This document shows, one piece after another, positions 1 through 56,979 of a stretch of 56,979 nucleotides of DNA. The notes below the pieces were generated by a model. It was not told the DNA's origin. It was given only the letters and a program-made list of their open reading frames with translations, and ran no database searches. This DNA is from an uncultured Oscillospiraceae bacterium (GTDB lineage: Bacteria; Bacillota; Clostridia; Oscillospirales; Oscillospiraceae): contig CAJTLK010000001.1 of the NCBI GenBank assembly GCA_910577415.1, positions 1 to 56,979 on the forward strand, read 5' to 3'. Both the position numbers and the translations under genes were made by a program. Positions within the stretch are counted from its first letter, which is position 1. Each line of letters starts with the position of its first letter.

Positions 1-527
1 ACAAGGAGCAGTACGCCTTCTGCTGGATCGTGGACTTCCCCATGTACGAGATCGGGGAGGAGAGCGGCGAGCTGGAGTTCTGCCACAATCCCTTCTCCAT
101 GCCCGCCGGTGGGCTGGAGGCTCTGGATAAGGCCGCCAAGGGAGAAGTCGATCCCCTCACCATTACCGCCGACCAGTACGACCTGGTGTGCAACGGTATT
201 GAGCTTTCCTCCGGGGCAGTGCGAAACCACGATCCCGAGATCATGATCGAAGCCTTCAAGCTAGTGGGGCTGGGCGAAGACGACGTGAAGAGCAAGTTCC
301 CCGCCATGTATAACGCCTTTACCTACGGCGCGCCTCCCCACGCGGGCATTGCCCCCGGTGTGGACCGCATGGTCATGCTCCTCTCCGGGGAGGAGACCAT
401 TCGGGAGATCATTCCCTTCCCCATGAATAAAAACGCCCAGGACCTGATGATGGGCGCTCCCGGCACCGTGACCCAGAAGCAGCTTGACGAGCTGAGCATC
501 AAGGTAACAAAGGTGGAAGAGGAATGA
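1..527 (+). CDS. aspS: Aspartate--tRNA ligase, C-terminal part (5' truncated by window edge)
   Basis: [40 protein letters not shown] and IPFP motifs of AspRS; TGA stop overlaps the next ATG (ATGA). Confidence 0.97.
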
Positions 528-1870
528 GCGCGTCTCAGAACGAGGACTTCCTCCACCTGATGGACGCCCTCCCCGCCGATCTGAAGCGGCGGACCATGGC
601 CGGGGACATCTCCGGCGCGCTGGCCCTGATCGAGAGCTACCTTGCCTCAGACAGGCATCCCGATTTGGCCCCCCGGCTCCGGGCGGAGCGGCTGCGTCTG
701 AGCCGTTTGGAGCGGAATTTTCCCTACGATAGGGACCAGGCTATCGCCTTGGTGCGAGAGCAGTGGCCGGAATTTACCCCCGAGCGGTTTGACCGGCTGG
801 TGGCCGCCCGGCGGGTAGATTGGCGGTATGTCAACGGCCAGCCCCACTTTCACAGCCGCTTTATCAACTCCCTGAAGGTCTATCCCGATGAGGTCCCCGG
901 CCTGAAGGTCAAGGCCGAGGACCACACCGCCCGGGATGAGATGCTGAAGCGGATGGAAGCGGAGGGCGGGCTAAGTGCGGACATCACGCTCCGGGCCTAT
1001 ATTCGCACCCGTACCCCCTCGGCAGGAAAGCCTGTCCAGGCATGGCTGCCCATTCCCGCCATCTGTCCTCAACAGGAGGAAAAATACATTGAGATTTTGA
1101 GCGCTACCCCCGGCGCTCAGACCGCCCCGGCCACAGCGGAGGCCCGGACCATATACTGGGAGAGCGGCGAGCGGGACAGCTTTGAGGTCACATACCGCTA
1201 CCGCCACACCGCTAAGTATGTCCGTCCCCTGGAGTTGCCCTGGGACGGCTCTGCTCCTCAGTTTTATACCGGGGAATTCCTTCCACACATCGCCTTTACC
1301 CCTTACCTTCGTGCGCTGGCAGCACGGCTCACCGACGGACTGGACACGCCAGTGGAAAAGGCAGCGGCCATTTACGACTACATTGCCGAAAACGTAGATT
1401 ACCGCTACCAGCCCGACTACATTTTGTTGGACGATATTGCCGACTCCTGTGCCAAGGAGCTGCGGGGAGATTGCGGGGTGATGGCCCTTTTGTTCATCAC
1501 CCTCTGCCGCATTGCTGGAGTACCCGCCCGGTGGCAGAGCGGCCTTCACGTTACCCCGGAGGAGGCGGGCTGCCACGACTGGGCCATGTTTTACGCCCCG
1601 CCCTATGGCTGGCTCTACGCCGACCCCTCCTTTGGCTCCGGCGCCCACCGAAATGGGGAGGCTAGCCGGAGGAAGCACTACTTCGGCAATCTTGACCCCT
1701 GTCGAATGGTAGCCAATTCCGCCTTTCAGGCTCCCCTTACGCCACCCGACCCCTGCTACCGCAGCGACCCCTACGACAACCAGTTGGGGGAGATGACGGT
1801 GGACGGCGTGGGGCTGAGCGGCAGCGAAATGGACCGGGATGTGGAAGTGGTGGAGTTCAAATTCCTATAA
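524..1870 (+). CDS. Transglutaminase-like domain protein
   Basis: 448 aa; GDCGV (Cys), CHDW (His) and ADPS (Asp) triad of the transglutaminase-like fold; no signal peptide. Confidence 0.85.
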
Positions 1871-1871
1871 G

Positions 1872-1902
1872 AAAAGCCGCGCTGTAAATCAGCGCGGCTT
1901 TC
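1872..1902. terminator. Bidirectional intrinsic terminator
   Basis: AAAGCCGCGCTG-TAAAT-CAGCGCGGCTTT between convergent genes. Confidence 0.85.
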
Positions 1903-2106
1903 TCATTCGTCGGGGACATAGTCAATAATGTCGGAGACGCCGCAGTCCAAAATGAAGCACAGCGTATCCAAGGTCTTTAACGTAATGTTCTGACCCTTTT
2001 TCATGCGGTGAAGGGTATTTGCCGAGACCCCATGCTTAAAAATGAGCTGGTACTCGGTAACGCCCTTCCGCAGCAGGGTCTTGTAAAAGGGAGCATAACT
2101 GATCAT
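1903..2106 (-). CDS. Small Cro/C1-type (HTH_26/YozG-like) transcriptional regulator
   Basis: 67 aa, MISYAPFYKTL...ITLKTLDTLCFILDCGVSDII, typical of this family. Confidence 0.85.
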   Translation of the reverse strand: MISYAPFYKTLLRKGVTEYQLIFKHGVSANTLHRMKKGQNITLKTLDTLCFILDCGVSDIIDYVPDE

Positions 2107-2142
2107 TTACAACACCAACGATATTCTACCCTACTTCATCCC

Positions 2143-2171
2143 TTGACTATACCTAATTTATTGAGTATAAT
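2143..2171 (+). promoter_or_regulatory. SigA promoter for the 2204 ORF
   Basis: TTGACT-17 bp-TATAAT; imperfect palindrome TATAC-N12-GTATA over the spacer. Confidence 0.8.
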
Positions 2172-2203
2172 GGTAGAAAAGAGAGAAAGGGGAGGCGCTG
2201 CCG

Positions 2204-2395
2204 GTGAATGAGGATGGACGCAGAGAGCTGCCGCTGGCGGGAATGGAGGACCCGGAGGAGCTGAAGCGGCGTTACCGGGCGGTCAGCTCGGCGGTGCTGC
2301 GAAGGTGGATGGACGCTGTGATCGGTCCCCATCACGACGCCATGGCCGCTATTCTGAACGAACGGGAGACCGCCGCCCCAAAACAAAACGGATAA
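2204..2395 (+). CDS. Hypothetical 63-aa protein
   Basis: GGAGG RBS, GTG start, own consensus promoter and downstream terminator. Confidence 0.6.
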   Translation: MNEDGRRELPLAGMEDPEELKRRYRAVSSAVLRRWMDAVIGPHHDAMAAILNERETAAPKQNG

Positions 2396-2421
2396 AAAGG
2401 ACCGCCTATAGGCGGTCCTTT
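2394..2421. terminator. Bidirectional intrinsic terminator
   Basis: AAAGGACCGCC-TATA-GGCGGTCCTTT between convergent genes. Confidence 0.85.
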
Positions 2422-2425
2422 CCCT

Positions 2426-2866
2426 TTACTGCTTAAATTTTTGGCTTTGTGCCACTGCCAGCTCGTCGCAGCGGTTATTGAACTCATTATCCGCATGCCC
2501 CTTGACCCAGTGGAGATTCACCGTGTGGACCTCGCACAGCTCCAGCAGCCGCTGCCACAGGTCAGGGTTGAGGGCGGGCTTTTTGTCCGCCTTTACCCAG
2601 CCCTTGGCCCGCCAACTTTTGGCCCAGCCCTTGCCTAAGCCGTCGATAACGTACTTGGAATCCGACCACAGCTCCACCACGCACGGTTCGGTGAGGGCCT
2701 CCAGGGCGGTAATGACCCCGGTCAGCTCCATGCGGTTGTTGGTGGTCTGCTCCTCTCCGCCGGAGAGTTCCTTTTGGAAACGGCCATATTGAAGAATGGC
2801 CCCCCAGCCGCCGGGGCCGGGGTTGCCGGAGCAAGCGCCGTCGGTATAGATGGTAACAGTTTTCAT
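2426..2866 (-). CDS. rnhA: Ribonuclease HI
   Basis: [37 protein letters not shown]; start moved to MKTV. Confidence 0.97.
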
Positions 2867-2886
2867 AGCAACCCCCATAGCCGGCT

Positions 2887-3267
2887 TCACAGCTCCCGGA
2901 GAATTTCCTGCCGCTTGGTCTCATACTCTTCGGCAGTAATGAGCCGCTGGTCGTAGAGCGCCTGAAGCTTTTTCAGCCGCTCCTCGGCGCTCTCCTCCAC
3001 GCCGGGGTCCTCATCGGTGATCTCAAGTCCAAAGTCACGGTGCAAGCCGTAAAGGCCGTTCTTACTTACCGCGCCGTAAATGCCGATCCCCACAAAGCAG
3101 CAGGCCATCAGTGTCCACACCGCGCCAAAGGCCCCTCCCCCTGAGGGGATGACCTCCGTAACGCCAATGACCACAAAACCCAGGCCAACGAGGGCAAAGA
3201 CCCCAGAGAAAACACGGCTGAAGGTCTTCATGGCAGGAGAGGGCCGGAAGCGGATATTCTTTTTCAT
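2887..3267 (-). CDS. Two-TM membrane protein with C-terminal SHOCT domain
   Basis: Two hydrophobic segments plus [29 protein letters not shown]; overlaps the gyrA stop. Confidence 0.8.
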
Positions 3268-5828
3268 TCGCTCTCCTCCGCAGCCTCCACGTTGGCTTCC
3301 ACTTCGGCCTCATCCGCCGGAACAAGCTCTACCCCCTCGGGGAGCTCCTCCCCGGCCTCTTCGTGCTCAGTAAGGGCCAGGGAGATCACGTGATCCCCCT
3401 CCTCCTTAAAGCGCATCACGATAACGCCCTGGGTGGAGCGGCCTGTCTGGCGGATGCTCTCCACCGGGGTACGGATCAGCACCCCCGCCTGTGTTACCAG
3501 CAACAGGTCCTCGCTGCCGTCCACTACCTTGACGCCCACCACACTACCGGTCTTTTGGGTGCACATATAGTTGCGGATACCCACGCCGCCCCGGTTGGTC
3601 AAACGATACTCCTCCACGGGTGTGCGCTTGCCGTAGCCATGCTCAGTGATGGACAGCACCATCTTGCCCGCCGTTGCCCGGGCGGCGCCCACCACATGAT
3701 CCCCCTCCCGGAGGCGGATGCCCCGGACGCCCACGGCGTCCCGGCCCATAGGCCGCACGGCAGTCTCGTCAAAGACCACCGCCTGACCGTCATGGGTAGC
3801 AATAAGGATATTCTGGTGTCCGTCGGTCTCCCGAACTGTTACCAGCTCGTCCCCCTCGTCCAGGCGAAGGGCGCGGATACCGATATTTTTCAGGTTTTTC
3901 AGGGCCATGACGGGCAGACGCTTTACGGTTCCCTGGCGGGTGACCATAAAGATATACTTGCCCTCCATGTTGTCAGTATCCCGGAAGTGGAGCATGGCCT
4001 GGACCCGCTCCCCCTGCTCGATGGGAATGATGTTGATGAGGTTGGTGCCCTTGGCGGTCTTGCCGCTCTCGGGCACCTGGTAGCCCTTCTTGCGGTAGAC
4101 CTTGCCCGTGTCAGTGAAGAAGAGGATATAGTCATGGGTGGAGGCGGTGAACACATCCACCACATAGTCCTCCTCCCGGGTGGTGATCCCCCGCTTGCCC
4201 ATGCCGCCCTTGGACTGGGCAGTGTACTCGCTGACAGGGGTACGCTTGATGTACCCCGCCTGGGTCAGGGTGAAAACGCACTGCTCCTCCTCAATGAGGT
4301 CCTCGATGTCGATCTCGTCCAGTACATCCTCGATCTCGGTGCGGCGGTCATCGCCGAACTTGTCGGCAATGGCCTGAAGCTCTTCCTTCAGAATAGCCTT
4401 CACCATATCCTCGGAGCCAAGGACCTGCTGGTAGTAAGCGATACGCTCCTCCAGCTCCTTGTACTCCGCCTCCAGCTTTTCCCGGTTCAAGCCCTGAAGG
4501 GCGATAAGGCGCATATCGCAGATGGCCTGGGCCTGAACGTCGTCCAGGCTGAAACGCTCCATCAGGTTCTGCTTTGCGTTGTCGTAGGAGGAGCGGATGA
4601 TCTTGATGACCTCGTCAATGTTGTCCTGGGCAATGAGCAGACCCTCCAGCAGGTGGGCGCGCTCCTGGGCCTTGCGGAGGTCATATTGGGTGCGGCGGAC
4701 GATGATCTCCTCCTGGAAGGCAAGGTACTCGTCCAGCATATGCCGCAGAGACAAAATTCGGGGCTGGGACTGATTGTCCACCAAAGCCAGCATATTGATG
4801 GCAAAGGAGCTTTGGAGCTGGGTCTGGGCAAACAGGCGGTTGAGCACCACCTGGGGATTGGCCTCCCGCTTGAGTTCTATGACGATGCGCATACCGTTGC
4901 GGTCTGTCTCATCCCGAATGTCGGAAATGCCGTCCAGGCGTTTATCCTCCACCTGGTCGGCCATATTTTTGATGAGCATACGTTTGTTGACCTGATAGGG
5001 AATTTCCGTCACGATAATACGTGTGCGGTCCTTACCGTACTCCTCAAACTCGGTACGGGCACGGATGACCACCTTGCCCTGGCCGGTGGCGTAGGCGGCG
5101 CGGATGCCGGAACGGCCCATAATGATGCCCTTGGTGGGAAAGTCAGGGCCCTTCACGTGCTTCATCAGGTCTTCCAGAGTGCTCTCCGGGTCGTCCAGCA
5201 CCTGGATACAGGCCCCGATGACCTCCCGGAGGTTGTGGGGGGGGATATTGGTGGCCATGCCCACGGCGATGCCGGAGGAGCCGTTCACCAACAGATTGGG
5301 GAACCGGCAGGGCAGTACCCGAGGCTCCTTTCGGGTCTCATCAAAGTTGGGGTCCCAGTCCACCGTCTCCTTGTCCAGATCCCGCAAAATTTCCTCGGAA
5401 ATTTTGCTCAGCCGGGCCTCGGTATAACGGTAAGCCGCCGGAGGATCGCCGTCCACACTGCCGAAGTTGCCGTGGCCCTCCACCAGCATGTAGCGCATGG
5501 AGAAATCCTGGGCCAGTCGGACCAGGGCGTCGTACACCGACTGGTCGCCGTGGGGATGGTACCGGCCCAGCACGTCGCCCACACAGGTGGCCGACTTCTT
5601 GAAGGGCTTATCATGGGTCAGGTTATCCTCATACATGGCGTAGAGGATACGCCGGTGAACGGGCTTCAGGCCGTCCCGCACATCGGGCAGGGCCCGGCCC
5701 ACGATGACGGACATGGCATATTCGATGTAGCTCTGCTCCATCTCGGGAATGAGGGGGGAGTCGTGGATGATCTGGTCAGGATAACGAAATTCCTCCGGGT
5801 CCACGTGGTTTCTCTGCTTGGTTGCCAT
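3264..5828 (-). CDS. gyrA: DNA gyrase subunit A
   Basis: [32 protein letters not shown] catalytic Tyr, pinwheel repeats and GyrA-box variant QSKGGMG; AGGAGG RBS. Confidence 0.98.
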
Positions 5829-5876
5829 TTATGTTCCTCCTTGTTAGAGGTTCAGCTTCTAACCTATATTCAGAAT

Positions 5877-5902
5877 GTGGGGCCCGACGACCTCGTCGGG
5901 CC
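5877..5902 (+). repeat. Single REP-like palindrome in the gyrB-gyrA spacer
   Basis: GTGG followed by GGCCCGACGA-CC-TCGTCGGGCC; no U-tract. Confidence 0.45.
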
Positions 5903-5908
5903 AACCGC

Positions 5909-7930
5909 TTAATAATCCAGATTGACCGCGTACTTGGCATTCTTCTCAATAAATGCCTTTCGTGGTTCTACTTTTTCGCCCATAAGGACGGTAAAGGTCT
6001 CGTCGGCGGCCACGGCGTCGTCCAAAGTGATGCGGCGCAGGGTCCGCTTCTCCGGATCCATGGTGGTCTCCCACAGCTCATGGGGGTCCATCTCGCCCAA
6101 GCCCTTAAACCGGGAGATGTCCACCTTGGCGTTGGGATTGTCCCCCCGCAGCTCGGCGGATATCTTATCCCGCTCCTCCTCGGAGAAGGCCAGGCGCACT
6201 GTTTTGCCCTTGGTGAGCTTAAACAGGGGAGGCACCGCGGAGTAGACATACCCCTCCTCCACCAGAGGACGCATAAAGCGGAAAAAGAAGGTGAGCAGCA
6301 GGGTGCGGATGTGGGCGCCGTCCACGTCGGCATCGGCCATAATAATGATTTTATGGTAGCGCAGCTTCTCGATGTCAAACTCGTCGCCGATGCCCGCTCC
6401 CAGGGCTGTAATGACAGGCTGAAGCTTGTCGTTTCCGTAGACCTTGTCGGCTCTGGCCTTTTCCACGTTGAGCATCTTTCCCCACAGGGGAAGGATGGCC
6501 TGGAACTGGCTGTCCCGGCCCTGGGTGGCGCTGCCGCCGGCGGAATCGCCCTCTACGATGTAAATTTCAGTAACAGAGGGATCGGAAATGTTGCAGTCCC
6601 GGAGTTTATCGGGCATGGCCGCGCCGCCCAGGGCGGTCTTGCGGCGGACACTCTCCCGTGCCTTTCGGGCCGCCTCCCGGGCGCGGTTGGCGGTGAGGGC
6701 CTTTTCCAGGATGGCCTTGCCCACGGCGGGGTTTTCCTCCAAAAAGACGGTCAGCTTTTCAGTGATGATGGCGGATACCAATGCCCTGATCTCGCTGTTG
6801 CCCAGCTTGGCCTTGGTCTGGCCCTCAAACTGAGCCTCTGTGAGCTTCACCGAGATGACGCAGGTAATACCCTCCCGGCAGTCCTCGCCGGAGACCTTGT
6901 CCTCGTCCTTCAGAATTTTCATTTTTTTGCCGTAGGCGTTGAGCACGTTGGTGAGGGCCCGCTTGAAGCCGTCTTCATGCATACCGCCTTCGGGGGTGCG
7001 GACGTTGTTGGCGAAGGAGAGAATATTTTCGTTATAGCTGTCGCTGTACTGAAAGGCGATCTCAGCCTCAGCGTCCTCCTTCTGTCCCTTTACGTAGATG
7101 ACCTGACCGTGGAGGGGGGTCTTATTGGTATTGAGGAAGGTGACAAACTCCTTGATACCGCCCTCGTAGCACATCTCGTCCCGCTGCTGCTTGCCCTCCC
7201 GGCAGTCCTCAATGATAATGCGAAGACCCGCATTGAGGAATGCCTCCTCCCGGAGCCGGGTATGGAGAACGTCATAGTCATAGACGGTGGTGTCGGTAAA
7301 CATCTCAGGGTCTGGCTTAAAGACCACCTCGGTACCTGTTTTTTCAGTCTGGCCTACCACCTTCATCTGTTGGGTGACAAGGCCCCTGGCAAACTTCATT
7401 TCGTAGATGGAGCCGTCCTTGTGGACCCGGACCTCCAACCATTCGGAGAGGGCGTTGACCACGCTGGCGCCTACTCCGTGAAGGCCGCCGGAGACCTTGT
7501 AGCCGCCGCCGCCAAACTTGCCGCCGGCGTGAAGGATGGTATAGACCACCTCCAAAGCAGGCTTCCCGGTCTGGGCCTGAATGTCCACGGGAATACCCCG
7601 GCCATCGTCGGTAACTTTGATAATGTCGCCATCCAGAATGGAGACGGTGATATTTTTACAGTACCCGGCCAGAGCCTCGTCAATGGCGTTGTCCACGATC
7701 TCATAGACCAGGTGGTGGAGACCGGAGGAGGAGGTGGAGCCGATATACATGCCCGGACGCTTCCGCACGGCCTCCAAACCTTCCAGGACCTGGATTTCTG
7801 AAGCGTCGTAGTCATGGTCGGTCTGGGTAACGCTGTCGCTCCAGTCCTCTTTTTCGGATAGCTTCACCGCAGTCTCTACCGGCTGCTCCTCTTCTTCTAA
7901 AATTTCATCTTTTACTTGCTCGTCGTTCAT
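5909..7930 (-). CDS. gyrB: DNA gyrase subunit B
   Basis: [54 protein letters not shown]. Confidence 0.98.
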
Positions 7931-8022
7931 AGGGTACCTCCTGAATTTTGCGGAACGCAGAAAACCGTTTGTGGCATCAAGCGGTTTTCTCCGTCCCGCT
8001 TTGTTGTGTCATACCGTAAGAT

Positions 8023-8283
8023 CTATTCCATTCCATTTCCCGTTAACCGCCCCCGGAGCACTGTGGGGGAGAGAGGAGAAAGGTAAACTCTGGCAACACT
8101 GTCCTTCTGGCACAATACAAAGGAGCGGGGTAGTCCGGCGGCGGCGTTGACCACCCTTCCCTCCTTTTCCGCCCGTTCCAAAAACGCGCGGGTGCGGTGG
8201 GACCAGGAGGCGTTGTCCAGATCAAAGACCCCTAATATATCCTCCGCGGGCACCACTACCGATTGTCCCAGATGCAGGTACAT
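8023..8283 (-). CDS. remB: RemB/DUF370-family protein
   Basis: MYLHLGQ...ILGVFDLD...PRSFVL; conserved position between recF and gyrB. Confidence 0.85.
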   Translation of the reverse strand: MYLHLGQSVVVPAEDILGVFDLDNASWSHRTRAFLERAEKEGRVVNAAAGLPRSFVLCQKDSVARVYLSPLSPTVLRGRLTGNGME

Positions 8284-8310
8284 GGGTCTTTCCTCCCGCT
8301 GCTTTTCAGC

Positions 8311-9411
8311 TTAGACCAGCTCGCCATCTTTAATGTGAAAACGTTTCCCCCCAGCGGACACATCTTTATCGTCCTCACAGCAGGTGATGAGCACCTGGCC
8401 CCCTGTGATACGTTCCAGCACGAAGCTCTGGCGCTTGGCGTCCAATTCGGAAAGCACATCGTCCAAAAGCAGCACCGGCCATTCTCCCGTATCCTCTTTG
8501 AAAAACTCCCGGCAAGCCAGCTTTAATGATAGTGCCGCCGTCCGGGTCTGTCCCTGGGAGGCATATTGTCTGGCGCTCTGACCATCGATCTCCACCGTAA
8601 GGTCATCCTTGTGAGGGCCGGAGAGACATTGCCGGGAATCCAGCTCTGCCCTGCGGTGGTTTTGTTGGTGAGCCAAAAGCTGCTCCAGAATGATCTTAGG
8701 AGCAACCTCCGGGTCCGTCACTGTGGATACGGTCTCATACCGCAGAGCCAGCCTTTCCCGCCCGCCGGAAAAATCCTGTTGAATCGGTGGGGCCAGGGCA
8801 GATAAACGTTTGATAAAATGGGCACGGTAGTGGATCAGCACCGCCCCCACCTGGGCCATTCGAAGGTTAAAGTCGTCCAAGGTATCCAAAAGAGAGGGCT
8901 TGTCCTCCCAATCCCGGAGAATACGGGTCTTTTCCTCCCAGAGTTTACGGTATTCCGCCAAACTTACCGCGTACCGGGGCCGCAGCTGGCAAATAGCGTC
9001 GTCTAAAAAACGCCTTCTCTCTGCCGCTCCCGAGCGAATGAGGGACAAGTCCTCCGGGCAAAAAAGGATGGTGTTCAATACCTCCCCCAGCTCCCCGGTA
9101 TTCTTCAGTCTTACCCCGTTGGAAAAAAGCTGCCGCCGTTCTCCACGGTGCAGTCTGGCCTCCACAGTATGGTCCCGCCCTTTGGAAAAGACCTCTCCTT
9201 TGAGAAAGCCATGGTCCACTCCAAACTGGATCAGCTCCCGATCATACCTGGCCCGGTGGCTTCGGGCAGTGGATAAGTACGCCGCGGCCTCCAAAAGGTT
9301 GGTCTTTCCCTGGGCATTCTCCCCCCAGATCACATTGACGCCGGGAGAAAGGTCTGCCTCGGCATGGGCGTAATTGCGGAAGAAATCCAGTTCTATTCGT
9401 TTGAGTATCAT
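8311..9411 (-). CDS. recF: DNA replication/repair protein RecF
   Basis: GENAQGKTNLLEA, GPHKDDL, SQGQTR, LLLDDVLSELD. Confidence 0.97.
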   Translation of the reverse strand: MILKRIELDFFRNYAHAEADLSPGVNVIWGENAQGKTNLLEAAAYLSTARSHRARYDRELIQFGVDHGFLKGEVFSKGRDHTVEARLHRGERRQLFSNGVRLKNTGELGEVLNTILFCPEDLSLIRSGAAERRRFLDDAICQLRPRYAVSLAEYRKLWEEKTRILRDWEDKPSLLDTLDDFNLRMAQVGAVLIHYRAHFIKRLSALAPPIQQDFSGGRERLALRYETVSTVTDPEVAPKIILEQLLAHQQNHRRAELDSRQCLSGPHKDDLTVEIDGQSARQYASQGQTRTAALSLKLACREFFKEDTGEWPVLLLDDVLSELDAKRQSFVLERITGGQVLITCCEDDKDVSAGGKRFHIKDGELV

Positions 9412-9620
9412 GCCACGACCAACCTTGTCCCGTTCCAGTCTGCCCTATCGCCGGGGCGAAGCTTTTTGCCCCGCATGGTGCAGACCTCTCCGTTGACACG
9501 GACCTCTCCGGCCTGAATGGCCTCCTTCGCCTCCCCGCCAGTCTCCGCCGCGCCGGAGAATTTCAGTAAGTCCTGGAGCTTGATATATTCTGTTGTGATG
9601 CGGATGGTTTCCTCTCTCAT
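9408..9620 (-). CDS. yaaA: S4-domain RNA-binding protein YaaA
   Basis: EYIKLQDLLK...GGEAK...VNGEVCTMRGKKL; between dnaN and recF. Confidence 0.93.
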   Translation of the reverse strand: MREETIRITTEYIKLQDLLKFSGAAETGGEAKEAIQAGEVRVNGEVCTMRGKKLRPGDRADWNGTRLVVA

Positions 9621-9621
9621 A

Positions 9622-10746
9622 TCATTTGTCCCAATTCGCGCTCATACGGACAGGAAGCACCATGAACAGGAAGCTCTCCTGTCCACTCTCCTCGTTGGTG
9701 GGTACGATAATGCAAGGGGTAGAAGGAGTGCCCATCAAAAGGGTAGCCTTTTCAGCGGGAACCGCTTTCAGAGCGTCCATCATAAAGCGGTGATTGAAAC
9801 CAATGTGCAGATCACCGCCGCTACCCACGGCAGGACATTGGTCTGTGGCGTTGCCGGTAGGAGTCAGAGTGGAGAGATAGATCATATCATCCCCCACAAT
9901 ACACCGCAGGGGGTTTTTAGTATTATCCTGCAAAATAAGACTTACACGGGTGATGGAGGTCATAAGAGCCTTGACCTCGACCTCCAGCTTAATGCTACTC
10001 TTCCAGGAAATGGATTGGCGGTAGTTGAGAAATTCGCCCTCCAGCCGCCGTGTCACCAGCAGGGTATTGCCTACCTTAAACTGAATGTGCCGCGCGCCGG
10101 TGGTAATGGCCACCGCCTCGTCTCCCTCTCCCGAAATGGACTTTACCTCGCCCAAAGCGGCGCCGGGGACCACAAAGGAAAAATCCCGTCCGGGGGCTTC
10201 CTCCAGCTTGGCTCTGCGAAGGGCCAGGCGTTGACCATCCACCGACACCACGGTGAGGACGTCCCCTTCTACTTCAAAAAGAGAACCGGTAAGAATGGGT
10301 CTGCCGTCATTTTGGCAGACGGCAAAGAGGGTGCGTGTGATCATGTCGGTAAGAGTGCTCCGGGAGAGTAGAAGGGCATTCTGCGCCTCCACCGAGGGAA
10401 GCTCCGGGAATTCCTCCGGGTCAATGGCCTGAATATGAAAGTTGCTCATACCGCATTGGATATGAACATTAAGCCCCTCGGAGGAAAAACTCACCATATC
10501 GTCCGGCAGATTGCGGACAATATCGCCGAACATCCGGGCCGACAGGACCAAGGACCCGCTTTCCTGAACATCGGCAGGTACCACGGTACGAATACCTGTT
10601 TCCAGATTGTAGCCGGTCAGCCGCAGTTCGTTATCGGCCTCTAAAAGAATGCCTTCCAAGGCCGGAATGGAGCTTTTGGGAGCGGTGGCCCGTGAGGAGG
10701 TCGCAATTGCCGATTGTAAAAGCGCTTTTTCACAGGAAAACTTCAT
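9622..10746 (-). CDS. dnaN: DNA polymerase III beta clamp
   Basis: 374 aa; RPILTG, SVDGQRLA, GFN, C-terminal LFMVLPVR; follows dnaA. Confidence 0.96.
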   Translation of the reverse strand: MKFSCEKALLQSAIATSSRATAPKSSIPALEGILLEADNELRLTGYNLETGIRTVVPADVQESGSLVLSARMFGDIVRNLPDDMVSFSSEGLNVHIQCGMSNFHIQAIDPEEFPELPSVEAQNALLLSRSTLTDMITRTLFAVCQNDGRPILTGSLFEVEGDVLTVVSVDGQRLALRRAKLEEAPGRDFSFVVPGAALGEVKSISGEGDEAVAITTGARHIQFKVGNTLLVTRRLEGEFLNYRQSISWKSSIKLEVEVKALMTSITRVSLILQDNTKNPLRCIVGDDMIYLSTLTPTGNATDQCPAVGSGGDLHIGFNHRFMMDALKAVPAEKATLLMGTPSTPCIIVPTNEESGQESFLFMVLPVRMSANWDK

Positions 10747-10800
10747 GGTAGGTGTTCCTCCGTTCTTTTTCTCTTATTTCCCGAAGGGAAAGGAGAGGAT

Positions 10801-10990
10801 TTTTAAGAATTTAGTCGCAGTAGTCGTAGGGGGTGTGAAGATGGTGGAAAAGTGGTAAAAGCCTTAGAGCGGCCTGTCGAAGAAGCGCACAGAAAAAGGT
10901 GGAAAACCTGGCGCGGATACACAGAAAAAGGCGAAGGGTGGAAAAGCGAGCGAAGGCGGTTTGCACATTTCCACGAAAGAGGGTGGAAAA
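10801..10990. other. oriC downstream part: DnaA boxes and basal unwinding system
   Basis: GGTGGAAAA (reverse complement TTTTCCACC) at 10843, 10898, 10937 and 10982; degenerate box 10834-10842; GGGG spacer; trios TAG-TCG-CAG-TAG-TCG-TAG at 10812-10829; AT-rich tract next to them. Confidence 0.88.
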
Positions 10991-11024
10991 GGGGAAAAGC
11001 GGGAAGAACGCTTCGCAGCGCTTT

Positions 11025-12341
11025 TTACTCGTACCTTGCGTTAATGTTGGCGTTGATGTCTTTAATGGCCTCGGCCTGTTCGGGGGAATCCTTAATGAGC
11101 TTTTCCACCCGCTCGATGGAGTGCATGGCGGTGGTGTGGTCCCGCCCGTTAAAGACCCGGCCAATTTCTTTAAGGGAAAGGTTGGTCATGCGGCGGATCT
11201 CATACATAGCCACCTGCCGGGCCATGACCGTGTCCTTGGTCCGGGCCTGCCCCTTAATGTCCAAGGGGTCGATATTATAAAATTTGCCTACCTCTTCAAT
11301 GATCGTATCGGGAGAGGGCATAAAGTCCTGCTTGTCCTTAAACATATCCCGGACGGCACGGGTCACGGTGTCTACGTCCACCTGCTGGCCCAGTAGCTCC
11401 TGAAAGGCTAAGATTTTGTTGACGGTGCCCTCGATCTGGCGCACGTTGGCGGTGATATTTTCCGCAATAAAGCTCAGCACCGGCTCGGGCAGGTTCATGC
11501 CCCGGGAAATGGCCTTATTTTTGATGATCGCCACCCGTGTCTCATAGTCAGGGGGCTGAATGTCCACAGGCAAGCCCCACTCAAAGCGGGTCTTCAGCCG
11601 GTCATCCAGCCGGAGCATTTCCTTGGGGGGGCGGTCAGCGGTGAAGACGATCTGTTTGCCCTGTTCGTAAAGGGTGTTAAAGGTGTGGAACATCTCCTCC
11701 TGGCTGGCCTGCCGTCCGGCAATGAATTGGACGTCGTCCATAAGAAATACGTCGGCAGCCCGGTACTTTTCTCGGAACTCCTGGTTCTTGCCGCCCTGGA
11801 TGGCGGCGATAAGCTCGTTGGTAAAAGCGTCGCCCTTGATATAGACGATGCGGTAGTCCGGGTGCTTGGCGTGGATAGCGTGGGCAATGGCGTAAAGGAG
11901 GTGGGTCTTGCCTAAGCCGGACTCCCCGTAAAGGAAAAGAGGGTTGTAGCCCTTGGGCTTTCCCGGCGCGTCGGCCACGGCCTTGGCGGCCGACCAGGCA
12001 AACTTGTTGGAAGAGCCGACCACAAAGGTGTCAAAGGTATACTCCTCAGTGCCCGGAAGAAAGTCTCCCCGGTTAGATTCGTAGCCGTCCAGCTCCCCTT
12101 CCCCCAGGACCACCACATCAAAGTCAGTGGAAAAAAGCTCCCTGAGGGCCTTTTGGATGGCGGAGACGTAGCGAGAGGAAATAATATCCTTTTTGAAGTT
12201 GGAGGGGGTATGAATGACCAGGCAGTCGCCCTCCAGGGCCACAGCCCGGGCGTCGTCAAACCAGGTGCTCAGGGTAGTGGCAGTGAGGTCGGCCTCCATC
12301 AAGCGCAGCGCTTTTTTCCAAATTTCCTCGGCGGAATTCAT
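11025..12341 (-). CDS. dnaA: Chromosomal replication initiator DnaA
   Basis: YTFDTFVVG, YNPLFLYGESGLGKTHL, MDDVQFI, NVRQIEG, GRDHTT. Confidence 0.99.
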   Translation of the reverse strand: MNSAEEIWKKALRLMEADLTATTLSTWFDDARAVALEGDCLVIHTPSNFKKDIISSRYVSAIQKALRELFSTDFDVVVLGEGELDGYESNRGDFLPGTEEYTFDTFVVGSSNKFAWSAAKAVADAPGKPKGYNPLFLYGESGLGKTHLLYAIAHAIHAKHPDYRIVYIKGDAFTNELIAAIQGGKNQEFREKYRAADVFLMDDVQFIAGRQASQEEMFHTFNTLYEQGKQIVFTADRPPKEMLRLDDRLKTRFEWGLPVDIQPPDYETRVAIIKNKAISRGMNLPEPVLSFIAENITANVRQIEGTVNKILAFQELLGQQVDVDTVTRAVRDMFKDKQDFMPSPDTIIEEVGKFYNIDPLDIKGQARTKDTVMARQVAMYEIRRMTNLSLKEIGRVFNGRDHTTAMHSIERVEKLIKDSPEQAEAIKDINANINARYE

Positions 12342-12368
12342 GGGGTATCTTCTCCCTCATTTCTCTTT

Positions 12369-12511
12369 TGCGGATAATTGCCTACATTAATATATAGTAT
12401 ACCAAAAAAGCCCCTCTAAGGCAATGAAAAAGGGGGAGAAAACAGAAAAATTTTTCCACAAAAGCAGTCGGTTTTGTGGGCATTTCTTTGTTTGGCACAA
12501 AATGTGGGAAT
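12369..12511. other. oriC upstream part: DnaA boxes upstream of dnaA
   Basis: TTATCCGCA (minus, 12369-12377), TTTTCCACA (12452-12460), ATTCCCACA (minus, 12503-12511) and further degenerate copies. Confidence 0.7.
12396..12424 (-). promoter_or_regulatory. dnaA SigA promoter
   Basis: TTGCCT-17 bp-TATACT with extended TG; a DnaA box lies just downstream, consistent with autoregulation. Confidence 0.7.
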
Positions 12512-12548
12512 ATACCGCCCTTCTGGGCCGGCCTAAAGAAAAATAAGG

Positions 12549-12578
12549 TTGACAGGGCAGCGGTTTTTCCGATATAAT
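12549..12578 (+). promoter_or_regulatory. rpmH operon SigA promoter
   Basis: TTGACA-18 bp-TATAAT; a second extended -10 (TGTGGTATACT) at 12639-12649. Confidence 0.7.
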
Positions 12579-12763
12579 GACCGTTGCGGCTATTATACTT
12601 TGTTTGGGCTGTCATGTCACAGCGCAGCATTTAGGGCCTGTGGTATACTGTCGCCTGCGCCTTTATACGGCGCTGAATTTGTGAACCGCGCCCCGGACCT
12701 TTGTCCCCGGCGTTGTGGCAGACGGGGTTTTCTCCGTCAATCAGGAACAGGAGGTGCAGGAAA

Positions 12764-12910
12764 ATGCAGAGAATGAAGGGTATGACCTATAACCCCAAGA
12801 AGCGTCAGCGTCAGAAGGTCCACGGTTTCCGTAAGCGTATGTCCACCGCCAACGGCCGTAAGATCCTCTCCAGTCGGCGCCGCGCCGGTCGCGCCCGCCT
12901 GAGCTACTAA
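12764..12910 (+). CDS. rpmH: 50S ribosomal protein L34
   Basis: [42 protein letters not shown] before ATG 12764. Confidence 0.96.
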
Positions 12911-13011
12911 GGTGACGCGGCAAATCAAATAAGGGCTTTTTGGGGGCGGTGGAGTTTTTCTGCCGCCCCACATGTGCATGGGGTAAAAAGCAGGGAGGAG
13001 CATAGCCAGTC

Positions 13012-13365
13012 ATGAAGCATACTGTCTCCATGAAGGAAAACTATCTCTTCCGCCGGCTTTATGCCAAAGGAAAGTCCGCCGCGGCTGCGTCTTTGGCGGT
13101 CTATGTCCGGCCAAACCACTCCCAGCGCACCCGCCTGGGGATCACAGTGAGCGCCAAGATAGGCAAGGCGGTGCGGCGCAACAAGATCCGCCGCCGCATT
13201 CGGGAGGCTTACCGTATCCATGAGTACCAGCTGTCTCCTGGGTGGGACATTGTAGTGGTGGCCCGGACGAGGGCGGCATACGCCTCTTACGCCGAGCTGG
13301 AACGGAGCCTGCTTTCCCTGTTGGACAAGCTGGGAGTGCGGCAAAAGCGGGAGGCGGAAAAATGA
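13012..13365 (+). CDS. rnpA: Ribonuclease P protein component
   Basis: [25 protein letters not shown] (RNR-like motif). Confidence 0.96.
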
Positions 13366-13580
13366 AAGGGTTGCTCCTTTGGTGCATCCGTTTTTACCGC
13401 AAGAACATCTCCCCCCTTTCCCAGCCCTGCTGCCGGTTTATTCCCACTTGCTCGGCCTATGCGTTGGAGGCGGTGGAGAAGTACGGCGCGTGGAAGGGCG
13501 GATGGCTGGCCTTGAAGCGGGTGCTGAAATGCCACCCCTTTCACCGGCAAAAAAGCGTGGAGTACGACCCTGTCCCATGA
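13362..13580 (+). CDS. yidD: Membrane protein insertion efficiency factor
   Basis: [24 protein letters not shown]...CHPF...YDPVP; ATGA overlap with rnpA. Confidence 0.95.
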
Positions 13581-13609
13581 CAAGAATTTAAGTGTGGAGG
13601 CCATATCCC

Positions 13610-14941
13610 ATGGATATTTGGTACTATGTCATGACCCCCTTTACCCTGCTGCTGAAGTTCTTCTGTCAGTTGCTGGGCAGCTACGGCCTGGCGCTGGTCT
13701 TCTTTGCCCTGGTGGTAAAGCTCATCCTATTCCCCCTTTCCCTCAAGGGAAAGAAGAGCATGATCCAAATGAATATGCTCTCCGGGAAAATGAACAAGCT
13801 CCAGAAGCAGTACAAGAACAACCAGCAAAAGTATAACGAAGAGGTGCAGAAGCTCTACGAGAAGGAGGGCGTGAACCCCATGGGGGGCTGCCTGTGGTCC
13901 TTCCTCCCTCTGCTGATCCTCTTCCCTCTTTACGCCATTATCCGCCAGCCCCTGAAGTACATGATGGGCATGACCCCCGACCAGATCGCCGCGGTGGCCC
14001 AGGCTTTGAACTGGTCCAGCGTGGCGTTGGAGCACAACTGGATCCGGGAGGCCGCCGACTTTGTCAACGCCGGAAATAACCAGCTCTATCTGTCCTCCCT
14101 CATCACCCCGGAAAACGTAGCGATGGTCCAGGCTGCGGCGGGGGAGACCGCCAAGGAGGTCTTCGCCATCAACTTCAGCCTGTTGGGAGTAAACCTGTCT
14201 CTGATCCCTAAGCTGAAATTCTGGGTGGACGGGCTGAAGGGCTTTGGGCTGTTCCTGGTGCCTGCCATCTCCGCCGGTACCAGCCTGCTCTTTTCCTTCG
14301 TCACTATGCGGACCAGCAGCATGAACAGCGAGAATTCCCAGGCCGCGCAGAATAAGACCATGCTCCTTATGAGTCCTCTGATGTCTTTGTGGATCGGCTT
14401 CTCCATGCCCGCGGCCCTGTCGGTCTACTGGATCGCCAACAACCTGCTGGGTATGGCCCAGGAGAAGATCAGCCATATCATGCTGAAAAAGGATTACGAA
14501 GAGGCCGCCGTGGCTGCCAAGCAGCGGGAGATCGAAGAGAAGGAAGAGGAGAAGCGTTTGCGCCGGGAAAAGGCGGAACGTCGGGCCAAAGAGGCCGAAG
14601 AGGCACGCCTTAACAAGGGAAAAAAGAAGGCGAAGACCGAGGACGAGGAGAAGCTCTCCCCTGAGCAGAAGGCCGCCAGCCGGGTGGGGATGCGCCAATA
14701 TGCCCGGGGCCGGGCCTACGACCCGGAGCGCTATGGCGGCGTGACGCCCTACCACGACGGCGAGGCCACCATCCAAGTGGCGGATAAGACAGCCGAAGCC
14801 GCGGGGACCGAAGCGGAAACTGCCGAGGCTCCTGTGGAGACTGCGGCGGAGATGGCGCAGACCATGGAGACCGCCCCTGTTGAAACGGCTCCTGTCAGTG
14901 AAAATGCTGACGAGACCGCAGAGACTACCACGGAAGATTGA
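13610..14941 (+). CDS. yidC: YidC/Oxa1 membrane insertase with long charged C-terminal tail
   Basis: VKLILFPL, LYEKEGVNPMGGCL, PAALSVYW; GGAGG RBS before ATG 13610. Confidence 0.93.
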   Translation: MDIWYYVMTPFTLLLKFFCQLLGSYGLALVFFALVVKLILFPLSLKGKKSMIQMNMLSGKMNKLQKQYKNNQQKYNEEVQKLYEKEGVNPMGGCLWSFLPLLILFPLYAIIRQPLKYMMGMTPDQIAAVAQALNWSSVALEHNWIREAADFVNAGNNQLYLSSLITPENVAMVQAAAGETAKEVFAINFSLLGVNLSLIPKLKFWVDGLKGFGLFLVPAISAGTSLLFSFVTMRTSSMNSENSQAAQNKTMLLMSPLMSLWIGFSMPAALSVYWIANNLLGMAQEKISHIMLKKDYEEAAVAAKQREIEEKEEEKRLRREKAERRAKEAEEARLNKGKKKAKTEDEEKLSPEQKAASRVGMRQYARGRAYDPERYGGVTPYHDGEATIQVADKTAEAAGTEAETAEAPVETAAEMAQTMETAPVETAPVSENADETAETTTED

Positions 14942-14967
14942 TCCCATCCGGGAAGGAGAGATACGTC

Positions 14968-15747
14968 ATGCAGAAGTTTATCGAGAGCACCGGAAAGACG
15001 GAGGAAGCCGCCATTGCCGCCGCCCTGGAGCAGTTAGGACTGTCCCGGGAGGAGGTCTCGGTGGAGGTTTTGGAGCTTGCGAAGCCCGGCTTCCTGGGCA
15101 TTGGCGGCACTCTTGCCAAGGTCAAGGTGACATACGAAGGCCCCGACGAGCCTGAAGAGGCCCCCACCCCTGCTGTGGAGGAGATCGCTCCCGCCGATGA
15201 GGCCGACAGTGTGGAATATGCCACCATGGACGCGGCTTTTGCTGAGGAGGAAGAGACTGCGGCCACCCCTGCCGCCGCTGATGACGAGTATGCGGCAAAG
15301 ATCGTGGATTTTCTGAGCGGACTGTTGGAGCGTATGGAGGTCAACGCTGTGCCCCACGTGTCGGTGGACGCCGAGGGCAATTACCTGGTGGAGCTGGAGG
15401 GCGAGGGTCTGGGAGCTGTTATCGGACGCCGGGGCGAGACCCTGGATGCGCTTCAACAGCTCACAGGCTACGCCGTGAACCACGGCCAGCAAAAGCGGGT
15501 GCGGGTGCGCATCGATGCCGAGGGTTACCGCTCCAAGCGGGAGGAGTCCCTGGAGCGCATGGCCCGCCGTATGGCCGACAAGGTGGTGCGCTATCGCCGG
15601 AACATGACCCTAGAACCCATGAACGCCTATGAGCGTCACGTGGTGCATACCGCCCTCCAGGACTATCCCGGTGTGACCACCTACTCCATCGGCGCCGAAC
15701 CCAACCGGCGCACCGTGGTGGCCTACGCCCCCGGCGGAGAAGAATAA
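14968..15747 (+). CDS. jag: RNA-binding cell elongation regulator Jag/EloR (KhpB)
   Basis: Jag_N (GKTEEAAI...GFLGIG), KH (IGRRGETLDALQ) and R3H (MNAYERHVVH) domains. Confidence 0.95.
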   Translation: MQKFIESTGKTEEAAIAAALEQLGLSREEVSVEVLELAKPGFLGIGGTLAKVKVTYEGPDEPEEAPTPAVEEIAPADEADSVEYATMDAAFAEEEETAATPAAADDEYAAKIVDFLSGLLERMEVNAVPHVSVDAEGNYLVELEGEGLGAVIGRRGETLDALQQLTGYAVNHGQQKRVRVRIDAEGYRSKREESLERMARRMADKVVRYRRNMTLEPMNAYERHVVHTALQDYPGVTTYSIGAEPNRRTVVAYAPGGEE

Positions 15748-15765
15748 GAGAAGACGAGAAAAGAG

Positions 15766-15798
15766 AACCCCCACGGGTCATTGACCCGTGGGGGTTTT
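15766..15798 (+). terminator. Terminator of the rpmH-jag operon
   Basis: AACCCCCACGGGTCA-T-TGACCCGTGGGGGTT followed by a T-rich tract. Confidence 0.85.
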
Positions 15799-15825
15799 GT
15801 TGTTGTGCGCTGTTGTTTGCGGGGG

Positions 15826-16106
15826 CTGTCACGCTGCGAACAGGTCAGGACGCTCGGTCACTTTCCCTCTGACTCAGGCTGGTCTCCGGGCCGCTCTGCG
15901 GCCCTGCGCTCGCCTTCGCTCCAGTCCAAGCTCCCTCGCTAACCTGTTCTCCGCGCTTCTCTCCTGTCACGCTGCGAAGCGGGGTGGTCGCTTCGGGATA
16001 TAACTCCTCCGACTTCGCAAAAAAGCTTCATGCGGCTTTGCCGCCCTAAGCTTTTTCGCTCCGCTCCGTCGTTATCCCCTCAGCACCCCGCTTCTCCGCG
16101 CTTCTC
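15826..16106. repeat. Two tandem rod-like hairpin units with identical 15-nt termini
   Basis: Units 15826-15961 and 15964-16106 both begin CTGTCACGCTGCGAA and end TTCTCCGCGCTTCTC; interiors differ but each is self-complementary. Confidence 0.8.
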
Positions 16107-16108
16107 AG

Positions 16109-17434
16109 TTACCACCAAAAGTTCCCGAACGGCCAGGTGCTGAAGCCACTGTTGCCGGTGCTGGGCTGACGCTGAGCGGGCTGCAGGGACTCCTGGTAGC
16201 TTTTCTGAAGCTGATCCATGGCCTCGGAGCGGGCCTGGTCATACTCGTCCAGGGTGGCGGCGACGGTGAGGGTCTCGTTGTTCCGCCAGAGGGTGAAATT
16301 CACTTTCTCTCCGGCCTTGTGGGCTTTAACGGCCTCCTTCAGCTCGTCGGCGCTGGTGATGGCGGTGTCGTCCACGGCGGTAATGATGTCGCCTTCCTGA
16401 ATGCCCGCCTTATCGGCGCAGGAGCCGTCCAGAACGGCGGAGATATAGGCACCATCGGGGATGCCATAGCGCTGAATGGCTTCGTTGGAGACCTCCTCCA
16501 TCAAAATGCCCACATTGGGCTTGCCGGTGACATAGCCCTTCTCAATAATGTCGCTGACCATGTCAATAACATCATTGATGGGAATGGCGAAGCCGATGCC
16601 CTCAATGGAGGCGTTGGTGGAACCGTTGTTGGAATACTTGGCGTTGGTAATGCCGATGCACTCTCCATAGGTGTTGAAGAGGGGGCCGCCGGAGTTGCCT
16701 GAGTTGATGGCGGCGTCGGTCTGCATCACGTTGATGGTGTTGCCGTCGGACATGGTAATGTTCCGATCCAGAGCGGAGACATAGCCGGCGGTCAAGGTAA
16801 AGGTAAGCTCACCCAGGGGGTTGCCGATAGCAACCACCTGCTGGCCCACCTTCATATCGTCGGAGTTGCCCACCACCACGGTCTGGAGGCCGGAGGCGTC
16901 GATCTTCAGTACGGCGATGTCATTGGCCTCTTCGCCGCCTACCAGTGTGGCGTCATAGGTGGTGCCGTCGGCAAAGGAGACCTTCAGGTCGTCCACGCCG
17001 TCAATGACATGGTAGTTGGTGAGAATATAGCCGTCGGAGGTAATGACAAATCCGGAACCGGCCACCGGGTTACTGACCACCTGGCCCCAGTAGTTGGTCT
17101 TCACATCGCCGTTGACGCCCACAACGCTGCCCAGATTGGCGGCGTAGACTTGATCTACGGTCATAGCGTTCTGGCCGTCCACCCGGGCCACATGCACTGC
17201 GGTGGGGCCGCGGTCACTGACGTTGATGGTGGTGCCGGTCCCGCCAAAGCCGGCCAGCAGTCCCGCCGCCCCCATGCCTGCCGCGCCTACCGTGCCGCCC
17301 AGCAGGGCGCACACCAGACATAGAGCGACCATTTTTGCGGTGCTGTGCTTTTTGACCTTCACCGGGGCAGCCGCCGGGGTCGCAGAGGGGTCAATAAGCT
17401 GATCGTCCCATTTGTTATAATCGTTAAAATACAT
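16109..17434 (-). CDS. htrA: HtrA/DegP-like serine protease with PDZ domain
   Basis: GSGFVI, TNYHV, DIAVL, QTDAAINSGNSGGPL, PDZ; N-terminal TM; AAGGAG RBS before MYFND. Confidence 0.93.
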   Translation of the reverse strand: MYFNDYNKWDDQLIDPSATPAAAPVKVKKHSTAKMVALCLVCALLGGTVGAAGMGAAGLLAGFGGTGTTINVSDRGPTAVHVARVDGQNAMTVDQVYAANLGSVVGVNGDVKTNYWGQVVSNPVAGSGFVITSDGYILTNYHVIDGVDDLKVSFADGTTYDATLVGGEEANDIAVLKIDASGLQTVVVGNSDDMKVGQQVVAIGNPLGELTFTLTAGYVSALDRNITMSDGNTINVMQTDAAINSGNSGGPLFNTYGECIGITNAKYSNNGSTNASIEGIGFAIPINDVIDMVSDIIEKGYVTGKPNVGILMEEVSNEAIQRYGIPDGAYISAVLDGSCADKAGIQEGDIITAVDDTAITSADELKEAVKAHKAGEKVNFTLWRNNETLTVAATLDEYDQARSEAMDQLQKSYQESLQPAQRQPSTGNSGFSTWPFGNFWW

Positions 17435-17541
17435 GCTCAGTCGCTCCTTTTGCTGTTTAGGTTTCCGTGAACAGCTTACAGGATACCTTGAAAATGTGTC
17501 CAAAAAATGAAGAAAATTCGAGAAGTTTTTGAATTCTTCCT

Positions 17542-18714
17542 TTAATTTTCTTCAGGTTTCTCCCCACCCCTAAGGATCGCGCCAATGTCGGCGGCGGCCA
17601 GACGCAGATCGGAGAGGACATTGTCTAAAACGCCGGAGCGGTATACGTTGATGACCACAAGGCACAGGATGGGCCCCAGGATCATGCCCAACACACCAGC
17701 CAGCTTCATTCCCACATAAACGCCCACTAGGGAGAGGATGGGGGAAAGGCCGGTCTGGCCCCCCAGAACCCTTGGTTCCGCCACCCGGCGAAAGAGGGCA
17801 ATAATGCCCCACACCACCATCAGCCCCACGGCGTGGCGGAAACTGCCGGTAAACAGGTCGATAAAGGCCCAGGGGACCATGACGGTACCGGCCCCCACAA
17901 TGGGGATAAAATCCAGCACCGCCAGCGCCAAAGCCAGACCCAGGGCCAGCAGCAGGGCGTAGTTCTGCTGGATGAGCATAAAACCGAAAAGAAGGATAAA
18001 GAAGACGCCTACCGAAAGGAGAAACTGTGCCCGGAGGTACCCGCCAAAGCCCGCCGTGGCCGCCCGCTTCACCTGAGAGAGGAAAAGGCGGGGACCGCTG
18101 GGGAGGGAATTTGTCGCCCGGTAGCGAAGGCTGGGCCACTCGGCAGAGAGAAAATAGGCGGCCATAACAAACACAATGGTGCTCACCGCAAAGGAGGGCA
18201 GCCGGGTAGCCATCCCGGTGAGACGGTTGCCGATCATACCAAGCAATACAGGTACTGCCGTCTCCAGCCATTGGAAGAGACTGTCAATAAGGCCGAGCAT
18301 GGTCTCTTCCACCGAATCGGGCAGCAGAGCCATCACCTGGGCCAGCGTGTTCAGCAGCCGCTCCCAAACGCCTTGAAGGGACAGAGCCACGGAGTCCCAA
18401 TCCTTGGCCAGCTCCACTACCTCGCTTACCAGGCCTGCCGTCAATGCCCAGAGCAGGCCAAAGAGAAGGGCAAAGGCCAATAAAATAAGAAGCAGAGAAA
18501 GGAAGTTCCGGGACCAGCCCAGCTTTTTGTGGAGCCACTTAATGGCGGGGTTGAGCATCCAGGCCACCGCCGCGGCAAACAAAAACGGGGCGAAAAGAGA
18601 GAGCAGCCACGGGCCAAAGCGGGCCAGAGCGAAGAGAAATACCGATACCAGGACCAGCCGAATGCCCAGGCGCAGCCAGAGCCGGCCACGGTCCGGCCAG
18701 GAGAGTTCTTTCAA
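17542..18714 (-). CDS. ytvI: Sporulation integral membrane protein YtvI (AI-2E family)
   Basis: Multi-TM; LDFIPIVGAGTVMVPW, EPRVLGGQTGLSP, GMILGP; TTG start. Confidence 0.85.
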   Translation of the reverse strand: MKELSWPDRGRLWLRLGIRLVLVSVFLFALARFGPWLLSLFAPFLFAAAVAWMLNPAIKWLHKKLGWSRNFLSLLLILLAFALLFGLLWALTAGLVSEVVELAKDWDSVALSLQGVWERLLNTLAQVMALLPDSVEETMLGLIDSLFQWLETAVPVLLGMIGNRLTGMATRLPSFAVSTIVFVMAAYFLSAEWPSLRYRATNSLPSGPRLFLSQVKRAATAGFGGYLRAQFLLSVGVFFILLFGFMLIQQNYALLLALGLALALAVLDFIPIVGAGTVMVPWAFIDLFTGSFRHAVGLMVVWGIIALFRRVAEPRVLGGQTGLSPILSLVGVYVGMKLAGVLGMILGPILCLVVINVYRSGVLDNVLSDLRLAAADIGAILRGGEKPEEN

Positions 18715-18785
18715 GAGCGGATCCCCTTTCCTTATTTTGATTCCTATGGCGGAAAAGCGTGGCCCAATGGGTCACGCTTTTCTTA

Positions 18786-19895
18786 TTATTCCCCGCTTTT
18801 CGCTCCGCCGCTCTTGCCCTTGCCGCCGCCCCGGTGGTGACGGCGGCGGGAAGGACCTCCCTGTTGCTGGGCGGAGTGGTCGGCCTGCTTGCGTCCGGGC
18901 TGTTTGTCTCCTCCCCGGCGGCGCTCGCCCTGCCGCGGAGGCTTGGCCTCGGAGCGGCCCATGACGGCGTCAATGTCGCCGGAGAGGTCCTGCTTTTCTG
19001 CCGGAATGAGCTTAGGGGTGGATCTGCGCAGCTTTTCCAGTTCGGAGCGGGGCGGGGCTACATAGTCCTCGGGACGGCGGCCCTTGCCGTTGCGAATGAT
19101 GTTCAGCTCGTCGGCGGCATAGCCCTGGGGCGTTTCGGGGGCCTCCTCCAGACGGACCTTTACCCGCTCCCGCAAAAAATCCACCTCGCATACGGTGCCT
19201 GCGCCGTCGGGGGTCTCCACAAAGGACTCGTTTTTGGGCAAACGCTTCACCGCGTCCTCATAGGCGTCCTGTTCGTATTTGAGACAGCACATAAGCCGTC
19301 CGCAGGCGCCGGAAATTTTGGCGGGATTCAGGCTCAGTCCTTGGGTCTTGGCCATCTTAATGGAAACAGGCTGGAATTGTTCCAGAAAGGCGTTGCAGCA
19401 ATAGGGTCTGCCACAGATGCCCAGGCCGCCGATAAGCTTGGACTCATCCCGGACGCCGATCTGCCGCAGCTCGATGCGGGCGTGAAGGGTAGCGGCAAGG
19501 TCCCGCACCAGGGCGCGGAAGTCCACCCGGCCCTCGCTGGTGAAAAAGAAAAGGAGCTTGTTGCCGTCAAAGGAGCACTCGCAGCGGACCAGGTCCATTT
19601 CCAGCTTATGCTCGGCGATCTTCTCCTCGCAGACCTGAAGGGCTTCCTTCTCCCGCTCCCGGTTTTTCTGAAGGGCGGCGCGGTCAGCGTCGGTGGCAAG
19701 GCGCAGCAGGGGCCGCAGAGGGGGGACGACCTGGTCATCCTCCACCATGGAATTGCCCCGGCAGCATACGCCGAACTCGGGACCCTTGGCGGTCTCAATA
19801 ATGACCTCGTCGCCGGTCTTGACCTTCAGGTCTTTGGGGTCAAAGTAATATTCTTTTCCTCCGCTGCGAAAGCGGACCGCAATGATCTCAGTCAT
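18786..19895 (-). CDS. ricT: PSP1-domain protein RicT/YaaT
   Basis: RVDFRALV, RIELRQIGVRDE, GGLGICGRPYCC, KISGACGRLMCCLKYE. Confidence 0.93.
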   Translation of the reverse strand: MTEIIAVRFRSGGKEYYFDPKDLKVKTGDEVIIETAKGPEFGVCCRGNSMVEDDQVVPPLRPLLRLATDADRAALQKNREREKEALQVCEEKIAEHKLEMDLVRCECSFDGNKLLFFFTSEGRVDFRALVRDLAATLHARIELRQIGVRDESKLIGGLGICGRPYCCNAFLEQFQPVSIKMAKTQGLSLNPAKISGACGRLMCCLKYEQDAYEDAVKRLPKNESFVETPDGAGTVCEVDFLRERVKVRLEEAPETPQGYAADELNIIRNGKGRRPEDYVAPPRSELEKLRRSTPKLIPAEKQDLSGDIDAVMGRSEAKPPRQGERRRGGDKQPGRKQADHSAQQQGGPSRRRHHRGGGKGKSGGAKSGE

Positions 19896-19979
19896 GGAAT
19901 ACCTCCTATTATAGCACCAGGCGCACAGCGCCGCCGTGACTATAATTATTTTGACAATGTAATAGCCGCGGGGCGGCTA

Positions 19980-20957
19980 TTATTCAGCGCCGCTGATCCC
20001 GGCGCAAAGAGCGCCGCACAAATGGCCGCCTCCCACATTGAAATCGGCGGCGCCGCGAAGAGCCTCTAATATATCCACATAGCGCAAAAGAAGCCCTTTG
20101 GGCAGAGCCGCCGCCTGCCGGACCTGCTCGTCCGCCGCGCCGGGATCGCTGCCGCATTGGAGCTTAAGAGCGGCGGATAAAAGCTGGGTCTCCTGTTCAA
20201 AAAGGCGGATGAGGCCGCCCCGGTCCAGCTTTTCCTTACCAATGCACCAGGCGCACAGGCCCAGCTCGTCCCGTTTGGCGATAAGGCCCAACAGCTCCAG
20301 GGCCGCGTTCCGTGTTTCCTCGTCTCCAGCCCCCTCCAACTCCTCCTCCGCCTTGCCAATAAGCCCGCCACAGCGGCGGGCGGCGGCGGATATCTCTTCG
20401 GGGCTTTTCTGAGGAAACTTCCGCTGCAGGGCGGCCTCGGCCTCCGCCAAGCTCACCGGGGAGAGGGAGACCCCCTCACAGCGGGAGCGGATAGTAATGA
20501 GTAGCGAGCCGGGGTTTTCCGCTAGCAGAAGAAAGGCGGCATAGGCCGGACCTTCCTCCAGCAACTTCAAAATGGAGTTCTGGGCCCTGGTATTCATAGC
20601 GTCGGCGTGGTGAATGATATAGACCTTGCGGGGAGCCTCGTTGGGGCGGATAAAGGCGTCGGCGCGCATTTGCCGGGTCTGCTCGATCAGGATCTCCCGC
20701 TTGCCTTCTAAAAAGTCCACATGAATAATGTCAGGGTGGATACCGCCCAGGGCCTTTTTGCAGCCTGGACAGACGCCGCAGGGGGCCTCTCCCTTCCCGG
20801 TGCACACCATGGCGGCGGAGAGCAGGGCGGCCAAGGTCCTCTTCCCCGACCCGTTGGGGCCGGAGATGAGATAGGCATGGCTCAGACCACGGCCCTGGGC
20901 CTGGGCGGAGAGCTGCCGTTTCAGGGCGGCGTTGCCGGCAAGCGTGTCCAGCTTCAT
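19980..20957 (-). CDS. holB: DNA polymerase III subunit delta'
   Basis: SHAYLISGPNGSGK, Zn-finger C..CGVCPGC, HPD, AQNSILKLLEE, TIRSRC. Confidence 0.92.
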   Translation of the reverse strand: MKLDTLAGNAALKRQLSAQAQGRGLSHAYLISGPNGSGKRTLAALLSAAMVCTGKGEAPCGVCPGCKKALGGIHPDIIHVDFLEGKREILIEQTRQMRADAFIRPNEAPRKVYIIHHADAMNTRAQNSILKLLEEGPAYAAFLLLAENPGSLLITIRSRCEGVSLSPVSLAEAEAALQRKFPQKSPEEISAAARRCGGLIGKAEEELEGAGDEETRNAALELLGLIAKRDELGLCAWCIGKEKLDRGGLIRLFEQETQLLSAALKLQCGSDPGAADEQVRQAAALPKGLLLRYVDILEALRGAADFNVGGGHLCGALCAGISGAE

Positions 20958-20958
20958 G

Positions 20959-21282
20959 TCAGATCCTCTCGAAACGTTCGATGTCCACCACAAAAATCGT
21001 GGCGCCGCCCACTGTCACCTCCACAGGCATGGTGGGGCAATAGCCGTGGTTCATCTCGGTAGAGGCGGGGATCATCTGCTTCCGGGAGTGGGAATGCTCC
21101 TTGATAACGTCGATGACGTCCTGTACCTTCTCCTCGTCTACGCCCACCAGAACAGTGACATTGCTGGAAAGCAGAAAGCCGCCGGTGGTGGAGAGCCTGG
21201 TGGAGGAAAAGCCCTGCTTGGTCAGGCTTTGGGTCACGGCCTTGGAATCGTCCCGGTTGATAATGGCAATGATGAGCTTCAT
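20959..21282 (-). CDS. darA: PII-like cyclic di-AMP receptor DarA/PstA
   Basis: MKLIIAII..TRLSTTGGFL..NVT..VGGATIFV; upstream of holB as in Bacillota. Confidence 0.92.
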   Translation of the reverse strand: MKLIIAIINRDDSKAVTQSLTKQGFSSTRLSTTGGFLLSSNVTVLVGVDEEKVQDVIDVIKEHSHSRKQMIPASTEMNHGYCPTMPVEVTVGGATIFVVDIERFERI

Positions 21283-21371
21283 ATGATCCCCTCCCGGTAG
21301 CATATAACAATACATTATTCATTATAACGCAAAAATCCGCAACTGGCCACACTTTTTTTAAAAAGGCATGA

Positions 21372-21403
21372 AAAAGGACGGCGAGCGGGTCGCTCGCCGT
21401 CCT
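21372..21403 (-). terminator. Terminator of the M23 hydrolase gene
   Basis: AGGACGGCGAGCG-N3-CGCTCGCCGTCCT with a T-tract on the minus strand. Confidence 0.85.
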
Positions 21404-21414
21404 GATCGTAAAGC

Positions 21415-22884
21415 TTAGGGTAAATAATTGTAGGGGTTTACCGTGGTGCCGTTCTCTTTGATCTGGAAGTGGCAATGGTTGCCGGTAGAGCGGCCAGTGG
21501 AGCCGACCTTGGCAATGACCTGCCCCTGGTAGACCCGCTCCCCTGCCTTGACGCACAGGCTGGAGCAGTGGCCGTAGATGGACTGAAGTCCGTTTTCATG
21601 GTCGATGACCACGTACTTGCCATAGCTCCAATAGCTGCCCGTGCCGGTACCGGCGAAAGTGACCTTGCCGCCGTCGGAGGCTACGATGGGAGCGCCGTAG
21701 GAACCGGCAATGTCGATACCGGAGTGATTGCTGTAGGAGCCGAAGATATAACGGTTGCCGTAGCCCGAGGTGATCTTGCCGTAAATGGGCCAGATGAACT
21801 TGCCGGTGGCCATGGTCTTGGGCCGGGGTTTTGTACCCACGGCAATGACCTCGGTGACGGGCTGGGAGTGAACGTCGGTGGAGTTGATGGTCCGTTCCTG
21901 CTCTACACCGTTGAGATAGCTGACATTGGCGTTGTAAGTGGCCCAGCCCTCCACGCCGGGAGTAATGACCTTGGAGTAACCCTGATAAATGGTGTCGTCG
22001 GGGACCTCCTGGGTCTCATAGGCCACGGGACCGTCGTAGGTCACGTTGTCTATGGTCTTTACAGAGAGGTAAGGTACCGCCTGGCTCACCACCAGCGTCT
22101 GGTCGATCATGATATTGTGAATGTCAACGCCGGGGTTAAGGGCCTTGAGCTGCTCCACAGACATATCCATACTGTTGGCAATGCCGGAGAAGGTGTCGCC
22201 GGACTGGACGGAGTAGTCCACCTGCTCCATGGTGTTGGAGGTAAGGATAGGCTCCAGGTCGGCGACCTGCTTAATAGAGGAGGTGGAGGTATAATCCTTG
22301 GTGACGGTCACATCCTCCACAAACTGGACCGAGACCGTATCAGGAGTGGTAAAACGGGCCTTGAGGGAGTTGAGCAGAGCGGTAAGTCCGCTGCCGTCAT
22401 CGGTGGCGCCCAGCACCCGGCCGTTTACTGTCAGTACCGAGGTCTTCATTACCTCGCCGATCTGGTCAAAGAGATAGGTCTCAATGGGGGAAACAGAACC
22501 GATATCCTCCTTCAGGGCTACCTGAAAGGAGTACTCCACGTTCTGATCTAAGGTATAATCATAGCCCAAGATGTGAGAGGCACGGGTCTCCACCCGTTCG
22601 ATGGCGGCCTCCACCGACGCTTGAGATTCTACAAGGCCAAAGGAAATGCCGTTTACCGAGACCTGCGTGCAGGGGGCGTAGAGGTGAGCCACGATGCCGG
22701 TAAAGCTGACAGCCAAGGCGGCACACAGAAAGACGATGGGGCCGGCCTTGGTGCGCCGCTCCAGGAAGTTGGGGAAGCTCAGCCCCTCCAGCCGGGGCAG
22801 CCTGGGCAGGCGGATGTGGGAAGGGCGGAGCCGGGCGGGGGCACGCGTTGCGGCGGCTCTTGGGCGGGGCAACAGTTCATCCAC
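21415..22884 (-). CDS. Membrane-anchored LysM/G5/M23 peptidoglycan endopeptidase
   Basis: TM helix, YSVQSGDTFSGIA (LysM), G5 (PVTEVIAVGT), HSGID and HCHF zinc ligands; AGGAGG RBS with GTG start. Confidence 0.9.
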   Translation of the reverse strand: MDELLPRPRAAATRAPARLRPSHIRLPRLPRLEGLSFPNFLERRTKAGPIVFLCAALAVSFTGIVAHLYAPCTQVSVNGISFGLVESQASVEAAIERVETRASHILGYDYTLDQNVEYSFQVALKEDIGSVSPIETYLFDQIGEVMKTSVLTVNGRVLGATDDGSGLTALLNSLKARFTTPDTVSVQFVEDVTVTKDYTSTSSIKQVADLEPILTSNTMEQVDYSVQSGDTFSGIANSMDMSVEQLKALNPGVDIHNIMIDQTLVVSQAVPYLSVKTIDNVTYDGPVAYETQEVPDDTIYQGYSKVITPGVEGWATYNANVSYLNGVEQERTINSTDVHSQPVTEVIAVGTKPRPKTMATGKFIWPIYGKITSGYGNRYIFGSYSNHSGIDIAGSYGAPIVASDGGKVTFAGTGTGSYWSYGKYVVIDHENGLQSIYGHCSSLCVKAGERVYQGQVIAKVGSTGRSTGNHCHFQIKENGTTVNPYNYLP

Positions 22885-22956
22885 GGCGGCGGTTCCCTCC
22901 TTTCCTGCAAAAGTTTTATGTCTCCGGCCTCAAAGATTACGAGGTGGAAACAAAAG

Positions 22957-22973
22957 GTTACAAAATTGTTACA
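22957..22973 (-). promoter_or_regulatory. WalR/OmpR-type direct-repeat box
   Basis: TGTAAC-AATTT-TGTAAC matches TGTWAH-N5-TGTWAH. Confidence 0.6.
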
Positions 22974-22978
22974 ATCGC

Positions 22979-23007
22979 ATCATACTCTCTTTTCCTCTGC
23001 GCGTCAA
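22979..23007 (-). promoter_or_regulatory. SigA promoter of the M23 gene
   Basis: TTGACG-17 bp-TATGAT. Confidence 0.7.
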
Positions 23008-23054
23008 GGGTTTTTGCCATTTTTGGTATTTTTTTATAGAGGGGACGTCCACTT

Positions 23055-23092
23055 TCACAATATCTTGTTGAGGCTTTCACAACATCTTGTGG
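23055..23092. promoter_or_regulatory. Tandem NrdR-box-like palindromes
   Basis: TCACAATATCTTGTTG and TCACAACATCTTGTGG with a 22-bp period. Confidence 0.6.
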
Positions 23093-23101
23093 ATGAACAA
23101 G

Positions 23102-24895
23102 CTACGGCTGGGGCGGGGATTGGTTTAAGTGCCGCCAGAGGGTGGTCCGGCTGATGTTCAGCCGCTTGGCCGCGGCGGTCTGATTGCCGCCGCACTCATC
23201 CAGAGTCCGCCGGATGGCGGCGCGAATGATCTCCTCTAAGGTCCTCTGCTCCGGGGGGTGTTCCGAAAAGGCAGGAGGCTCTCTCCGGGCGGCGCCGCGT
23301 TCCTGGTCAAGCAGCTCCGCCACCGCCCAGCCGCTGATGTAGGCAGAGCTGGTCATGGCGGCCAGGCTTTGGAGCACCTGGCGAAACTGGGTATAGTTAT
23401 AAGGCCAGTCAAACTGGCGCAAAAGCTCCATGGCCCGGGGCTCAAAACCGGAGATCTGTTTGCCCAGCTCCAGGTTCAGGCTGCCCAGGCAGAGGCTTGC
23501 CAGGGAGGGGATCTCATCTGCCCGGCTTCGCAGGTTGGGAAGCTCCAGCTTGGTGCAGCCCAGGCGCAAGGAATACCGGGTCCCCACCTCCGCCGGTTCT
23601 TTTCCAGGGCGGCAGACACAGGAGAAGATCAACCGCTCCCGGCGGGGCAGGTCGGTATCCAGGATCAGGGCCAGCAACTCGGCGCCGCGATTTTCGGGAA
23701 TGGCCTCCAGGTGTTGAAAGTAAATGGTCCCGTCCCGGTCATTTAAGGGAGAGTTGTAATGATTGAGAAGAAAGTCCCAGGTCTTATCATTGGCCATTTC
23801 GCAGTCCACCACCACAAAGGGTTGATTGCGAAGGGGGCTGTGGAGGTAGAGGTAGCGGGCGATCTGTTCCTTTCCGGTCCCTGCCTCCCCCAATACCATC
23901 ACCGGACGGCGGGTGGCGGACAGGGTGGATACCGCCCCCTCCACGTCTCCCATGGCGCCGCTGAGGGCATAAAAGCTGCTGCTCAGGAGTTGTTCACACT
24001 CGCCGCTGTTATAAGTGCGCAGACCCATTTTATAGGAACGCAGGGGGATCTTGGCATGAAGGCAGTGAAAGAGGTAATAGCGCGTCCAGCCCAGGTTCAC
24101 CACCTGGGCGATGACGTTGCGTAGCTCTCCCTGGTCGCTGTGGTAAAAGCGAAGGGTGGAGCTCTCCGGGACCTCCGGCAGCCGGGAGCGCAATACGGCC
24201 AGCAGCTCTAGCTGAGGCTCCTCGGGGATGCTGAAGCGAAGTCCGCCATACTCGTCCAGTACCACCACAGCGCCATTTTCCTCCTGGTTGACACAGCGCA
24301 GAAACAGGTTTTCCTGCCTCAGCCGACGAAAGCCGGCGCTGAGGGTAAGGGCCTGGTCAAAGGCGGCCTGTAGGCTTTCCGCGCCCGAGGTAATGAGAAA
24401 GGCGTCCATCCCCAGCTCCCGGGCAATGGTATGCGTCACCATGTCGCTGACCACCATATGATATCCGCCCTCCTGAAGCCGGAGCAGGGTGTGCCGGATC
24501 TCGTCGGCGCTACGTACCGTCAGGATATCCACCTGCTCTTGCAAGAGGTCGCAGAGGATGTGGGCAGGGCCGGTGATGCTGGGAAAGCCCACAATGGCAT
24601 AGCGCTTGGAGTAATTTTCCGCCAGCTTGATGGTGCGCAGCACGTCATAGACCGAGAGCTGGATCTCCACCACGGGAATGTCGGTGATCCGGCGGATGAA
24701 TTCCGCCGTTCCGCCCCGGGAGATAATACAGTCATAGGCGTTGTGAAGGTTGCGCTTTACAATTTCCACGCCCTCCTGGAGGTCTCCGGTAAATACGTCC
24801 AGACGGATGCTGGGATAGGCTTCCGCCATCCGGTCCATGCTGGTCTTCATGCTCTCGTAGGGCGCAATGCCCAAGATGTGAACGGGGGTTTCCAT
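23102..24895 (-). CDS. PrpR N-terminal domain / degenerate AAA+ / Fis-HTH transcriptional regulator
   Basis: CIISRGGTA (PrpR_N), GEAGTGKE, WPYN, GNQTAAAKRLNISRTTLWR; no GAFTGA; start at METPV. Confidence 0.88.
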   Translation of the reverse strand: METPVHILGIAPYESMKTSMDRMAEAYPSIRLDVFTGDLQEGVEIVKRNLHNAYDCIISRGGTAEFIRRITDIPVVEIQLSVYDVLRTIKLAENYSKRYAIVGFPSITGPAHILCDLLQEQVDILTVRSADEIRHTLLRLQEGGYHMVVSDMVTHTIARELGMDAFLITSGAESLQAAFDQALTLSAGFRRLRQENLFLRCVNQEENGAVVVLDEYGGLRFSIPEEPQLELLAVLRSRLPEVPESSTLRFYHSDQGELRNVIAQVVNLGWTRYYLFHCLHAKIPLRSYKMGLRTYNSGECEQLLSSSFYALSGAMGDVEGAVSTLSATRRPVMVLGEAGTGKEQIARYLYLHSPLRNQPFVVVDCEMANDKTWDFLLNHYNSPLNDRDGTIYFQHLEAIPENRGAELLALILDTDLPRRERLIFSCVCRPGKEPAEVGTRYSLRLGCTKLELPNLRSRADEIPSLASLCLGSLNLELGKQISGFEPRAMELLRQFDWPYNYTQFRQVLQSLAAMTSSAYISGWAVAELLDQERGAARREPPAFSEHPPEQRTLEEIIRAAIRRTLDECGGNQTAAAKRLNISRTTLWRHLNQSPPQP

Positions 24896-24993
24896 CCTTT
24901 TTCCTCCTCTGCTGTTCCACAGGTAAAATTTTTTCTGAGGATGTTTTAATATTGTACCATAAAGCGGCGAGCTTGTCGATAACGCATACAAGG

Positions 24994-25010
24994 TATTTCA
25001 AAATGAAACA
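24994..25010. promoter_or_regulatory. Palindromic operator candidate
   Basis: TATTTCA-AAA-TGAAACA between the regulator and the divergent operon. Confidence 0.55.
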
Positions 25011-25159
25011 GTTTTAGAGAGGGATAACTTTCTAAATTGAAAAATGTTCTAAAATAAATCAAAAATGTAGGCGGCTTTTGTCGATTCTGCTGTGGAAACA
25101 CGGTACAATAAGTTCAAACAAAACCACTTTCCCATGCAGCTCGGAAAGGAGAGGCCCCC

Positions 25160-26464
25160 ATGGCCCAATTGTTGATCATCGCAGACGACTTCACCGGCGC
25201 CCTGGATACCGCGGTCCAGTTCGCCGCCTACGGGGAAGACATACGGGTCCTCACCGGGCCGGACGCCGACCTGACCGTGGCCAGGGACTGCCGGGTGCTG
25301 GTGGTGGACGCCGAGACCCGTCACCTGCCGCCTCAGGGAGCCTATCGCTCGGTGGCGCGTATCGTGGAGCAGGCTGTGGCGCTGTCCATTCCCTACATTT
25401 ATAAAAAGACGGATTCCGCCCTTCGGGGCAATATCGGCGCCGAGCTGACCGCCCTTCTGGACGTCAGTGGCCGACGGCAGCTCCCCTTTCTGCCCGCCTT
25501 TCCCCAGATCGGACGGATCACCCGGGGAGGGGTACAGTATATCGGCGGCACCCCTGTGGCCAACAGCGTTTTTGGCCAGGATCCCTTCGAGCCGGTGCAG
25601 CACTCTACGGTGGCAAGCCTGATCGCCGCCCAGAGCCGGGTCCCTGTCCACAACTGCTCCCTTTCCGCCGGGGACGACCCTCTCCCGGATGAGGAGGGGA
25701 TCACGGTCTTTGACGCTGTCACCACCGGGGACCTGGAGCGGATCGGACGGCGTTTGCTGGAGCGGGGGCGGCTTCATATCATGGCCGGGTGTGCGGGCTT
25801 CGGCGCTGTGCTCCCCGAGCTGCTGGGGCTGACCGGACACCGCAGCGCAGACCTCCCCCGGCTGGACCCCCGGCTCCTGGTGATCTGCGGCAGCGTCAAC
25901 CCCATCACCATTGCCCAGCTGGACCGGGCGGAGACGGAGGGCTTCCTCCGGGTACGGCTGACGCCGGAGCAAAAGCTGGACACCGATTACTGGCTCACCC
26001 CCCAAGGCTCCGCTGAGTTTGACGTTATGGGCAAACTTCTGGAGAAATATCCCTACCGCATCATTGAGACCAACGACGCCGGGGGCAACCGGCCCACCGC
26101 CGAGTACGCCGCCGCCAAAGGGATGACCATGGACGATGTACGGCTGGGTATTGCCCAGTCGGTGGGGTATATGGTCAGTCGGCTATTTCCCTCCCCTGCC
26201 CTGGGTACCCTCCTCGTCACGGGAGGAGACACGCTCCTGCAATGTATGGACTACATGGGGGTGCATGAGCTTCAACCCCTCTGCGAGCTGGAGCCGGGGG
26301 TGGTGCTTTCCCGGTTCACCTATCAGGGGTTCACCCGCTATATCATTTCCAAATCCGGCGGCTTCGGCGAGGCCGGGCTGATCCCCTCCCTTGCCGCCAA
26401 GCTGGCCCGGACCCAGGAAAGGGAAACACTGAAGGAGGTATATTCCTATGCTGAAAGCCTATGA
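25160..26464 (+). CDS. Four-carbon acid sugar kinase family protein (DtnK/DenK-like, DUF1537)
   Basis: IADDFTGALD, YKKTDSALRGN, PAFP..GR, TGGDT, SKSGGFG. Confidence 0.92.
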   Translation: MAQLLIIADDFTGALDTAVQFAAYGEDIRVLTGPDADLTVARDCRVLVVDAETRHLPPQGAYRSVARIVEQAVALSIPYIYKKTDSALRGNIGAELTALLDVSGRRQLPFLPAFPQIGRITRGGVQYIGGTPVANSVFGQDPFEPVQHSTVASLIAAQSRVPVHNCSLSAGDDPLPDEEGITVFDAVTTGDLERIGRRLLERGRLHIMAGCAGFGAVLPELLGLTGHRSADLPRLDPRLLVICGSVNPITIAQLDRAETEGFLRVRLTPEQKLDTDYWLTPQGSAEFDVMGKLLEKYPYRIIETNDAGGNRPTAEYAAAKGMTMDDVRLGIAQSVGYMVSRLFPSPALGTLLVTGGDTLLQCMDYMGVHELQPLCELEPGVVLSRFTYQGFTRYIISKSGGFGEAGLIPSLAAKLARTQERETLKEVYSYAESL

Positions 26465-27611
26465 GCTGAAAATGCCGCAGGCGGTCTACGGCGGCGAGGA
26501 CGCCATTGGCCGCCTTACCGATATTCTCCGCCGTGCCGGGGCCGGGCGGGTGGCTCTCTTTACAGACCGGGGCATCGAGGGCGCCGGTCTGCTTGCCCTC
26601 GTTCAGGAGGCGGTGGAGGCCGCCGGGGCGGAATATTATGTGCTCCGGGACCTGCCCGCCGAACCCACCTACAGTCAGGTGCAGGCCCTCATCGACAGCT
26701 TTAAGGCCGGGGGAGCCGACATGATCGTGGCCTGTGGGGGAGGCAGCGTCCTGGACGCTGCCAAGCTGGCCAGTGTGCTCGTCACCGACGCCTACGGCGT
26801 TAAGGAGCTGCTGGACGACCCCGCCCGGGCGAAAAAATGCGTTCCCACGGTCCTTATCCCCACCACAGCGGGCACCGGAGCGGAGGTGACGCCCAATGCC
26901 ATTGTGGCCGTCCCGGAGCGGGAGCTGAAGGTGGGCATCGTCAACCCGAACATGGTAGCCGACCATGTGATCCTGGACGCGCGGCTTATCAAGGGACTTC
27001 CCCGCTCCCTGGCCGCCGCCACCGGAGTAGACGCGCTGGCCCACTGCATCGAGTGCTTTACCGGGAACAAGGCCAATCCCTTCAGCGACCTCTACGCGCT
27101 GGAAGGGTTGGACCTCATTCTGAACAACATCGAACGGGCCTGTGACGACCCCGACGCCATGGAGGAGAAAAATCGGATGCAGATCGCCGCCTACTACGGC
27201 GGGCTGGCCATTACCGCCTCCGGCACCACCGCCGTCCACGCCTTGAGCTACCCCTTGGGGGGCAAGTACCACATTGCCCACGGCGTCTCCAACGCCATCC
27301 TTTTGGCCCCGGTGATGCGCTTTAACGCCCCCGCCTGCCGGGAGCGGCTGGCCGTCGTCTATGACCGGTGCTGCCATGACCCGGAGAAGACCTGCCGCAC
27401 GCCGGAGGAGAAGTCCGGTTGGGTCCTTCGCCGTCTGGAGGGGATCGTCGCCCACCTGAACATTCCCACCAGCCTGAAAGAATTCAACGTCCCCGCCGGG
27501 GACCTGGAGGGACTTGTAGAGGCGGGCATGCAGGTGCAGCGGCTGCTGGTCAACAACCCCCGTATCGTCACGGCGGACGACGCCAGAGCCATCTATCAAC
27601 AGGTGCTGTGA
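26448..27611 (+). CDS. Iron-containing alcohol dehydrogenase
   Basis: GGGSVLDAAK, IPTTAGTGAE, DALAHCIE, HALSYPL, HGVSNA. Confidence 0.93.
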   Translation: MLKAYELKMPQAVYGGEDAIGRLTDILRRAGAGRVALFTDRGIEGAGLLALVQEAVEAAGAEYYVLRDLPAEPTYSQVQALIDSFKAGGADMIVACGGGSVLDAAKLASVLVTDAYGVKELLDDPARAKKCVPTVLIPTTAGTGAEVTPNAIVAVPERELKVGIVNPNMVADHVILDARLIKGLPRSLAAATGVDALAHCIECFTGNKANPFSDLYALEGLDLILNNIERACDDPDAMEEKNRMQIAAYYGGLAITASGTTAVHALSYPLGGKYHIAHGVSNAILLAPVMRFNAPACRERLAVVYDRCCHDPEKTCRTPEEKSGWVLRRLEGIVAHLNIPTSLKEFNVPAGDLEGLVEAGMQVQRLLVNNPRIVTADDARAIYQQVL

Positions 27612-27624
27612 AAGGAGGCTCCCT

Positions 27625-28533
27625 ATGGAACTGTCACAGATCAAAGGTATCATCCCGCCCATCCTCACCCCCATGCGCCCGGACGAGAGCCTGGACCTGG
27701 AGGCCTTGGGCGCTGAGGTCGAGCGGCTTTTGGCCGCGGGGGTCCACGGCATTTTTCCTCTGGGCACCAACGGCGAGGGCTATATCCTCAGCTGGAGCGA
27801 AAAGCTTCAAGTGCTGGAGACCGTTATCCACCAGGCAAAGGGACGGGTGCCGGTCTACGCGGGCACCGGCTGTATCTCCACCGCCGAGACCATCCGCCTG
27901 AGCCGGGAGGCCCAGGCCTTGGGGGCGGACGCGCTGTCCATCATTACCCCCAGCTTTGCCCTGGCCTCCCAGCAGGAGCTGTATGACCACTATGCGGCGG
28001 TGGCCCAAAGCGTGGACATTCCTATCGTTCTCTACAACATCCCCGCCCGTACCGGAAACAAGCTGCTGCCGGAGACGGTGGCCCGGCTGGCAAAGGACAT
28101 CGACCTCATCGCCGCCGCAAAGGACTCCAGCGGCGACTGGGACAATCTGCAAGCCTATATCACCCTCACCCAAGACCTGGGCAAGGACTTCCGGGTCCTT
28201 TCGGGCAACGACTCCCTGATCCTGAAGTGCCTGAAGGCCGGAGGCGCGGGGGGCATCGCAGGTTGCGCCAACGTCTATCCCCATACCATGGTCTCCATTT
28301 ATGAGCGTTTTCAGGCCGGGGACCTGGAGGGCGCTCAGACCGCGCAGGACTCCATTGCAAGCTTCCGGGCGGTGTTTCAATACGGCAATGCCAACACGGT
28401 GGTCAAAAAGGCCGCCGCCCTGCTGGGCGCCCCGGTGGGAGAGTGCCGCCGGCCCTTCTGCCGGCTCAGCGGGGAGGGGATGGAGGCACTGCGGAAGGTC
28501 CTGGCGGAAAATGCCGCCAGGGGGATGGATTGA
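27625..28533 (+). CDS. DapA/NanA-family class I aldolase/lyase
   Basis: LGTNGE, VLYNIPARTG, Schiff-base KDSSG, SGND. Confidence 0.9.
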   Translation: MELSQIKGIIPPILTPMRPDESLDLEALGAEVERLLAAGVHGIFPLGTNGEGYILSWSEKLQVLETVIHQAKGRVPVYAGTGCISTAETIRLSREAQALGADALSIITPSFALASQQELYDHYAAVAQSVDIPIVLYNIPARTGNKLLPETVARLAKDIDLIAAAKDSSGDWDNLQAYITLTQDLGKDFRVLSGNDSLILKCLKAGGAGGIAGCANVYPHTMVSIYERFQAGDLEGAQTAQDSIASFRAVFQYGNANTVVKKAAALLGAPVGECRRPFCRLSGEGMEALRKVLAENAARGMD

Positions 28534-28547
28534 CAGGAGGAGAAGAC

Positions 28548-29627
28548 ATGAAAAGACCCATTTTAGGCATCACCATGGGAGACCCCTTTGGCAACGGCCC
28601 GGAGATCACGGTCCGGGCTCTGGCCGACAAAAGTGTTTATGACCGCTGCCGTCCGTTGGTGGTGGGCGACGCCGCCAGTATGGCCTATGCCCTCCGGGTG
28701 GCGGAAAAGGTATCCGGCATCCGCCTGGAGCTTCACCCGGTGAAGACGGTGGCCGAGGCCCGGTTCGAGTACGGGACCATCGACCTGCTGGACATGGGCC
28801 TGGTGGAGCCGGGAAATATCCCGGACACCGCCGGTCAGGACCAACCCCAGCCCTTCGGGGTGGGAGCATGCGCGCTGGGAGGAGAGGCGTCCTTCCGGTA
28901 TGTGGAAAAGGTCATTCAACTGGCCCTGGCCGGGGAGGTGGACGCCACTGTTACCAACGCCCTGTCCAAGGAGGCCATCAACATGGCCGGACATCATTTT
29001 TCCGGCCACACGGAAATTTACGCCCATTACACCAAGACCGACAAATATACCATGATGCTGGCCCACGAAGAGCTGCGGGTGGTCCATGTCTCCACCCATG
29101 TCTCCCTGCGGGAGGCTACCGAGCGGGTGAAGAAGGAGCGGGTGCTGGAGTGTATCCGCATCGCCAACGAGGGCTGTAAGGCCCTGGGCATTGAGCGGCC
29201 CAAGATCGGCGTGGCCGGACTTAACCCCCACTGCGGAGAGGGCGGCATGTTTGGCCGGGAGGAGATCGAGGAGATCCAGCCCGCCATCGACCAGGCCATT
29301 TCCGAGGGTATTTACATTCCCGAGGGCAAGCCCACCCCGCCCGATACAGTCTTTTCCAAGGCGCTGGGCGGATGGTATGATATCGTGGTGGTCATGTACC
29401 ATGACCAGGGTCACATCCCTCTGAAGGTCAAGGGCTTTGTCTACAACAGGGCCGAGGGACGCTGGGATGCCGTGGCCGGGATCAATGTCACCCTGGGCCT
29501 GCCCATTATCCGTGCCAGTGTGGATCACGGCACCGGCTTCGGACATGCCGGTAGCGGCCACGCCAACGAGCTGAGCCTTGTCAACGCCATAGACTACGCC
29601 ATCCGTCTGGCGCTGGCCAAGGCCTGA
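28548..29627 (+). CDS. pdxA: PdxA-family (PdxA2) 4-phospho acid-sugar dehydrogenase
   Basis: ITMGDP, GHTE, GLNPHCGE, MYHDQGHIP, RASVDHGT; clustered with a DUF1537 kinase, so catabolic. Confidence 0.9.
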   Translation: MKRPILGITMGDPFGNGPEITVRALADKSVYDRCRPLVVGDAASMAYALRVAEKVSGIRLELHPVKTVAEARFEYGTIDLLDMGLVEPGNIPDTAGQDQPQPFGVGACALGGEASFRYVEKVIQLALAGEVDATVTNALSKEAINMAGHHFSGHTEIYAHYTKTDKYTMMLAHEELRVVHVSTHVSLREATERVKKERVLECIRIANEGCKALGIERPKIGVAGLNPHCGEGGMFGREEIEEIQPAIDQAISEGIYIPEGKPTPPDTVFSKALGGWYDIVVVMYHDQGHIPLKVKGFVYNRAEGRWDAVAGINVTLGLPIIRASVDHGTGFGHAGSGHANELSLVNAIDYAIRLALAKA

Positions 29628-29737
29628 CACAGTACGCCTTTACGGAAAACGACCAGGAGGAGAAAGGAGGAGGGGCGGAAAAGCATATCGAAACAGCCCG
29701 CGAGAAATACTATACGATCACTAAGGAGGAACGACAA

Positions 29738-30808
29738 ATGAAGAAAAAGCTCTCTTTGCTGCTGGCGTTGACGCTGGTCCTTGGCGGATGCAGCAGTCAG
29801 AAAGCGCCCGTCAGCCAGCCTCCCGCCCCGTCCGGCGACCCGGCGGTGCAGGCGTCTACCCCCGCGGCCCAGGAGCCGGTGGACCTGGTCTTTGCCACCA
29901 TGGATGTGGGTACCGCCATCTATACCTACTCCTCGGCCATCGCCAACCTGCTGTCCGACTATCTGCCCGCGGGCTCTACCGTTGACCTGCCCACCACCTC
30001 CCCCGGCGGCCTGGGCGCGGCCTATCTGACGGCTGACGGCAAGAGCGACCTTATCATCCTTAACGACGTAGGAGCCCTGGAGTCTCTGCGCAGCGGCGTG
30101 CTGGGCCAGCCCGCCATTGGAGAGGGCAAGGTCTGCGGCCTGGTGGGCAGCCTGGATATGCCCCACGTAGACGTGCTGGTGCGCAACGACTTTATCAGCA
30201 AGACCGGCTGCGAGTCCATGGAGGACCTGGTGGCGAAGAAGATCCCCGCCGACTTTGTCATCAAGCAGGCGGGCACCATGGGCGAGCTGGCCTTTGTCCA
30301 GCTGGTGGACGCCCTGGGCACCACCGAGGAGGAGATGCTGGGCTGGGGCTGCACCATTACCCGCACCAGCACCGGCAATATCAAGACCGCCATGCAGGAC
30401 GGCACAGCAGACATCACTGTGGACCATCCCCCCGATAACCAGGCCAATACCGTTGAGCTGACCATGAACACCCCCTGCACCCTCTGGCCGCTGTCCGAGA
30501 ACGTGAGAGACTATATGGAGGGCAAGGGCTGGACCAAGACCGTCTGGGCCGCTGGGACCTCCGGCTTTACCGGCCACGACAAGGATATTGAGACCGTCAG
30601 CTCCAGCAACGTAGTGGTGTGCAGGGCCGACCTGGATGAGGAGACCGCCTACCAGATCACCAAGGCCATCTGTGAGAACAAAGAGGCCCTGGCCAACACC
30701 TCCAGCGCCCTGAAGGTCTTTGAGCCTGAGAACGCCTGGATCACCCTGAAGGACATTCTTCACCCCGGCGCCGTCCGCTACTACACCGAAATGGGTTATA
30801 TGAAATGA
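29738..30808 (+). CDS. TAXI-family TRAP solute-binding lipoprotein
   Basis: Lipobox LGGC; AYQITKAI and LHPGAVRYY TAXI motifs. Confidence 0.88.
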   Translation: MKKKLSLLLALTLVLGGCSSQKAPVSQPPAPSGDPAVQASTPAAQEPVDLVFATMDVGTAIYTYSSAIANLLSDYLPAGSTVDLPTTSPGGLGAAYLTADGKSDLIILNDVGALESLRSGVLGQPAIGEGKVCGLVGSLDMPHVDVLVRNDFISKTGCESMEDLVAKKIPADFVIKQAGTMGELAFVQLVDALGTTEEEMLGWGCTITRTSTGNIKTAMQDGTADITVDHPPDNQANTVELTMNTPCTLWPLSENVRDYMEGKGWTKTVWAAGTSGFTGHDKDIETVSSSNVVVCRADLDEETAYQITKAICENKEALANTSSALKVFEPENAWITLKDILHPGAVRYYTEMGYMK

Positions 30809-30871
30809 TCTGAAGTTAAGGGCCGCTCCCCGAGCTCCCGATCCCGGGAGCGTCGGGACGGACGCCTACGA

Positions 30872-30908
30872 TCCGGATCAGCCCCGGCATCCGCCGGGGC
30901 TGATCCGG
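30872..30908 (+). other. Strong intergenic stem-loop after the solute-binding gene
   Basis: CCGGATCAGCCCCGGC-ATCC-GCCGGGGCTGATCCGG; no U-tract, probably mRNA-stabilising. Confidence 0.6.
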
Positions 30909-30930
30909 GCATATGGAAAGTGAGGCTCTT

Positions 30931-33021
30931 ATGAAATTAAAATCCACGGACATCCGAAAATACGCCACCATTGCCATTGCGGCGGCATGGCTCCTCTTTC
31001 AGAGCTATATCGCCCTTGTCAAGCCCTTCCACCCTACCCTTCAAGTACCCATCCACCTGATATTCGCCCTGGCTATCGTCTATCTTTATAACCCCATCTA
31101 CAAAAAGAGGGAAAGCCTGAAAAAGGTCGCCTGGCTGGATCTTATCGCCTTTGCCGGTATCGCGTTTCTGGCCTACTATTACATTCACGAGACCCTGCGG
31201 CTGCAAAACCGCATCCCCTATTTTTCTCCCCTCGCCACCATTGACGTCGTGGCCTTCTTTGTTTTGACGATTCTGTTGTTGGAGGCGGTGCGCCGCACCC
31301 TGGGATGGAATCTGCTGATATTTATCGGCGTTTTCCTGCTCTATGCCTGGTTGGGGCAGTATCTTCCCCGGGGCAGCGGGCTGCGCTCCACCGGTACCGA
31401 TCCCATGGAGTTTGTGGAGCTGATCTCCATGAGTTCCGGCGGTATCCTGGGCACCCCTCTGACGACTTCCGCCACATATTTGTTCTACTTCATTATTTTC
31501 GGCTCCCTCTTTTCCGCCTGCGGCGGCGGACAGCTGCTGATCGACATTGGCCTGAAGGTGGGAAAAGGCACCGGCGGCCCCGCCAAGGCGGCGGTGGTCA
31601 GCTCGGGACTGCTGGGGATGGTCAGCGGCGCGGCGGTGGCCAACGTGTCCACCACCGGCGTTATGACGATCCCCATGATGAAGAAGGTGGGCTATACGCC
31701 TGAGCAAGCCGGCGCCATTGAGGCGGTAGCCTCCACCGGGGGACAGATCATGCCTCCCATTATGGGCATCGGCGCGTTCATCATGGCGGAAATGCTGGGC
31801 GTATCCTACGGTACGGTAGCCACCGCTGCCATCATTCCTGCCGTGGCCTACTACTTTGCTATTTTCCTGGTGGTGGACTTCATTGCCCGGAAAAACTCCG
31901 CCGGTGTAGTCTCCGGCGGCTTCAACACCCAGCCCATTTTCCGGCGGCTCTATCTGCTGGTCCCGGCGGTGATCTTAGTCTACTTTATCGTCACCGGGGC
32001 CTCTCTGATGCGCTCCGCAGTGTGGGCCATCGCCGCCATTTTGATCATCAATGTACTCAACCCCAAACGGGCCAGCCTGAAGGAGCTGGGCCACAGCCTG
32101 ATGGTAGGCTGCAAGCAGGCGGCAGGCATTGCCATTCCCACTGCCGCGGTAGGTATCATCATCGGCATCGTCATCCAGTCGGGACTGGCTACCAAGCTGT
32201 CTACTCTGATGATCCGCTTGGGCGGAGACCGGCTGATCTTAGCCCTGCTGCTGACCATGGTGGGATGTATGCTGCTGGGTATGGCCCTGCCCACCGTGGC
32301 CGCCTATATGATCGCCAACATCCTTTTTGTTCCCACACTGACCAAGCTGGGGGTAGCCAGCCTGCCCGCCAATATGTTCGTGTTTTATTTTGGCATTTTT
32401 GCCCAGATCACTCCGCCGGTATGCCTGGCCTCCTTCACTGCCGCCGGGATCGCGGGGGGCGACTCCTGGAAGACCGGCTGGGCCGGCTTCCGCTACTCTA
32501 TCGTGGCCTTCCTCACCGCCTTCGCCTTTGTCTATGAGCCGTCCCTTCTGCTTATGGGTACCCCTGCCCAGATCGTCCAGTCCGCGGCGGTGCTCTTTAT
32601 CGGCACCTTCTTCCTGGCTGCGGGTATCGAGGGCTATGTGGGCAGGCCGGTGGAGGCCCTGCCCCTGCGGATTGCCCTGACGGCTGCGGGCATTCTCATT
32701 ATCACCCCGGAGAGCATTTCCAGCGCCATCGGCTACGCCCTGGGAATCTCCGTCATCCTCCTTGTCAACCTCCGGGGACTCAAAAGCTGTGAAGACAGCG
32801 GAAAGAGAAAGGCCGTCACCCTGCGTCTGGCCCTGCTGGCCGTGGCCGGAGGGCTGGTCATTGTGCCGGAAAACATCACCACCTTTATCGGCTTGGCCGT
32901 TCTGGCCGCCGCCATTCTCCAAGCCTTCCTTGTCGGGCGTAAGAATAAGCCGGTGGACGCCGTGGTGGTGGAGGCCGCCGAGGTGATGCAGGTGGACCTG
33001 GTGGATGTGGAGGAGGATTGA
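30931..33021 (+). CDS. TRAP transporter fused 4TM/12TM permease
   Basis: GGPAKAAV, TIPMMK, EAVASTGGQIMPPIMG, LGMALPT, ITPPVC; alternative start at 30913. Confidence 0.93.
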   Translation: MKLKSTDIRKYATIAIAAAWLLFQSYIALVKPFHPTLQVPIHLIFALAIVYLYNPIYKKRESLKKVAWLDLIAFAGIAFLAYYYIHETLRLQNRIPYFSPLATIDVVAFFVLTILLLEAVRRTLGWNLLIFIGVFLLYAWLGQYLPRGSGLRSTGTDPMEFVELISMSSGGILGTPLTTSATYLFYFIIFGSLFSACGGGQLLIDIGLKVGKGTGGPAKAAVVSSGLLGMVSGAAVANVSTTGVMTIPMMKKVGYTPEQAGAIEAVASTGGQIMPPIMGIGAFIMAEMLGVSYGTVATAAIIPAVAYYFAIFLVVDFIARKNSAGVVSGGFNTQPIFRRLYLLVPAVILVYFIVTGASLMRSAVWAIAAILIINVLNPKRASLKELGHSLMVGCKQAAGIAIPTAAVGIIIGIVIQSGLATKLSTLMIRLGGDRLILALLLTMVGCMLLGMALPTVAAYMIANILFVPTLTKLGVASLPANMFVFYFGIFAQITPPVCLASFTAAGIAGGDSWKTGWAGFRYSIVAFLTAFAFVYEPSLLLMGTPAQIVQSAAVLFIGTFFLAAGIEGYVGRPVEALPLRIALTAAGILIITPESISSAIGYALGISVILLVNLRGLKSCEDSGKRKAVTLRLALLAVAGGLVIVPENITTFIGLAVLAAAILQAFLVGRKNKPVDAVVVEAAEVMQVDLVDVEED

Positions 33022-33024
33022 GCC

Positions 33025-33825
33025 ATGGCCCTTTCACAGTGGGGCGTATGCACCAATTTTCTGGGCAATGACGCCTACTCCCTTCACACGGACGCCTTTT
33101 CCGCTTTGGCGGAGCGCTTTTCCTACATCGAGCTGCCCGCCATGACCGTGGCGGAGCTTGGCAAGACGGAGTTTTCCGCGCTGACCGCCGCCGCTGCCGC
33201 TTGTTCTGCCGGGTTCCCGGTAATGACCAACTTCTTTTCCGCCCAATTTCCCCTCCTTTCTCCCGGCCTGGACCGGGGGGCGTTGACGGCCTATCTGGAA
33301 AGGCTCCTGCCCCGCTGTGAGGCCCTGGGCTGCAAGGCTCTGGTGCTGGGCAGCGGAAAGGCCCGCAGCCTTCAGAGCGGCCAGAGTCGGGAGGACGGGT
33401 ACCGCGTGCTCGCCCAGCTTTTGAACAAGACCGTTTTGCCCCTGTGCCAAAAGTACGGCGTGAGCATTATTATCGAGCCGCTCAATCCTAAGCTCACTGA
33501 CTTTATGCTGGACCTTTGGGAGGGGCGGGAGCTGGCCCGGCGCTGCGAGGGAGAGGTGAGCCTTTTGGCCGACTCCCTCCACCTGATGTCCCACCCGGAG
33601 ATCGAGCGGGAGCTGGAGGAGAACCGCCAGTGGATCACCCACGTACATCTTTCCGAGGCTGACCGCGCCGCTCCCGGCAAGCCCCTCTCGCCCCAAATGG
33701 CCCGGTTCCTCAACGCCCTGCGGGCCGTCGGCTATGAAGGCCCCGCCAGCTTTGAATGCCATATGGAAGACCCCAGCGTTATGGAGGCGGCCAGGGAGGC
33801 CGTCGCCGAGGCGCTGGGAGCATAG
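33025..33825 (+). CDS. Sugar-phosphate isomerase/epimerase (xylose isomerase-like TIM barrel)
   Basis: IIEPLN, ADSLH, HVHLSE..R and SFEC metal ligands. Confidence 0.82.
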   Translation: MALSQWGVCTNFLGNDAYSLHTDAFSALAERFSYIELPAMTVAELGKTEFSALTAAAAACSAGFPVMTNFFSAQFPLLSPGLDRGALTAYLERLLPRCEALGCKALVLGSGKARSLQSGQSREDGYRVLAQLLNKTVLPLCQKYGVSIIIEPLNPKLTDFMLDLWEGRELARRCEGEVSLLADSLHLMSHPEIERELEENRQWITHVHLSEADRAAPGKPLSPQMARFLNALRAVGYEGPASFECHMEDPSVMEAAREAVAEALGA

Positions 33826-33844
33826 ATCAAGGGAGGTAAATACC

Positions 33845-34600
33845 ATGCAAGCAAACGTCCTGAATGGGAAAGTGGCAATCGTCACCGGCGCCAGTCGGGG
33901 GATCGGCCGCCACATCGCCCTGGCCTTTGCCCGGGAGGGGGCAGACCTGGTGGTCAACGCCACCAATACTGCCCTGCTCCAGTCTCTGGCCGGGGAGATC
34001 GCCGCCCTGGGCCGGAAGTGCGTCATTGCCGTCGGCTCCGTGGCCGACTCCCAGACTGCCCAGGATATGGTCCGCGCCGCCCTGGACGCCTTTGGGAGGA
34101 TCGACATCGTGGTCAACAATGCCGGCGTCATGAACCGGAAGGGGACGCTGGAGCTTACCATTGACGAGTGGCACCGGGTGCTGGACGTAAATGCTAATGG
34201 GGTGTTTTATGTGTGTAAGGCCGTCCTGCCCGTGATGGTGGAGCAGCATGGCGGCACCATCCTCAATATCACCTCTACCGCCAGCAAGGCCGCGCACCCC
34301 AACGCCTCGCCGGCCTACGGAGCGTCCAAGGCCGCCGTCACCTACCTCACCAAGCACTTCGCCGCCGAATTCGGCAAGTACGGTATCCGGGTCAACGCCC
34401 TCCAGTGTGGGCCTATCCACTCGGAGATGACCGACCAGTGGACGCCGGAATACCGGGCCGCTCTGCTGCAAAAGATCCCGGTGGGACGGATTGGAGAGCC
34501 GGAGGACATCGCTCAGGCGGCGGTGTATATGGTCTCCGACCTGGCCTCCTTTGTGGACGGGTGCAGCCTGAATATCAGCGGCGGCAAATTTATGGAATGA
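33845..34600 (+). CDS. SDR family oxidoreductase
   Basis: TGASRGIG, NNAG, YGASK; GGAGG RBS before ATG 33845. Confidence 0.92.
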   Translation: MQANVLNGKVAIVTGASRGIGRHIALAFAREGADLVVNATNTALLQSLAGEIAALGRKCVIAVGSVADSQTAQDMVRAALDAFGRIDIVVNNAGVMNRKGTLELTIDEWHRVLDVNANGVFYVCKAVLPVMVEQHGGTILNITSTASKAAHPNASPAYGASKAAVTYLTKHFAAEFGKYGIRVNALQCGPIHSEMTDQWTPEYRAALLQKIPVGRIGEPEDIAQAAVYMVSDLASFVDGCSLNISGGKFME

Positions 34601-34610
34601 GGTGGCGGTA

Positions 34611-35768
34611 ATGGAGTATCCTATCCTGCCCGGACTCACTCCTGATGGAGTTATTTATCAAAACCCCGCCATGGACGCCCTGGAGGCCATGCTTCCCCCC
34701 GGAAGCTTTGCCACCGCCCACGCTCCCGCCCTGCTGGAGCTGCCGGACGGGGCGCTGCTGTGCGCCTGGTTTGCCGGGACCTATGAAGGCAGCGCCGACG
34801 TCAGCATCGTCTGCGCCCGCCTGGAGAAGGGCGCGGAGCGGTGGAGCGAGCCTGTCCAGGTCTCCAGCGATCCCCGCCGCAGCGAGCAGAACCCCTCCCT
34901 GTTCCTGGCCCCCGATGGGGAGGTCTGGGCCATGTATACCGCCCAGCTGGACCGGGTGGAGGGAAAGGACAATATGCAGTTTACCTCCGTAGTCCGGCGC
35001 CAGCGCAGCCGGGACGGAGGCAGGACGTGGACTGAGCCGGAGGTGGTCTTCCCCAGGGAGGGCACCTTCTGCCGCCAGAGCATCCAGGTCCTTTCCAACG
35101 GGCGGTGGATATTTGCCAACTGGCTGTGTACCGACAGCGCCGAGGGCCTCTCCGGCGACCCCACCGTTTTCCAGCTTTCCGACGACCAGGGAAAGACCTG
35201 GCAGCAGGTGGAGATGCCCAGCAGCAGCGGACGGGTCCACGCCAATGTGGTGGAGCTGGGCCAGGGGCGGCTGGTGGCCTTTATGCGGAGCCGGGAGGCC
35301 GACTTCATCTACCGCAGCGAGTCCCCGGACTATGGCGAGCACTGGTCGGAGCCTGTGCCCACCTGTCTGCCCAACAACAACTCCAGCATCAGCGCCCTGC
35401 GGCTCCAAAGCGGGCGGATCGCCATCGCCTACAACCCCACCCGCGCCCCCGAATACACCCCAGGCAAGGCCGCGTGGCCGGGACTTCGCTGCCCGGTGGC
35501 GGTGGCCCTTTCGGAGGACGGCGGCCTCACCTGGCCCCTGATCCGCCATATGGAGTTGGGGGAGGGCTTTGTGGGGGCGGAAAATTCCACCAACAACCGG
35601 CAGTATGAATATCCCTGCCTCATTCAGGGGGCCGATGGGACGCTTCATCTGGCCTTTGCCTACCAGACCCGCCGGGGGGTCAAATGGATGTCCTTCCGGG
35701 AGGAGACGGTCATGGGCGCCAGACGGGAGCGCTCCGGGGTCTACAATCCCACCGCCGCCAGGACATAG
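34611..35768 (+). CDS. Cytoplasmic BNR/Asp-box sialidase-like hydrolase
   Basis: Asp boxes SRDGGRTW, SDDQGKTW, SPDYGEHW and SEDGGLTW; YEYP; no signal peptide. Confidence 0.85.
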   Translation: MEYPILPGLTPDGVIYQNPAMDALEAMLPPGSFATAHAPALLELPDGALLCAWFAGTYEGSADVSIVCARLEKGAERWSEPVQVSSDPRRSEQNPSLFLAPDGEVWAMYTAQLDRVEGKDNMQFTSVVRRQRSRDGGRTWTEPEVVFPREGTFCRQSIQVLSNGRWIFANWLCTDSAEGLSGDPTVFQLSDDQGKTWQQVEMPSSSGRVHANVVELGQGRLVAFMRSREADFIYRSESPDYGEHWSEPVPTCLPNNNSSISALRLQSGRIAIAYNPTRAPEYTPGKAAWPGLRCPVAVALSEDGGLTWPLIRHMELGEGFVGAENSTNNRQYEYPCLIQGADGTLHLAFAYQTRRGVKWMSFREETVMGARRERSGVYNPTAART

Positions 35769-35833
35769 GTTCCCGCTGTCGGGAAAATGAAAGCGGGCTT
35801 GCCTCCGGGGAGGCCGCCCGCCGGAAAAATAAC

Positions 35834-35874
35834 GCAAAAACAGCCGCCGGGCCATGCCCCGGCGGCTGTTTTGC
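35834..35874. terminator. Bidirectional intrinsic terminator
   Basis: AAAACAGCCGCCGGG-N6-CCCGGCGGCTGTTTT between convergent genes. Confidence 0.85.
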
Positions 35875-35889
35875 TGTGGCCCAAAGGGC

Positions 35890-36735
35890 CTATTCCGGCT
35901 TTTTCAAAATGTGGGTGTGGACAAAGCGCTTCATGCAGTATTCATACTCCGCGTTGACAAAACCGGCATAGAGAATGTCCACCACATTGAGCTGGGCGAT
36001 GCGGGAGGAGAGGGCGCCGATGCGAAAAGTAAATTCGTTGGTGGCAGTATGGAGAAGGTAATTGGCCAGCTTGGCAATAGGGGATGGCGCCGCCCTGGTC
36101 ACAGCCACAATGGGGGTCCCGTTTTCCTTCAGCGCTTTCATACACGTAATGACCTCTTCAGTCTGCCCTGAGTAAGAGAACACAATGGCAACATCATCTT
36201 TGGTGGCATTTCGGGCCTGAAGGAGTTGAGAGTGCCAGTCGTCGTTAAGGATGCAGGCCTTGTCCACCCGCAGGAACTTCAAATAGGCATCCCGCGCTAC
36301 ACAAAGGGATGCCCCCAGACCAAAAAGGAGTACGTTTCTGGCTTGCCGCAGCAGTTCCACACACTGAGCCACGGTTGCTTCATCCAACAGGTAGCGGCTA
36401 TCCTCCAGGCACTGGATATTCCGGCGGGTAATGCTGGAGATGAGTTCGGGGATGGTTGCGGTTCCGTCCAACTCCGTCTCCTTGTGGGAGCCGCTTTCTC
36501 CCAGTGTATGGACGTCCAGCAGCAGCTCTTGACGAAAATCTTTATATCCGCCCAGGCCAATATATCGGCACAGCCGTACCACGCTGGAGGGGGAGGAGTA
36601 GGTCTTTTCCGCCAGTTCCCGAATGCTCATCCGTGAACATTCCTCCGGGTGGGCACAGACGTATTGGGCAATTGCCTTTTCGGCTGTGCTCATCTGGTCC
36701 ATGCTCTCACGCAAAAGAAGTAAGACATTTTTCAT
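35890..36735 (-). CDS. MurR/RpiR-family regulator (HTH plus SIS)
   Basis: MSIRELAEKTYSSPSSVVRLCR, FGLGAS, FSYSGQT, SSRIAQL. Confidence 0.93.
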   Translation of the reverse strand: MKNVLLLLRESMDQMSTAEKAIAQYVCAHPEECSRMSIRELAEKTYSSPSSVVRLCRYIGLGGYKDFRQELLLDVHTLGESGSHKETELDGTATIPELISSITRRNIQCLEDSRYLLDEATVAQCVELLRQARNVLLFGLGASLCVARDAYLKFLRVDKACILNDDWHSQLLQARNATKDDVAIVFSYSGQTEEVITCMKALKENGTPIVAVTRAAPSPIAKLANYLLHTATNEFTFRIGALSSRIAQLNVVDILYAGFVNAEYEYCMKRFVHTHILKKPE

Positions 36736-36825
36736 AATCACGCCTCCTCTTTGTACCGCAATATTGTGTAGTTTATCCAAAAATGCTTTTGGCGTAAAAT
36801 ATTGTACCACACTTTTTATGATTTG

Positions 36826-36853
36826 TTGACAAAATTTTTCGTTTTAGTATGAT
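36826..36853 (+). promoter_or_regulatory. SigA promoter of the mupG operon
   Basis: TTGACA-16 bp-TATGAT. Confidence 0.6.
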
Positions 36854-36933
36854 AGCTTTGAATGACAGGGGTAAGCAAAGCCCAGTCCTCTGTAACGCAA
36901 GTTACCCCAAAAGAGCAAAAAGGAGAAGAAGTT

Positions 36934-37062
36934 ATGACCATTGAGCAGCTGAAAAGCCGGAGCCTGGAAAATATATGCACCAAGGGCAATGTATTCGTCG
37001 CCGCAAACCGCGCGACCCGTCTTCCCGCCAACGTGAAGAATGACGAGGTGGCCAATGTCTGA
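36934..37062 (+). pseudogene. Internally deleted PTS EIIBC remnant (42 aa)
   Basis: AAGGAG RBS; KGNVFVAANRATRL resembles EIIB KENIVDAENCMTRL of the 47274 gene; tail NVKNDEVANV resembles its C-terminus AISDDDVRAA. Confidence 0.65.
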
Positions 37063-38101
37063 GCCGTTGGGGTTGTCGGTGTATCTTTCCACCTTTGAGC
37101 AGCAGCGTGCCACCCTGAAAAAGCTCCGGGGTGAGGCTGTTCCTATTTTCCTCTCTCTGCACATCTCAGAAGAATTTGGGGAAGGGTATTGTCAAAAGGC
37201 GGAAATGACCTGCCGTTGGCTGACAGAAAACGGATTTCGTATCATTGCCGATGTGTCCCCAAAGGCAGCGGCCTGCTTTGGACAGGATGTGTCCCAGTTG
37301 GCCGATCACCTGGGCGTTTGGGCTTTGCGGCTGGATTACGGCTTCTCCACGGAGAAGATCTGCCGTCTTGCCAAAAAGCTCCCGTTGGTGCTCAATGCGT
37401 CCACCGTTTCCGACGAGGTAGTTTGTCAGGTGCTTCGATGCGATCAGCATGTGATGGCGATGCACAACTTTTATCCCCGGCCTGAAACGGGACTGGATCG
37501 GGGGTACCTGGTGTCACGGACAAAGGCGCTCCAGGCGCTTGGCCTGCGGGTACTGGGTTTTGTGCCGGGAGATACGGCCTTTCGGGGTCCGCTACACCTT
37601 GGCCTTCCTACATTGGAGGAGCACCGGGGCCTTCCCCCGTCGGTGGGGTATGCCGACCTAATGATCCGCTGCGGGATGGACGGCGTGTTTGCCGCCGACC
37701 CTGGCGTTTCCCAGGCGGAGATCGAGCGGATCAGCCGATATCGTCGTGAGGGCGTGTGGGAGCTGCCCGCAAGGCTGCTCCCAGAGTGCGGCGCTCTCTA
37801 TGGACAGGTCTTTACCAGCCGCTCGGATTCGCCTGACAGGCTGATACGCTTCGCTGAGTCGCGGGAGTACTCCTGCTTTGGCAGCGGTGTCGCTCCCCTG
37901 CCGCCCGCGCCACGAAAACGGGGAGCGGTCACAATGGATAATAGCAGCTATGGCCGATATTCCGGGGAAATTCAGCTGATCAGGAGCGATCTGCCCCCGG
38001 ATCCGCGGGTAAATGTCATCGGCCATTTGGCTCCGGGCTATGAACTGCTGGCCGATTGTATCTTGCCTGGCGGAAAGTTTGCGCTGGTGGGGCAGGGATA
38101 G
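37055..38101 (+). CDS. mupG: MupG family (DUF871) 6-phospho-N-acetylmuramidase-like protein
   Basis: LGLSVY, FLSLHISE, LRLDYG, LNAST, HNFYPRPETGL, RGPLHLGLPTLEEHR, YGRYSGEIQ. Confidence 0.9.
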   Translation: MSEPLGLSVYLSTFEQQRATLKKLRGEAVPIFLSLHISEEFGEGYCQKAEMTCRWLTENGFRIIADVSPKAAACFGQDVSQLADHLGVWALRLDYGFSTEKICRLAKKLPLVLNASTVSDEVVCQVLRCDQHVMAMHNFYPRPETGLDRGYLVSRTKALQALGLRVLGFVPGDTAFRGPLHLGLPTLEEHRGLPPSVGYADLMIRCGMDGVFAADPGVSQAEIERISRYRREGVWELPARLLPECGALYGQVFTSRSDSPDRLIRFAESREYSCFGSGVAPLPPAPRKRGAVTMDNSSYGRYSGEIQLIRSDLPPDPRVNVIGHLAPGYELLADCILPGGKFALVGQG

Positions 38102-38114
38102 GGGGGGCTTTGCT

Positions 38115-38951
38115 GTGAGGATATCTCTTATTGCCATGGATCTGGACGGTACTACGCTTCAGGCAGACCGGAAACACTTTTCGCCCCGGCTCCAGGCCGC
38201 GCTTGCTCAGGCACATGAACGGGGGATAGCAGTCGTGCCTGTGACCGGGCGACAATATGAGCTTCTCCCGGAAGCGGTCCAAACTGGCGCGGCCTGGGAA
38301 AACCTGTGCGTGCTGTGCAACGGAGGCCAGGTTCGCCGGCTTGCTACGGGAGAACTCCTGGAGAGCCGGCCCCTCCCTTCCCGCGCGCTGCTGTCACTCG
38401 TTGATATGGCGGAAGAGCTTCAGCTTCCCTTAGAGTTTTCCATCCGGGGAAGGCTGTACCTCACCGCTGCCGATTGGGAACGGGAGAGGCAATGGCCCAA
38501 AGGGGATCTGGCCTTTCACCTGGATCAGATCCTGTCCAGGCAAGGCCATGCGATCCTGGATCTGCGGATGTTATGCGGGGAGGAGATCGAGAAGGTAAAT
38601 TTACTTTGTATCCCCGCGGAAAAGAAGGGGGAGGTAGAACGCAGGCTGGCAGACCTTCCCGTATCCGGCGCCTGGTCGGGGGCCAACAACATGGAACTGT
38701 CACACCCGCTGGCGACAAAGGCCAATGGATTGCGCTCGGTGTGCCAACGCCTTGGCATACCGATGGAAGAAACCATGGCGATGGGGGATAGCGGCAATGA
38801 CATCACCATGCTTCAGGCCGCAGGGCTGGGAGTGGCGGTGGCAAATGCCCCGCCGGAGGTGCAACAGGCGGCTGACGCGGTCACAGGGGCCAATGAGGAA
38901 GACGGCGCGGCATTGGCCATTGAACGATTTGTACTTTCCGGCGCGGAATAA
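38115..38951 (+). CDS. Cof-type HAD phosphatase
   Basis: DLDGT, VTGR, NGG, K, GDSGNDITML, GVAVANA. Confidence 0.9.
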   Translation: MRISLIAMDLDGTTLQADRKHFSPRLQAALAQAHERGIAVVPVTGRQYELLPEAVQTGAAWENLCVLCNGGQVRRLATGELLESRPLPSRALLSLVDMAEELQLPLEFSIRGRLYLTAADWERERQWPKGDLAFHLDQILSRQGHAILDLRMLCGEEIEKVNLLCIPAEKKGEVERRLADLPVSGAWSGANNMELSHPLATKANGLRSVCQRLGIPMEETMAMGDSGNDITMLQAAGLGVAVANAPPEVQQAADAVTGANEEDGAALAIERFVLSGAE

Positions 38952-39008
38952 AATAAAAGAGACAACACGCTGCCCTGTATGGTCACATTTTATTGAGGGG
39001 ATGAAAAT

Positions 39009-40430
39009 ATGCAAAAGTGCAAAGAACTGACTTCACAATTTTTGGAAGAGCTCCGCGGGATCTCGGGAGACCGGGTCATTGTAGGGAGCGAGGTGAACCC
39101 AGACTACGCCCAGGATGAGATGCCCATCTATGGCACACAAATGCCCCAGGCTTCCATCGACGTTCTCACCACCGAGGAGATCGCCGCCATTGTGAAGCTG
39201 TGCTATGAGAACGATGTGCCCGTCACTTGCCGGGGAGCCGGCACCGGGTTGGTGGGGGGATGTACGCCCATCTGCGGCGGTGTGGTACTGTGTACTATGA
39301 AAATGAACCGGATCCTGGGCTATGACGAGGAGAATTTCCTTGTCCGTGTCCAATGCGGCGTGCTTCTCAATGACCTGGCGGAAGACGCGCTGAAACGAGG
39401 GCTGCTCTATCCCCCTGATCCGGGCGAGAAATTTGCCACTTTGGGCGGCAACGCCGCCACCAATGCCGGGGGGATGCGGGCGGTCAAGTACGGCACCACA
39501 CGGGACTATGTCCGGGCCATGACGGTGGTACTCCCCAACGGGGAGACCGTCCAGCTGGGGGCGGCTGTGTCCAAAAGTTCCTCAGGGTATTCCCTCCTTG
39601 ACTTAATGATCGGCTCCGAGGGAACTTTGGGCATTATCACCGAACTGACCCTAAAGCTGATCCCTGCTCCCAAGTGTACCGCCAGCTTAGTATGTCCCTT
39701 TGGGGACCTGGCCGACTGTATCTCCACCGTACCCAAATTTAAGAAGGCCCATATGGACCCCCAGGCCCTGGAGTTTTTTGAGAAGGAAATATTGATCTCC
39801 TCGGAGCAATATCTGGGCAAGACCGTATTCCCTCGGGTCGTTGAGGGGCAGGAGGTCAATGCCTACCTGCTGGTGACATTTGACGCCAATAGCCAGGACG
39901 CGTTGGATGCTCTGGTGGAGCAAGGCGCTGAGCAGGTCCTGGAGGCCGGGGCGCTGGATGTGCTGGTGGCCGATTCTCCCGCCAAAATGCGGGACGCGTG
40001 GGCCGCGCGCTCGTCCTTCCTGGAGGGGATCGAAGAGCAGACCAGGCTGCTGGATGAGTGCGACGTGGTGGTCCCCGTGTCTGAGATCGCCAGGTTTGTA
40101 CTCTTCATTAAGGAGATCGAGGGTCAGTTTGACTTTGCGGTCAAAATGTTTGGTCATGCCGGAGACGGGAACCTCCATGTCTACACCTGTTCCAATGACA
40201 TGGAGAAAGAAACCTTCTGCGCCCAGGTGGACAGTTTTATGGAGCAGCTCTATGAAAAAACGGTGGAGCTGGGCGGACAGATCTCCGGCGAGCATGGCAT
40301 CGGCATGGGGAAGGTGAAGTATTTGGTCAAGACTGAGGGAGAGGTCAAAATGCGTCTTATGAAGGGCATTAAGGACGTCTTTGACCCAAAGGGTCTGCTC
40401 AATCCGGGAAAGGTTACATTAGACGGCTGA
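39009..40430 (+). CDS. FAD-linked 2-hydroxyacid dehydrogenase (GlcD/LctD/D-lactate dehydrogenase-like)
   Basis: RGAGTGLVGG, YPPDPGE, TNAGGMRAVKYG, GSEGTLG, GHAGDGNLH, SGEHGIG, DPKGLLNPGK. Confidence 0.9.
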   Translation: MQKCKELTSQFLEELRGISGDRVIVGSEVNPDYAQDEMPIYGTQMPQASIDVLTTEEIAAIVKLCYENDVPVTCRGAGTGLVGGCTPICGGVVLCTMKMNRILGYDEENFLVRVQCGVLLNDLAEDALKRGLLYPPDPGEKFATLGGNAATNAGGMRAVKYGTTRDYVRAMTVVLPNGETVQLGAAVSKSSSGYSLLDLMIGSEGTLGIITELTLKLIPAPKCTASLVCPFGDLADCISTVPKFKKAHMDPQALEFFEKEILISSEQYLGKTVFPRVVEGQEVNAYLLVTFDANSQDALDALVEQGAEQVLEAGALDVLVADSPAKMRDAWAARSSFLEGIEEQTRLLDECDVVVPVSEIARFVLFIKEIEGQFDFAVKMFGHAGDGNLHVYTCSNDMEKETFCAQVDSFMEQLYEKTVELGGQISGEHGIGMGKVKYLVKTEGEVKMRLMKGIKDVFDPKGLLNPGKVTLDG

Positions 40431-40657
40431 CGGTGTTAAGAAGCAGGAGGAAACGGGCAAAATCCATAAAAGAATAATAGGAATGACTGTTTTATTTATG
40501 CGAAATAATCAAAACATTGTTTCGGAAGTTGTCAAAATTATTGACATAAATGTTTTATAAGCGTATCGTACAGTCAGACAAGATCAACGGAAGCGGTGAA
40601 GCTCCGCTCCATTGGTTTTTCAAAACGGAACAAAAAATTTATAAAGGAGATGGAGAC

Positions 40658-42232
40658 ATGAAAAAAATATCCGCATTTGTATTGGCAGCTGCCATGATCG
40701 TCACCCTCGGCGCCTGTGGCGGCAAGACCGGACCCGAGCAGAGCCAGGCTCCTGTGGGTTCTGTGCAAAGTTCTGAGCCCAATGTGACTCCTGTTGCCAA
40801 GGACACCGTGGTCCTGGCGACCTCCGGAGAGCCCTACCGCTTTTTCCCGCAGGGCTCTGCCAGCAGCAGCGGCGATGACTGCCTTGTGCTGTCTAATGTT
40901 TATGACTGTCTGCTTCAGCTGGAGGCCGATGGCTCCCTGACGCCGTCTCTTGCTGATACATATGAGGTAACAGAGGATGGTATGGAGTACACCTTCCATC
41001 TGCACAAGGGCGTCAAGTTCCACAATGGCGTTGAGATGACCGCCGAGGACGTCAAGTTTACCCTCGACCAGGGCAAGGCCGGCCCCATCGGCAACGCTCT
41101 GCTGGTCAACTACGACCACTGCGACATCCTGGACGAGTATACCATTAAGATCACCCTGACCAGCCCCTTCGCCGCCTTCCCCTACTGCGTGGCCTCCCGT
41201 GTGGCGGCTGTAGCCTGCAAGTCCTACTTCGACGAGGTGGGCGAGGACGGCTACATGGCCAAGCCCATCGGCACCGGCCCGTATAAGTTCGTGGAGTACG
41301 TCAGCGGCGACCACACCACGCTGGAGGCCAATGATGAGTACTGGAAAGGCGTCCCTGCCATTAAGAAGGTCGTGATCCAGACCGTCGCCGATACCAACAC
41401 CCAGGTCCTGGGCCTCCGCAACGGCGATTACGACATCATCCGCAACCCGTCCATCGACGTCTGCACCCGCTTTGACAGCGAGCCCAACGTGGAGTGGAAC
41501 TCTGCCAACTCCACCGGACGTATCACCATGTATATGGCTTCCTGGACTGGTATCACGGCGGACAAGAACTTCCGGAAGGCCGTTCAGAGCGCCATCAATA
41601 AGGACGATGTGAACATGGCCATGTACGCCGGCTACAGCGAGGCCCTGCCCATTGATATGTGCTCCAACTACAGCGGCTATCCCACCGAGAAGGACGGCAT
41701 TAAGGTCGTTGGTTACGATCCTGAGGCGGCGAAGGAGTACCTCGCCCAGTCCAATTACAAGGACGAGCCCTTTGAGATCACCTGCCAGAGCGGCGGCTCC
41801 CTGGAGACTGCTGCGAAGGTCATCCAGGCGCAGCTGATGGAGGTCGGTATCAACTGCACCGTCAATGCGGTGGACAACGTGACCTATAAGAACATCTCCA
41901 AGGAGCGGACCTACCAGGCTTACATCTGCAACAACCTTAACTCCCTGGTGGACGCCGACGGCATTATGACCTACCACCGCCTGGACCGTTGGCCGCTGGA
42001 CCACTGCGCGCCCCGGGATGAGGAGCTCAGCGACCTGTTTATGAAGGGCCGTGCCGCGCAGGGCGACGCCCGCCTGCCCTACTATGTGGAGGGCTGCAAC
42101 ATCATCACCGAAGAGGCCTATGACGTGCCTCTGGTCAATGACATGACCACCATTGCGTACAACAAGGACCTCTCCGGCGTGGAAGCCCACTGCCTGGGTA
42201 GCTATCTGATGTATAACTGGTCCTGGAAGTAA
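40658..42232 (+). CDS. Opp/Dpp ABC transporter substrate-binding lipoprotein (family 5)
   Basis: Lipobox LGAC; GVKFHNG..MTAEDVKFT; PIGTGPYKF. Confidence 0.92.
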   Translation: MKKISAFVLAAAMIVTLGACGGKTGPEQSQAPVGSVQSSEPNVTPVAKDTVVLATSGEPYRFFPQGSASSSGDDCLVLSNVYDCLLQLEADGSLTPSLADTYEVTEDGMEYTFHLHKGVKFHNGVEMTAEDVKFTLDQGKAGPIGNALLVNYDHCDILDEYTIKITLTSPFAAFPYCVASRVAAVACKSYFDEVGEDGYMAKPIGTGPYKFVEYVSGDHTTLEANDEYWKGVPAIKKVVIQTVADTNTQVLGLRNGDYDIIRNPSIDVCTRFDSEPNVEWNSANSTGRITMYMASWTGITADKNFRKAVQSAINKDDVNMAMYAGYSEALPIDMCSNYSGYPTEKDGIKVVGYDPEAAKEYLAQSNYKDEPFEITCQSGGSLETAAKVIQAQLMEVGINCTVNAVDNVTYKNISKERTYQAYICNNLNSLVDADGIMTYHRLDRWPLDHCAPRDEELSDLFMKGRAAQGDARLPYYVEGCNIITEEAYDVPLVNDMTTIAYNKDLSGVEAHCLGSYLMYNWSWK

Positions 42233-42243
42233 CAAGACCCATG

Positions 42244-42278
42244 AAGGGCGGGGCGGCCATCGCCGCCCCGCCCTTTTT
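42244..42278 (+). terminator. Internal terminator/attenuating hairpin after the binding-protein gene
   Basis: AAGGGCGGGGCGGC-CATC-GCCGCCCCGCCCTTTTT. Confidence 0.75.
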
Positions 42279-42307
42279 CAAAAGCTTGCGAAAGGAGATG
42301 AAGAGAG

Positions 42308-43237
42308 ATGGCGTGGGTAAAATACGCGCTCAAGCGTCTGCTTATGTTGATCCCTGTGATCGTCTGCGTCACATTTTTCCTGTTTTTGATCCTCTCCTAT
42401 TCCAGCCAAAATCTTGCCTATCAGCTCCTGGGAGAGGACGCGACTGAGGCGCAGATCGCGGCGAAGGAGGCGGAGATGGGACTGGATAAACCGATCCTGG
42501 TCCGCTATGGCGAGTATATGCTGGGCGTTGTGAAAATGGATTTTGGCAAGTCGTGGATCAATGGCGAGGATGTCCTGGCCCGGTTCAGCAACCGTCTGCC
42601 AAATACCCTGCGCCTGTCCGCCCTGGCGATGCTGTTTGCCATCAGCGTGGGTGTGCCCCTGGGGATCGGTTCAGCCATAAAACAATACAGCCTATTGGAT
42701 TATGGGAGTATGTTTGTGGCAATGCTCCTGTTCTCCATGCCGGCCTTTTGGCTGGGGACCATGTGCCAGATTTTGTTCTGTCTCACCCTCCATTGGCTGC
42801 CGACCTCAGGCGCCGACAGTTGGATGCACTTTATCCTTCCGATGCTGATCCTGGGCGCCAATACCATGGCTACCATGATCCGTATGAGCCGGACCAGTAT
42901 GCTGGACGTTATCCGGCAGGACTATATCCGCACGGCCCGGGCCAAGGGAGCATCCTCCGGCAAGGTCATATTGCACCACGCACTGCGAAACAGCCTGATT
43001 CCCGTTGTAACACAGATCGGCGTTAGCTTTGCCGGTACGATTGCCGGTGCCGTGGTGACGGAAAATATCTTTGCCATTCCCGGCGTGGGTACGCTGCTCA
43101 TCAACGCGGTAAAGGCCCGGGATGTCCCTGTGGTTTTGGGAACGGTGATCTTTGTGGCAATTATTGTGGGCGTCATCAATCTGATCGTGGATCTGTTCTG
43201 CGCGGTCATTGATCCCCGGATCGACCTGGAGTCTTGA
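42308..43237 (+). CDS. Opp/Dpp ABC permease (OppB-like)
   Basis: SMPAFWLG, DYIRTARAKG, HALRNSLIP, IDPRI. Confidence 0.93.
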   Translation: MAWVKYALKRLLMLIPVIVCVTFFLFLILSYSSQNLAYQLLGEDATEAQIAAKEAEMGLDKPILVRYGEYMLGVVKMDFGKSWINGEDVLARFSNRLPNTLRLSALAMLFAISVGVPLGIGSAIKQYSLLDYGSMFVAMLLFSMPAFWLGTMCQILFCLTLHWLPTSGADSWMHFILPMLILGANTMATMIRMSRTSMLDVIRQDYIRTARAKGASSGKVILHHALRNSLIPVVTQIGVSFAGTIAGAVVTENIFAIPGVGTLLINAVKARDVPVVLGTVIFVAIIVGVINLIVDLFCAVIDPRIDLES

Positions 43238-43254
43238 AAAAGGAGTGACTACAT

Positions 43255-44136
43255 ATGCCTAAGATCAAACGGCGCAAAAAGCCTCTTTCCGAATACAGCA
43301 CCGGGGAGCTGGTCCTGTTTCGTTTTCGCAAAAACAAGCTGGCAATGTTCGGTGTAGTGCTCCTTTGCCTGGTCGCACTGGCCGTTGCACTGGCGCCTGT
43401 CCTGTCCAGCTATGAAGCGGTAAGCAAGATGCATATGTCGGATCGCTTCTCCTCTCCCAACCCCACCTACATATTTGGCACAGATGAGTTTGGACGTGAC
43501 CTGTTCGCCAGGATACTATACGGCGGACGTATTTCCCTGCTGTGCAGCTTTGCCATTATCGGCATTGCCTTTGTGGTGGGCGCGTTGATCGGCGGCGCAG
43601 CCGGCTTTTTTGGCGGGAAGGTGGATACCATTTTAATGCGGCTGGTGGATATGTTAATGGCAGTCCCCTCCACCATGCTGGCAATGGCGATTATTACCGC
43701 GTTGGGCAATGGCGTGTGGAAACTGGTAGTGGCGCTGGCCATCGCCCAGATCGCCCGGTTTGCCCGAATCGTCCGCTCCTCTGTTCTCACGCTGCGAAAT
43801 GTGGAGTATGTAGAAGCGGCCCGGTGCTATGGGTGCAGCTCCCTGCGCATTATTTTGAAGCATATCCTTCCCAATGGTATTGGCCCGATCATTGTTTCGG
43901 CTACCCTGTGCCTGGGACAAACCATTTTGAGCATTTCCTCCATGGGCTATCTGGGCCTGGGCGTGGCCTCGCCCACGCCGGAGTGGGGCACGATCATTTC
44001 GGAAAATAAGATCAATATTCAGGCCTATCCTTATCTGGGACTGATCCCCGGTATTTGCATTTGTTTGACAGTTATGGCCGTGAACTTCATCGGTGACGGC
44101 CTGCGGGATGCGTTTGACCCGCGGACGAAAAACTGA
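43255..44136 (+). CDS. Opp/Dpp ABC permease (OppC-like)
   Basis: FGTDEFGRD, YVEAAR, PTPEWG, GDGLRDAFDP. Confidence 0.93.
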   Translation: MPKIKRRKKPLSEYSTGELVLFRFRKNKLAMFGVVLLCLVALAVALAPVLSSYEAVSKMHMSDRFSSPNPTYIFGTDEFGRDLFARILYGGRISLLCSFAIIGIAFVVGALIGGAAGFFGGKVDTILMRLVDMLMAVPSTMLAMAIITALGNGVWKLVVALAIAQIARFARIVRSSVLTLRNVEYVEAARCYGCSSLRIILKHILPNGIGPIIVSATLCLGQTILSISSMGYLGLGVASPTPEWGTIISENKINIQAYPYLGLIPGICICLTVMAVNFIGDGLRDAFDPRTKN

Positions 44137-44149
44137 GGGAGGGCGGAGT

Positions 44150-45148
44150 ATGGACAGAAAGCAAAACGGCGGGCAGGAATACCTGCTGAATATTTCGGGC
44201 CTTACTGTGCAGTACAAGACCGACGACGCCATAGTTCACGCGGTAAATGATCTGGATCTGAAGCTGGGCAAGGGAGAAACGGTGGGCCTGGTAGGGGAGA
44301 CCGGCGCGGGCAAGACGACGCTTGCGCTGTCTATCCTCCGGCTGCTGCCGGAGCGTGTGGGACAGATCGTCTCCGGCTCTATTCAATATGACGGCGACGA
44401 GCTGTTGACCTTGCCGGAGGCGGAAATGCTGGGTCTGCGCGGAAAAAGGATATCTATGATCTTTCAGGATCCTATGACCAGTCTTGACCCCACAAAAACG
44501 GTGGGAGAACAGATCCTGGAGGTGCTGGATCTGCACTTTCCCGAAATGACGAAAGCGGAAAAAAATAAGCGTGTCGATGAGATGATGCGGTTGGTGGGCA
44601 TTATGCCGGAACGAAAGGGAAATTTTCCCCATGAATTCTCCGGCGGTATGAAGCAACGGATCGTGATTGCTATGGCCCTGGTGGCCGAACCCGAGCTGCT
44701 TTTGGCGGACGAGCCGACAACCGCCTTGGATGTTACGATCCAGGCTCAGATCCTGGAGCTGATGCGTCAGTTGAAGGATCAATTCAACACCTCTGTGGTG
44801 CTGATCACCCACGATCTTGGCGTGGTGGCGGAATTTTGCGACAGCGTTTCAGTCGTCTATTCAGGCCGCGTTGTAGAGTATGGCACCGTGGAGCAGTTGT
44901 TTAAGCGGGAGGAAAACCACCCCTATACAACGGGACTTTTTAACTGCATCCCGGATCTGAGCGATAAACAGCCCCGGCTTCGCCCTATTCCCGGACACAT
45001 GGCGGATCCCCGGATCATTCAAAAGGGATGCTGCTTTGCGGACCGGTGTGAATATGCCACGGACCGCTGCCGGGCGGAACAGCCCAGGATGTACGTGCGG
45101 GATGGACATGGGATCATGTGCTTCCGCTACGAAGGAAAGGAGGGGTAA
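44150..45148 (+). CDS. Opp/Dpp ABC ATPase (OppD-like)
   Basis: GETGAGKT, FSGGMKQR, ADEPTTALDV, C-terminal Cys cluster. Confidence 0.94.
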   Translation: MDRKQNGGQEYLLNISGLTVQYKTDDAIVHAVNDLDLKLGKGETVGLVGETGAGKTTLALSILRLLPERVGQIVSGSIQYDGDELLTLPEAEMLGLRGKRISMIFQDPMTSLDPTKTVGEQILEVLDLHFPEMTKAEKNKRVDEMMRLVGIMPERKGNFPHEFSGGMKQRIVIAMALVAEPELLLADEPTTALDVTIQAQILELMRQLKDQFNTSVVLITHDLGVVAEFCDSVSVVYSGRVVEYGTVEQLFKREENHPYTTGLFNCIPDLSDKQPRLRPIPGHMADPRIIQKGCCFADRCEYATDRCRAEQPRMYVRDGHGIMCFRYEGKEG

Positions 45149-45150
45149 GT

Positions 45151-46101
45151 ATGTCCGCACCATTGGTGGAAACCGTAGGTTTGAAAAAGTATTTCAAAAC
45201 AAAACGGGGGATGCTCCATGCAGTTGAGGACATTGATCTGAAAATATACCCCGGCCAGACCTTGGGCGTCGTGGGTGAGTCCGGCTGCGGAAAGTCTACG
45301 TTGGGCCGAACCATCCTTCGGCTCCAGCCGGCTACGGCGGGCAAGATCCTCTATGAAGGCGAGGATATTCTTAAGTTTGGAAAACGGGATATGCGGAAAA
45401 TACACCTGAATATGCAAATGGTATTCCAGGATCCATACAGCTCTTTGGATCCCCGTATGTCTGTACGCAGTCTTGTTTCTGAGCCAATCGAGGTCTGCGG
45501 TCTGCTGAAGAGCAAGACCGAGATCAACGAGCGGGCCGAACACATCATGGAAATTTGCGGCCTGCCCCTCAACCACGCCAACCTTTATCCCCACGAGCTG
45601 GATGGTGGATTGCGCCAACGCGTTGGCCTGGCCAGGGCCATGGCGGTAAATCCCAAATTCATTGTATGTGACGAGCCCGTTTCCGCACTGGATGTTTCCA
45701 TTCAGGCACAGATATTGAACCTGTTGATGGATCTGCAGGATCAGCAGGGCCTTTCCTATATGTTTATCACCCACGACCTGTGTGTGGTAAAGCATATCAG
45801 CGATGAGATCATGGTAATGTACATGGGGCAGACGGTGGAGTATGCGAAAACGGAAGAAATTTTTGCCAACCCGCTTCACCCCTATACAAAAGCTCTTTTG
45901 CAGTCTGTACCGACCATCGACCTTTCCCGTCGAAACCGGGAGAGATATACACTGAAAGGTGAAGTTTCCAACCCCATTGATCCGGCGCCGGGCTGCCGTT
46001 TTGCGCCCCGCCGCCAGTATGCCTGTGAAAAGTGTAAGGGTGAATGCGGACTGAGGGAAGTGACTCCGGGGCATCTGGTCGCCTGCGCAATGTGCGGGTA
46101 A
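45151..46101 (+). CDS. Opp/Dpp ABC ATPase (OppF-like)
   Basis: GESGCGKST, ELDGGLRQR, CDEPVSALDVS, HPYT. Confidence 0.94.
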   Translation: MSAPLVETVGLKKYFKTKRGMLHAVEDIDLKIYPGQTLGVVGESGCGKSTLGRTILRLQPATAGKILYEGEDILKFGKRDMRKIHLNMQMVFQDPYSSLDPRMSVRSLVSEPIEVCGLLKSKTEINERAEHIMEICGLPLNHANLYPHELDGGLRQRVGLARAMAVNPKFIVCDEPVSALDVSIQAQILNLLMDLQDQQGLSYMFITHDLCVVKHISDEIMVMYMGQTVEYAKTEEIFANPLHPYTKALLQSVPTIDLSRRNRERYTLKGEVSNPIDPAPGCRFAPRRQYACEKCKGECGLREVTPGHLVACAMCG

Positions 46102-46289
46102 GCCGCCGATACCTGTTAACGGCGGGAAACGGGGCTGCGCTGCAGGGGCCTATATAAACATATGGCCAAGGAAAGTGCGGCGCGCCAAATCTCGACCAAA
46201 TATTGACATTTATATTGTTAAAATAAAATGATTTTTAGAGTAGATTGCCCGATGTGCAGGGCGGCTTTCCAAGAGGAGATGATAACTTT

Positions 46290-47189
46290 ATGGATCTCAG
46301 TTGTATGACCACAGAACGGCGCAACGCCGCCACCATGGAGCTGGACCAGATGTCCGCCCTTGAGATCGCTGCTGTGATGAACCAGGAGGACCGCAGGGTG
46401 CCCCTGGCCATTGAAGAGGCCCTGCCCCAGATCGCCCGTACCATTGAGGCGGTGGAAAACGCCTTCCGGCAGGGCGGGCGCCTGTTCTATATCGGCGCGG
46501 GCACCAGCGGGCGGCTGGGGGTACTGGACGCCTCCGAGTGTCCCCCCACCTTCGGCGTGGACCCCGGCATGGTGGTAGGTCTCATCGCCGGGGGTGATAA
46601 AGCTCTCCGCTTCCCCATTGAGGGGGCTGAGGACGACAGGGAGCTGTGCGTCAACGACCTGAAGGAGCGGGGCTTCTCCGCCAGGGACGTATTGGTGGGC
46701 ATCGCCGCCTCGGGCCGCACCCCCTATGTGCTGGGGGGACTGGACTATGCCAGGAGCCAGGGCGCTGTCACCGCCGCCATTGCCTGTAATAAGGGCAGCG
46801 CCGTGGGCAAGGCCGCCGACATCGCCATCGAGGTGGATGTGGGACCTGAGGTGCTCACCGGCTCCACCCGGCTCAAGTCGGGTACCGCCCAGAAGCTCAT
46901 TGTCAACATGATCTCCACCGGAGCCATGGTCCGCATTGGCAAGGCATACCACAACCTGATGGTGGACGTGGTCCAGAGCAACGCCAAGCTCCAGGTCCGG
47001 GCGGAGAACATCGTCATGGAGGCCACCGGAGTGGAGCGGGACAAGGCCCGGGAGACCATCGACGCCGCCGGGGGCAGCGTAAAGACCGCTATCACCATGA
47101 TCCTGGCTGACTGTGAAAAGAACGAGGCGCTGGCGCTTTTGGAAAAGGCCCATGGCCGGGTCCGGGACGCCGTTCAGGCGGGGGATTAA
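46290..47189 (+). CDS. murQ: N-acetylmuramic acid 6-phosphate etherase
   Basis: [49 protein letters not shown]. Confidence 0.97.
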
Positions 47190-47273
47190 ACATTCCGCAC
47201 CGATTTTGTGTTCCTTTGGAAGCGGGAGCTTCCGTTAATTTGCGATAGAAGAGAATCAGAAAGGAGAGTCGTT

Positions 47274-48710
47274 ATGAAAAACCATGAACTGGCGGCAAGG
47301 ATCGTAGAGCTATTGGGCGGCAAGGAGAATATTGTCGATGCAGAAAACTGTATGACCCGCCTCCGCGTCACCATCAAGGACCACGGCAAGGTCCAGGTGG
47401 ACGCCATCAAGAGCACTGAGGATGTGATCGCGGTGATGGACACCGACGAGCACTATATCCAGGTAGTCCTTGGCCCCGGCAAGGTCCGGGATGTGATGAG
47501 CGAGTGTAAGGCCCTGGGCATCACCGAAAAGGTGGGTGACGGCGCCTCCGCTGCCGACGAGGACTGGAAGAAGAACAAGGCCGCCGTCCAGAGCAAGCAA
47601 AACAAGAACGTGGTCAATAAGCTGCGGGTCATCGCCGACATCTTCAACCCCATGATCCCCGCCTTTATCGCCGGCGGTATCTGCAACGGCTTTGGCCGGA
47701 TCATCAAAATTCTGATGGAGAACGGCACTATCCCCACCAACACCTTCACCACTGTGAGCTACAACATCATCGCCCTTATCGGCGTGGCCTTCCTGAGCTA
47801 TCTGGCCATTTTTACGGGCGTCAACGCGGCCAAGCAGTTTGGCGTCAGCCCCATGCTGGGCGGCATGATCGGCACCGCCTCCACCAACGCCGCCATCGGC
47901 ACCATCGCCAAGGCCCTGGGCTGGGTCAATGAGGAAGTGGCCGCCAAGTCCATCCTGGCCCCCAATGCCGGCGGCGTTATCGGCGTGGTCGTGGGCGTCT
48001 GGGTGCTGGCACAGGTGGAAAAGCGCATCCATAAGAAAATGCCCAGCGCCCTGGACATTACATTTACCCCCCTGCTCAGTATGCTTATCGTCATGCCCAT
48101 TTTCGTACTTATCGTCATGCCGGTGACGGGCGTCATTTCGGTGAAGATCTCCGAGTTCCTGGACCTGTTTATTTTGTCCGACAACGTCATCGTCTCCGTT
48201 GTCACCGGCTATCTGATGGCCGCCCTGTTCCTGCCCCTGGTGCTCTTTGGACTTCACCGGGGCCTCACCCCGCTCTATACCCTCCAGATCGAAAAGCTGG
48301 GCGGCACCACCCTTTTCCCCGCCGTGGCCCAGGCCGGCGCCGGGCAGGTGGGCGCGGCGTTTGCCCTGTGGCTCAAGGCTAAGCGGGTGGGCAACAAGCG
48401 GCTTCAAAACGTGATCGCCGGTGGTCTGCCCGCGGGCATCCTGGGCATTGGCGAGCCGCTGATCTACGGTGTTACCCTGCCCATGATGAAGCCCTTTATT
48501 ACCGCGGGCCTGGGCGCCGGATTCGGCGGAGCCTACGTCATGGCTGTGCATGTTATGACCGCGTCCACCAGCCCCTCCGGTATCCTGGCCGTGACCCATA
48601 CGCTGCCGGAGTATATGATCCACTTTGTCATCGGTATCCTTATCTCTTACGTGGCGGGCGCCATCATTACCTACTTTGCCATTTCGGACGACGACGTCCG
48701 GGCGGCCTAA
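47274..48710 (+). CDS. PTS EIIBC, MurNAc-type (MurP-like)
   Basis: NCMTRLR EIIB site, QVVLGPG, GLHR, AGAGQVGA, GIGEPLIYGV; directly after murQ. Confidence 0.9.
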   Translation: MKNHELAARIVELLGGKENIVDAENCMTRLRVTIKDHGKVQVDAIKSTEDVIAVMDTDEHYIQVVLGPGKVRDVMSECKALGITEKVGDGASAADEDWKKNKAAVQSKQNKNVVNKLRVIADIFNPMIPAFIAGGICNGFGRIIKILMENGTIPTNTFTTVSYNIIALIGVAFLSYLAIFTGVNAAKQFGVSPMLGGMIGTASTNAAIGTIAKALGWVNEEVAAKSILAPNAGGVIGVVVGVWVLAQVEKRIHKKMPSALDITFTPLLSMLIVMPIFVLIVMPVTGVISVKISEFLDLFILSDNVIVSVVTGYLMAALFLPLVLFGLHRGLTPLYTLQIEKLGGTTLFPAVAQAGAGQVGAAFALWLKAKRVGNKRLQNVIAGGLPAGILGIGEPLIYGVTLPMMKPFITAGLGAGFGGAYVMAVHVMTASTSPSGILAVTHTLPEYMIHFVIGILISYVAGAIITYFAISDDDVRAA

Positions 48711-48791
48711 GCGTTTTAAACGGGCGCGAAACGGCGGGAGGCCCACTCCCGCCGCTTTGCGCGTCCATTGAATGATCGAGGGGGAACGCCT

Positions 48792-49688
48792 ATGATAGAC
48801 CTCCATACCCACACGGTTTATTCCGATGGAGCGGACACGCCAGAGACACTTCTGCGCGGAGCCGCCCAGGCTGGGTTGACCCACCTTTCCATTACTGACC
48901 ACAACAGCGTGGGGGCCTACCGGGACCCGGCGGCGGTCCATTGGCGGGACCTTTTTCCGGGAAAGCTGATCCGGGGGATCGAGATCACCTGTATGTATGA
49001 GGGGGAGATCGTAGAGGTGCTGGGCTACGGCTATGACCTTGACAAGCTGGAAGCCATGCTCCCCCAGGTGGTCCTCCCCTTCCGGGAAAAGCAGCTTCGG
49101 GAGGCGGAGCTAATCGGCGACGCCTTTGACCGGGCTGGGGTGGCCTATGACAGGAGCGCTATCGGCTTTGACCCGGACAGGGAGTCGTCCCGGAAGTCCT
49201 ATCTGCGGGAGCTTGTAAAGACGCCGGAAAATTTGCGGTTTCTTACCGATCCCCGTTCGGCGGAGAAGTCCTCCCGCTTCACCCGGCAGGAGATATACAA
49301 CCCCGCCTCTCCCCTCTATGTGGACGAATCCAGCCTCTACCCAACATTGGCCCAGGGGGCCGGGGCCATCCACGACTGCGGGGGGATCGCCCTGCTGGCC
49401 CATCTCTACATCTACGCCCATGCCCCCCGGTTCCGCTCCAGGCTGCGCGCCATCGTGGAGGAAAATAAGCTGGACGGTGTAGAGTGTGCCCACTCCGAGT
49501 TTGCCCCGGGGCAGATCGCCGACCTGGAGGGCTTCTGCCGAAAGGAAGGACTGCTGATGAGCGGCGGCAGCGACTACCATGGGGCAAGGAAGCCGGATAT
49601 CTCCCTGGGCAGGGGCAAGGGCGCCCTCTCTGTCCCGGAGCGGTATTTGGATGCCTGGTCCGCCCATATCCGCCGGGGCCTTGAATAG
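48792..49688 (+). CDS. PHP domain metal-dependent phosphoesterase
   Basis: DLHTHTVYSDG, ITDHN, GIEI, LAH, GGSDYHG. Confidence 0.9.
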   Translation: MIDLHTHTVYSDGADTPETLLRGAAQAGLTHLSITDHNSVGAYRDPAAVHWRDLFPGKLIRGIEITCMYEGEIVEVLGYGYDLDKLEAMLPQVVLPFREKQLREAELIGDAFDRAGVAYDRSAIGFDPDRESSRKSYLRELVKTPENLRFLTDPRSAEKSSRFTRQEIYNPASPLYVDESSLYPTLAQGAGAIHDCGGIALLAHLYIYAHAPRFRSRLRAIVEENKLDGVECAHSEFAPGQIADLEGFCRKEGLLMSGGSDYHGARKPDISLGRGKGALSVPERYLDAWSAHIRRGLE

Positions 49689-49718
49689 ACCTTTCAGAAA
49701 AACCCAAAAGCGACGCGG

Positions 49719-49764
49719 AAAAAGCCCCCGGAGCTTCGCTTATGCGAAGCTCCGGGGGCTTTTT
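49719..49764. terminator. Bidirectional intrinsic terminator
   Basis: AAAAAGCCCCCGGAGCTTCGC-TTAT-GCGAAGCTCCGGGGGCTTTTT. Confidence 0.92.
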
Positions 49765-49768
49765 CTTT

Positions 49769-50536
49769 TCACGCCGGACACTGCTTGCCGGTGTGGTCGA
49801 TGGTATAGTCTACGTCGCACTGGCCCGGCAAGATCAGCTGGGAGATGGGCACAAAGGTATACCCCTGCTGAAGCAGATCCTCCAGAATGGTGGGCAGGGC
49901 TTCGGGAGTGTGCTTGGCGGCGTTGTGGAACAGGACGATGGAGCCGCTCTGTACCTTAGTCGTGACCCGCTTGGTGATCTCGGCGGCGGAGAGGTCCTTC
50001 CAATCCAGGCTGTCCACATCCCACTGGATCGGCTCCATGCCCATGGAGCGGATGGCGGAGACCACATTGTCGTCATACTCCCCATAAGGCGGGCGGATGA
50101 GAGTGGGCCGCACCCCGGTCACAGCCTCGATCTTGTCGTTGCAGGTATTGACGTCGGCAATGATCTCATCCCGGCTCAGTTTGGACATATGGGCGTGATC
50201 GTTGGAGTGGTTCATCACCTCATGTCCCGCGTCGGAGAGGGCCTTGACCGACTCGGGGTATTTGTCTACCCACTCCCCCACCACAAAAAAGGTGGCTTTG
50301 ATGTCATATTTTCCCAAAATGTCGATGAGCTGCTGGGTGTCCTCATTGCCCCAGGCGGCGTCGAAGGAAATGGAGAGCATTTTTTGGTCCCGCTGGACAC
50401 AGTAGATGGGCAGTTGCCGCTTGGCCGCCGCCGCCCCCACGGTCAGGGGGGAGTTGACCGCTGCGAACATCACTCCCGCCGCCAGGACGCAGGCCAGGGC
50501 GGCCAATCTCTTTCGCTTGAGCAAAAATAGTTTCAT
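49769..50536 (-). CDS. Polysaccharide deacetylase, PdaB-like (CE4)
   Basis: SFDAAWG, NHSNDH, RPPYG, WDVDSLDW, VLFHN; N-terminal signal/TM. Confidence 0.88.
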   Translation of the reverse strand: MKLFLLKRKRLAALACVLAAGVMFAAVNSPLTVGAAAAKRQLPIYCVQRDQKMLSISFDAAWGNEDTQQLIDILGKYDIKATFFVVGEWVDKYPESVKALSDAGHEVMNHSNDHAHMSKLSRDEIIADVNTCNDKIEAVTGVRPTLIRPPYGEYDDNVVSAIRSMGMEPIQWDVDSLDWKDLSAAEITKRVTTKVQSGSIVLFHNAAKHTPEALPTILEDLLQQGYTFVPISQLILPGQCDVDYTIDHTGKQCPA

Positions 50537-50564
50537 GGGAGACCCCTCCTTATCTTTTCCTTCC

Positions 50565-50594
50565 ACTATATGCGTCCGGGGAAGGGGCGTATGC
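50565..50594 (-). promoter_or_regulatory. SigE-like sporulation promoter
   Basis: GCATA-17 bp-CATATAGT upstream of the pdaB-like gene. Confidence 0.6.
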
Positions 50595-50645
50595 GGCAGT
50601 CTTTTTTTCTGCGCGGCGCTGCCGGAGGGGATGAGCGTTTCAGGG

Positions 50646-50674
50646 TTGTATTTTTGGAATAAAATTGATATACT
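50646..50674 (+). promoter_or_regulatory. SigA promoter of the DEAD-box helicase gene
   Basis: TTGTAT-17 bp-TATACT with extended TG. Confidence 0.65.
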
Positions 50675-50843
50675 ATAAAACACAACGGCATTTTCACGGC
50701 AGGGGCCGTGTTTTTATCCCCTCCAGCGGAAGGAGGGGACCGGCAGCGCCGGTATGCGCGTTCCGCTTTTCCGGCCCGGACGTATGGAAGGATACGCCCG
50801 CGCTTTGCCGTGGCCGGGACATTTGAAAAAAGGACGTTCCACT

Positions 50844-52955
50844 ATGACCTTTCAAGACCTGGGGCTGATCGCCCCCATCCTCTCCGCCCTGGGGGACATG
50901 GGCTATGAAAAACCCTCTCCCATTCAGGAAAAGGCTATCCCCCCCGCCCTGGCGGGCCGGGACGTGCTGGGCTGCGCCCAGACCGGCACCGGCAAGACCT
51001 GCGCCTTTGCCGCCCCTATCCTTCAGCGTCTCTCCCAAAGCCGCCCTGACCGGGGCGGCCAGGACGACCCCAAATATAAGCGCTCTATCCGCCCCATCCG
51101 CGCCCTTATTTTGACCCCCACGCGGGAGCTGGCTCTTCAAATTCAGGAGAGCTTTGTCTCCTATGGGAAAAACCTGCCCCTGCGCTCTGCCGTCATTTTC
51201 GGCGGCGTGGGGCAGCAGCCCCAGGTGGACGCCCTCAGACGGGGGGTGGATATCCTGGTGGCCACCCCCGGGCGGCTCCAGGACCTCCACGACCAGGGGT
51301 TCATCCATGTGGAAAACCTGGAAATTTTTGTGCTGGACGAGGCTGACCGGATGCTGGACATGGGCTTCATCCACGACGTGCGGAAGATTTTGACCTGGCT
51401 GCCCCAAAAGAAGCAGACCCTCTTCTTCTCCGCCACCATGCCCCCGGAGGTCCAAGGTCTGGTGGATTCCTTACTGACAGACCCGGTAAAGGTGGCGGTG
51501 GACCCGGTGTCCTCCCCGGTGGAGATCATTGACCAGAGGCTTTTCTATGTGGACAGGGGCAACAAGTCTAAGCTGCTGGCAATGCTGGTAAAGCACCCGG
51601 ACGTAAAGAACGCCCTGGTCTTCACCCGCACCAAGCACGGGGCCAATAAGGTAGCCGGGGACCTGGAAAAGGCGGGTGTCCGCGCCGCCGCCATTCACGG
51701 CAACAAGTCCCAGACCGCACGGCAGCAAGCCCTCAGCGACTTTAAGGCCGGAAAGATCAAGGCCCTGGTGGCTACCGACATTGCCGCACGGGGCCTGGAC
51801 ATCGAGGAGCTGAGCCACGTCTTTAACTATAATCTCCCCGATGTGCCTGAGACCTACGTTCACCGCATCGGACGTACCGGGCGGGCGGGCCACGGCGGCA
51901 CCGCCGTCTCCTTCTGCGAGTTTGGGGAGAAGGAACTGTTGGCCCCCATTGAAAAGCTGCTAAAAAAGTCCATCCCCGTGGTGGAGGGCCACCCCTTTCC
52001 TATGCAGGTGTTTGAGGCCCCGAAGCGTGACAAGCACGGCAAGATCGTTAACGCCGACGACACCGAGGCTCGTCAGGCGGCCAGGGAGCGGAAGCAGCAG
52101 CGGCAAAAGGCCGCGGCGCAAAAGCCCGCCGTCCCGGAGAAAGCAGGGGCGGGTCCTAGACCCGCCCGCGCCGCTGCTCCAGAAAAGGGCGGGACCCATC
52201 CGCCTAAGCAAAAGTCTGCCCAGCCCCCGCAAGGGGACCGCGGCGGCCACAGACCTGCCCAGACCACCGCCTCCGGTAAGCGGGCCTCGGCGGGCTACAA
52301 GCCCAGCCGCACTCTGGACGAGGCCATGACCGCCATGTCCCCGAAAAAGGGCGGCGCTCAGCCCAAGACCGCCGCACCCATGGACGACAAGGAGGCCGCT
52401 TTCCAGGCGTGGCTGGCCGAGGAGCGGGCCATCCAGGCCAAACAGGCGGCGTACTACAAGGATAGGGACCCCCTGGCTGGGGACGTAGTTATGGATGCCA
52501 CCGCCCGGCTCCTGGCCCCCAAGACCCCGGAGCAGCCCAAGACCGCCGGACAGGCCCGCCGTGACGATACTGACCGCCAGATCTCCCGCCAGGAACGGGG
52601 CAAGGGGCGGCGGCAGGAGGGACAAAAGCAGCCCCCCACCATAGAGGCAGGTCCCAAACCTGCCCGGAAGCCTGCCCTGGTCCAGCAGTCCCAGAAGCAG
52701 GGGAAGGCCCAGCCCCACAAGAGCCAGCTGCCGAAGAAGGTGGATAAACCAAAGGCCGAGCCGCCCAGGCCCCATAGCGCCAAGCCCACCGCTCCCAAGG
52801 CGGCCCCCGCCTCGGTTAAGGAAAAGCCGAAAAAGGGCGGGCTGTTCCGCCGGGGACGGCCCATGGAACCTGCCGTCCGCCCCAGCGATCAAAAGGATTC
52901 CACCGAGCAGCAGAGTCTTATGCGGCCCTATTATTTCAATCCCAACGGGGATTGA
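50844..52955 (+). CDS. DEAD-box RNA helicase (RhlE-like) with long basic C-terminal tail
   Basis: [41 protein letters not shown]; start at MTFQDLG. Confidence 0.94.
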
Positions 52956-52986
52956 TAAATATTTTACCGCCGAGGCGAAAATGAAG

Positions 52987-53025
52987 AAGGGCGCGTTGCA
53001 GTTTTTTATTCTGCAATGCGCCCTT
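52987..53025. terminator. Hairpin between the convergent helicase and fic genes
   Basis: AAGGGCGCGTTGCAG-N9-CTGCAATGCGCCCTT. Confidence 0.7.
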
Positions 53026-53028
53026 ACC

Positions 53029-53799
53029 TTATCGTGTGTCCTTGTCCCTTTGTTTTTCCCCTCGCTCTATCTGCTTGGCCCAGGTCTTTTCCGTCTGTGC
53101 CCGGAGAAAGGCCAGCAGCGGCTCCAACTTCTGCCGGGTATCCCATGCCTCCAAAGCCTCGTAGTAATCCTTCCGGTCCTCCTCGTGAATAATGATGGGG
53201 GGATGGCCACGGAGGATCAACAGGTAGTTCATGGTCAGCCGTCCTACCCTGCCGTTTCCGTCCGCAAAGGGATGGATGTTTTCAAACTTGGCGTGGAAGT
53301 AGGCCGCCGCGGTCAGAATGTCCTTGGGGTCAATGCCCCTCACCTCTTCCAGCAGCTCCGCCATTTCTTCCGCCACATCCTCCGGGGCGGCCCCCACCTC
53401 CCCCCTGCCTGTCACATAATCGTGGCGCTTATACTCGCCGGGGCGTTCCCCAAGCTGCCAACGACGGGCGTCGTAGGTGCCGTGGGTCAGCTGAAGCTGA
53501 AATTCCCGGACCAGGGCTTCATCCAGGGGGCGTCTGTCCCGAAAAGCCAGGAGGAACAACTCGTTGGCTTCCTTGGCGTTGCGAAGCTCAAAGAGGGTCC
53601 GCAGGTCGCCGGTATAGGAGGTAACGCCGTCGTGCTCAAAGACCTCTCTGGTGTCATGGTAGGTGATCTTCGCATTTTCCAGCTTCCCGGAGTGGTAGGC
53701 AAAGGCGATGCTGTGGCCGTTCAGGGCCTCGGCCAGCTCTGCGTCGGTCTGTGGGTCCTTGCGCCGCCACAATTCCAGCGCCCTCTCATAATTGCTCAT
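53029..53799 (-). CDS. Fic family protein (class II, N-terminal inhibitory helix)
   Basis: HPFADGNGRVGR catalytic motif; SGKLEN matches (S/T)xxxE(G/N); AGGAGG RBS before MSNYE. Confidence 0.92.
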   Translation of the reverse strand: MSNYERALELWRRKDPQTDAELAEALNGHSIAFAYHSGKLENAKITYHDTREVFEHDGVTSYTGDLRTLFELRNAKEANELFLLAFRDRRPLDEALVREFQLQLTHGTYDARRWQLGERPGEYKRHDYVTGRGEVGAAPEDVAEEMAELLEEVRGIDPKDILTAAAYFHAKFENIHPFADGNGRVGRLTMNYLLILRGHPPIIIHEEDRKDYYEALEAWDTRQKLEPLLAFLRAQTEKTWAKQIERGEKQRDKDTR

Positions 53800-53949
53800 G
53801 GAGAATCCTCCTGTGGTTGGTAGGGGTATTATATCACAGAAATAATGTCTTGCGGAAAGAAATTTGCGGGAGGGGACAAGCATCTGGAGGACTATTCTTG
53901 AATGTCAAAAATGTTCCCTACAATTTACATCTGCGATGTAAAGAACTCT

Positions 53950-54363
53950 GGGGGCCATCTTTTCCGGGTGGAAAAGACGCCCCCCAGGCCCCCAGAAAAG
54001 ACCCCAGGGGGAGAGAGTTTCGACTCTCTCTCCCCCTGGACCCCCACTCTCACCGACCAAGGAGAGGGGGACTGCGGTCCCCCTCTCCTTGGAACCCTCC
54101 CCAGGTCGTCCTCCTATAAGCGATTGGCCCGGCCCCCGCACTTCGTAGCGGTGGCCGGGCACGACAAACCCCTCGGCCGTTACAAAGTAAGGCCGAGGGG
54201 TCTTCTTGCCTCAGGAGAACGGCTTGGGTGGGTTTCCAAAGGGTAGGGGCCGCAGCCCCTGCCCTTTGGTCGTTTCAAGGGAGAGTCCGAGGGGGAAATC
54301 GAAATCCCCCTTCGGGGTTTCTTCGGGGGTTTGGGGGCATTCTTTGCCCCAAAGAATGCCTCC
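53950..54363. repeat. Composite element: two diverged, inverted three-hairpin arms around two central hairpins
   Basis: Left arm 53950-54097 and right arm 54230-54363 share hairpin order, TTCG and TGCG loops and linkers, but not stem sequence. Confidence 0.8.
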
Positions 54364-54399
54364 AAAAGACCTCCCCGCCATTGCTGGCGGGAAACAAGA

Positions 54400-54603
54400 T
54401 CAATTTTTGAGACCCAAAAGATAGTCCGTGGAGACCTTCAGATGCTTTGCCAGCAAAACCAGCCTGTCATAGCTTGGCTCATAGGAGCCGCCTTCATAAT
54501 ACTGGTATGACCGCACGGTGACACCCAAAAGCTCTGCCAACTCTTTTTGAGAACGCTTCTGCGCCTTTCGCAGCCCTTTTAGGCGGTCAGAAAAGATTTG
54601 CAT
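54400..54603 (-). CDS. XRE-family HTH regulator (67 aa)
   Basis: FSDRLKGLRK..SQKELAELLGVT..YE...EPS..L..LA..LKVSTDYLLG; AGGGG RBS. Confidence 0.9.
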   Translation of the reverse strand: MQIFSDRLKGLRKAQKRSQKELAELLGVTVRSYQYYEGGSYEPSYDRLVLLAKHLKVSTDYLLGLKN

Positions 54604-54614
54604 AAAATTACCCC

Positions 54615-54669
54615 TTGACATGAAAGTGAGTTTCACATATAATGAAGAAAACGGCGAAGCTAACTTTCG
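54615..54669 (+). promoter_or_regulatory. Consensus SigA promoter with two operator-like palindromes
   Basis: TTGACA-17 bp-TATAAT; spacer contains TGAAA-GTGAG-TTTCA; related CGAAG-CTAAC-TTTCG at 54655-54669. Confidence 0.8.
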
Positions 54670-54688
54670 GGAATTGGAGGGAACAACC

Positions 54689-54940
54689 ATGGACGAATTG
54701 ATCCAAGTCCTATGGGACTACGCCAGTAAATACCGGCTGGAGGGCTGTTATGATCTGGCCCGGAAGACCGAACGGGAAGAAGGCGAGAAAATGGCGGGCC
54801 TGAACCGGGAACGGCTGGAGGCGCAGGGTACATTAACAAAGGAATTGGACAATCTGTGTGACAATCTGGAGCTTGTCCGTACTGTAGACATGGAGGCCGC
54901 CTTTATCTGCGGTCTCCAGCTGGGCTTGGCCCTGAAATAA
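54689..54940 (+). CDS. Small helical protein (DUF6809-like)
   Basis: GGAGG RBS; C-terminal AAFICGLQLG pattern; divergent from the XRE gene. Family call from recall. Confidence 0.65.
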   Translation: MDELIQVLWDYASKYRLEGCYDLARKTEREEGEKMAGLNRERLEAQGTLTKELDNLCDNLELVRTVDMEAAFICGLQLGLALK

Positions 54941-54971
54941 AAAAGCTGGGCGGGCGTTCACCCGCCCAGCC
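54939..54971 (-). terminator. Terminator between convergent genes
   Basis: GCTGGGCGGG-CGTTCA-CCCGCCCAGC with an A-tract on the left. Confidence 0.75.
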
Positions 54972-54990
54972 TGGGATCGGTGAGTTTTTA

Positions 54991-55800
54991 TTACGGACGC
55001 AGACCCATACCGCCCTCCAGGGTGAGGGTCTCGCCGGTAAGATACTTAAAGTCGGGGTTGGCCAGCTGGAGGCAGACCCGTCCAATCTCGGTCTCGGGGT
55101 CGCCGTAGTGGCCCATGGGAGGCATCTTCACGTTGGCCTTAAAGGCGTCGGGATACGCCTTCTCAAAGTTTTCCAGCTGGGAGGTCCAGGCGATGGGGCA
55201 GACCACGTTGACATTGATGCCGTCAGGGCCCCACTCGGTGGCGGCCACACGGGTCAGGCCCCGGATGCCCTCCTTGGCGGCGGCGTAGGAGCACTGGCCG
55301 TAGTTGCCGAAGAGGCCCGCGCCAGAGGCAAAGTTGACCACGGTGCCCTTGGTCTCCTTCAGATGGGGATAGCAAGCCTTCATATAATAGAAGGCGGCGT
55401 ACAGCCCGGAGTAGACGGCCAGGTCAAAATTCTCGGTGGTGTGGGTGGCCAGGGGCACGCCGGAGGCGGAAGCCTGGGCGTTGTTGATAAGCACGTCGAT
55501 GCGGCCAAAGGCCTTGATGGTCTCCTCCACCACGTGATTGACCACGGCCTCGTTGTCCTGGCCGGCGGCCACGTCGGCCTGTACGGGGAGGACCTTCACG
55601 CCGTAGAGCCGTTCCAGCTCCTCCTTGGCGTCCTGGAGCTTCTGGACGTTGCGCCCGGTGATGACGATATTGGCGCCCTCCTTGGCAAAAGCGGTGGCAA
55701 TGCCGTAGCCAATGGAGCCGCAGCTTTTGCCGTCGCTGAGGACAGCCCTGCCGCCGCCGGTGATAATGACGGTCTTACCCTTGATGAAATCAGCGTTCAT
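54991..55800 (-). CDS. SDR, probable bile acid 12alpha-hydroxysteroid dehydrogenase
   Basis: Split Gly motif TGGGRAVLSDGKSCGSIGYGIA, NNAQASASG, YAAAKEG and C-terminal LEGGMGLRP, closely matching clostridial 12alpha-HSDHs as recalled. Confidence 0.8.
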   Translation of the reverse strand: MNADFIKGKTVIITGGGRAVLSDGKSCGSIGYGIATAFAKEGANIVITGRNVQKLQDAKEELERLYGVKVLPVQADVAAGQDNEAVVNHVVEETIKAFGRIDVLINNAQASASGVPLATHTTENFDLAVYSGLYAAFYYMKACYPHLKETKGTVVNFASGAGLFGNYGQCSYAAAKEGIRGLTRVAATEWGPDGINVNVVCPIAWTSQLENFEKAYPDAFKANVKMPPMGHYGDPETEIGRVCLQLANPDFKYLTGETLTLEGGMGLRP

Positions 55801-55884
55801 GGGGATCATCTCCTTAAAGTTTTGGTTTGGCCTGAAATCATATAAATCATACCACGAAGAAAATGGGAAAGCAAGGAAAAAGAA

Positions 55885-55915
55885 TGGGTCCCCGCGGCAA
55901 ACGCCGTGGGGACCC
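55885..55915 (-). terminator. Terminator hairpin after the ABC gene
   Basis: TGGGTCCCCGCGGC-AAAC-GCCGTGGGGACCCA followed by a T-rich tract on the minus strand. Confidence 0.75.
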
Positions 55916-55924
55916 AAACATTTT

Positions 55925-56979
55925 TCAGTCCAGCTGGAACTGCCCGGTATAGAGCTGGTAGTACCGCCCCTGCTCGGCCAAAAGCTGGGCGTGGCTGCCC
56001 TTTTCCTCGATGTGTCCGTGCTCGATGACCACAATGCAGTCGGAGTTGCGGACGGTGGAGAGCCGGTGGGCAATGACAAAGACCGTCCTCCCCTCCATCA
56101 GCGCGTCCATGCCCTTTTGTATCTGGGCCTCGGTGCGGGTGTCGATGGAGGAGGTGGCCTCATCCAGGATCATCACCGGCGGGTCGGCCACGGCGGCGCG
56201 GGCAATGGCGAGCAGCTGCCGCTGGCCCTGGCTCAGATTGGCTCCGTCCCCCGTCACCAGGGTGTTATAGCCGTCGGGGAGGCGGCGGATAAAGGAATGG
56301 GCGCCCGCCGTTTTGGCGGCGGCGATGCACTCTTCATCGGTAGCGTCCAGCCGCCCATAGCGGATATTGTCCATCACCGTCCCGGTAAAGAGGTGGGTGT
56401 CCTGGAGCACCGCGCCCAGAGCCTGGCGCAGAGAGTCCTTGGCGATGGCGCGCACGTCCAGGCCGTCAAAGGTGATGGAGCCGTCCTGAATTTCATAAAA
56501 GCGGTTGATAAGGTTGGTGATGGTGGTCTTGCCCGCGCCGGTGGAGCCGACAAAGGCGATCTTCTGGCCTGGGTTGGCGTACACCGACACGTCATGGAGA
56601 ATTTGCTTGCCGGGGACGTAGGAGAAGTCCACGTGGATAAACCGCACCGCCCCCTTTAGCTCGGTGAGGATATACTCCTCCCCGCTGTCGTTTACCGCGC
56701 CTCGGATCAGGCTATAGCGGTAGCTGCCGTCGGGTTTTTGATACCGCCATGCCCACAGCGAAGGATCCGGGCCCTCGGCAAAGCTGCCGTCGGGCTGCTC
56801 GGTGACCTTGACCAGGGTGCAGGGCATTCCGGTCTTGGGGGTCTTCCAGGCCCAAAGGGTCTCCTTGTCGCTGCCAGCGGCGCGCTCGTGGAGCTTTCCG
56901 TCGGCGTCCTTGTGGGCGGGGACCAGCACCACCCGGCCATCGTCAGGCTCGGGACGGGTATCCATCACGTCAAAGATGC
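55925..56979 (-). CDS. ABC exporter ATP-binding/permease protein (MdlB-like), C-terminal part; 5' truncated by window edge
   Basis: GSTGAGKTT, LSQGQRQ, LDEATSSID, IAHRLST. Confidence 0.93.
   Translation of the reverse strand, partial: IFDVMDTRPEPDDGRVVLVPAHKDADGKLHERAAGSDKETLWAWKTPKTGMPCTLVKVTEQPDGSFAEGPDPSLWAWRYQKPDGSYRYSLIRGAVNDSGEEYILTELKGAVRFIHVDFSYVPGKQILHDVSVYANPGQKIAFVGSTGAGKTTITNLINRFYEIQDGSITFDGLDVRAIAKDSLRQALGAVLQDTHLFTGTVMDNIRYGRLDATDEECIAAAKTAGAHSFIRRLPDGYNTLVTGDGANLSQGQRQLLAIARAAVADPPVMILDEATSSIDTRTEAQIQKGMDALMEGRTVFVIAHRLSTVRNSDCIVVIEHGHIEEKGSHAQLLAEQGRYYQLYTGQFQLD

Follow-up and report, generated by a model that had tools for sequence, protein, structure and literature searches.

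Between the genes jag and htrA of an uncultured Oscillospiraceae bacterium lie two rod-shaped DNA units that belong to a dispersed and polymorphic family of hairpin elements, with a strand-specific fold whose outer stems covary and with copies that commonly start at the stop codon of a gene. This stop-codon placement across the whole rod family is the main feature that was missed by the earlier note on this DNA, a first reading made from the sequence alone. That note did recognize the rods as a modular, non-autonomous, multi-copy element, and this has been borne out by the dispersed copies, the covariation, and the retention of ends while cores change. We consider it fairly probable, with a good deal of room for doubt, that such non-autonomous hairpin elements are handled as single-stranded DNA, enter stop junctions in a patch-like manner, and undergo local duplication and core replacement.

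The rods between jag and htrA and their relatives

The window, i.e. the whole stretch of 56,979 nucleotides that was analysed, carries the pair on the minus strand behind the host gene htrA (16109..17434, minus strand; a trypsin and PDZ protease), which has its stop codon at 16109-16111 and a C-terminus resembling that of element-free orthologues. A spacer of 3 nt (16106..16108; offset +3) separates this stop codon from the stop-proximal rod (15965..16105; 141 nt, core subfamily B), which is followed by a 4-nt junction (15961..15964), the distal rod (15827..15960; 134 nt, core subfamily A) and a short G-C tail (15821..15826) of a kind that is frequent behind copies in the same genus, all on the minus strand. 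The two rods score 103 and 140 bits, respectively, with a covariance model that had both in its training set, and their apical hairpins on the minus strand, at 16032-16044 and 15888-15904, carry C-AAA-G and C-AGA-G triloops. The convergent neighbour is jag/KhpB (14968..15747, plus strand), and the locus lies near the origin region, with genes that we take from their translations to be dnaA, rpmH, rnpA, yidC and jag nearby.

The earlier description of two units of 136 and 143 nt with a 2-nt gap, two exact 15-mers, closing stems and apical hairpins is correct in all these details. The proposed fixed 15-nt ends are indeed identical within this array, but the ends conserved in the family are only about 11 nt long, with unit boundaries at 15827-15960 and 15965-16105. 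Likewise, the cores are nearly unrelated when compared pairwise (49% alike, against 40% for shuffles with a maximum of 49%), whereas within the family they are subfamilies with shared loop motifs and hybrids. No intrinsic terminator (a short GC stem with a U-tract) was found within 15826-16106, in agreement with the view that the rods are not an ordinary terminator. The terminator that had been assigned to jag is present as a terminator-like hairpin at 15764-15798, between the two genes and outside the element, but it scores on the minus strand as well as on the plus strand. A public contig covering 15400-16487 shows zero differences to the window, both units included, and its run may be the source of the window itself; the sequencing runs that contain the stretch 15826-16106 are mostly labelled mouse gut or feces. 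Two assembled contigs from one RNA study, which may include DNA and from which strand, ends and processing are not readable, join htrA and the rods.

Searching 1.9 Mb of the genome for the two 15-mers gave four exact copies of the left and two of the right one (four with one mismatch), always as element ends. By BLAST and HMM, 31 merged loci, fragments included, were found in the own genome. A covariance model built from 80 units, with 27 candidates scored per genome, matched 23 times in the own genome and detected the element in 17 of 120 family genomes, with real members also in two genomes of another family of the same order; among 150 genomes drawn from the phylum there was no real member. 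Two phylum-level and two order-level model matches were discarded as chance, because they lie inside coding sequence, and the model found no match at window positions 53950-54391. Rods were detected by BLAST in 21 of 24 congeners and in none of 16 genomes of other families. The exact two-end pattern occurs at no fewer than 121 GTDB loci, and among the matches listed Oscillospiraceae form the majority, including Flavonifractor plautii, Pseudoflavonifractor and Intestinimonas; the family is present in the cultured type strains of F. plautii and Pseudoflavonifractor capillosus. Temperate phages carry the family too, and IMG/VR contributed 13 phage loci with copies behind terminase, capsid and scaffold-like genes (named from translations). 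GenBank phages and PLSDB plasmids gave no rod match, and two matches of a one-end pattern in viral contigs were set aside as chance. In Rfam 15 the window has no match at the gathering threshold and only noise below it. No description of the rods was found in Rfam or in openly readable literature, including the excerpts available of repeat papers such as PMC1590033, PMC8632094, PMC12045711 and PMC2267715, so as far as these sources reach the family is undescribed; subscription journals and supplements, e.g. those of large motif surveys, may hold a description.

Placement on stop codons and comparison of filled and empty sites

Of 208 array starts, 110 lie no more than 4 nt to either side of a sense stop codon (-4 to +4) and involve 73 gene families; for random intergenic positions the corresponding figure is 143 of 3995. 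Starts at 7-50 nt from a stop are scarce (10 of 208, against 610 of 3995 random intergenic positions); the gene calls come from our own hexamer model, and a few of the units are false positives of the pattern finder. The offsets of the 110 are -1 (40), +2 (21), -2 (13), +3 (13), 0 (10), +1 (6), -4 (4), +4 (2) and -3 (1). The 98 arrays off a called stop comprise 5 that come after a short ORF, 26 into which a reading frame extends, 14 behind a remnant of the element, 2 beside tRNA genes and 51 without explanation. The GA-rich strand has its 5′ end at a sense stop in 11 of 27 own-genome loci and in 36 of 45 congener loci, and the same holds for the start of 62 out of 100 GTDB units among the matches listed, when 25 second-in-tandem units and 3 edge cases are excluded. 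Where compared, protein C-termini at rod sites match those of element-free or other orthologues.

Rod orientation tracks the gene: it is always the sense strand that carries the fold, also on lagging-strand genes such as htrA. A single-contig genome has arrays on both strands of one replichore. Local GC skew is in agreement at 22 of the 24 own loci, but replication was not accepted as what determines placement, because skew and gene strand are confounded and because htrA, like several arrays of the single-contig genome, lies on the lagging strand. DNA chemistry alone does not account for landing at stop codons. Some copies immediately follow the 3′ end of a tRNA or lie within tRNA/rRNA clusters (L305:418-556; L082; L005; own genome C19:26530), which implies that translation is dispensable for some placements. 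In a phage scaffold-like gene, a rod inside the last codons supplies the stop codon (L221, L223, L224).

In all four congeners with the same order of genes the jag-htrA site is empty, and three more, in which htrA has other neighbours, likewise lack a rod at htrA. One congener carries mirrored A-rich short repeats behind both stops in its jag-htrA gap, which is free of rods (L043:1920-2150). Among phages, 2 contigs carry the rod at one site where 17 others lack it, a second site has 1 filled and 1 empty contig, a third filled/empty pair is more diverged, and at two further sites only filled copies were seen. In the first two pairs the rod takes the place of 6-7 bases after the T of the stop codon and 4-8 extra bases are present downstream of it; the stop codon is changed (TAA vs TGA in one pair, the reverse in the other), and there is no target duplication. 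Such junctions fit neither a classical MITE nor a clean HUH paste. They may have changed after insertion, since the flanks are not identical (96-99% alike, with 2-4 mismatches in 90 and 3-8 in 250 positions at the two sites).

At a chromosomal site that was followed with a primer from the F. plautii type-strain record, all 45 sequences are filled, in at least six configurations. Of the 15 spacers that are complete, 8 contain a single unit and the others contain two, arranged in one way in 6 and in another way in 1; the partial sequences add further forms, and the offset ranges from +1 to +4; several of the partial contigs continue into unrelated genes and may be chimeras. No variant was seen in four DNA runs of the present species. 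Contigs that change to unrelated downstream genes in or just after a rod were noted repeatedly (L240, L242, L252, L253, L257, L269); these switches reflect either chimeric assemblies or rearrangements mediated by rods. Right behind the last rod there is often the start of a second, unrelated repeat, which is followed by runs of GTAG-type REPs (L230:927-1300 and many other loci), and at one site in phages a further repeat has been partly replaced by the rod. Several repeat families gather at these rod junctions.

Fold of the sense strand and exchange of cores

Each unit folds into a rod, as had been claimed, and does so beyond chance and more strongly on the GA-rich minus strand, which is the sense strand of the rods. 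The z-scores of the two units are -3.79 and -7.79 (minus) and -1.98 and -4.65 (plus) for RNA folding, and -3.11 and -6.50 (minus) and -2.16 and -4.33 (plus) for DNA folding; two distinct rods form when the tandem pair is folded as a whole (z -4.89). The rod base hardly varies among 110 non-redundant units and is non-canonical, with A.A, A.G and G.T followed by a GGA/GNA loop in which the middle bases need no pairing, and it is the putative protein-binding site. The Watson-Crick stem beyond it uses three to four pair types per position. Over the ten outer pairs, to which the count was restricted because an all-subfamily MAFFT alignment misaligns the inner cores, 97.2% of the cells are paired, against 76.2% in shuffled alignments (none of 500 as high) and 22-57% in slid controls, and 137 cells are altered on both sides, with the proviso that the shuffle control leaves relatedness in. 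The outer stems covary strongly.

Rod tips are triloops in 92 of the 110 units, 90 of them closed by C-G and 60 of the GNA or ANA type (leaving 32 of the 92 outside these types), with only four GNRA tetraloops; the control value for terminator-like hairpins is 9 of 218. G-U or G-T makes up only 5.3% of the inner pairs. The d(GNA) triloop with C:G closure is described as an unusually stable DNA motif (excerpt of PMC3201870). The C-G-closed GNA/ANA-type triloops point to single-stranded DNA as the folded form, and the form that is recognized may well be a DNA strand. To this extent the loop sequences favour the earlier proposal of a single-stranded DNA substrate. The proposed link to RAYT/TnpA or reverse transcriptase found no support, and at the loci searched no RAYT, IS200 or reverse transcriptase gene is flanked by rods.

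Clustering of the cores gave four large groups and several small ones, and units in the own genome range from 41 to 239 nt, including collapsed forms and side-branch insertions. A prophage-like region of the own genome (C41:4477-10066), with terminase and portal-like genes by translation, holds five or six copies, one of which is a 239-nt unit with two side-branch hairpins. Paired arms of the rods are more strongly linked (0.75 and 0.63) than neighbouring segments (0.15-0.28), which suggests that the copies are helix-by-helix mosaics, although selection for pairing could produce the same pattern.

Most arrays (175 of 211) consist of a single unit and the largest have up to six called units, separated by junctions of 0 to 12 nt, most commonly 3-4 nt, of varying sequence. 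Identical ends are found in 11 of 20 within-array pairs, compared with 22 of 603 pairs between arrays. In contrast, 38 of 47 units have their best core match outside their own array, and the cores are less than 75% alike in 26 of 37 adjacent unit pairs, 9 pairs being near duplicates; 27 near-identical core pairs sit at different sites. At rpsJ, a site-specific end variant is common to four congeners, yet two different cores are present. The locality of the ends was significant by permutation in two genomes (p 0.0025 and 0.0015) and not in two others, i.e. the genome with the longest arrays (p 0.60) and one with three units (p 0.34), and a fifth genome had no multi-unit array; these p values overstate the effect because kin and copies are not independent. 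Local ends combined with best core matches elsewhere support the notion of fixed ends with interchangeable cores.

Under the reading that we favour, a new site would be colonized by a patch-like insertion beginning at the stop codon, and copies that damage genes would be removed by purifying selection. Units would then be duplicated locally at the base of the hairpin, extending the array, and conversion-type recombination with other copies would later replace whole cores or individual helices. In the htrA transcript, the rods would form a 3′-UTR barrier as a side effect.

Known repeat families and rival explanations

The best description at present is a non-autonomous single-stranded DNA hairpin element of the REP/ERIC kind that differs in defining features from each family with which it was compared. 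Like the rods, REP, REPIN and BIME repeats are non-coding extragenic hairpins that occur in tandem arrays, keep the hairpin while the interior varies, and are often near stops (excerpts of PMC3337134, PMC3733652 and PMC12306157). Unlike REPs, the rods lack a short REP palindrome in each arm (the arms pair together but are no separate short palindromes), the GTAG/CGTC tag and a bracketed RAYT, the RAYTs in these genomes bearing other repeats; they also show a much tighter stop placement and helix-by-helix mosaic subfamilies. There may also be a likeness to repeats in Bacillus and to inner motifs of ERIC. ERIC/IRU and MITEs such as Correia, RUP and YPAL share with the rods a length of about 130 nt, one long imperfect rod, cotranscription behind genes and an orientation dependence (excerpts of PMC2229807 and PMC3184786). 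ERIC, however, has terminal inverted repeats, a terminal TA and a target duplication, whereas the rods are GC-rich, have asymmetric ends, lose target bases and form head-to-tail arrays of unlike units. BOX, SPRITE and MIRU are set apart by their descriptions (excerpts of PMC3049150 and PMC3184786): BOX is modular like the rods, but its modules are serial, with terminal inverted repeats and target duplications, and not nested arm pairs; SPRITE has the same enrichment at gene 3′ ends but is terminator-like with a U-tract; and the ends of MIRU overlap adjacent genes, but it has 4-nt direct repeats.

For other systems the differences are more basic. The near-identical core pairs at different sites, with no constant repeat between unique spacers, distinguish the rods from CRISPR and TIGR arrays. 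Integron attC sites are strand-specific single-stranded DNA rods that stand directly behind stops and in tandem, with the core sites RYYYAAC and GTTRRRY. Such a core-site pair is present in none of 209 rod arrays, and the host genes of the rods are conserved housekeeping genes (jag and htrA in the window; neighbours elsewhere judged from translations only). Elements of the IS200/IS605 type insert 3′ of a fixed tetra- or pentanucleotide with no gain or loss of bases; before the 209 rod arrays there are 97 different 4-mers, and bases are both lost and gained at the junctions.

No enzyme for rod movement was found in the own genome, at Y1, RAYT and reverse transcriptase loci, or by comparing element-rich with element-poor genomes, and the mode of movement is therefore unproven. 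A bolder form of the mobile-element idea, which we put forward tentatively as having a modest chance, is a new class of mobile DNA, in host and phage alike, that senses where the stop lies by way of a ribosome in termination or of the transcription-translation complex, alters the junction when it enters, and exchanges hairpin tips between copies by cuts across the folded rod. It is rather unlikely that the rods are a REPIN-type element moved by a host RAYT or an IS200-type Y1 HUH transposase, even though the DNA-type hairpin, the tandem arrays and the variable spacers that keep the hairpin are REPIN-like (excerpt of PMC3337134). RAYT queries matched in 13 of 23 element-rich against 5 of 23 element-poor genomes, kin not being independent, and Pfam Y1 in 12 of 23 against 3 of 23, in a search that missed one own-genome Y1 gene; because of this miss, the apparent absence of Y1 from 11 of 23 element-rich genomes was rejected as a finding. 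Against such a mover, five element-rich genomes, one a single contig with long arrays, gave no match in either search, and a convincing rod stands at only 1 of 28 Y1/RT loci and 1 of 29 RAYT loci, each time beyond another gene; the variety of preceding 4-mers indicates that there is no fixed target. The two Y1 genes of the own genome bear their own unrelated short repeats. One, which we take to be RAYT-like (C7, L406:1490-1990), is the gene missed by the Pfam search and has GTAG-type palindromes inside the reading frame; the other encodes a 254-aa transposase with repeats on its flanks (C18, L021:1335-2283). The genome contains 40-96 matches to short GTAG-type motifs. A Y2 search gave no match even in control genomes.

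The constant sense-strand fold, lagging-strand htrA included, and the recurrence of rods at rpsJ, rpsO, grpE, dnaK, hfq and phage capsid or terminase genes (gene labels at sites other than htrA and jag being our presumed assignments) would suit a host-selected 3′-UTR RNA element, such as a stabilizer, processing site or termination modulator, placed by selection and spread by slow recombination. REPs at 15 nt or less from stops stall ribosomes (as cited in PMC12306157, excerpt), and a REP can act as a terminator-stabilizer (bioRxiv 10.64898/2026.03.23.713779, excerpt). We doubt this explanation as the primary one, in view of the triloops in place of GNRA or UNCG tetraloops and the patchy occupation of orthologous sites with 1 to 6 units per site; a 3′-UTR role can well be secondary to that of a single-stranded DNA element.

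RNA-templated insertion guided by the terminating ribosome, in which the element would be joined to an mRNA cut at the stop and then copied back into the end of the gene by a reverse transcriptase, appears improbable. The two offset peaks are three bases apart and both phage junctions begin after the T of the stop, with extra bases present; RVT_1 matches came from 15 of the 23 element-rich genomes and from 7 of the 23 element-poor ones (kin not independent), and the own genome has a reverse transcriptase in what we presume to be a DGR-like arrangement. Eight element-rich genomes, on the other hand, gave no reverse transcriptase match, there was no convincing rod at such loci (one weak match in 30), copies stand behind tRNA genes too, and the loops are of the DNA type. 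The own-genome enzyme, of 404 aa, is encoded behind a 151-aa gene without Pfam match (C16, L165:1156-3254).

An ERIC-, Correia- or RUP-like MITE of the classical kind, dependent on a DDE transposase, is very improbable and already largely refuted. The rods are short, non-coding and multi-copy, have a long stem-loop and show filled and empty sites, and they resemble ERIC in size, in their long imperfect palindrome, in standing behind genes and in having internal deletions and side-branch insertions (excerpts of PMC2229807 and PMC3184786). They have no terminal inverted repeat, however, as at most two of five terminal bases pair in 248 units; target duplication is not evident (38 of 209 arrays have matches of 3 or more nt, the control figure being 24, and neither of two filled/empty pairs shows a duplication); and no IS630-type DDE or IS110 (PF01548) transposase was found in the own genome, which is 94.9% complete. 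The processed structured-RNA cassette array that had been suggested, CRISPR- or TIGR-like with the 32-nt junction as repeat and rods as cargo, is barely credible: arrays of several units do have local ends and different cores, and the additional unit of one phage pair is stop-proximal, but most copies are singletons without any junction, the junctions vary in length and sequence, the cores are a limited set of self-complementary subfamilies at many sites rather than foreign spacers, the flanking genes are housekeeping or virion genes, and another phage pair has its extra unit on the distal side.

For practical work, it is relevant that rods sit at contig breaks and apparent chimeras of gut metagenome assemblies and that they can lengthen predicted genes. 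More generally, the rod family makes it testable how small palindromic repeats move and why many of them sit behind stops, as its copies are polymorphic in closely related phages and its junctions are unlike those of MITEs or IS200-type elements. If the proposed reading is true, an enzyme able to put DNA at the ends of genes while leaving the encoded proteins untruncated would represent a new insertion mechanism.

Follow-up and report, generated by a model that had tools for sequence, protein, structure and literature searches.

Structured extragenic palindromes such as REP/BIME and BoxC are known mainly from Proteobacteria, are present in high copy and have debated functions. REPs are single palindromes of 20–40 nt that occur in tens to hundreds of copies and are linked to RAYT transposases, and the roles proposed for REP/BIME comprise mRNA 3′-end protection, termination, and gyrase binding. 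In the Firmicutes, the modular structured repeats BOX and RUP of pneumococcus are intergenic, predicted to form multi-hairpin RNA or DNA, high-copy, and MITE-like. Invertons are invertible promoters of gut bacteria, flanked by inverted repeats. The BoxC/PIT/TMECO motifs of Escherichia coli are intergenic and, in the portion of their description available to us, are not tied to mobile elements and form a stable triplex in vitro that was not detected in vivo (PMC4666352). The same source describes five cases of inverted type A + type B pairs in strain MG1655, links the motifs to local rearrangement, and cites earlier work in which PIT/BoxC motifs had neither promoter nor terminator activity (PMC4666352).

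The window (the whole stretch of 56,979 nucleotides that was analysed) contains an element that we describe as a pair of five-hairpin modules, low in copy number and linked to an XRE gene, with a triplex-type motif; it is absent from Rfam and from the literature searched. It sits between a Fic-domain gene and a small XRE-family gene, as the original prediction had placed it, and all of the hairpins listed there are present at their positions. RNA folding of positions 53900–54420 (521 nt) gave z = −13.9 for the + strand and −13.75 for the − strand, with none of 100 shuffled sequences folding equally well, and three of the 18 distinct perfect hairpins with stems of at least 9 bp in the 57-kb window lie inside 440 bases at this site. 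Alignment of longer stretches revealed one imperfect palindrome spanning 53878–54447, with its center near 54164. The inverted homology thus extends outward beyond the arms originally noted and into the XRE 3′ end; its right limit, 54447, takes in the final ~48 nt of the XRE coding sequence, and its left limit, 53878, a decayed copy of the same stretch (local score for the outer flanks 23 versus 15.0 ± 2.4 in shuffles, with a shuffle maximum of 24). The left remnant, which has a deletion of 9 nt and an indel of 1 nt, encodes GDKHLEDYS* where the intact gene encodes KHLKVSTDYLLGLKN*.

Each arm of ~285 nt is composed of the last 25–50 nt of the XRE frame followed by five hairpins, H0–H4, spaced by C/A-rich, G-poor linkers (Table 1). 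Hairpin H0, at 53924–53942 and about 54372–54391, lies outside each of the arms originally noted, and its stems are unrelated in sequence between the left and right arms. The left H2 pairs a purine 5′ arm with a pyrimidine 3′ arm, and its sequence is the same in four genomes. The two hairpins that had been described as lying between the arms are indeed present but are not additional to them; each is H4, the last hairpin of its arm, as alignment matches the two to one another and to the terminal hairpin in other copies. The ~7-nt center between the arms has no promoter within it.

Table 1. Features of the palindrome and its neighbors, given as feature, positions in the window, strand, and remarks (I numbers are inverted repeats).
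XRE 3′ end remnant, decayed	53878..53901	+	outer edge of left arm; I6, I9
H0 left	53924..53942	+	TTTACATC-TGC-GATGTAAA; read from the sequence, aligns with right H0
H1 left	53948..53987	+	I5; 18-bp stem with 2 mismatches (18-nt arms, 89%), loop GGGT
C/A-rich linker, left	53988..54003	+	CCCCCAGAAAAGACC
H2 left	54004..54039	+	I7; 14 bp, 100%; loop TTTCGACT
Mirror repeat of H2 3′ arm	54040..54051	+	ACCCCCACTCTC; potential third strand of an intrastrand triplex
H3 left	54057..54092	+	I3; perfect 16 bp, loop TGCG closed by C-G
Left-arm tail	54093..54126	+	AACCCTCCCCAGG...; pairs with right tail (I1)
H4 left	54127..54160	+	I10; loop ACTTCGTA; first central hairpin of the original prediction
H4 right	54168..54201	-	I14; loop ACTTTGTA; second central hairpin of the original prediction
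H3 right	54236..54269	-	I8; 15 bp, 1 mismatch (93%); loop TGCG on - strand
Right-arm linker	54270..54286	-	weaker mirror of its H2 3′ arm, 7/8
H2 right	54287..54315	-	loop TTTCGATT on - strand
H1 right	54330..54366	-	I4; 94%
H0 right	54371..54394	-	followed by GTCTTTTGG; resembles a weak intrinsic terminator for XRE
XRE-family HTH_3 gene, 67 aa	54400..54603	-	last ~48 nt inside the inverted repeat
Fic-domain gene	53029..53799	-	neighbor only; absent from the other four loci

Alignment of the left arm with the reverse complement of the right arm, the check that the original prediction had proposed, gave a local score of 66, compared with 19 for the same-strand control and 20.5 ± 3.2 for dinucleotide shuffles (maximum 36; none of 500 reached 66). 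The arms are therefore inverted homologs with ~65% identity overall rather than sequences that are merely alike in shape; a similarity no greater than that of shuffled GC-rich terminator clusters had been named as the outcome speaking against the prediction. The claim that their stems differ and yet pair holds for the compensated differences, but the stems are not unrelated, as parts of H2 and H3 are common to both arms. Similarly, the statement that the modules conserve loops and linkers but not stems was right in spirit and overstated for H2, the whole stem of which is the same in four genomes.

Relatives were sought with a 21-nt core of the H2–H3 linker across 185,579 species genomes, which returned four loci in four MAGs, one per genome (one Oscillospiraceae, two Pseudoflavonifractor, and one Clostridia); the pattern covers the left-arm type only, so that the sample is biased toward it and the actual number of loci may be a little larger. 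All four MAGs differ from the genome that holds the window, and alignments between their loci and the window are limited to module-sized matches and a single ABC-transporter match. The family comprises eight full copies and one degenerate copy in the window and the four loci, the eight aligned modules being drawn from the window (two), L001 (three), L002 (one), and L004 (two), with L003 duplicating one L001 arm. The third module of L001 is solitary, lying 6.4 kb away and upstream of another HTH_3 gene. Searches with an HMM and with the covariance model R1, covering the remaining ~55 kb of the window and the remainder of the 31 kb of loci, added only the degenerate arm at L002 5390–5542 (25 bits).

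A spurious 114-aa ORF running across the left arm had eight matches in a set of 5.8 billion proteins and 19 look-alike representatives among 1.84 billion, one of which, a repetitive protein of 1795 aa, is probably unrelated; the small number of look-alikes indicates that the family is small. The peptide encoded by H2 and its linker recurs in several of these ORFs, whose ends differ. A distant-mode blastn search of 53870–54450 against plasmid and phage collections gave no match, and none of the 4227 Rfam models reached its gathering threshold in the window or in the loci. The best sub-threshold model was RF02354 (BjrC80), at 33.8 and 27.6 bits for the two arms versus a gathering threshold of 80; this, microRNA, and other sub-threshold matches were set aside as reflecting a generic GC-rich hairpin shape well below gathering. 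No description of an XRE-linked hairpin element was found in the literature searched. Collectively, these data give good support to a small, low-copy Oscillospiraceae family whose members always accompany XRE genes and mostly form convergent pairs, in agreement with one of the two original suggestions, that of two convergent copies of an unnamed structured element.

In an alignment of the eight copies that was fitted to the structure, and whose pair figures consequently lean toward that structure, 93.3% of 464 stem cells are standard pairs versus 75.3% in shuffles, and both-sided changes occur in 39 of 62 pairs versus 19.2 ± 2.6 in shuffles, none of 500 of which reached 39. When the partners were slid by 1–3 columns as a control, 41–58% were paired, and an unfitted MAFFT alignment contained compensatory change in 19 of 48 predicted pairs. 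The compensatory change that had been proposed from two arms is thus borne out across the eight copies. The unpaired parts are the most constant portions of the module; the H3 loop is TGCG with a C-G closing pair and the H2 loop TTTCGAYT in 8/8 copies, and the GGAC and CGACCAA segments are invariant. These results confirm that the feature is real and conserved in five genomes, and they indicate selection for folding.

The module is closely associated with XRE genes. In all four of the independent loci an intact XRE gene (67–73 aa; that of L004 is cut by the contig edge) reads into the proximal arm, which begins 0–12 nt past the stop codon, and the second arm then follows in inverted orientation. 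At the distal arm, an XRE 3′ remnant is present in the window, in L002 (clear, ...FNISTDYLLGLSDTP*), and in L004 (weak), and none is recognizable outside arm a of L001. The modules are 57–81% identical, and the XRE coding DNA 48–56%. The gene order of L001 is that of the window (ABC exporter, small divergent ORF, XRE, pair), with XRE proteins that are 48% identical, and the common order ends exactly at the pair. The small divergent ORF itself is not conserved, the window and L001 proteins giving no BLASTP alignment; the L001 protein has a sub-threshold match to DUF6809 (25.8 bits versus 27). Beyond the pair the neighbors vary, with Fic in the window, a DUF3592 protein in L001, ileS in L004, and adh in L002, and in the latter two loci the distal arm lies just downstream of the convergent gene. 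The accessory context originally suggested applies to the small, variable Fic and XRE genes, but the window as a whole is core chromosome beside gyrA, gyrB, recF, dnaN, and dnaA. Binding of the XRE protein to the hairpin loops was considered and dropped, as inspection by eye revealed no such motif common to the promoter regions of the two XRE genes, in the window and in L001.

The linker that follows H2 mirrors its pyrimidine 3′ arm over 11–12 nt in all five H2 sequence types, with p = 0.001–0.016 per copy against shuffled linkers. The mirror rule is not significant for H1 (p = 0.03–0.93) or H3 (p = 0.12–0.72) and is claimed for H2 only. Moreover, the linker co-varies with the stem; its own H2 is the best fit in three of five types, with one tie and one miss. 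Read on the G-rich strand as a purine motif, 12/12, 11/12, 12/12, 7/8, and 10/11 triads are valid in the five types (p = 0.0005–0.011 versus shuffled linkers), compared with 10/11, 10/11, 10/11, 7/8, and 7/8 for a pyrimidine motif on the C-rich strand. The purine motif fits better because each A that interrupts the linker faces a T, and the T·A-T triad is valid in the purine motif only. General ITxF-style conditions for an intrastrand triplex (three blocks of which the third mirrors the second, stems of 6–15 nt, and at most one invalid triad) describe the arrangement, with a second loop of 2–4 nt and a first loop of 8 nt (4 nt in an alternative register) that is above the ITxF limit of 6. H2 and its following linker therefore have the layout of a predicted intrastrand-triplex motif of the BoxC/PIT kind, and this mirror repeat with covariation is new in the present analysis. 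As purine-motif triplexes do not form in RNA, according to the part of the report available (PMC4666352), a structure of the G-rich strand would be one of DNA. G-quadruplex or i-motif formation by the G/C runs of the linkers was also considered and dropped, some copies having only three runs by eye.

Features suggestive of either strand are present. An XRE-sense RNA is suggested by the placement right after the stop codon, the invariant C-UGCG-G, the C/A-rich and G-poor linkers, and the weak terminator-like H0, and the opposite, G-rich strand by the mismatch skew, the lower folding energy, and the triad rule. Stem mismatches counted on the XRE-sense strand comprise 17 A·C versus 7 G·U, a leaning to the opposite strand that is not significant (p = 0.064), and the antisense strand folds 3.5–16 kcal/mol better in 8/8 copies, a difference confounded by its G-rich linkers. 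The UNCG-type loops recognized in the original prediction do lie on the XRE-sense strand, but an RNA role is not established, as the mismatches and the triplex rule lean to the other strand. In a loose terminator scan, right H0 (which is followed by a U-run) and the antisense of left H2 passed; on the XRE-sense strand, each of H1–H4 leads not into a canonical terminator U-tract but into a C/A-rich linker (the 359 linker bases comprise C 165, G 47, A 117, and T 30). Terminators of the A-tract/T-tract type are used elsewhere in the window. A promoter-like site at 53817–53846 (+ strand, 9/12) points into the left arm.

It is well supported that the feature arose long ago, when the 3′ flank of a small XRE repressor gene was duplicated in inverted orientation, and that the right arm follows the intact gene whereas the left arm is an inverted copy carrying only a decayed gene end. 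Its function we infer tentatively; the pair may act in cis as a structural boundary where the XRE transcription unit ends. As the arms are convergent, entry from either side would meet the same series of structures, in nascent RNA as stable hairpins with UNCG-type loops and C-rich spacers and in the template as hairpin- or cruciform-forming and triplex-prone DNA. The pair could in this way stop or buffer transcription and protect the transcript 3′ end, so that the XRE switch would be insulated from the variable gene beyond the pair. Counting against such a boundary are the lack of a U-tract after H1–H4, the lean of the mismatches, the better (though confounded) folding of the antisense strand, the purine-motif triad rule, and the inactivity of the E. 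coli PIT/BoxC motifs as promoters or terminators in the earlier work cited in PMC4666352. A boundary was nevertheless judged the most likely role, followed by one exerted by DNA alone.

The latter, which we consider rather unlikely, is that the element acts only as non-B DNA (a cruciform plus a purine-motif triplex of the G-rich strand), as in BoxC/PIT and BIME, with the RNA structure incidental, and that it would stall or load DNA enzymes and make the site prone to rearrangement. The H2 mirror in 5/5 sequence types with its interrupting As opposite T, the preference of linkers for their own H2 (three of five types and one tie), and the 17 A·C versus 7 G·U mismatches are consistent with this, and the H4 loop of the G-rich strand reads C-GAA-G, an extra-stable DNA triloop. 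The coding remnant inside the palindrome points to duplication at the DNA level, and the gene order common with L001 stops exactly at the pair. There are also signs of recombination between arms; those of L004 are 80% identical, with H0 and H1 shared, versus 65% in the window, as expected of homogenization. One metagenome ORF, P0005, follows the left flank of the window for 18 residues and then matches the − strand better (E = 9e-31 versus 1.6e-19), as if its interior were inverted, although this appearance comes from a single translated ORF. Such motifs have been tied to local instability, with inverted pairs of type A and type B, in the part of the report by Holder et al. available to us (PMC4666352); the triplex of the E. 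coli motif was, however, not detected in vivo according to the same source (PMC4666352). The invariant C-TGCG-G and the strict placement after the stop codon are easier to understand as RNA features, the mirror rule applies to H2 and not to H1 or H3, and the strand asymmetry does not reach significance.

Less likely still is a neutral relic, in which a fold-back or template-switch event produced an inverted duplication at a hairpin-rich terminator region without function, subsequently kept palindromic by templated quasi-palindrome correction and conversion between the arms. The distal XRE 3′ remnants of the window, L002 (clear), and L004 (weak) would be expected from such an origin, as would the decay that can affect a distal or proximal arm (L002 5390–5542, 25 bits), the tandem duplication at the edge of one L001 arm, and the homogenization in L004. 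The loops and linkers, however, are not protected by templated correction and are (nearly) invariant in eight copies from five genomes in which the XRE DNA is 48–56% identical, and for the mirror covariation of H2 and its linker we know of no mutational source.

An equally improbable but more ambitious possibility is that the module is a cis-acting nucleic-acid device of Oscillospiraceae not described before, in which the five-hairpin array, with its co-varying intrastrand triple helix, is retained as a convergent pair behind XRE switches and both seals the XRE unit on its two sides and provides a recombination joint for cargo exchange or for flipping of the interior. If true, this would be the first triplex-type motif with comparative evidence of selection and a fixed gene association.

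There is a smaller chance that each arm is a stable small RNA, made from the XRE 3′ UTR or from an orphaned XRE promoter, the unpaired C-rich linkers of which would bind target mRNAs by base-pairing to their G-rich ribosome-binding sites. C-rich, G-poor linkers between very stable hairpins invite comparison with the C-rich sRNAs of Firmicutes (RsaE/RoxS type), and the promoter-like site upstream of the left arm is suitably directed. No arm, however, ends in a terminator with a U-tract, the stem mismatches favor the other strand, and no Rfam family matches at threshold.

A MITE/REPIN-like non-autonomous mobile element, the other original suggestion, in which the arms would be structured terminal inverted repeats for a transposase, is very unlikely. 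Although the inverted repeats are long, the distal neighbors differ between genomes (Fic, DUF3592, ileS, and adh), and L001 has its third, solitary copy 6.4 kb away, the 21-nt core was found in just four loci among 185,579 species genomes, one per genome. The copy-number check that had been proposed, carried out on the window and the loci with the covariance model and HMM, gave nothing beyond the copies listed above, and look-alike ORFs number only 19 among 1.84 billion representatives. No transposase, integrase, or recombinase was present among the 50 that were scanned of the 95 window ORFs of at least 150 aa, and no RAYT (Y1 HUH) was seen in those ORFs or, by eye, in the listed ORFs of L001, L002, and L004. 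A MITE would have terminal inverted repeats with a target-site duplication; no such duplication or direct repeat was seen in the sequence at the palindrome edges, 53878 and 54447, and the homology ends within the XRE frame or its remnant. The outer ends thus lie inside a gene that reads inward, with a gene order common with L001, and the two arms at one site in 57 kb compare with tens to hundreds of copies per genome for REP/REPIN. The module is in every case tied to an XRE 3′ end. Finally, a chance cluster of ordinary GC-rich terminators, for which only the weak terminator-like appearance of right H0 could be cited, is refuted by the homology of the arms (z = 14) and covariation in five genomes.

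The XRE-linked module is low-copy, clade-restricted in gut Clostridia, and has a fixed gene partner, and its divergence shows compensatory change in four helices together with covariation of an H2 arm with its mirror linker. This makes it a tractable case in which to ask whether hairpin arrays at the ends of genes work at the level of RNA or of DNA, whether intrastrand triplex motifs are under selection, and whether palindromes mark swaps of accessory genes beside XRE switches. Were the pair only a terminator relic, its practical value would be smaller; in that case, the module region should not be annotated as hypothetical proteins, as gene callers have done in public data.

Compared with the REP/BIME/REPIN elements, the module shares an extragenic palindromic nature at gene 3′ ends, inverted pairs, conserved linkers, and compensatory stems, but differs from REP/REPIN in its arms of ~285 nt, its five different hairpins, its one to three copies per locus, and the absence of a RAYT from the ORFs inspected. 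BOX and RUP are likewise intergenic and modular with a predicted multi-hairpin fold, and differ in being high-copy and MITE-like. The three-hairpin, GC-rich layout of the Bradyrhizobiaceae sRNA BjrC80 aligns with the arms end to end, but 33.8 and 27.6 bits against a gathering threshold of 80 indicate a resemblance of shape and composition and not membership. As in invertons, inverted repeats enclose a segment, the interior of which seems to lie in the opposite orientation in one relative, P0005; unlike invertons, the locus has no recombinase gene nearby (none among the window ORFs scanned) and no promoter in its center, and the repeats measure hundreds of bases rather than 10–30. The BoxC/PIT/TMECO motifs, as far as the available part of their description goes, are similarly G/C-rich and intergenic, with a hairpin and a third block mirroring one arm (G·G-C, A·A-T, and T·A-T triads being possible), inverted pairs of two sequence types, no link to mobile elements, and flanks that vary between relatives (PMC4666352). 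In contrast to TMECO, the Hoogsteen block lies 5′ rather than 3′ on the G-rich strand, the stems are of 11–12 nt rather than 9, and the motif is part of a five-hairpin module that is low-copy, found in Firmicutes, and tied to XRE genes, a gene association not given for TMECO in the part of the source available (PMC4666352). Because the TMECO pattern, CCCTCNCCC-N3-6-GGGNGAGGG-N3-GGGNGAGGG as given there (PMC4666352), has no match on either strand of the window and the order of blocks is reversed, the element is, by this comparison, best regarded as an analogue rather than a member of BoxC/PIT/TMECO.

The hairpin pair, a palindrome of two inverted arms with five hairpins each (H0-H4; window 53878-54447), sits within the core chromosome, approximately 42 kb from dnaA. 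The XRE gene, which the right arm follows, is overlapped in its 5' end region by a perfect promoter on the plus strand. By eye, a similar perfect promoter adjoins the solitary third module (L001c) of a related locus, L001, at about 16659-16689.

Features of the window surrounding the hairpin pair
Feature	Window position	Strand	Remark
gyrA, gyrB, recF, dnaN, dnaA	3267-15744	-	chromosomal origin neighbourhood
yidC, jag/KhpB	3267-15744, after the gyrA-dnaA group	+	chromosomal origin neighbourhood
22-bp perfect hairpin, A-run and T-run flanks	49718-49765		between two genes
Perfect TTGACA-17-TATAAT promoter	54615-54643	+	serves an 83-aa divergent ORF

The 22-bp hairpin is a strong bidirectional terminator, which shows that canonical terminators are used elsewhere in this genome. 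Past its helicase core, the DEAD-box helicase (window 50754-52955, +) extends into a C-terminal tail of some 300 residues, rich in Lys, Pro, Gln, and Ala.

The spacing between the arms varies among loci. The two arms abut in the window, and an additional hairpin-rich stretch is found between them in two related loci, L004 (343-780, about 440 nt) and L002 (5183-5390). This stretch is partly common to the two loci and gave no match when compared with Rfam.

The arms of L004 (137-340 and 781-986) have the same H0 and the same H1 and share 80% identity, as compared with 65% for the arms of the window, which suggests arm-to-arm conversion in some lineages. In L001, a 69-nt unit is present in 1.9 tandem copies (10086-10220) on the outer side of arm a, one of the paired arms; the repeat consists of the 3' half of H1 together with a small hairpin, both duplicated.

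The hairpin region (window 53902-54246, +, and similar frames) has been called as "proteins" in public sets, with eight look-alike ORFs in a set of 5.8 billion proteins and 19 among 1.84 billion protein representatives; these are almost certainly not genes. Two such metagenome ORFs carry the same left flank as the window. In P0005, compared with window 53873-54385, 18 residues correspond to this flank, and beyond it the minus strand of the window is a better match than the plus strand, as though a relative carried the palindrome with its interior inverted. P0002 has the same left flank, but its H4 is of the type found in L001c.
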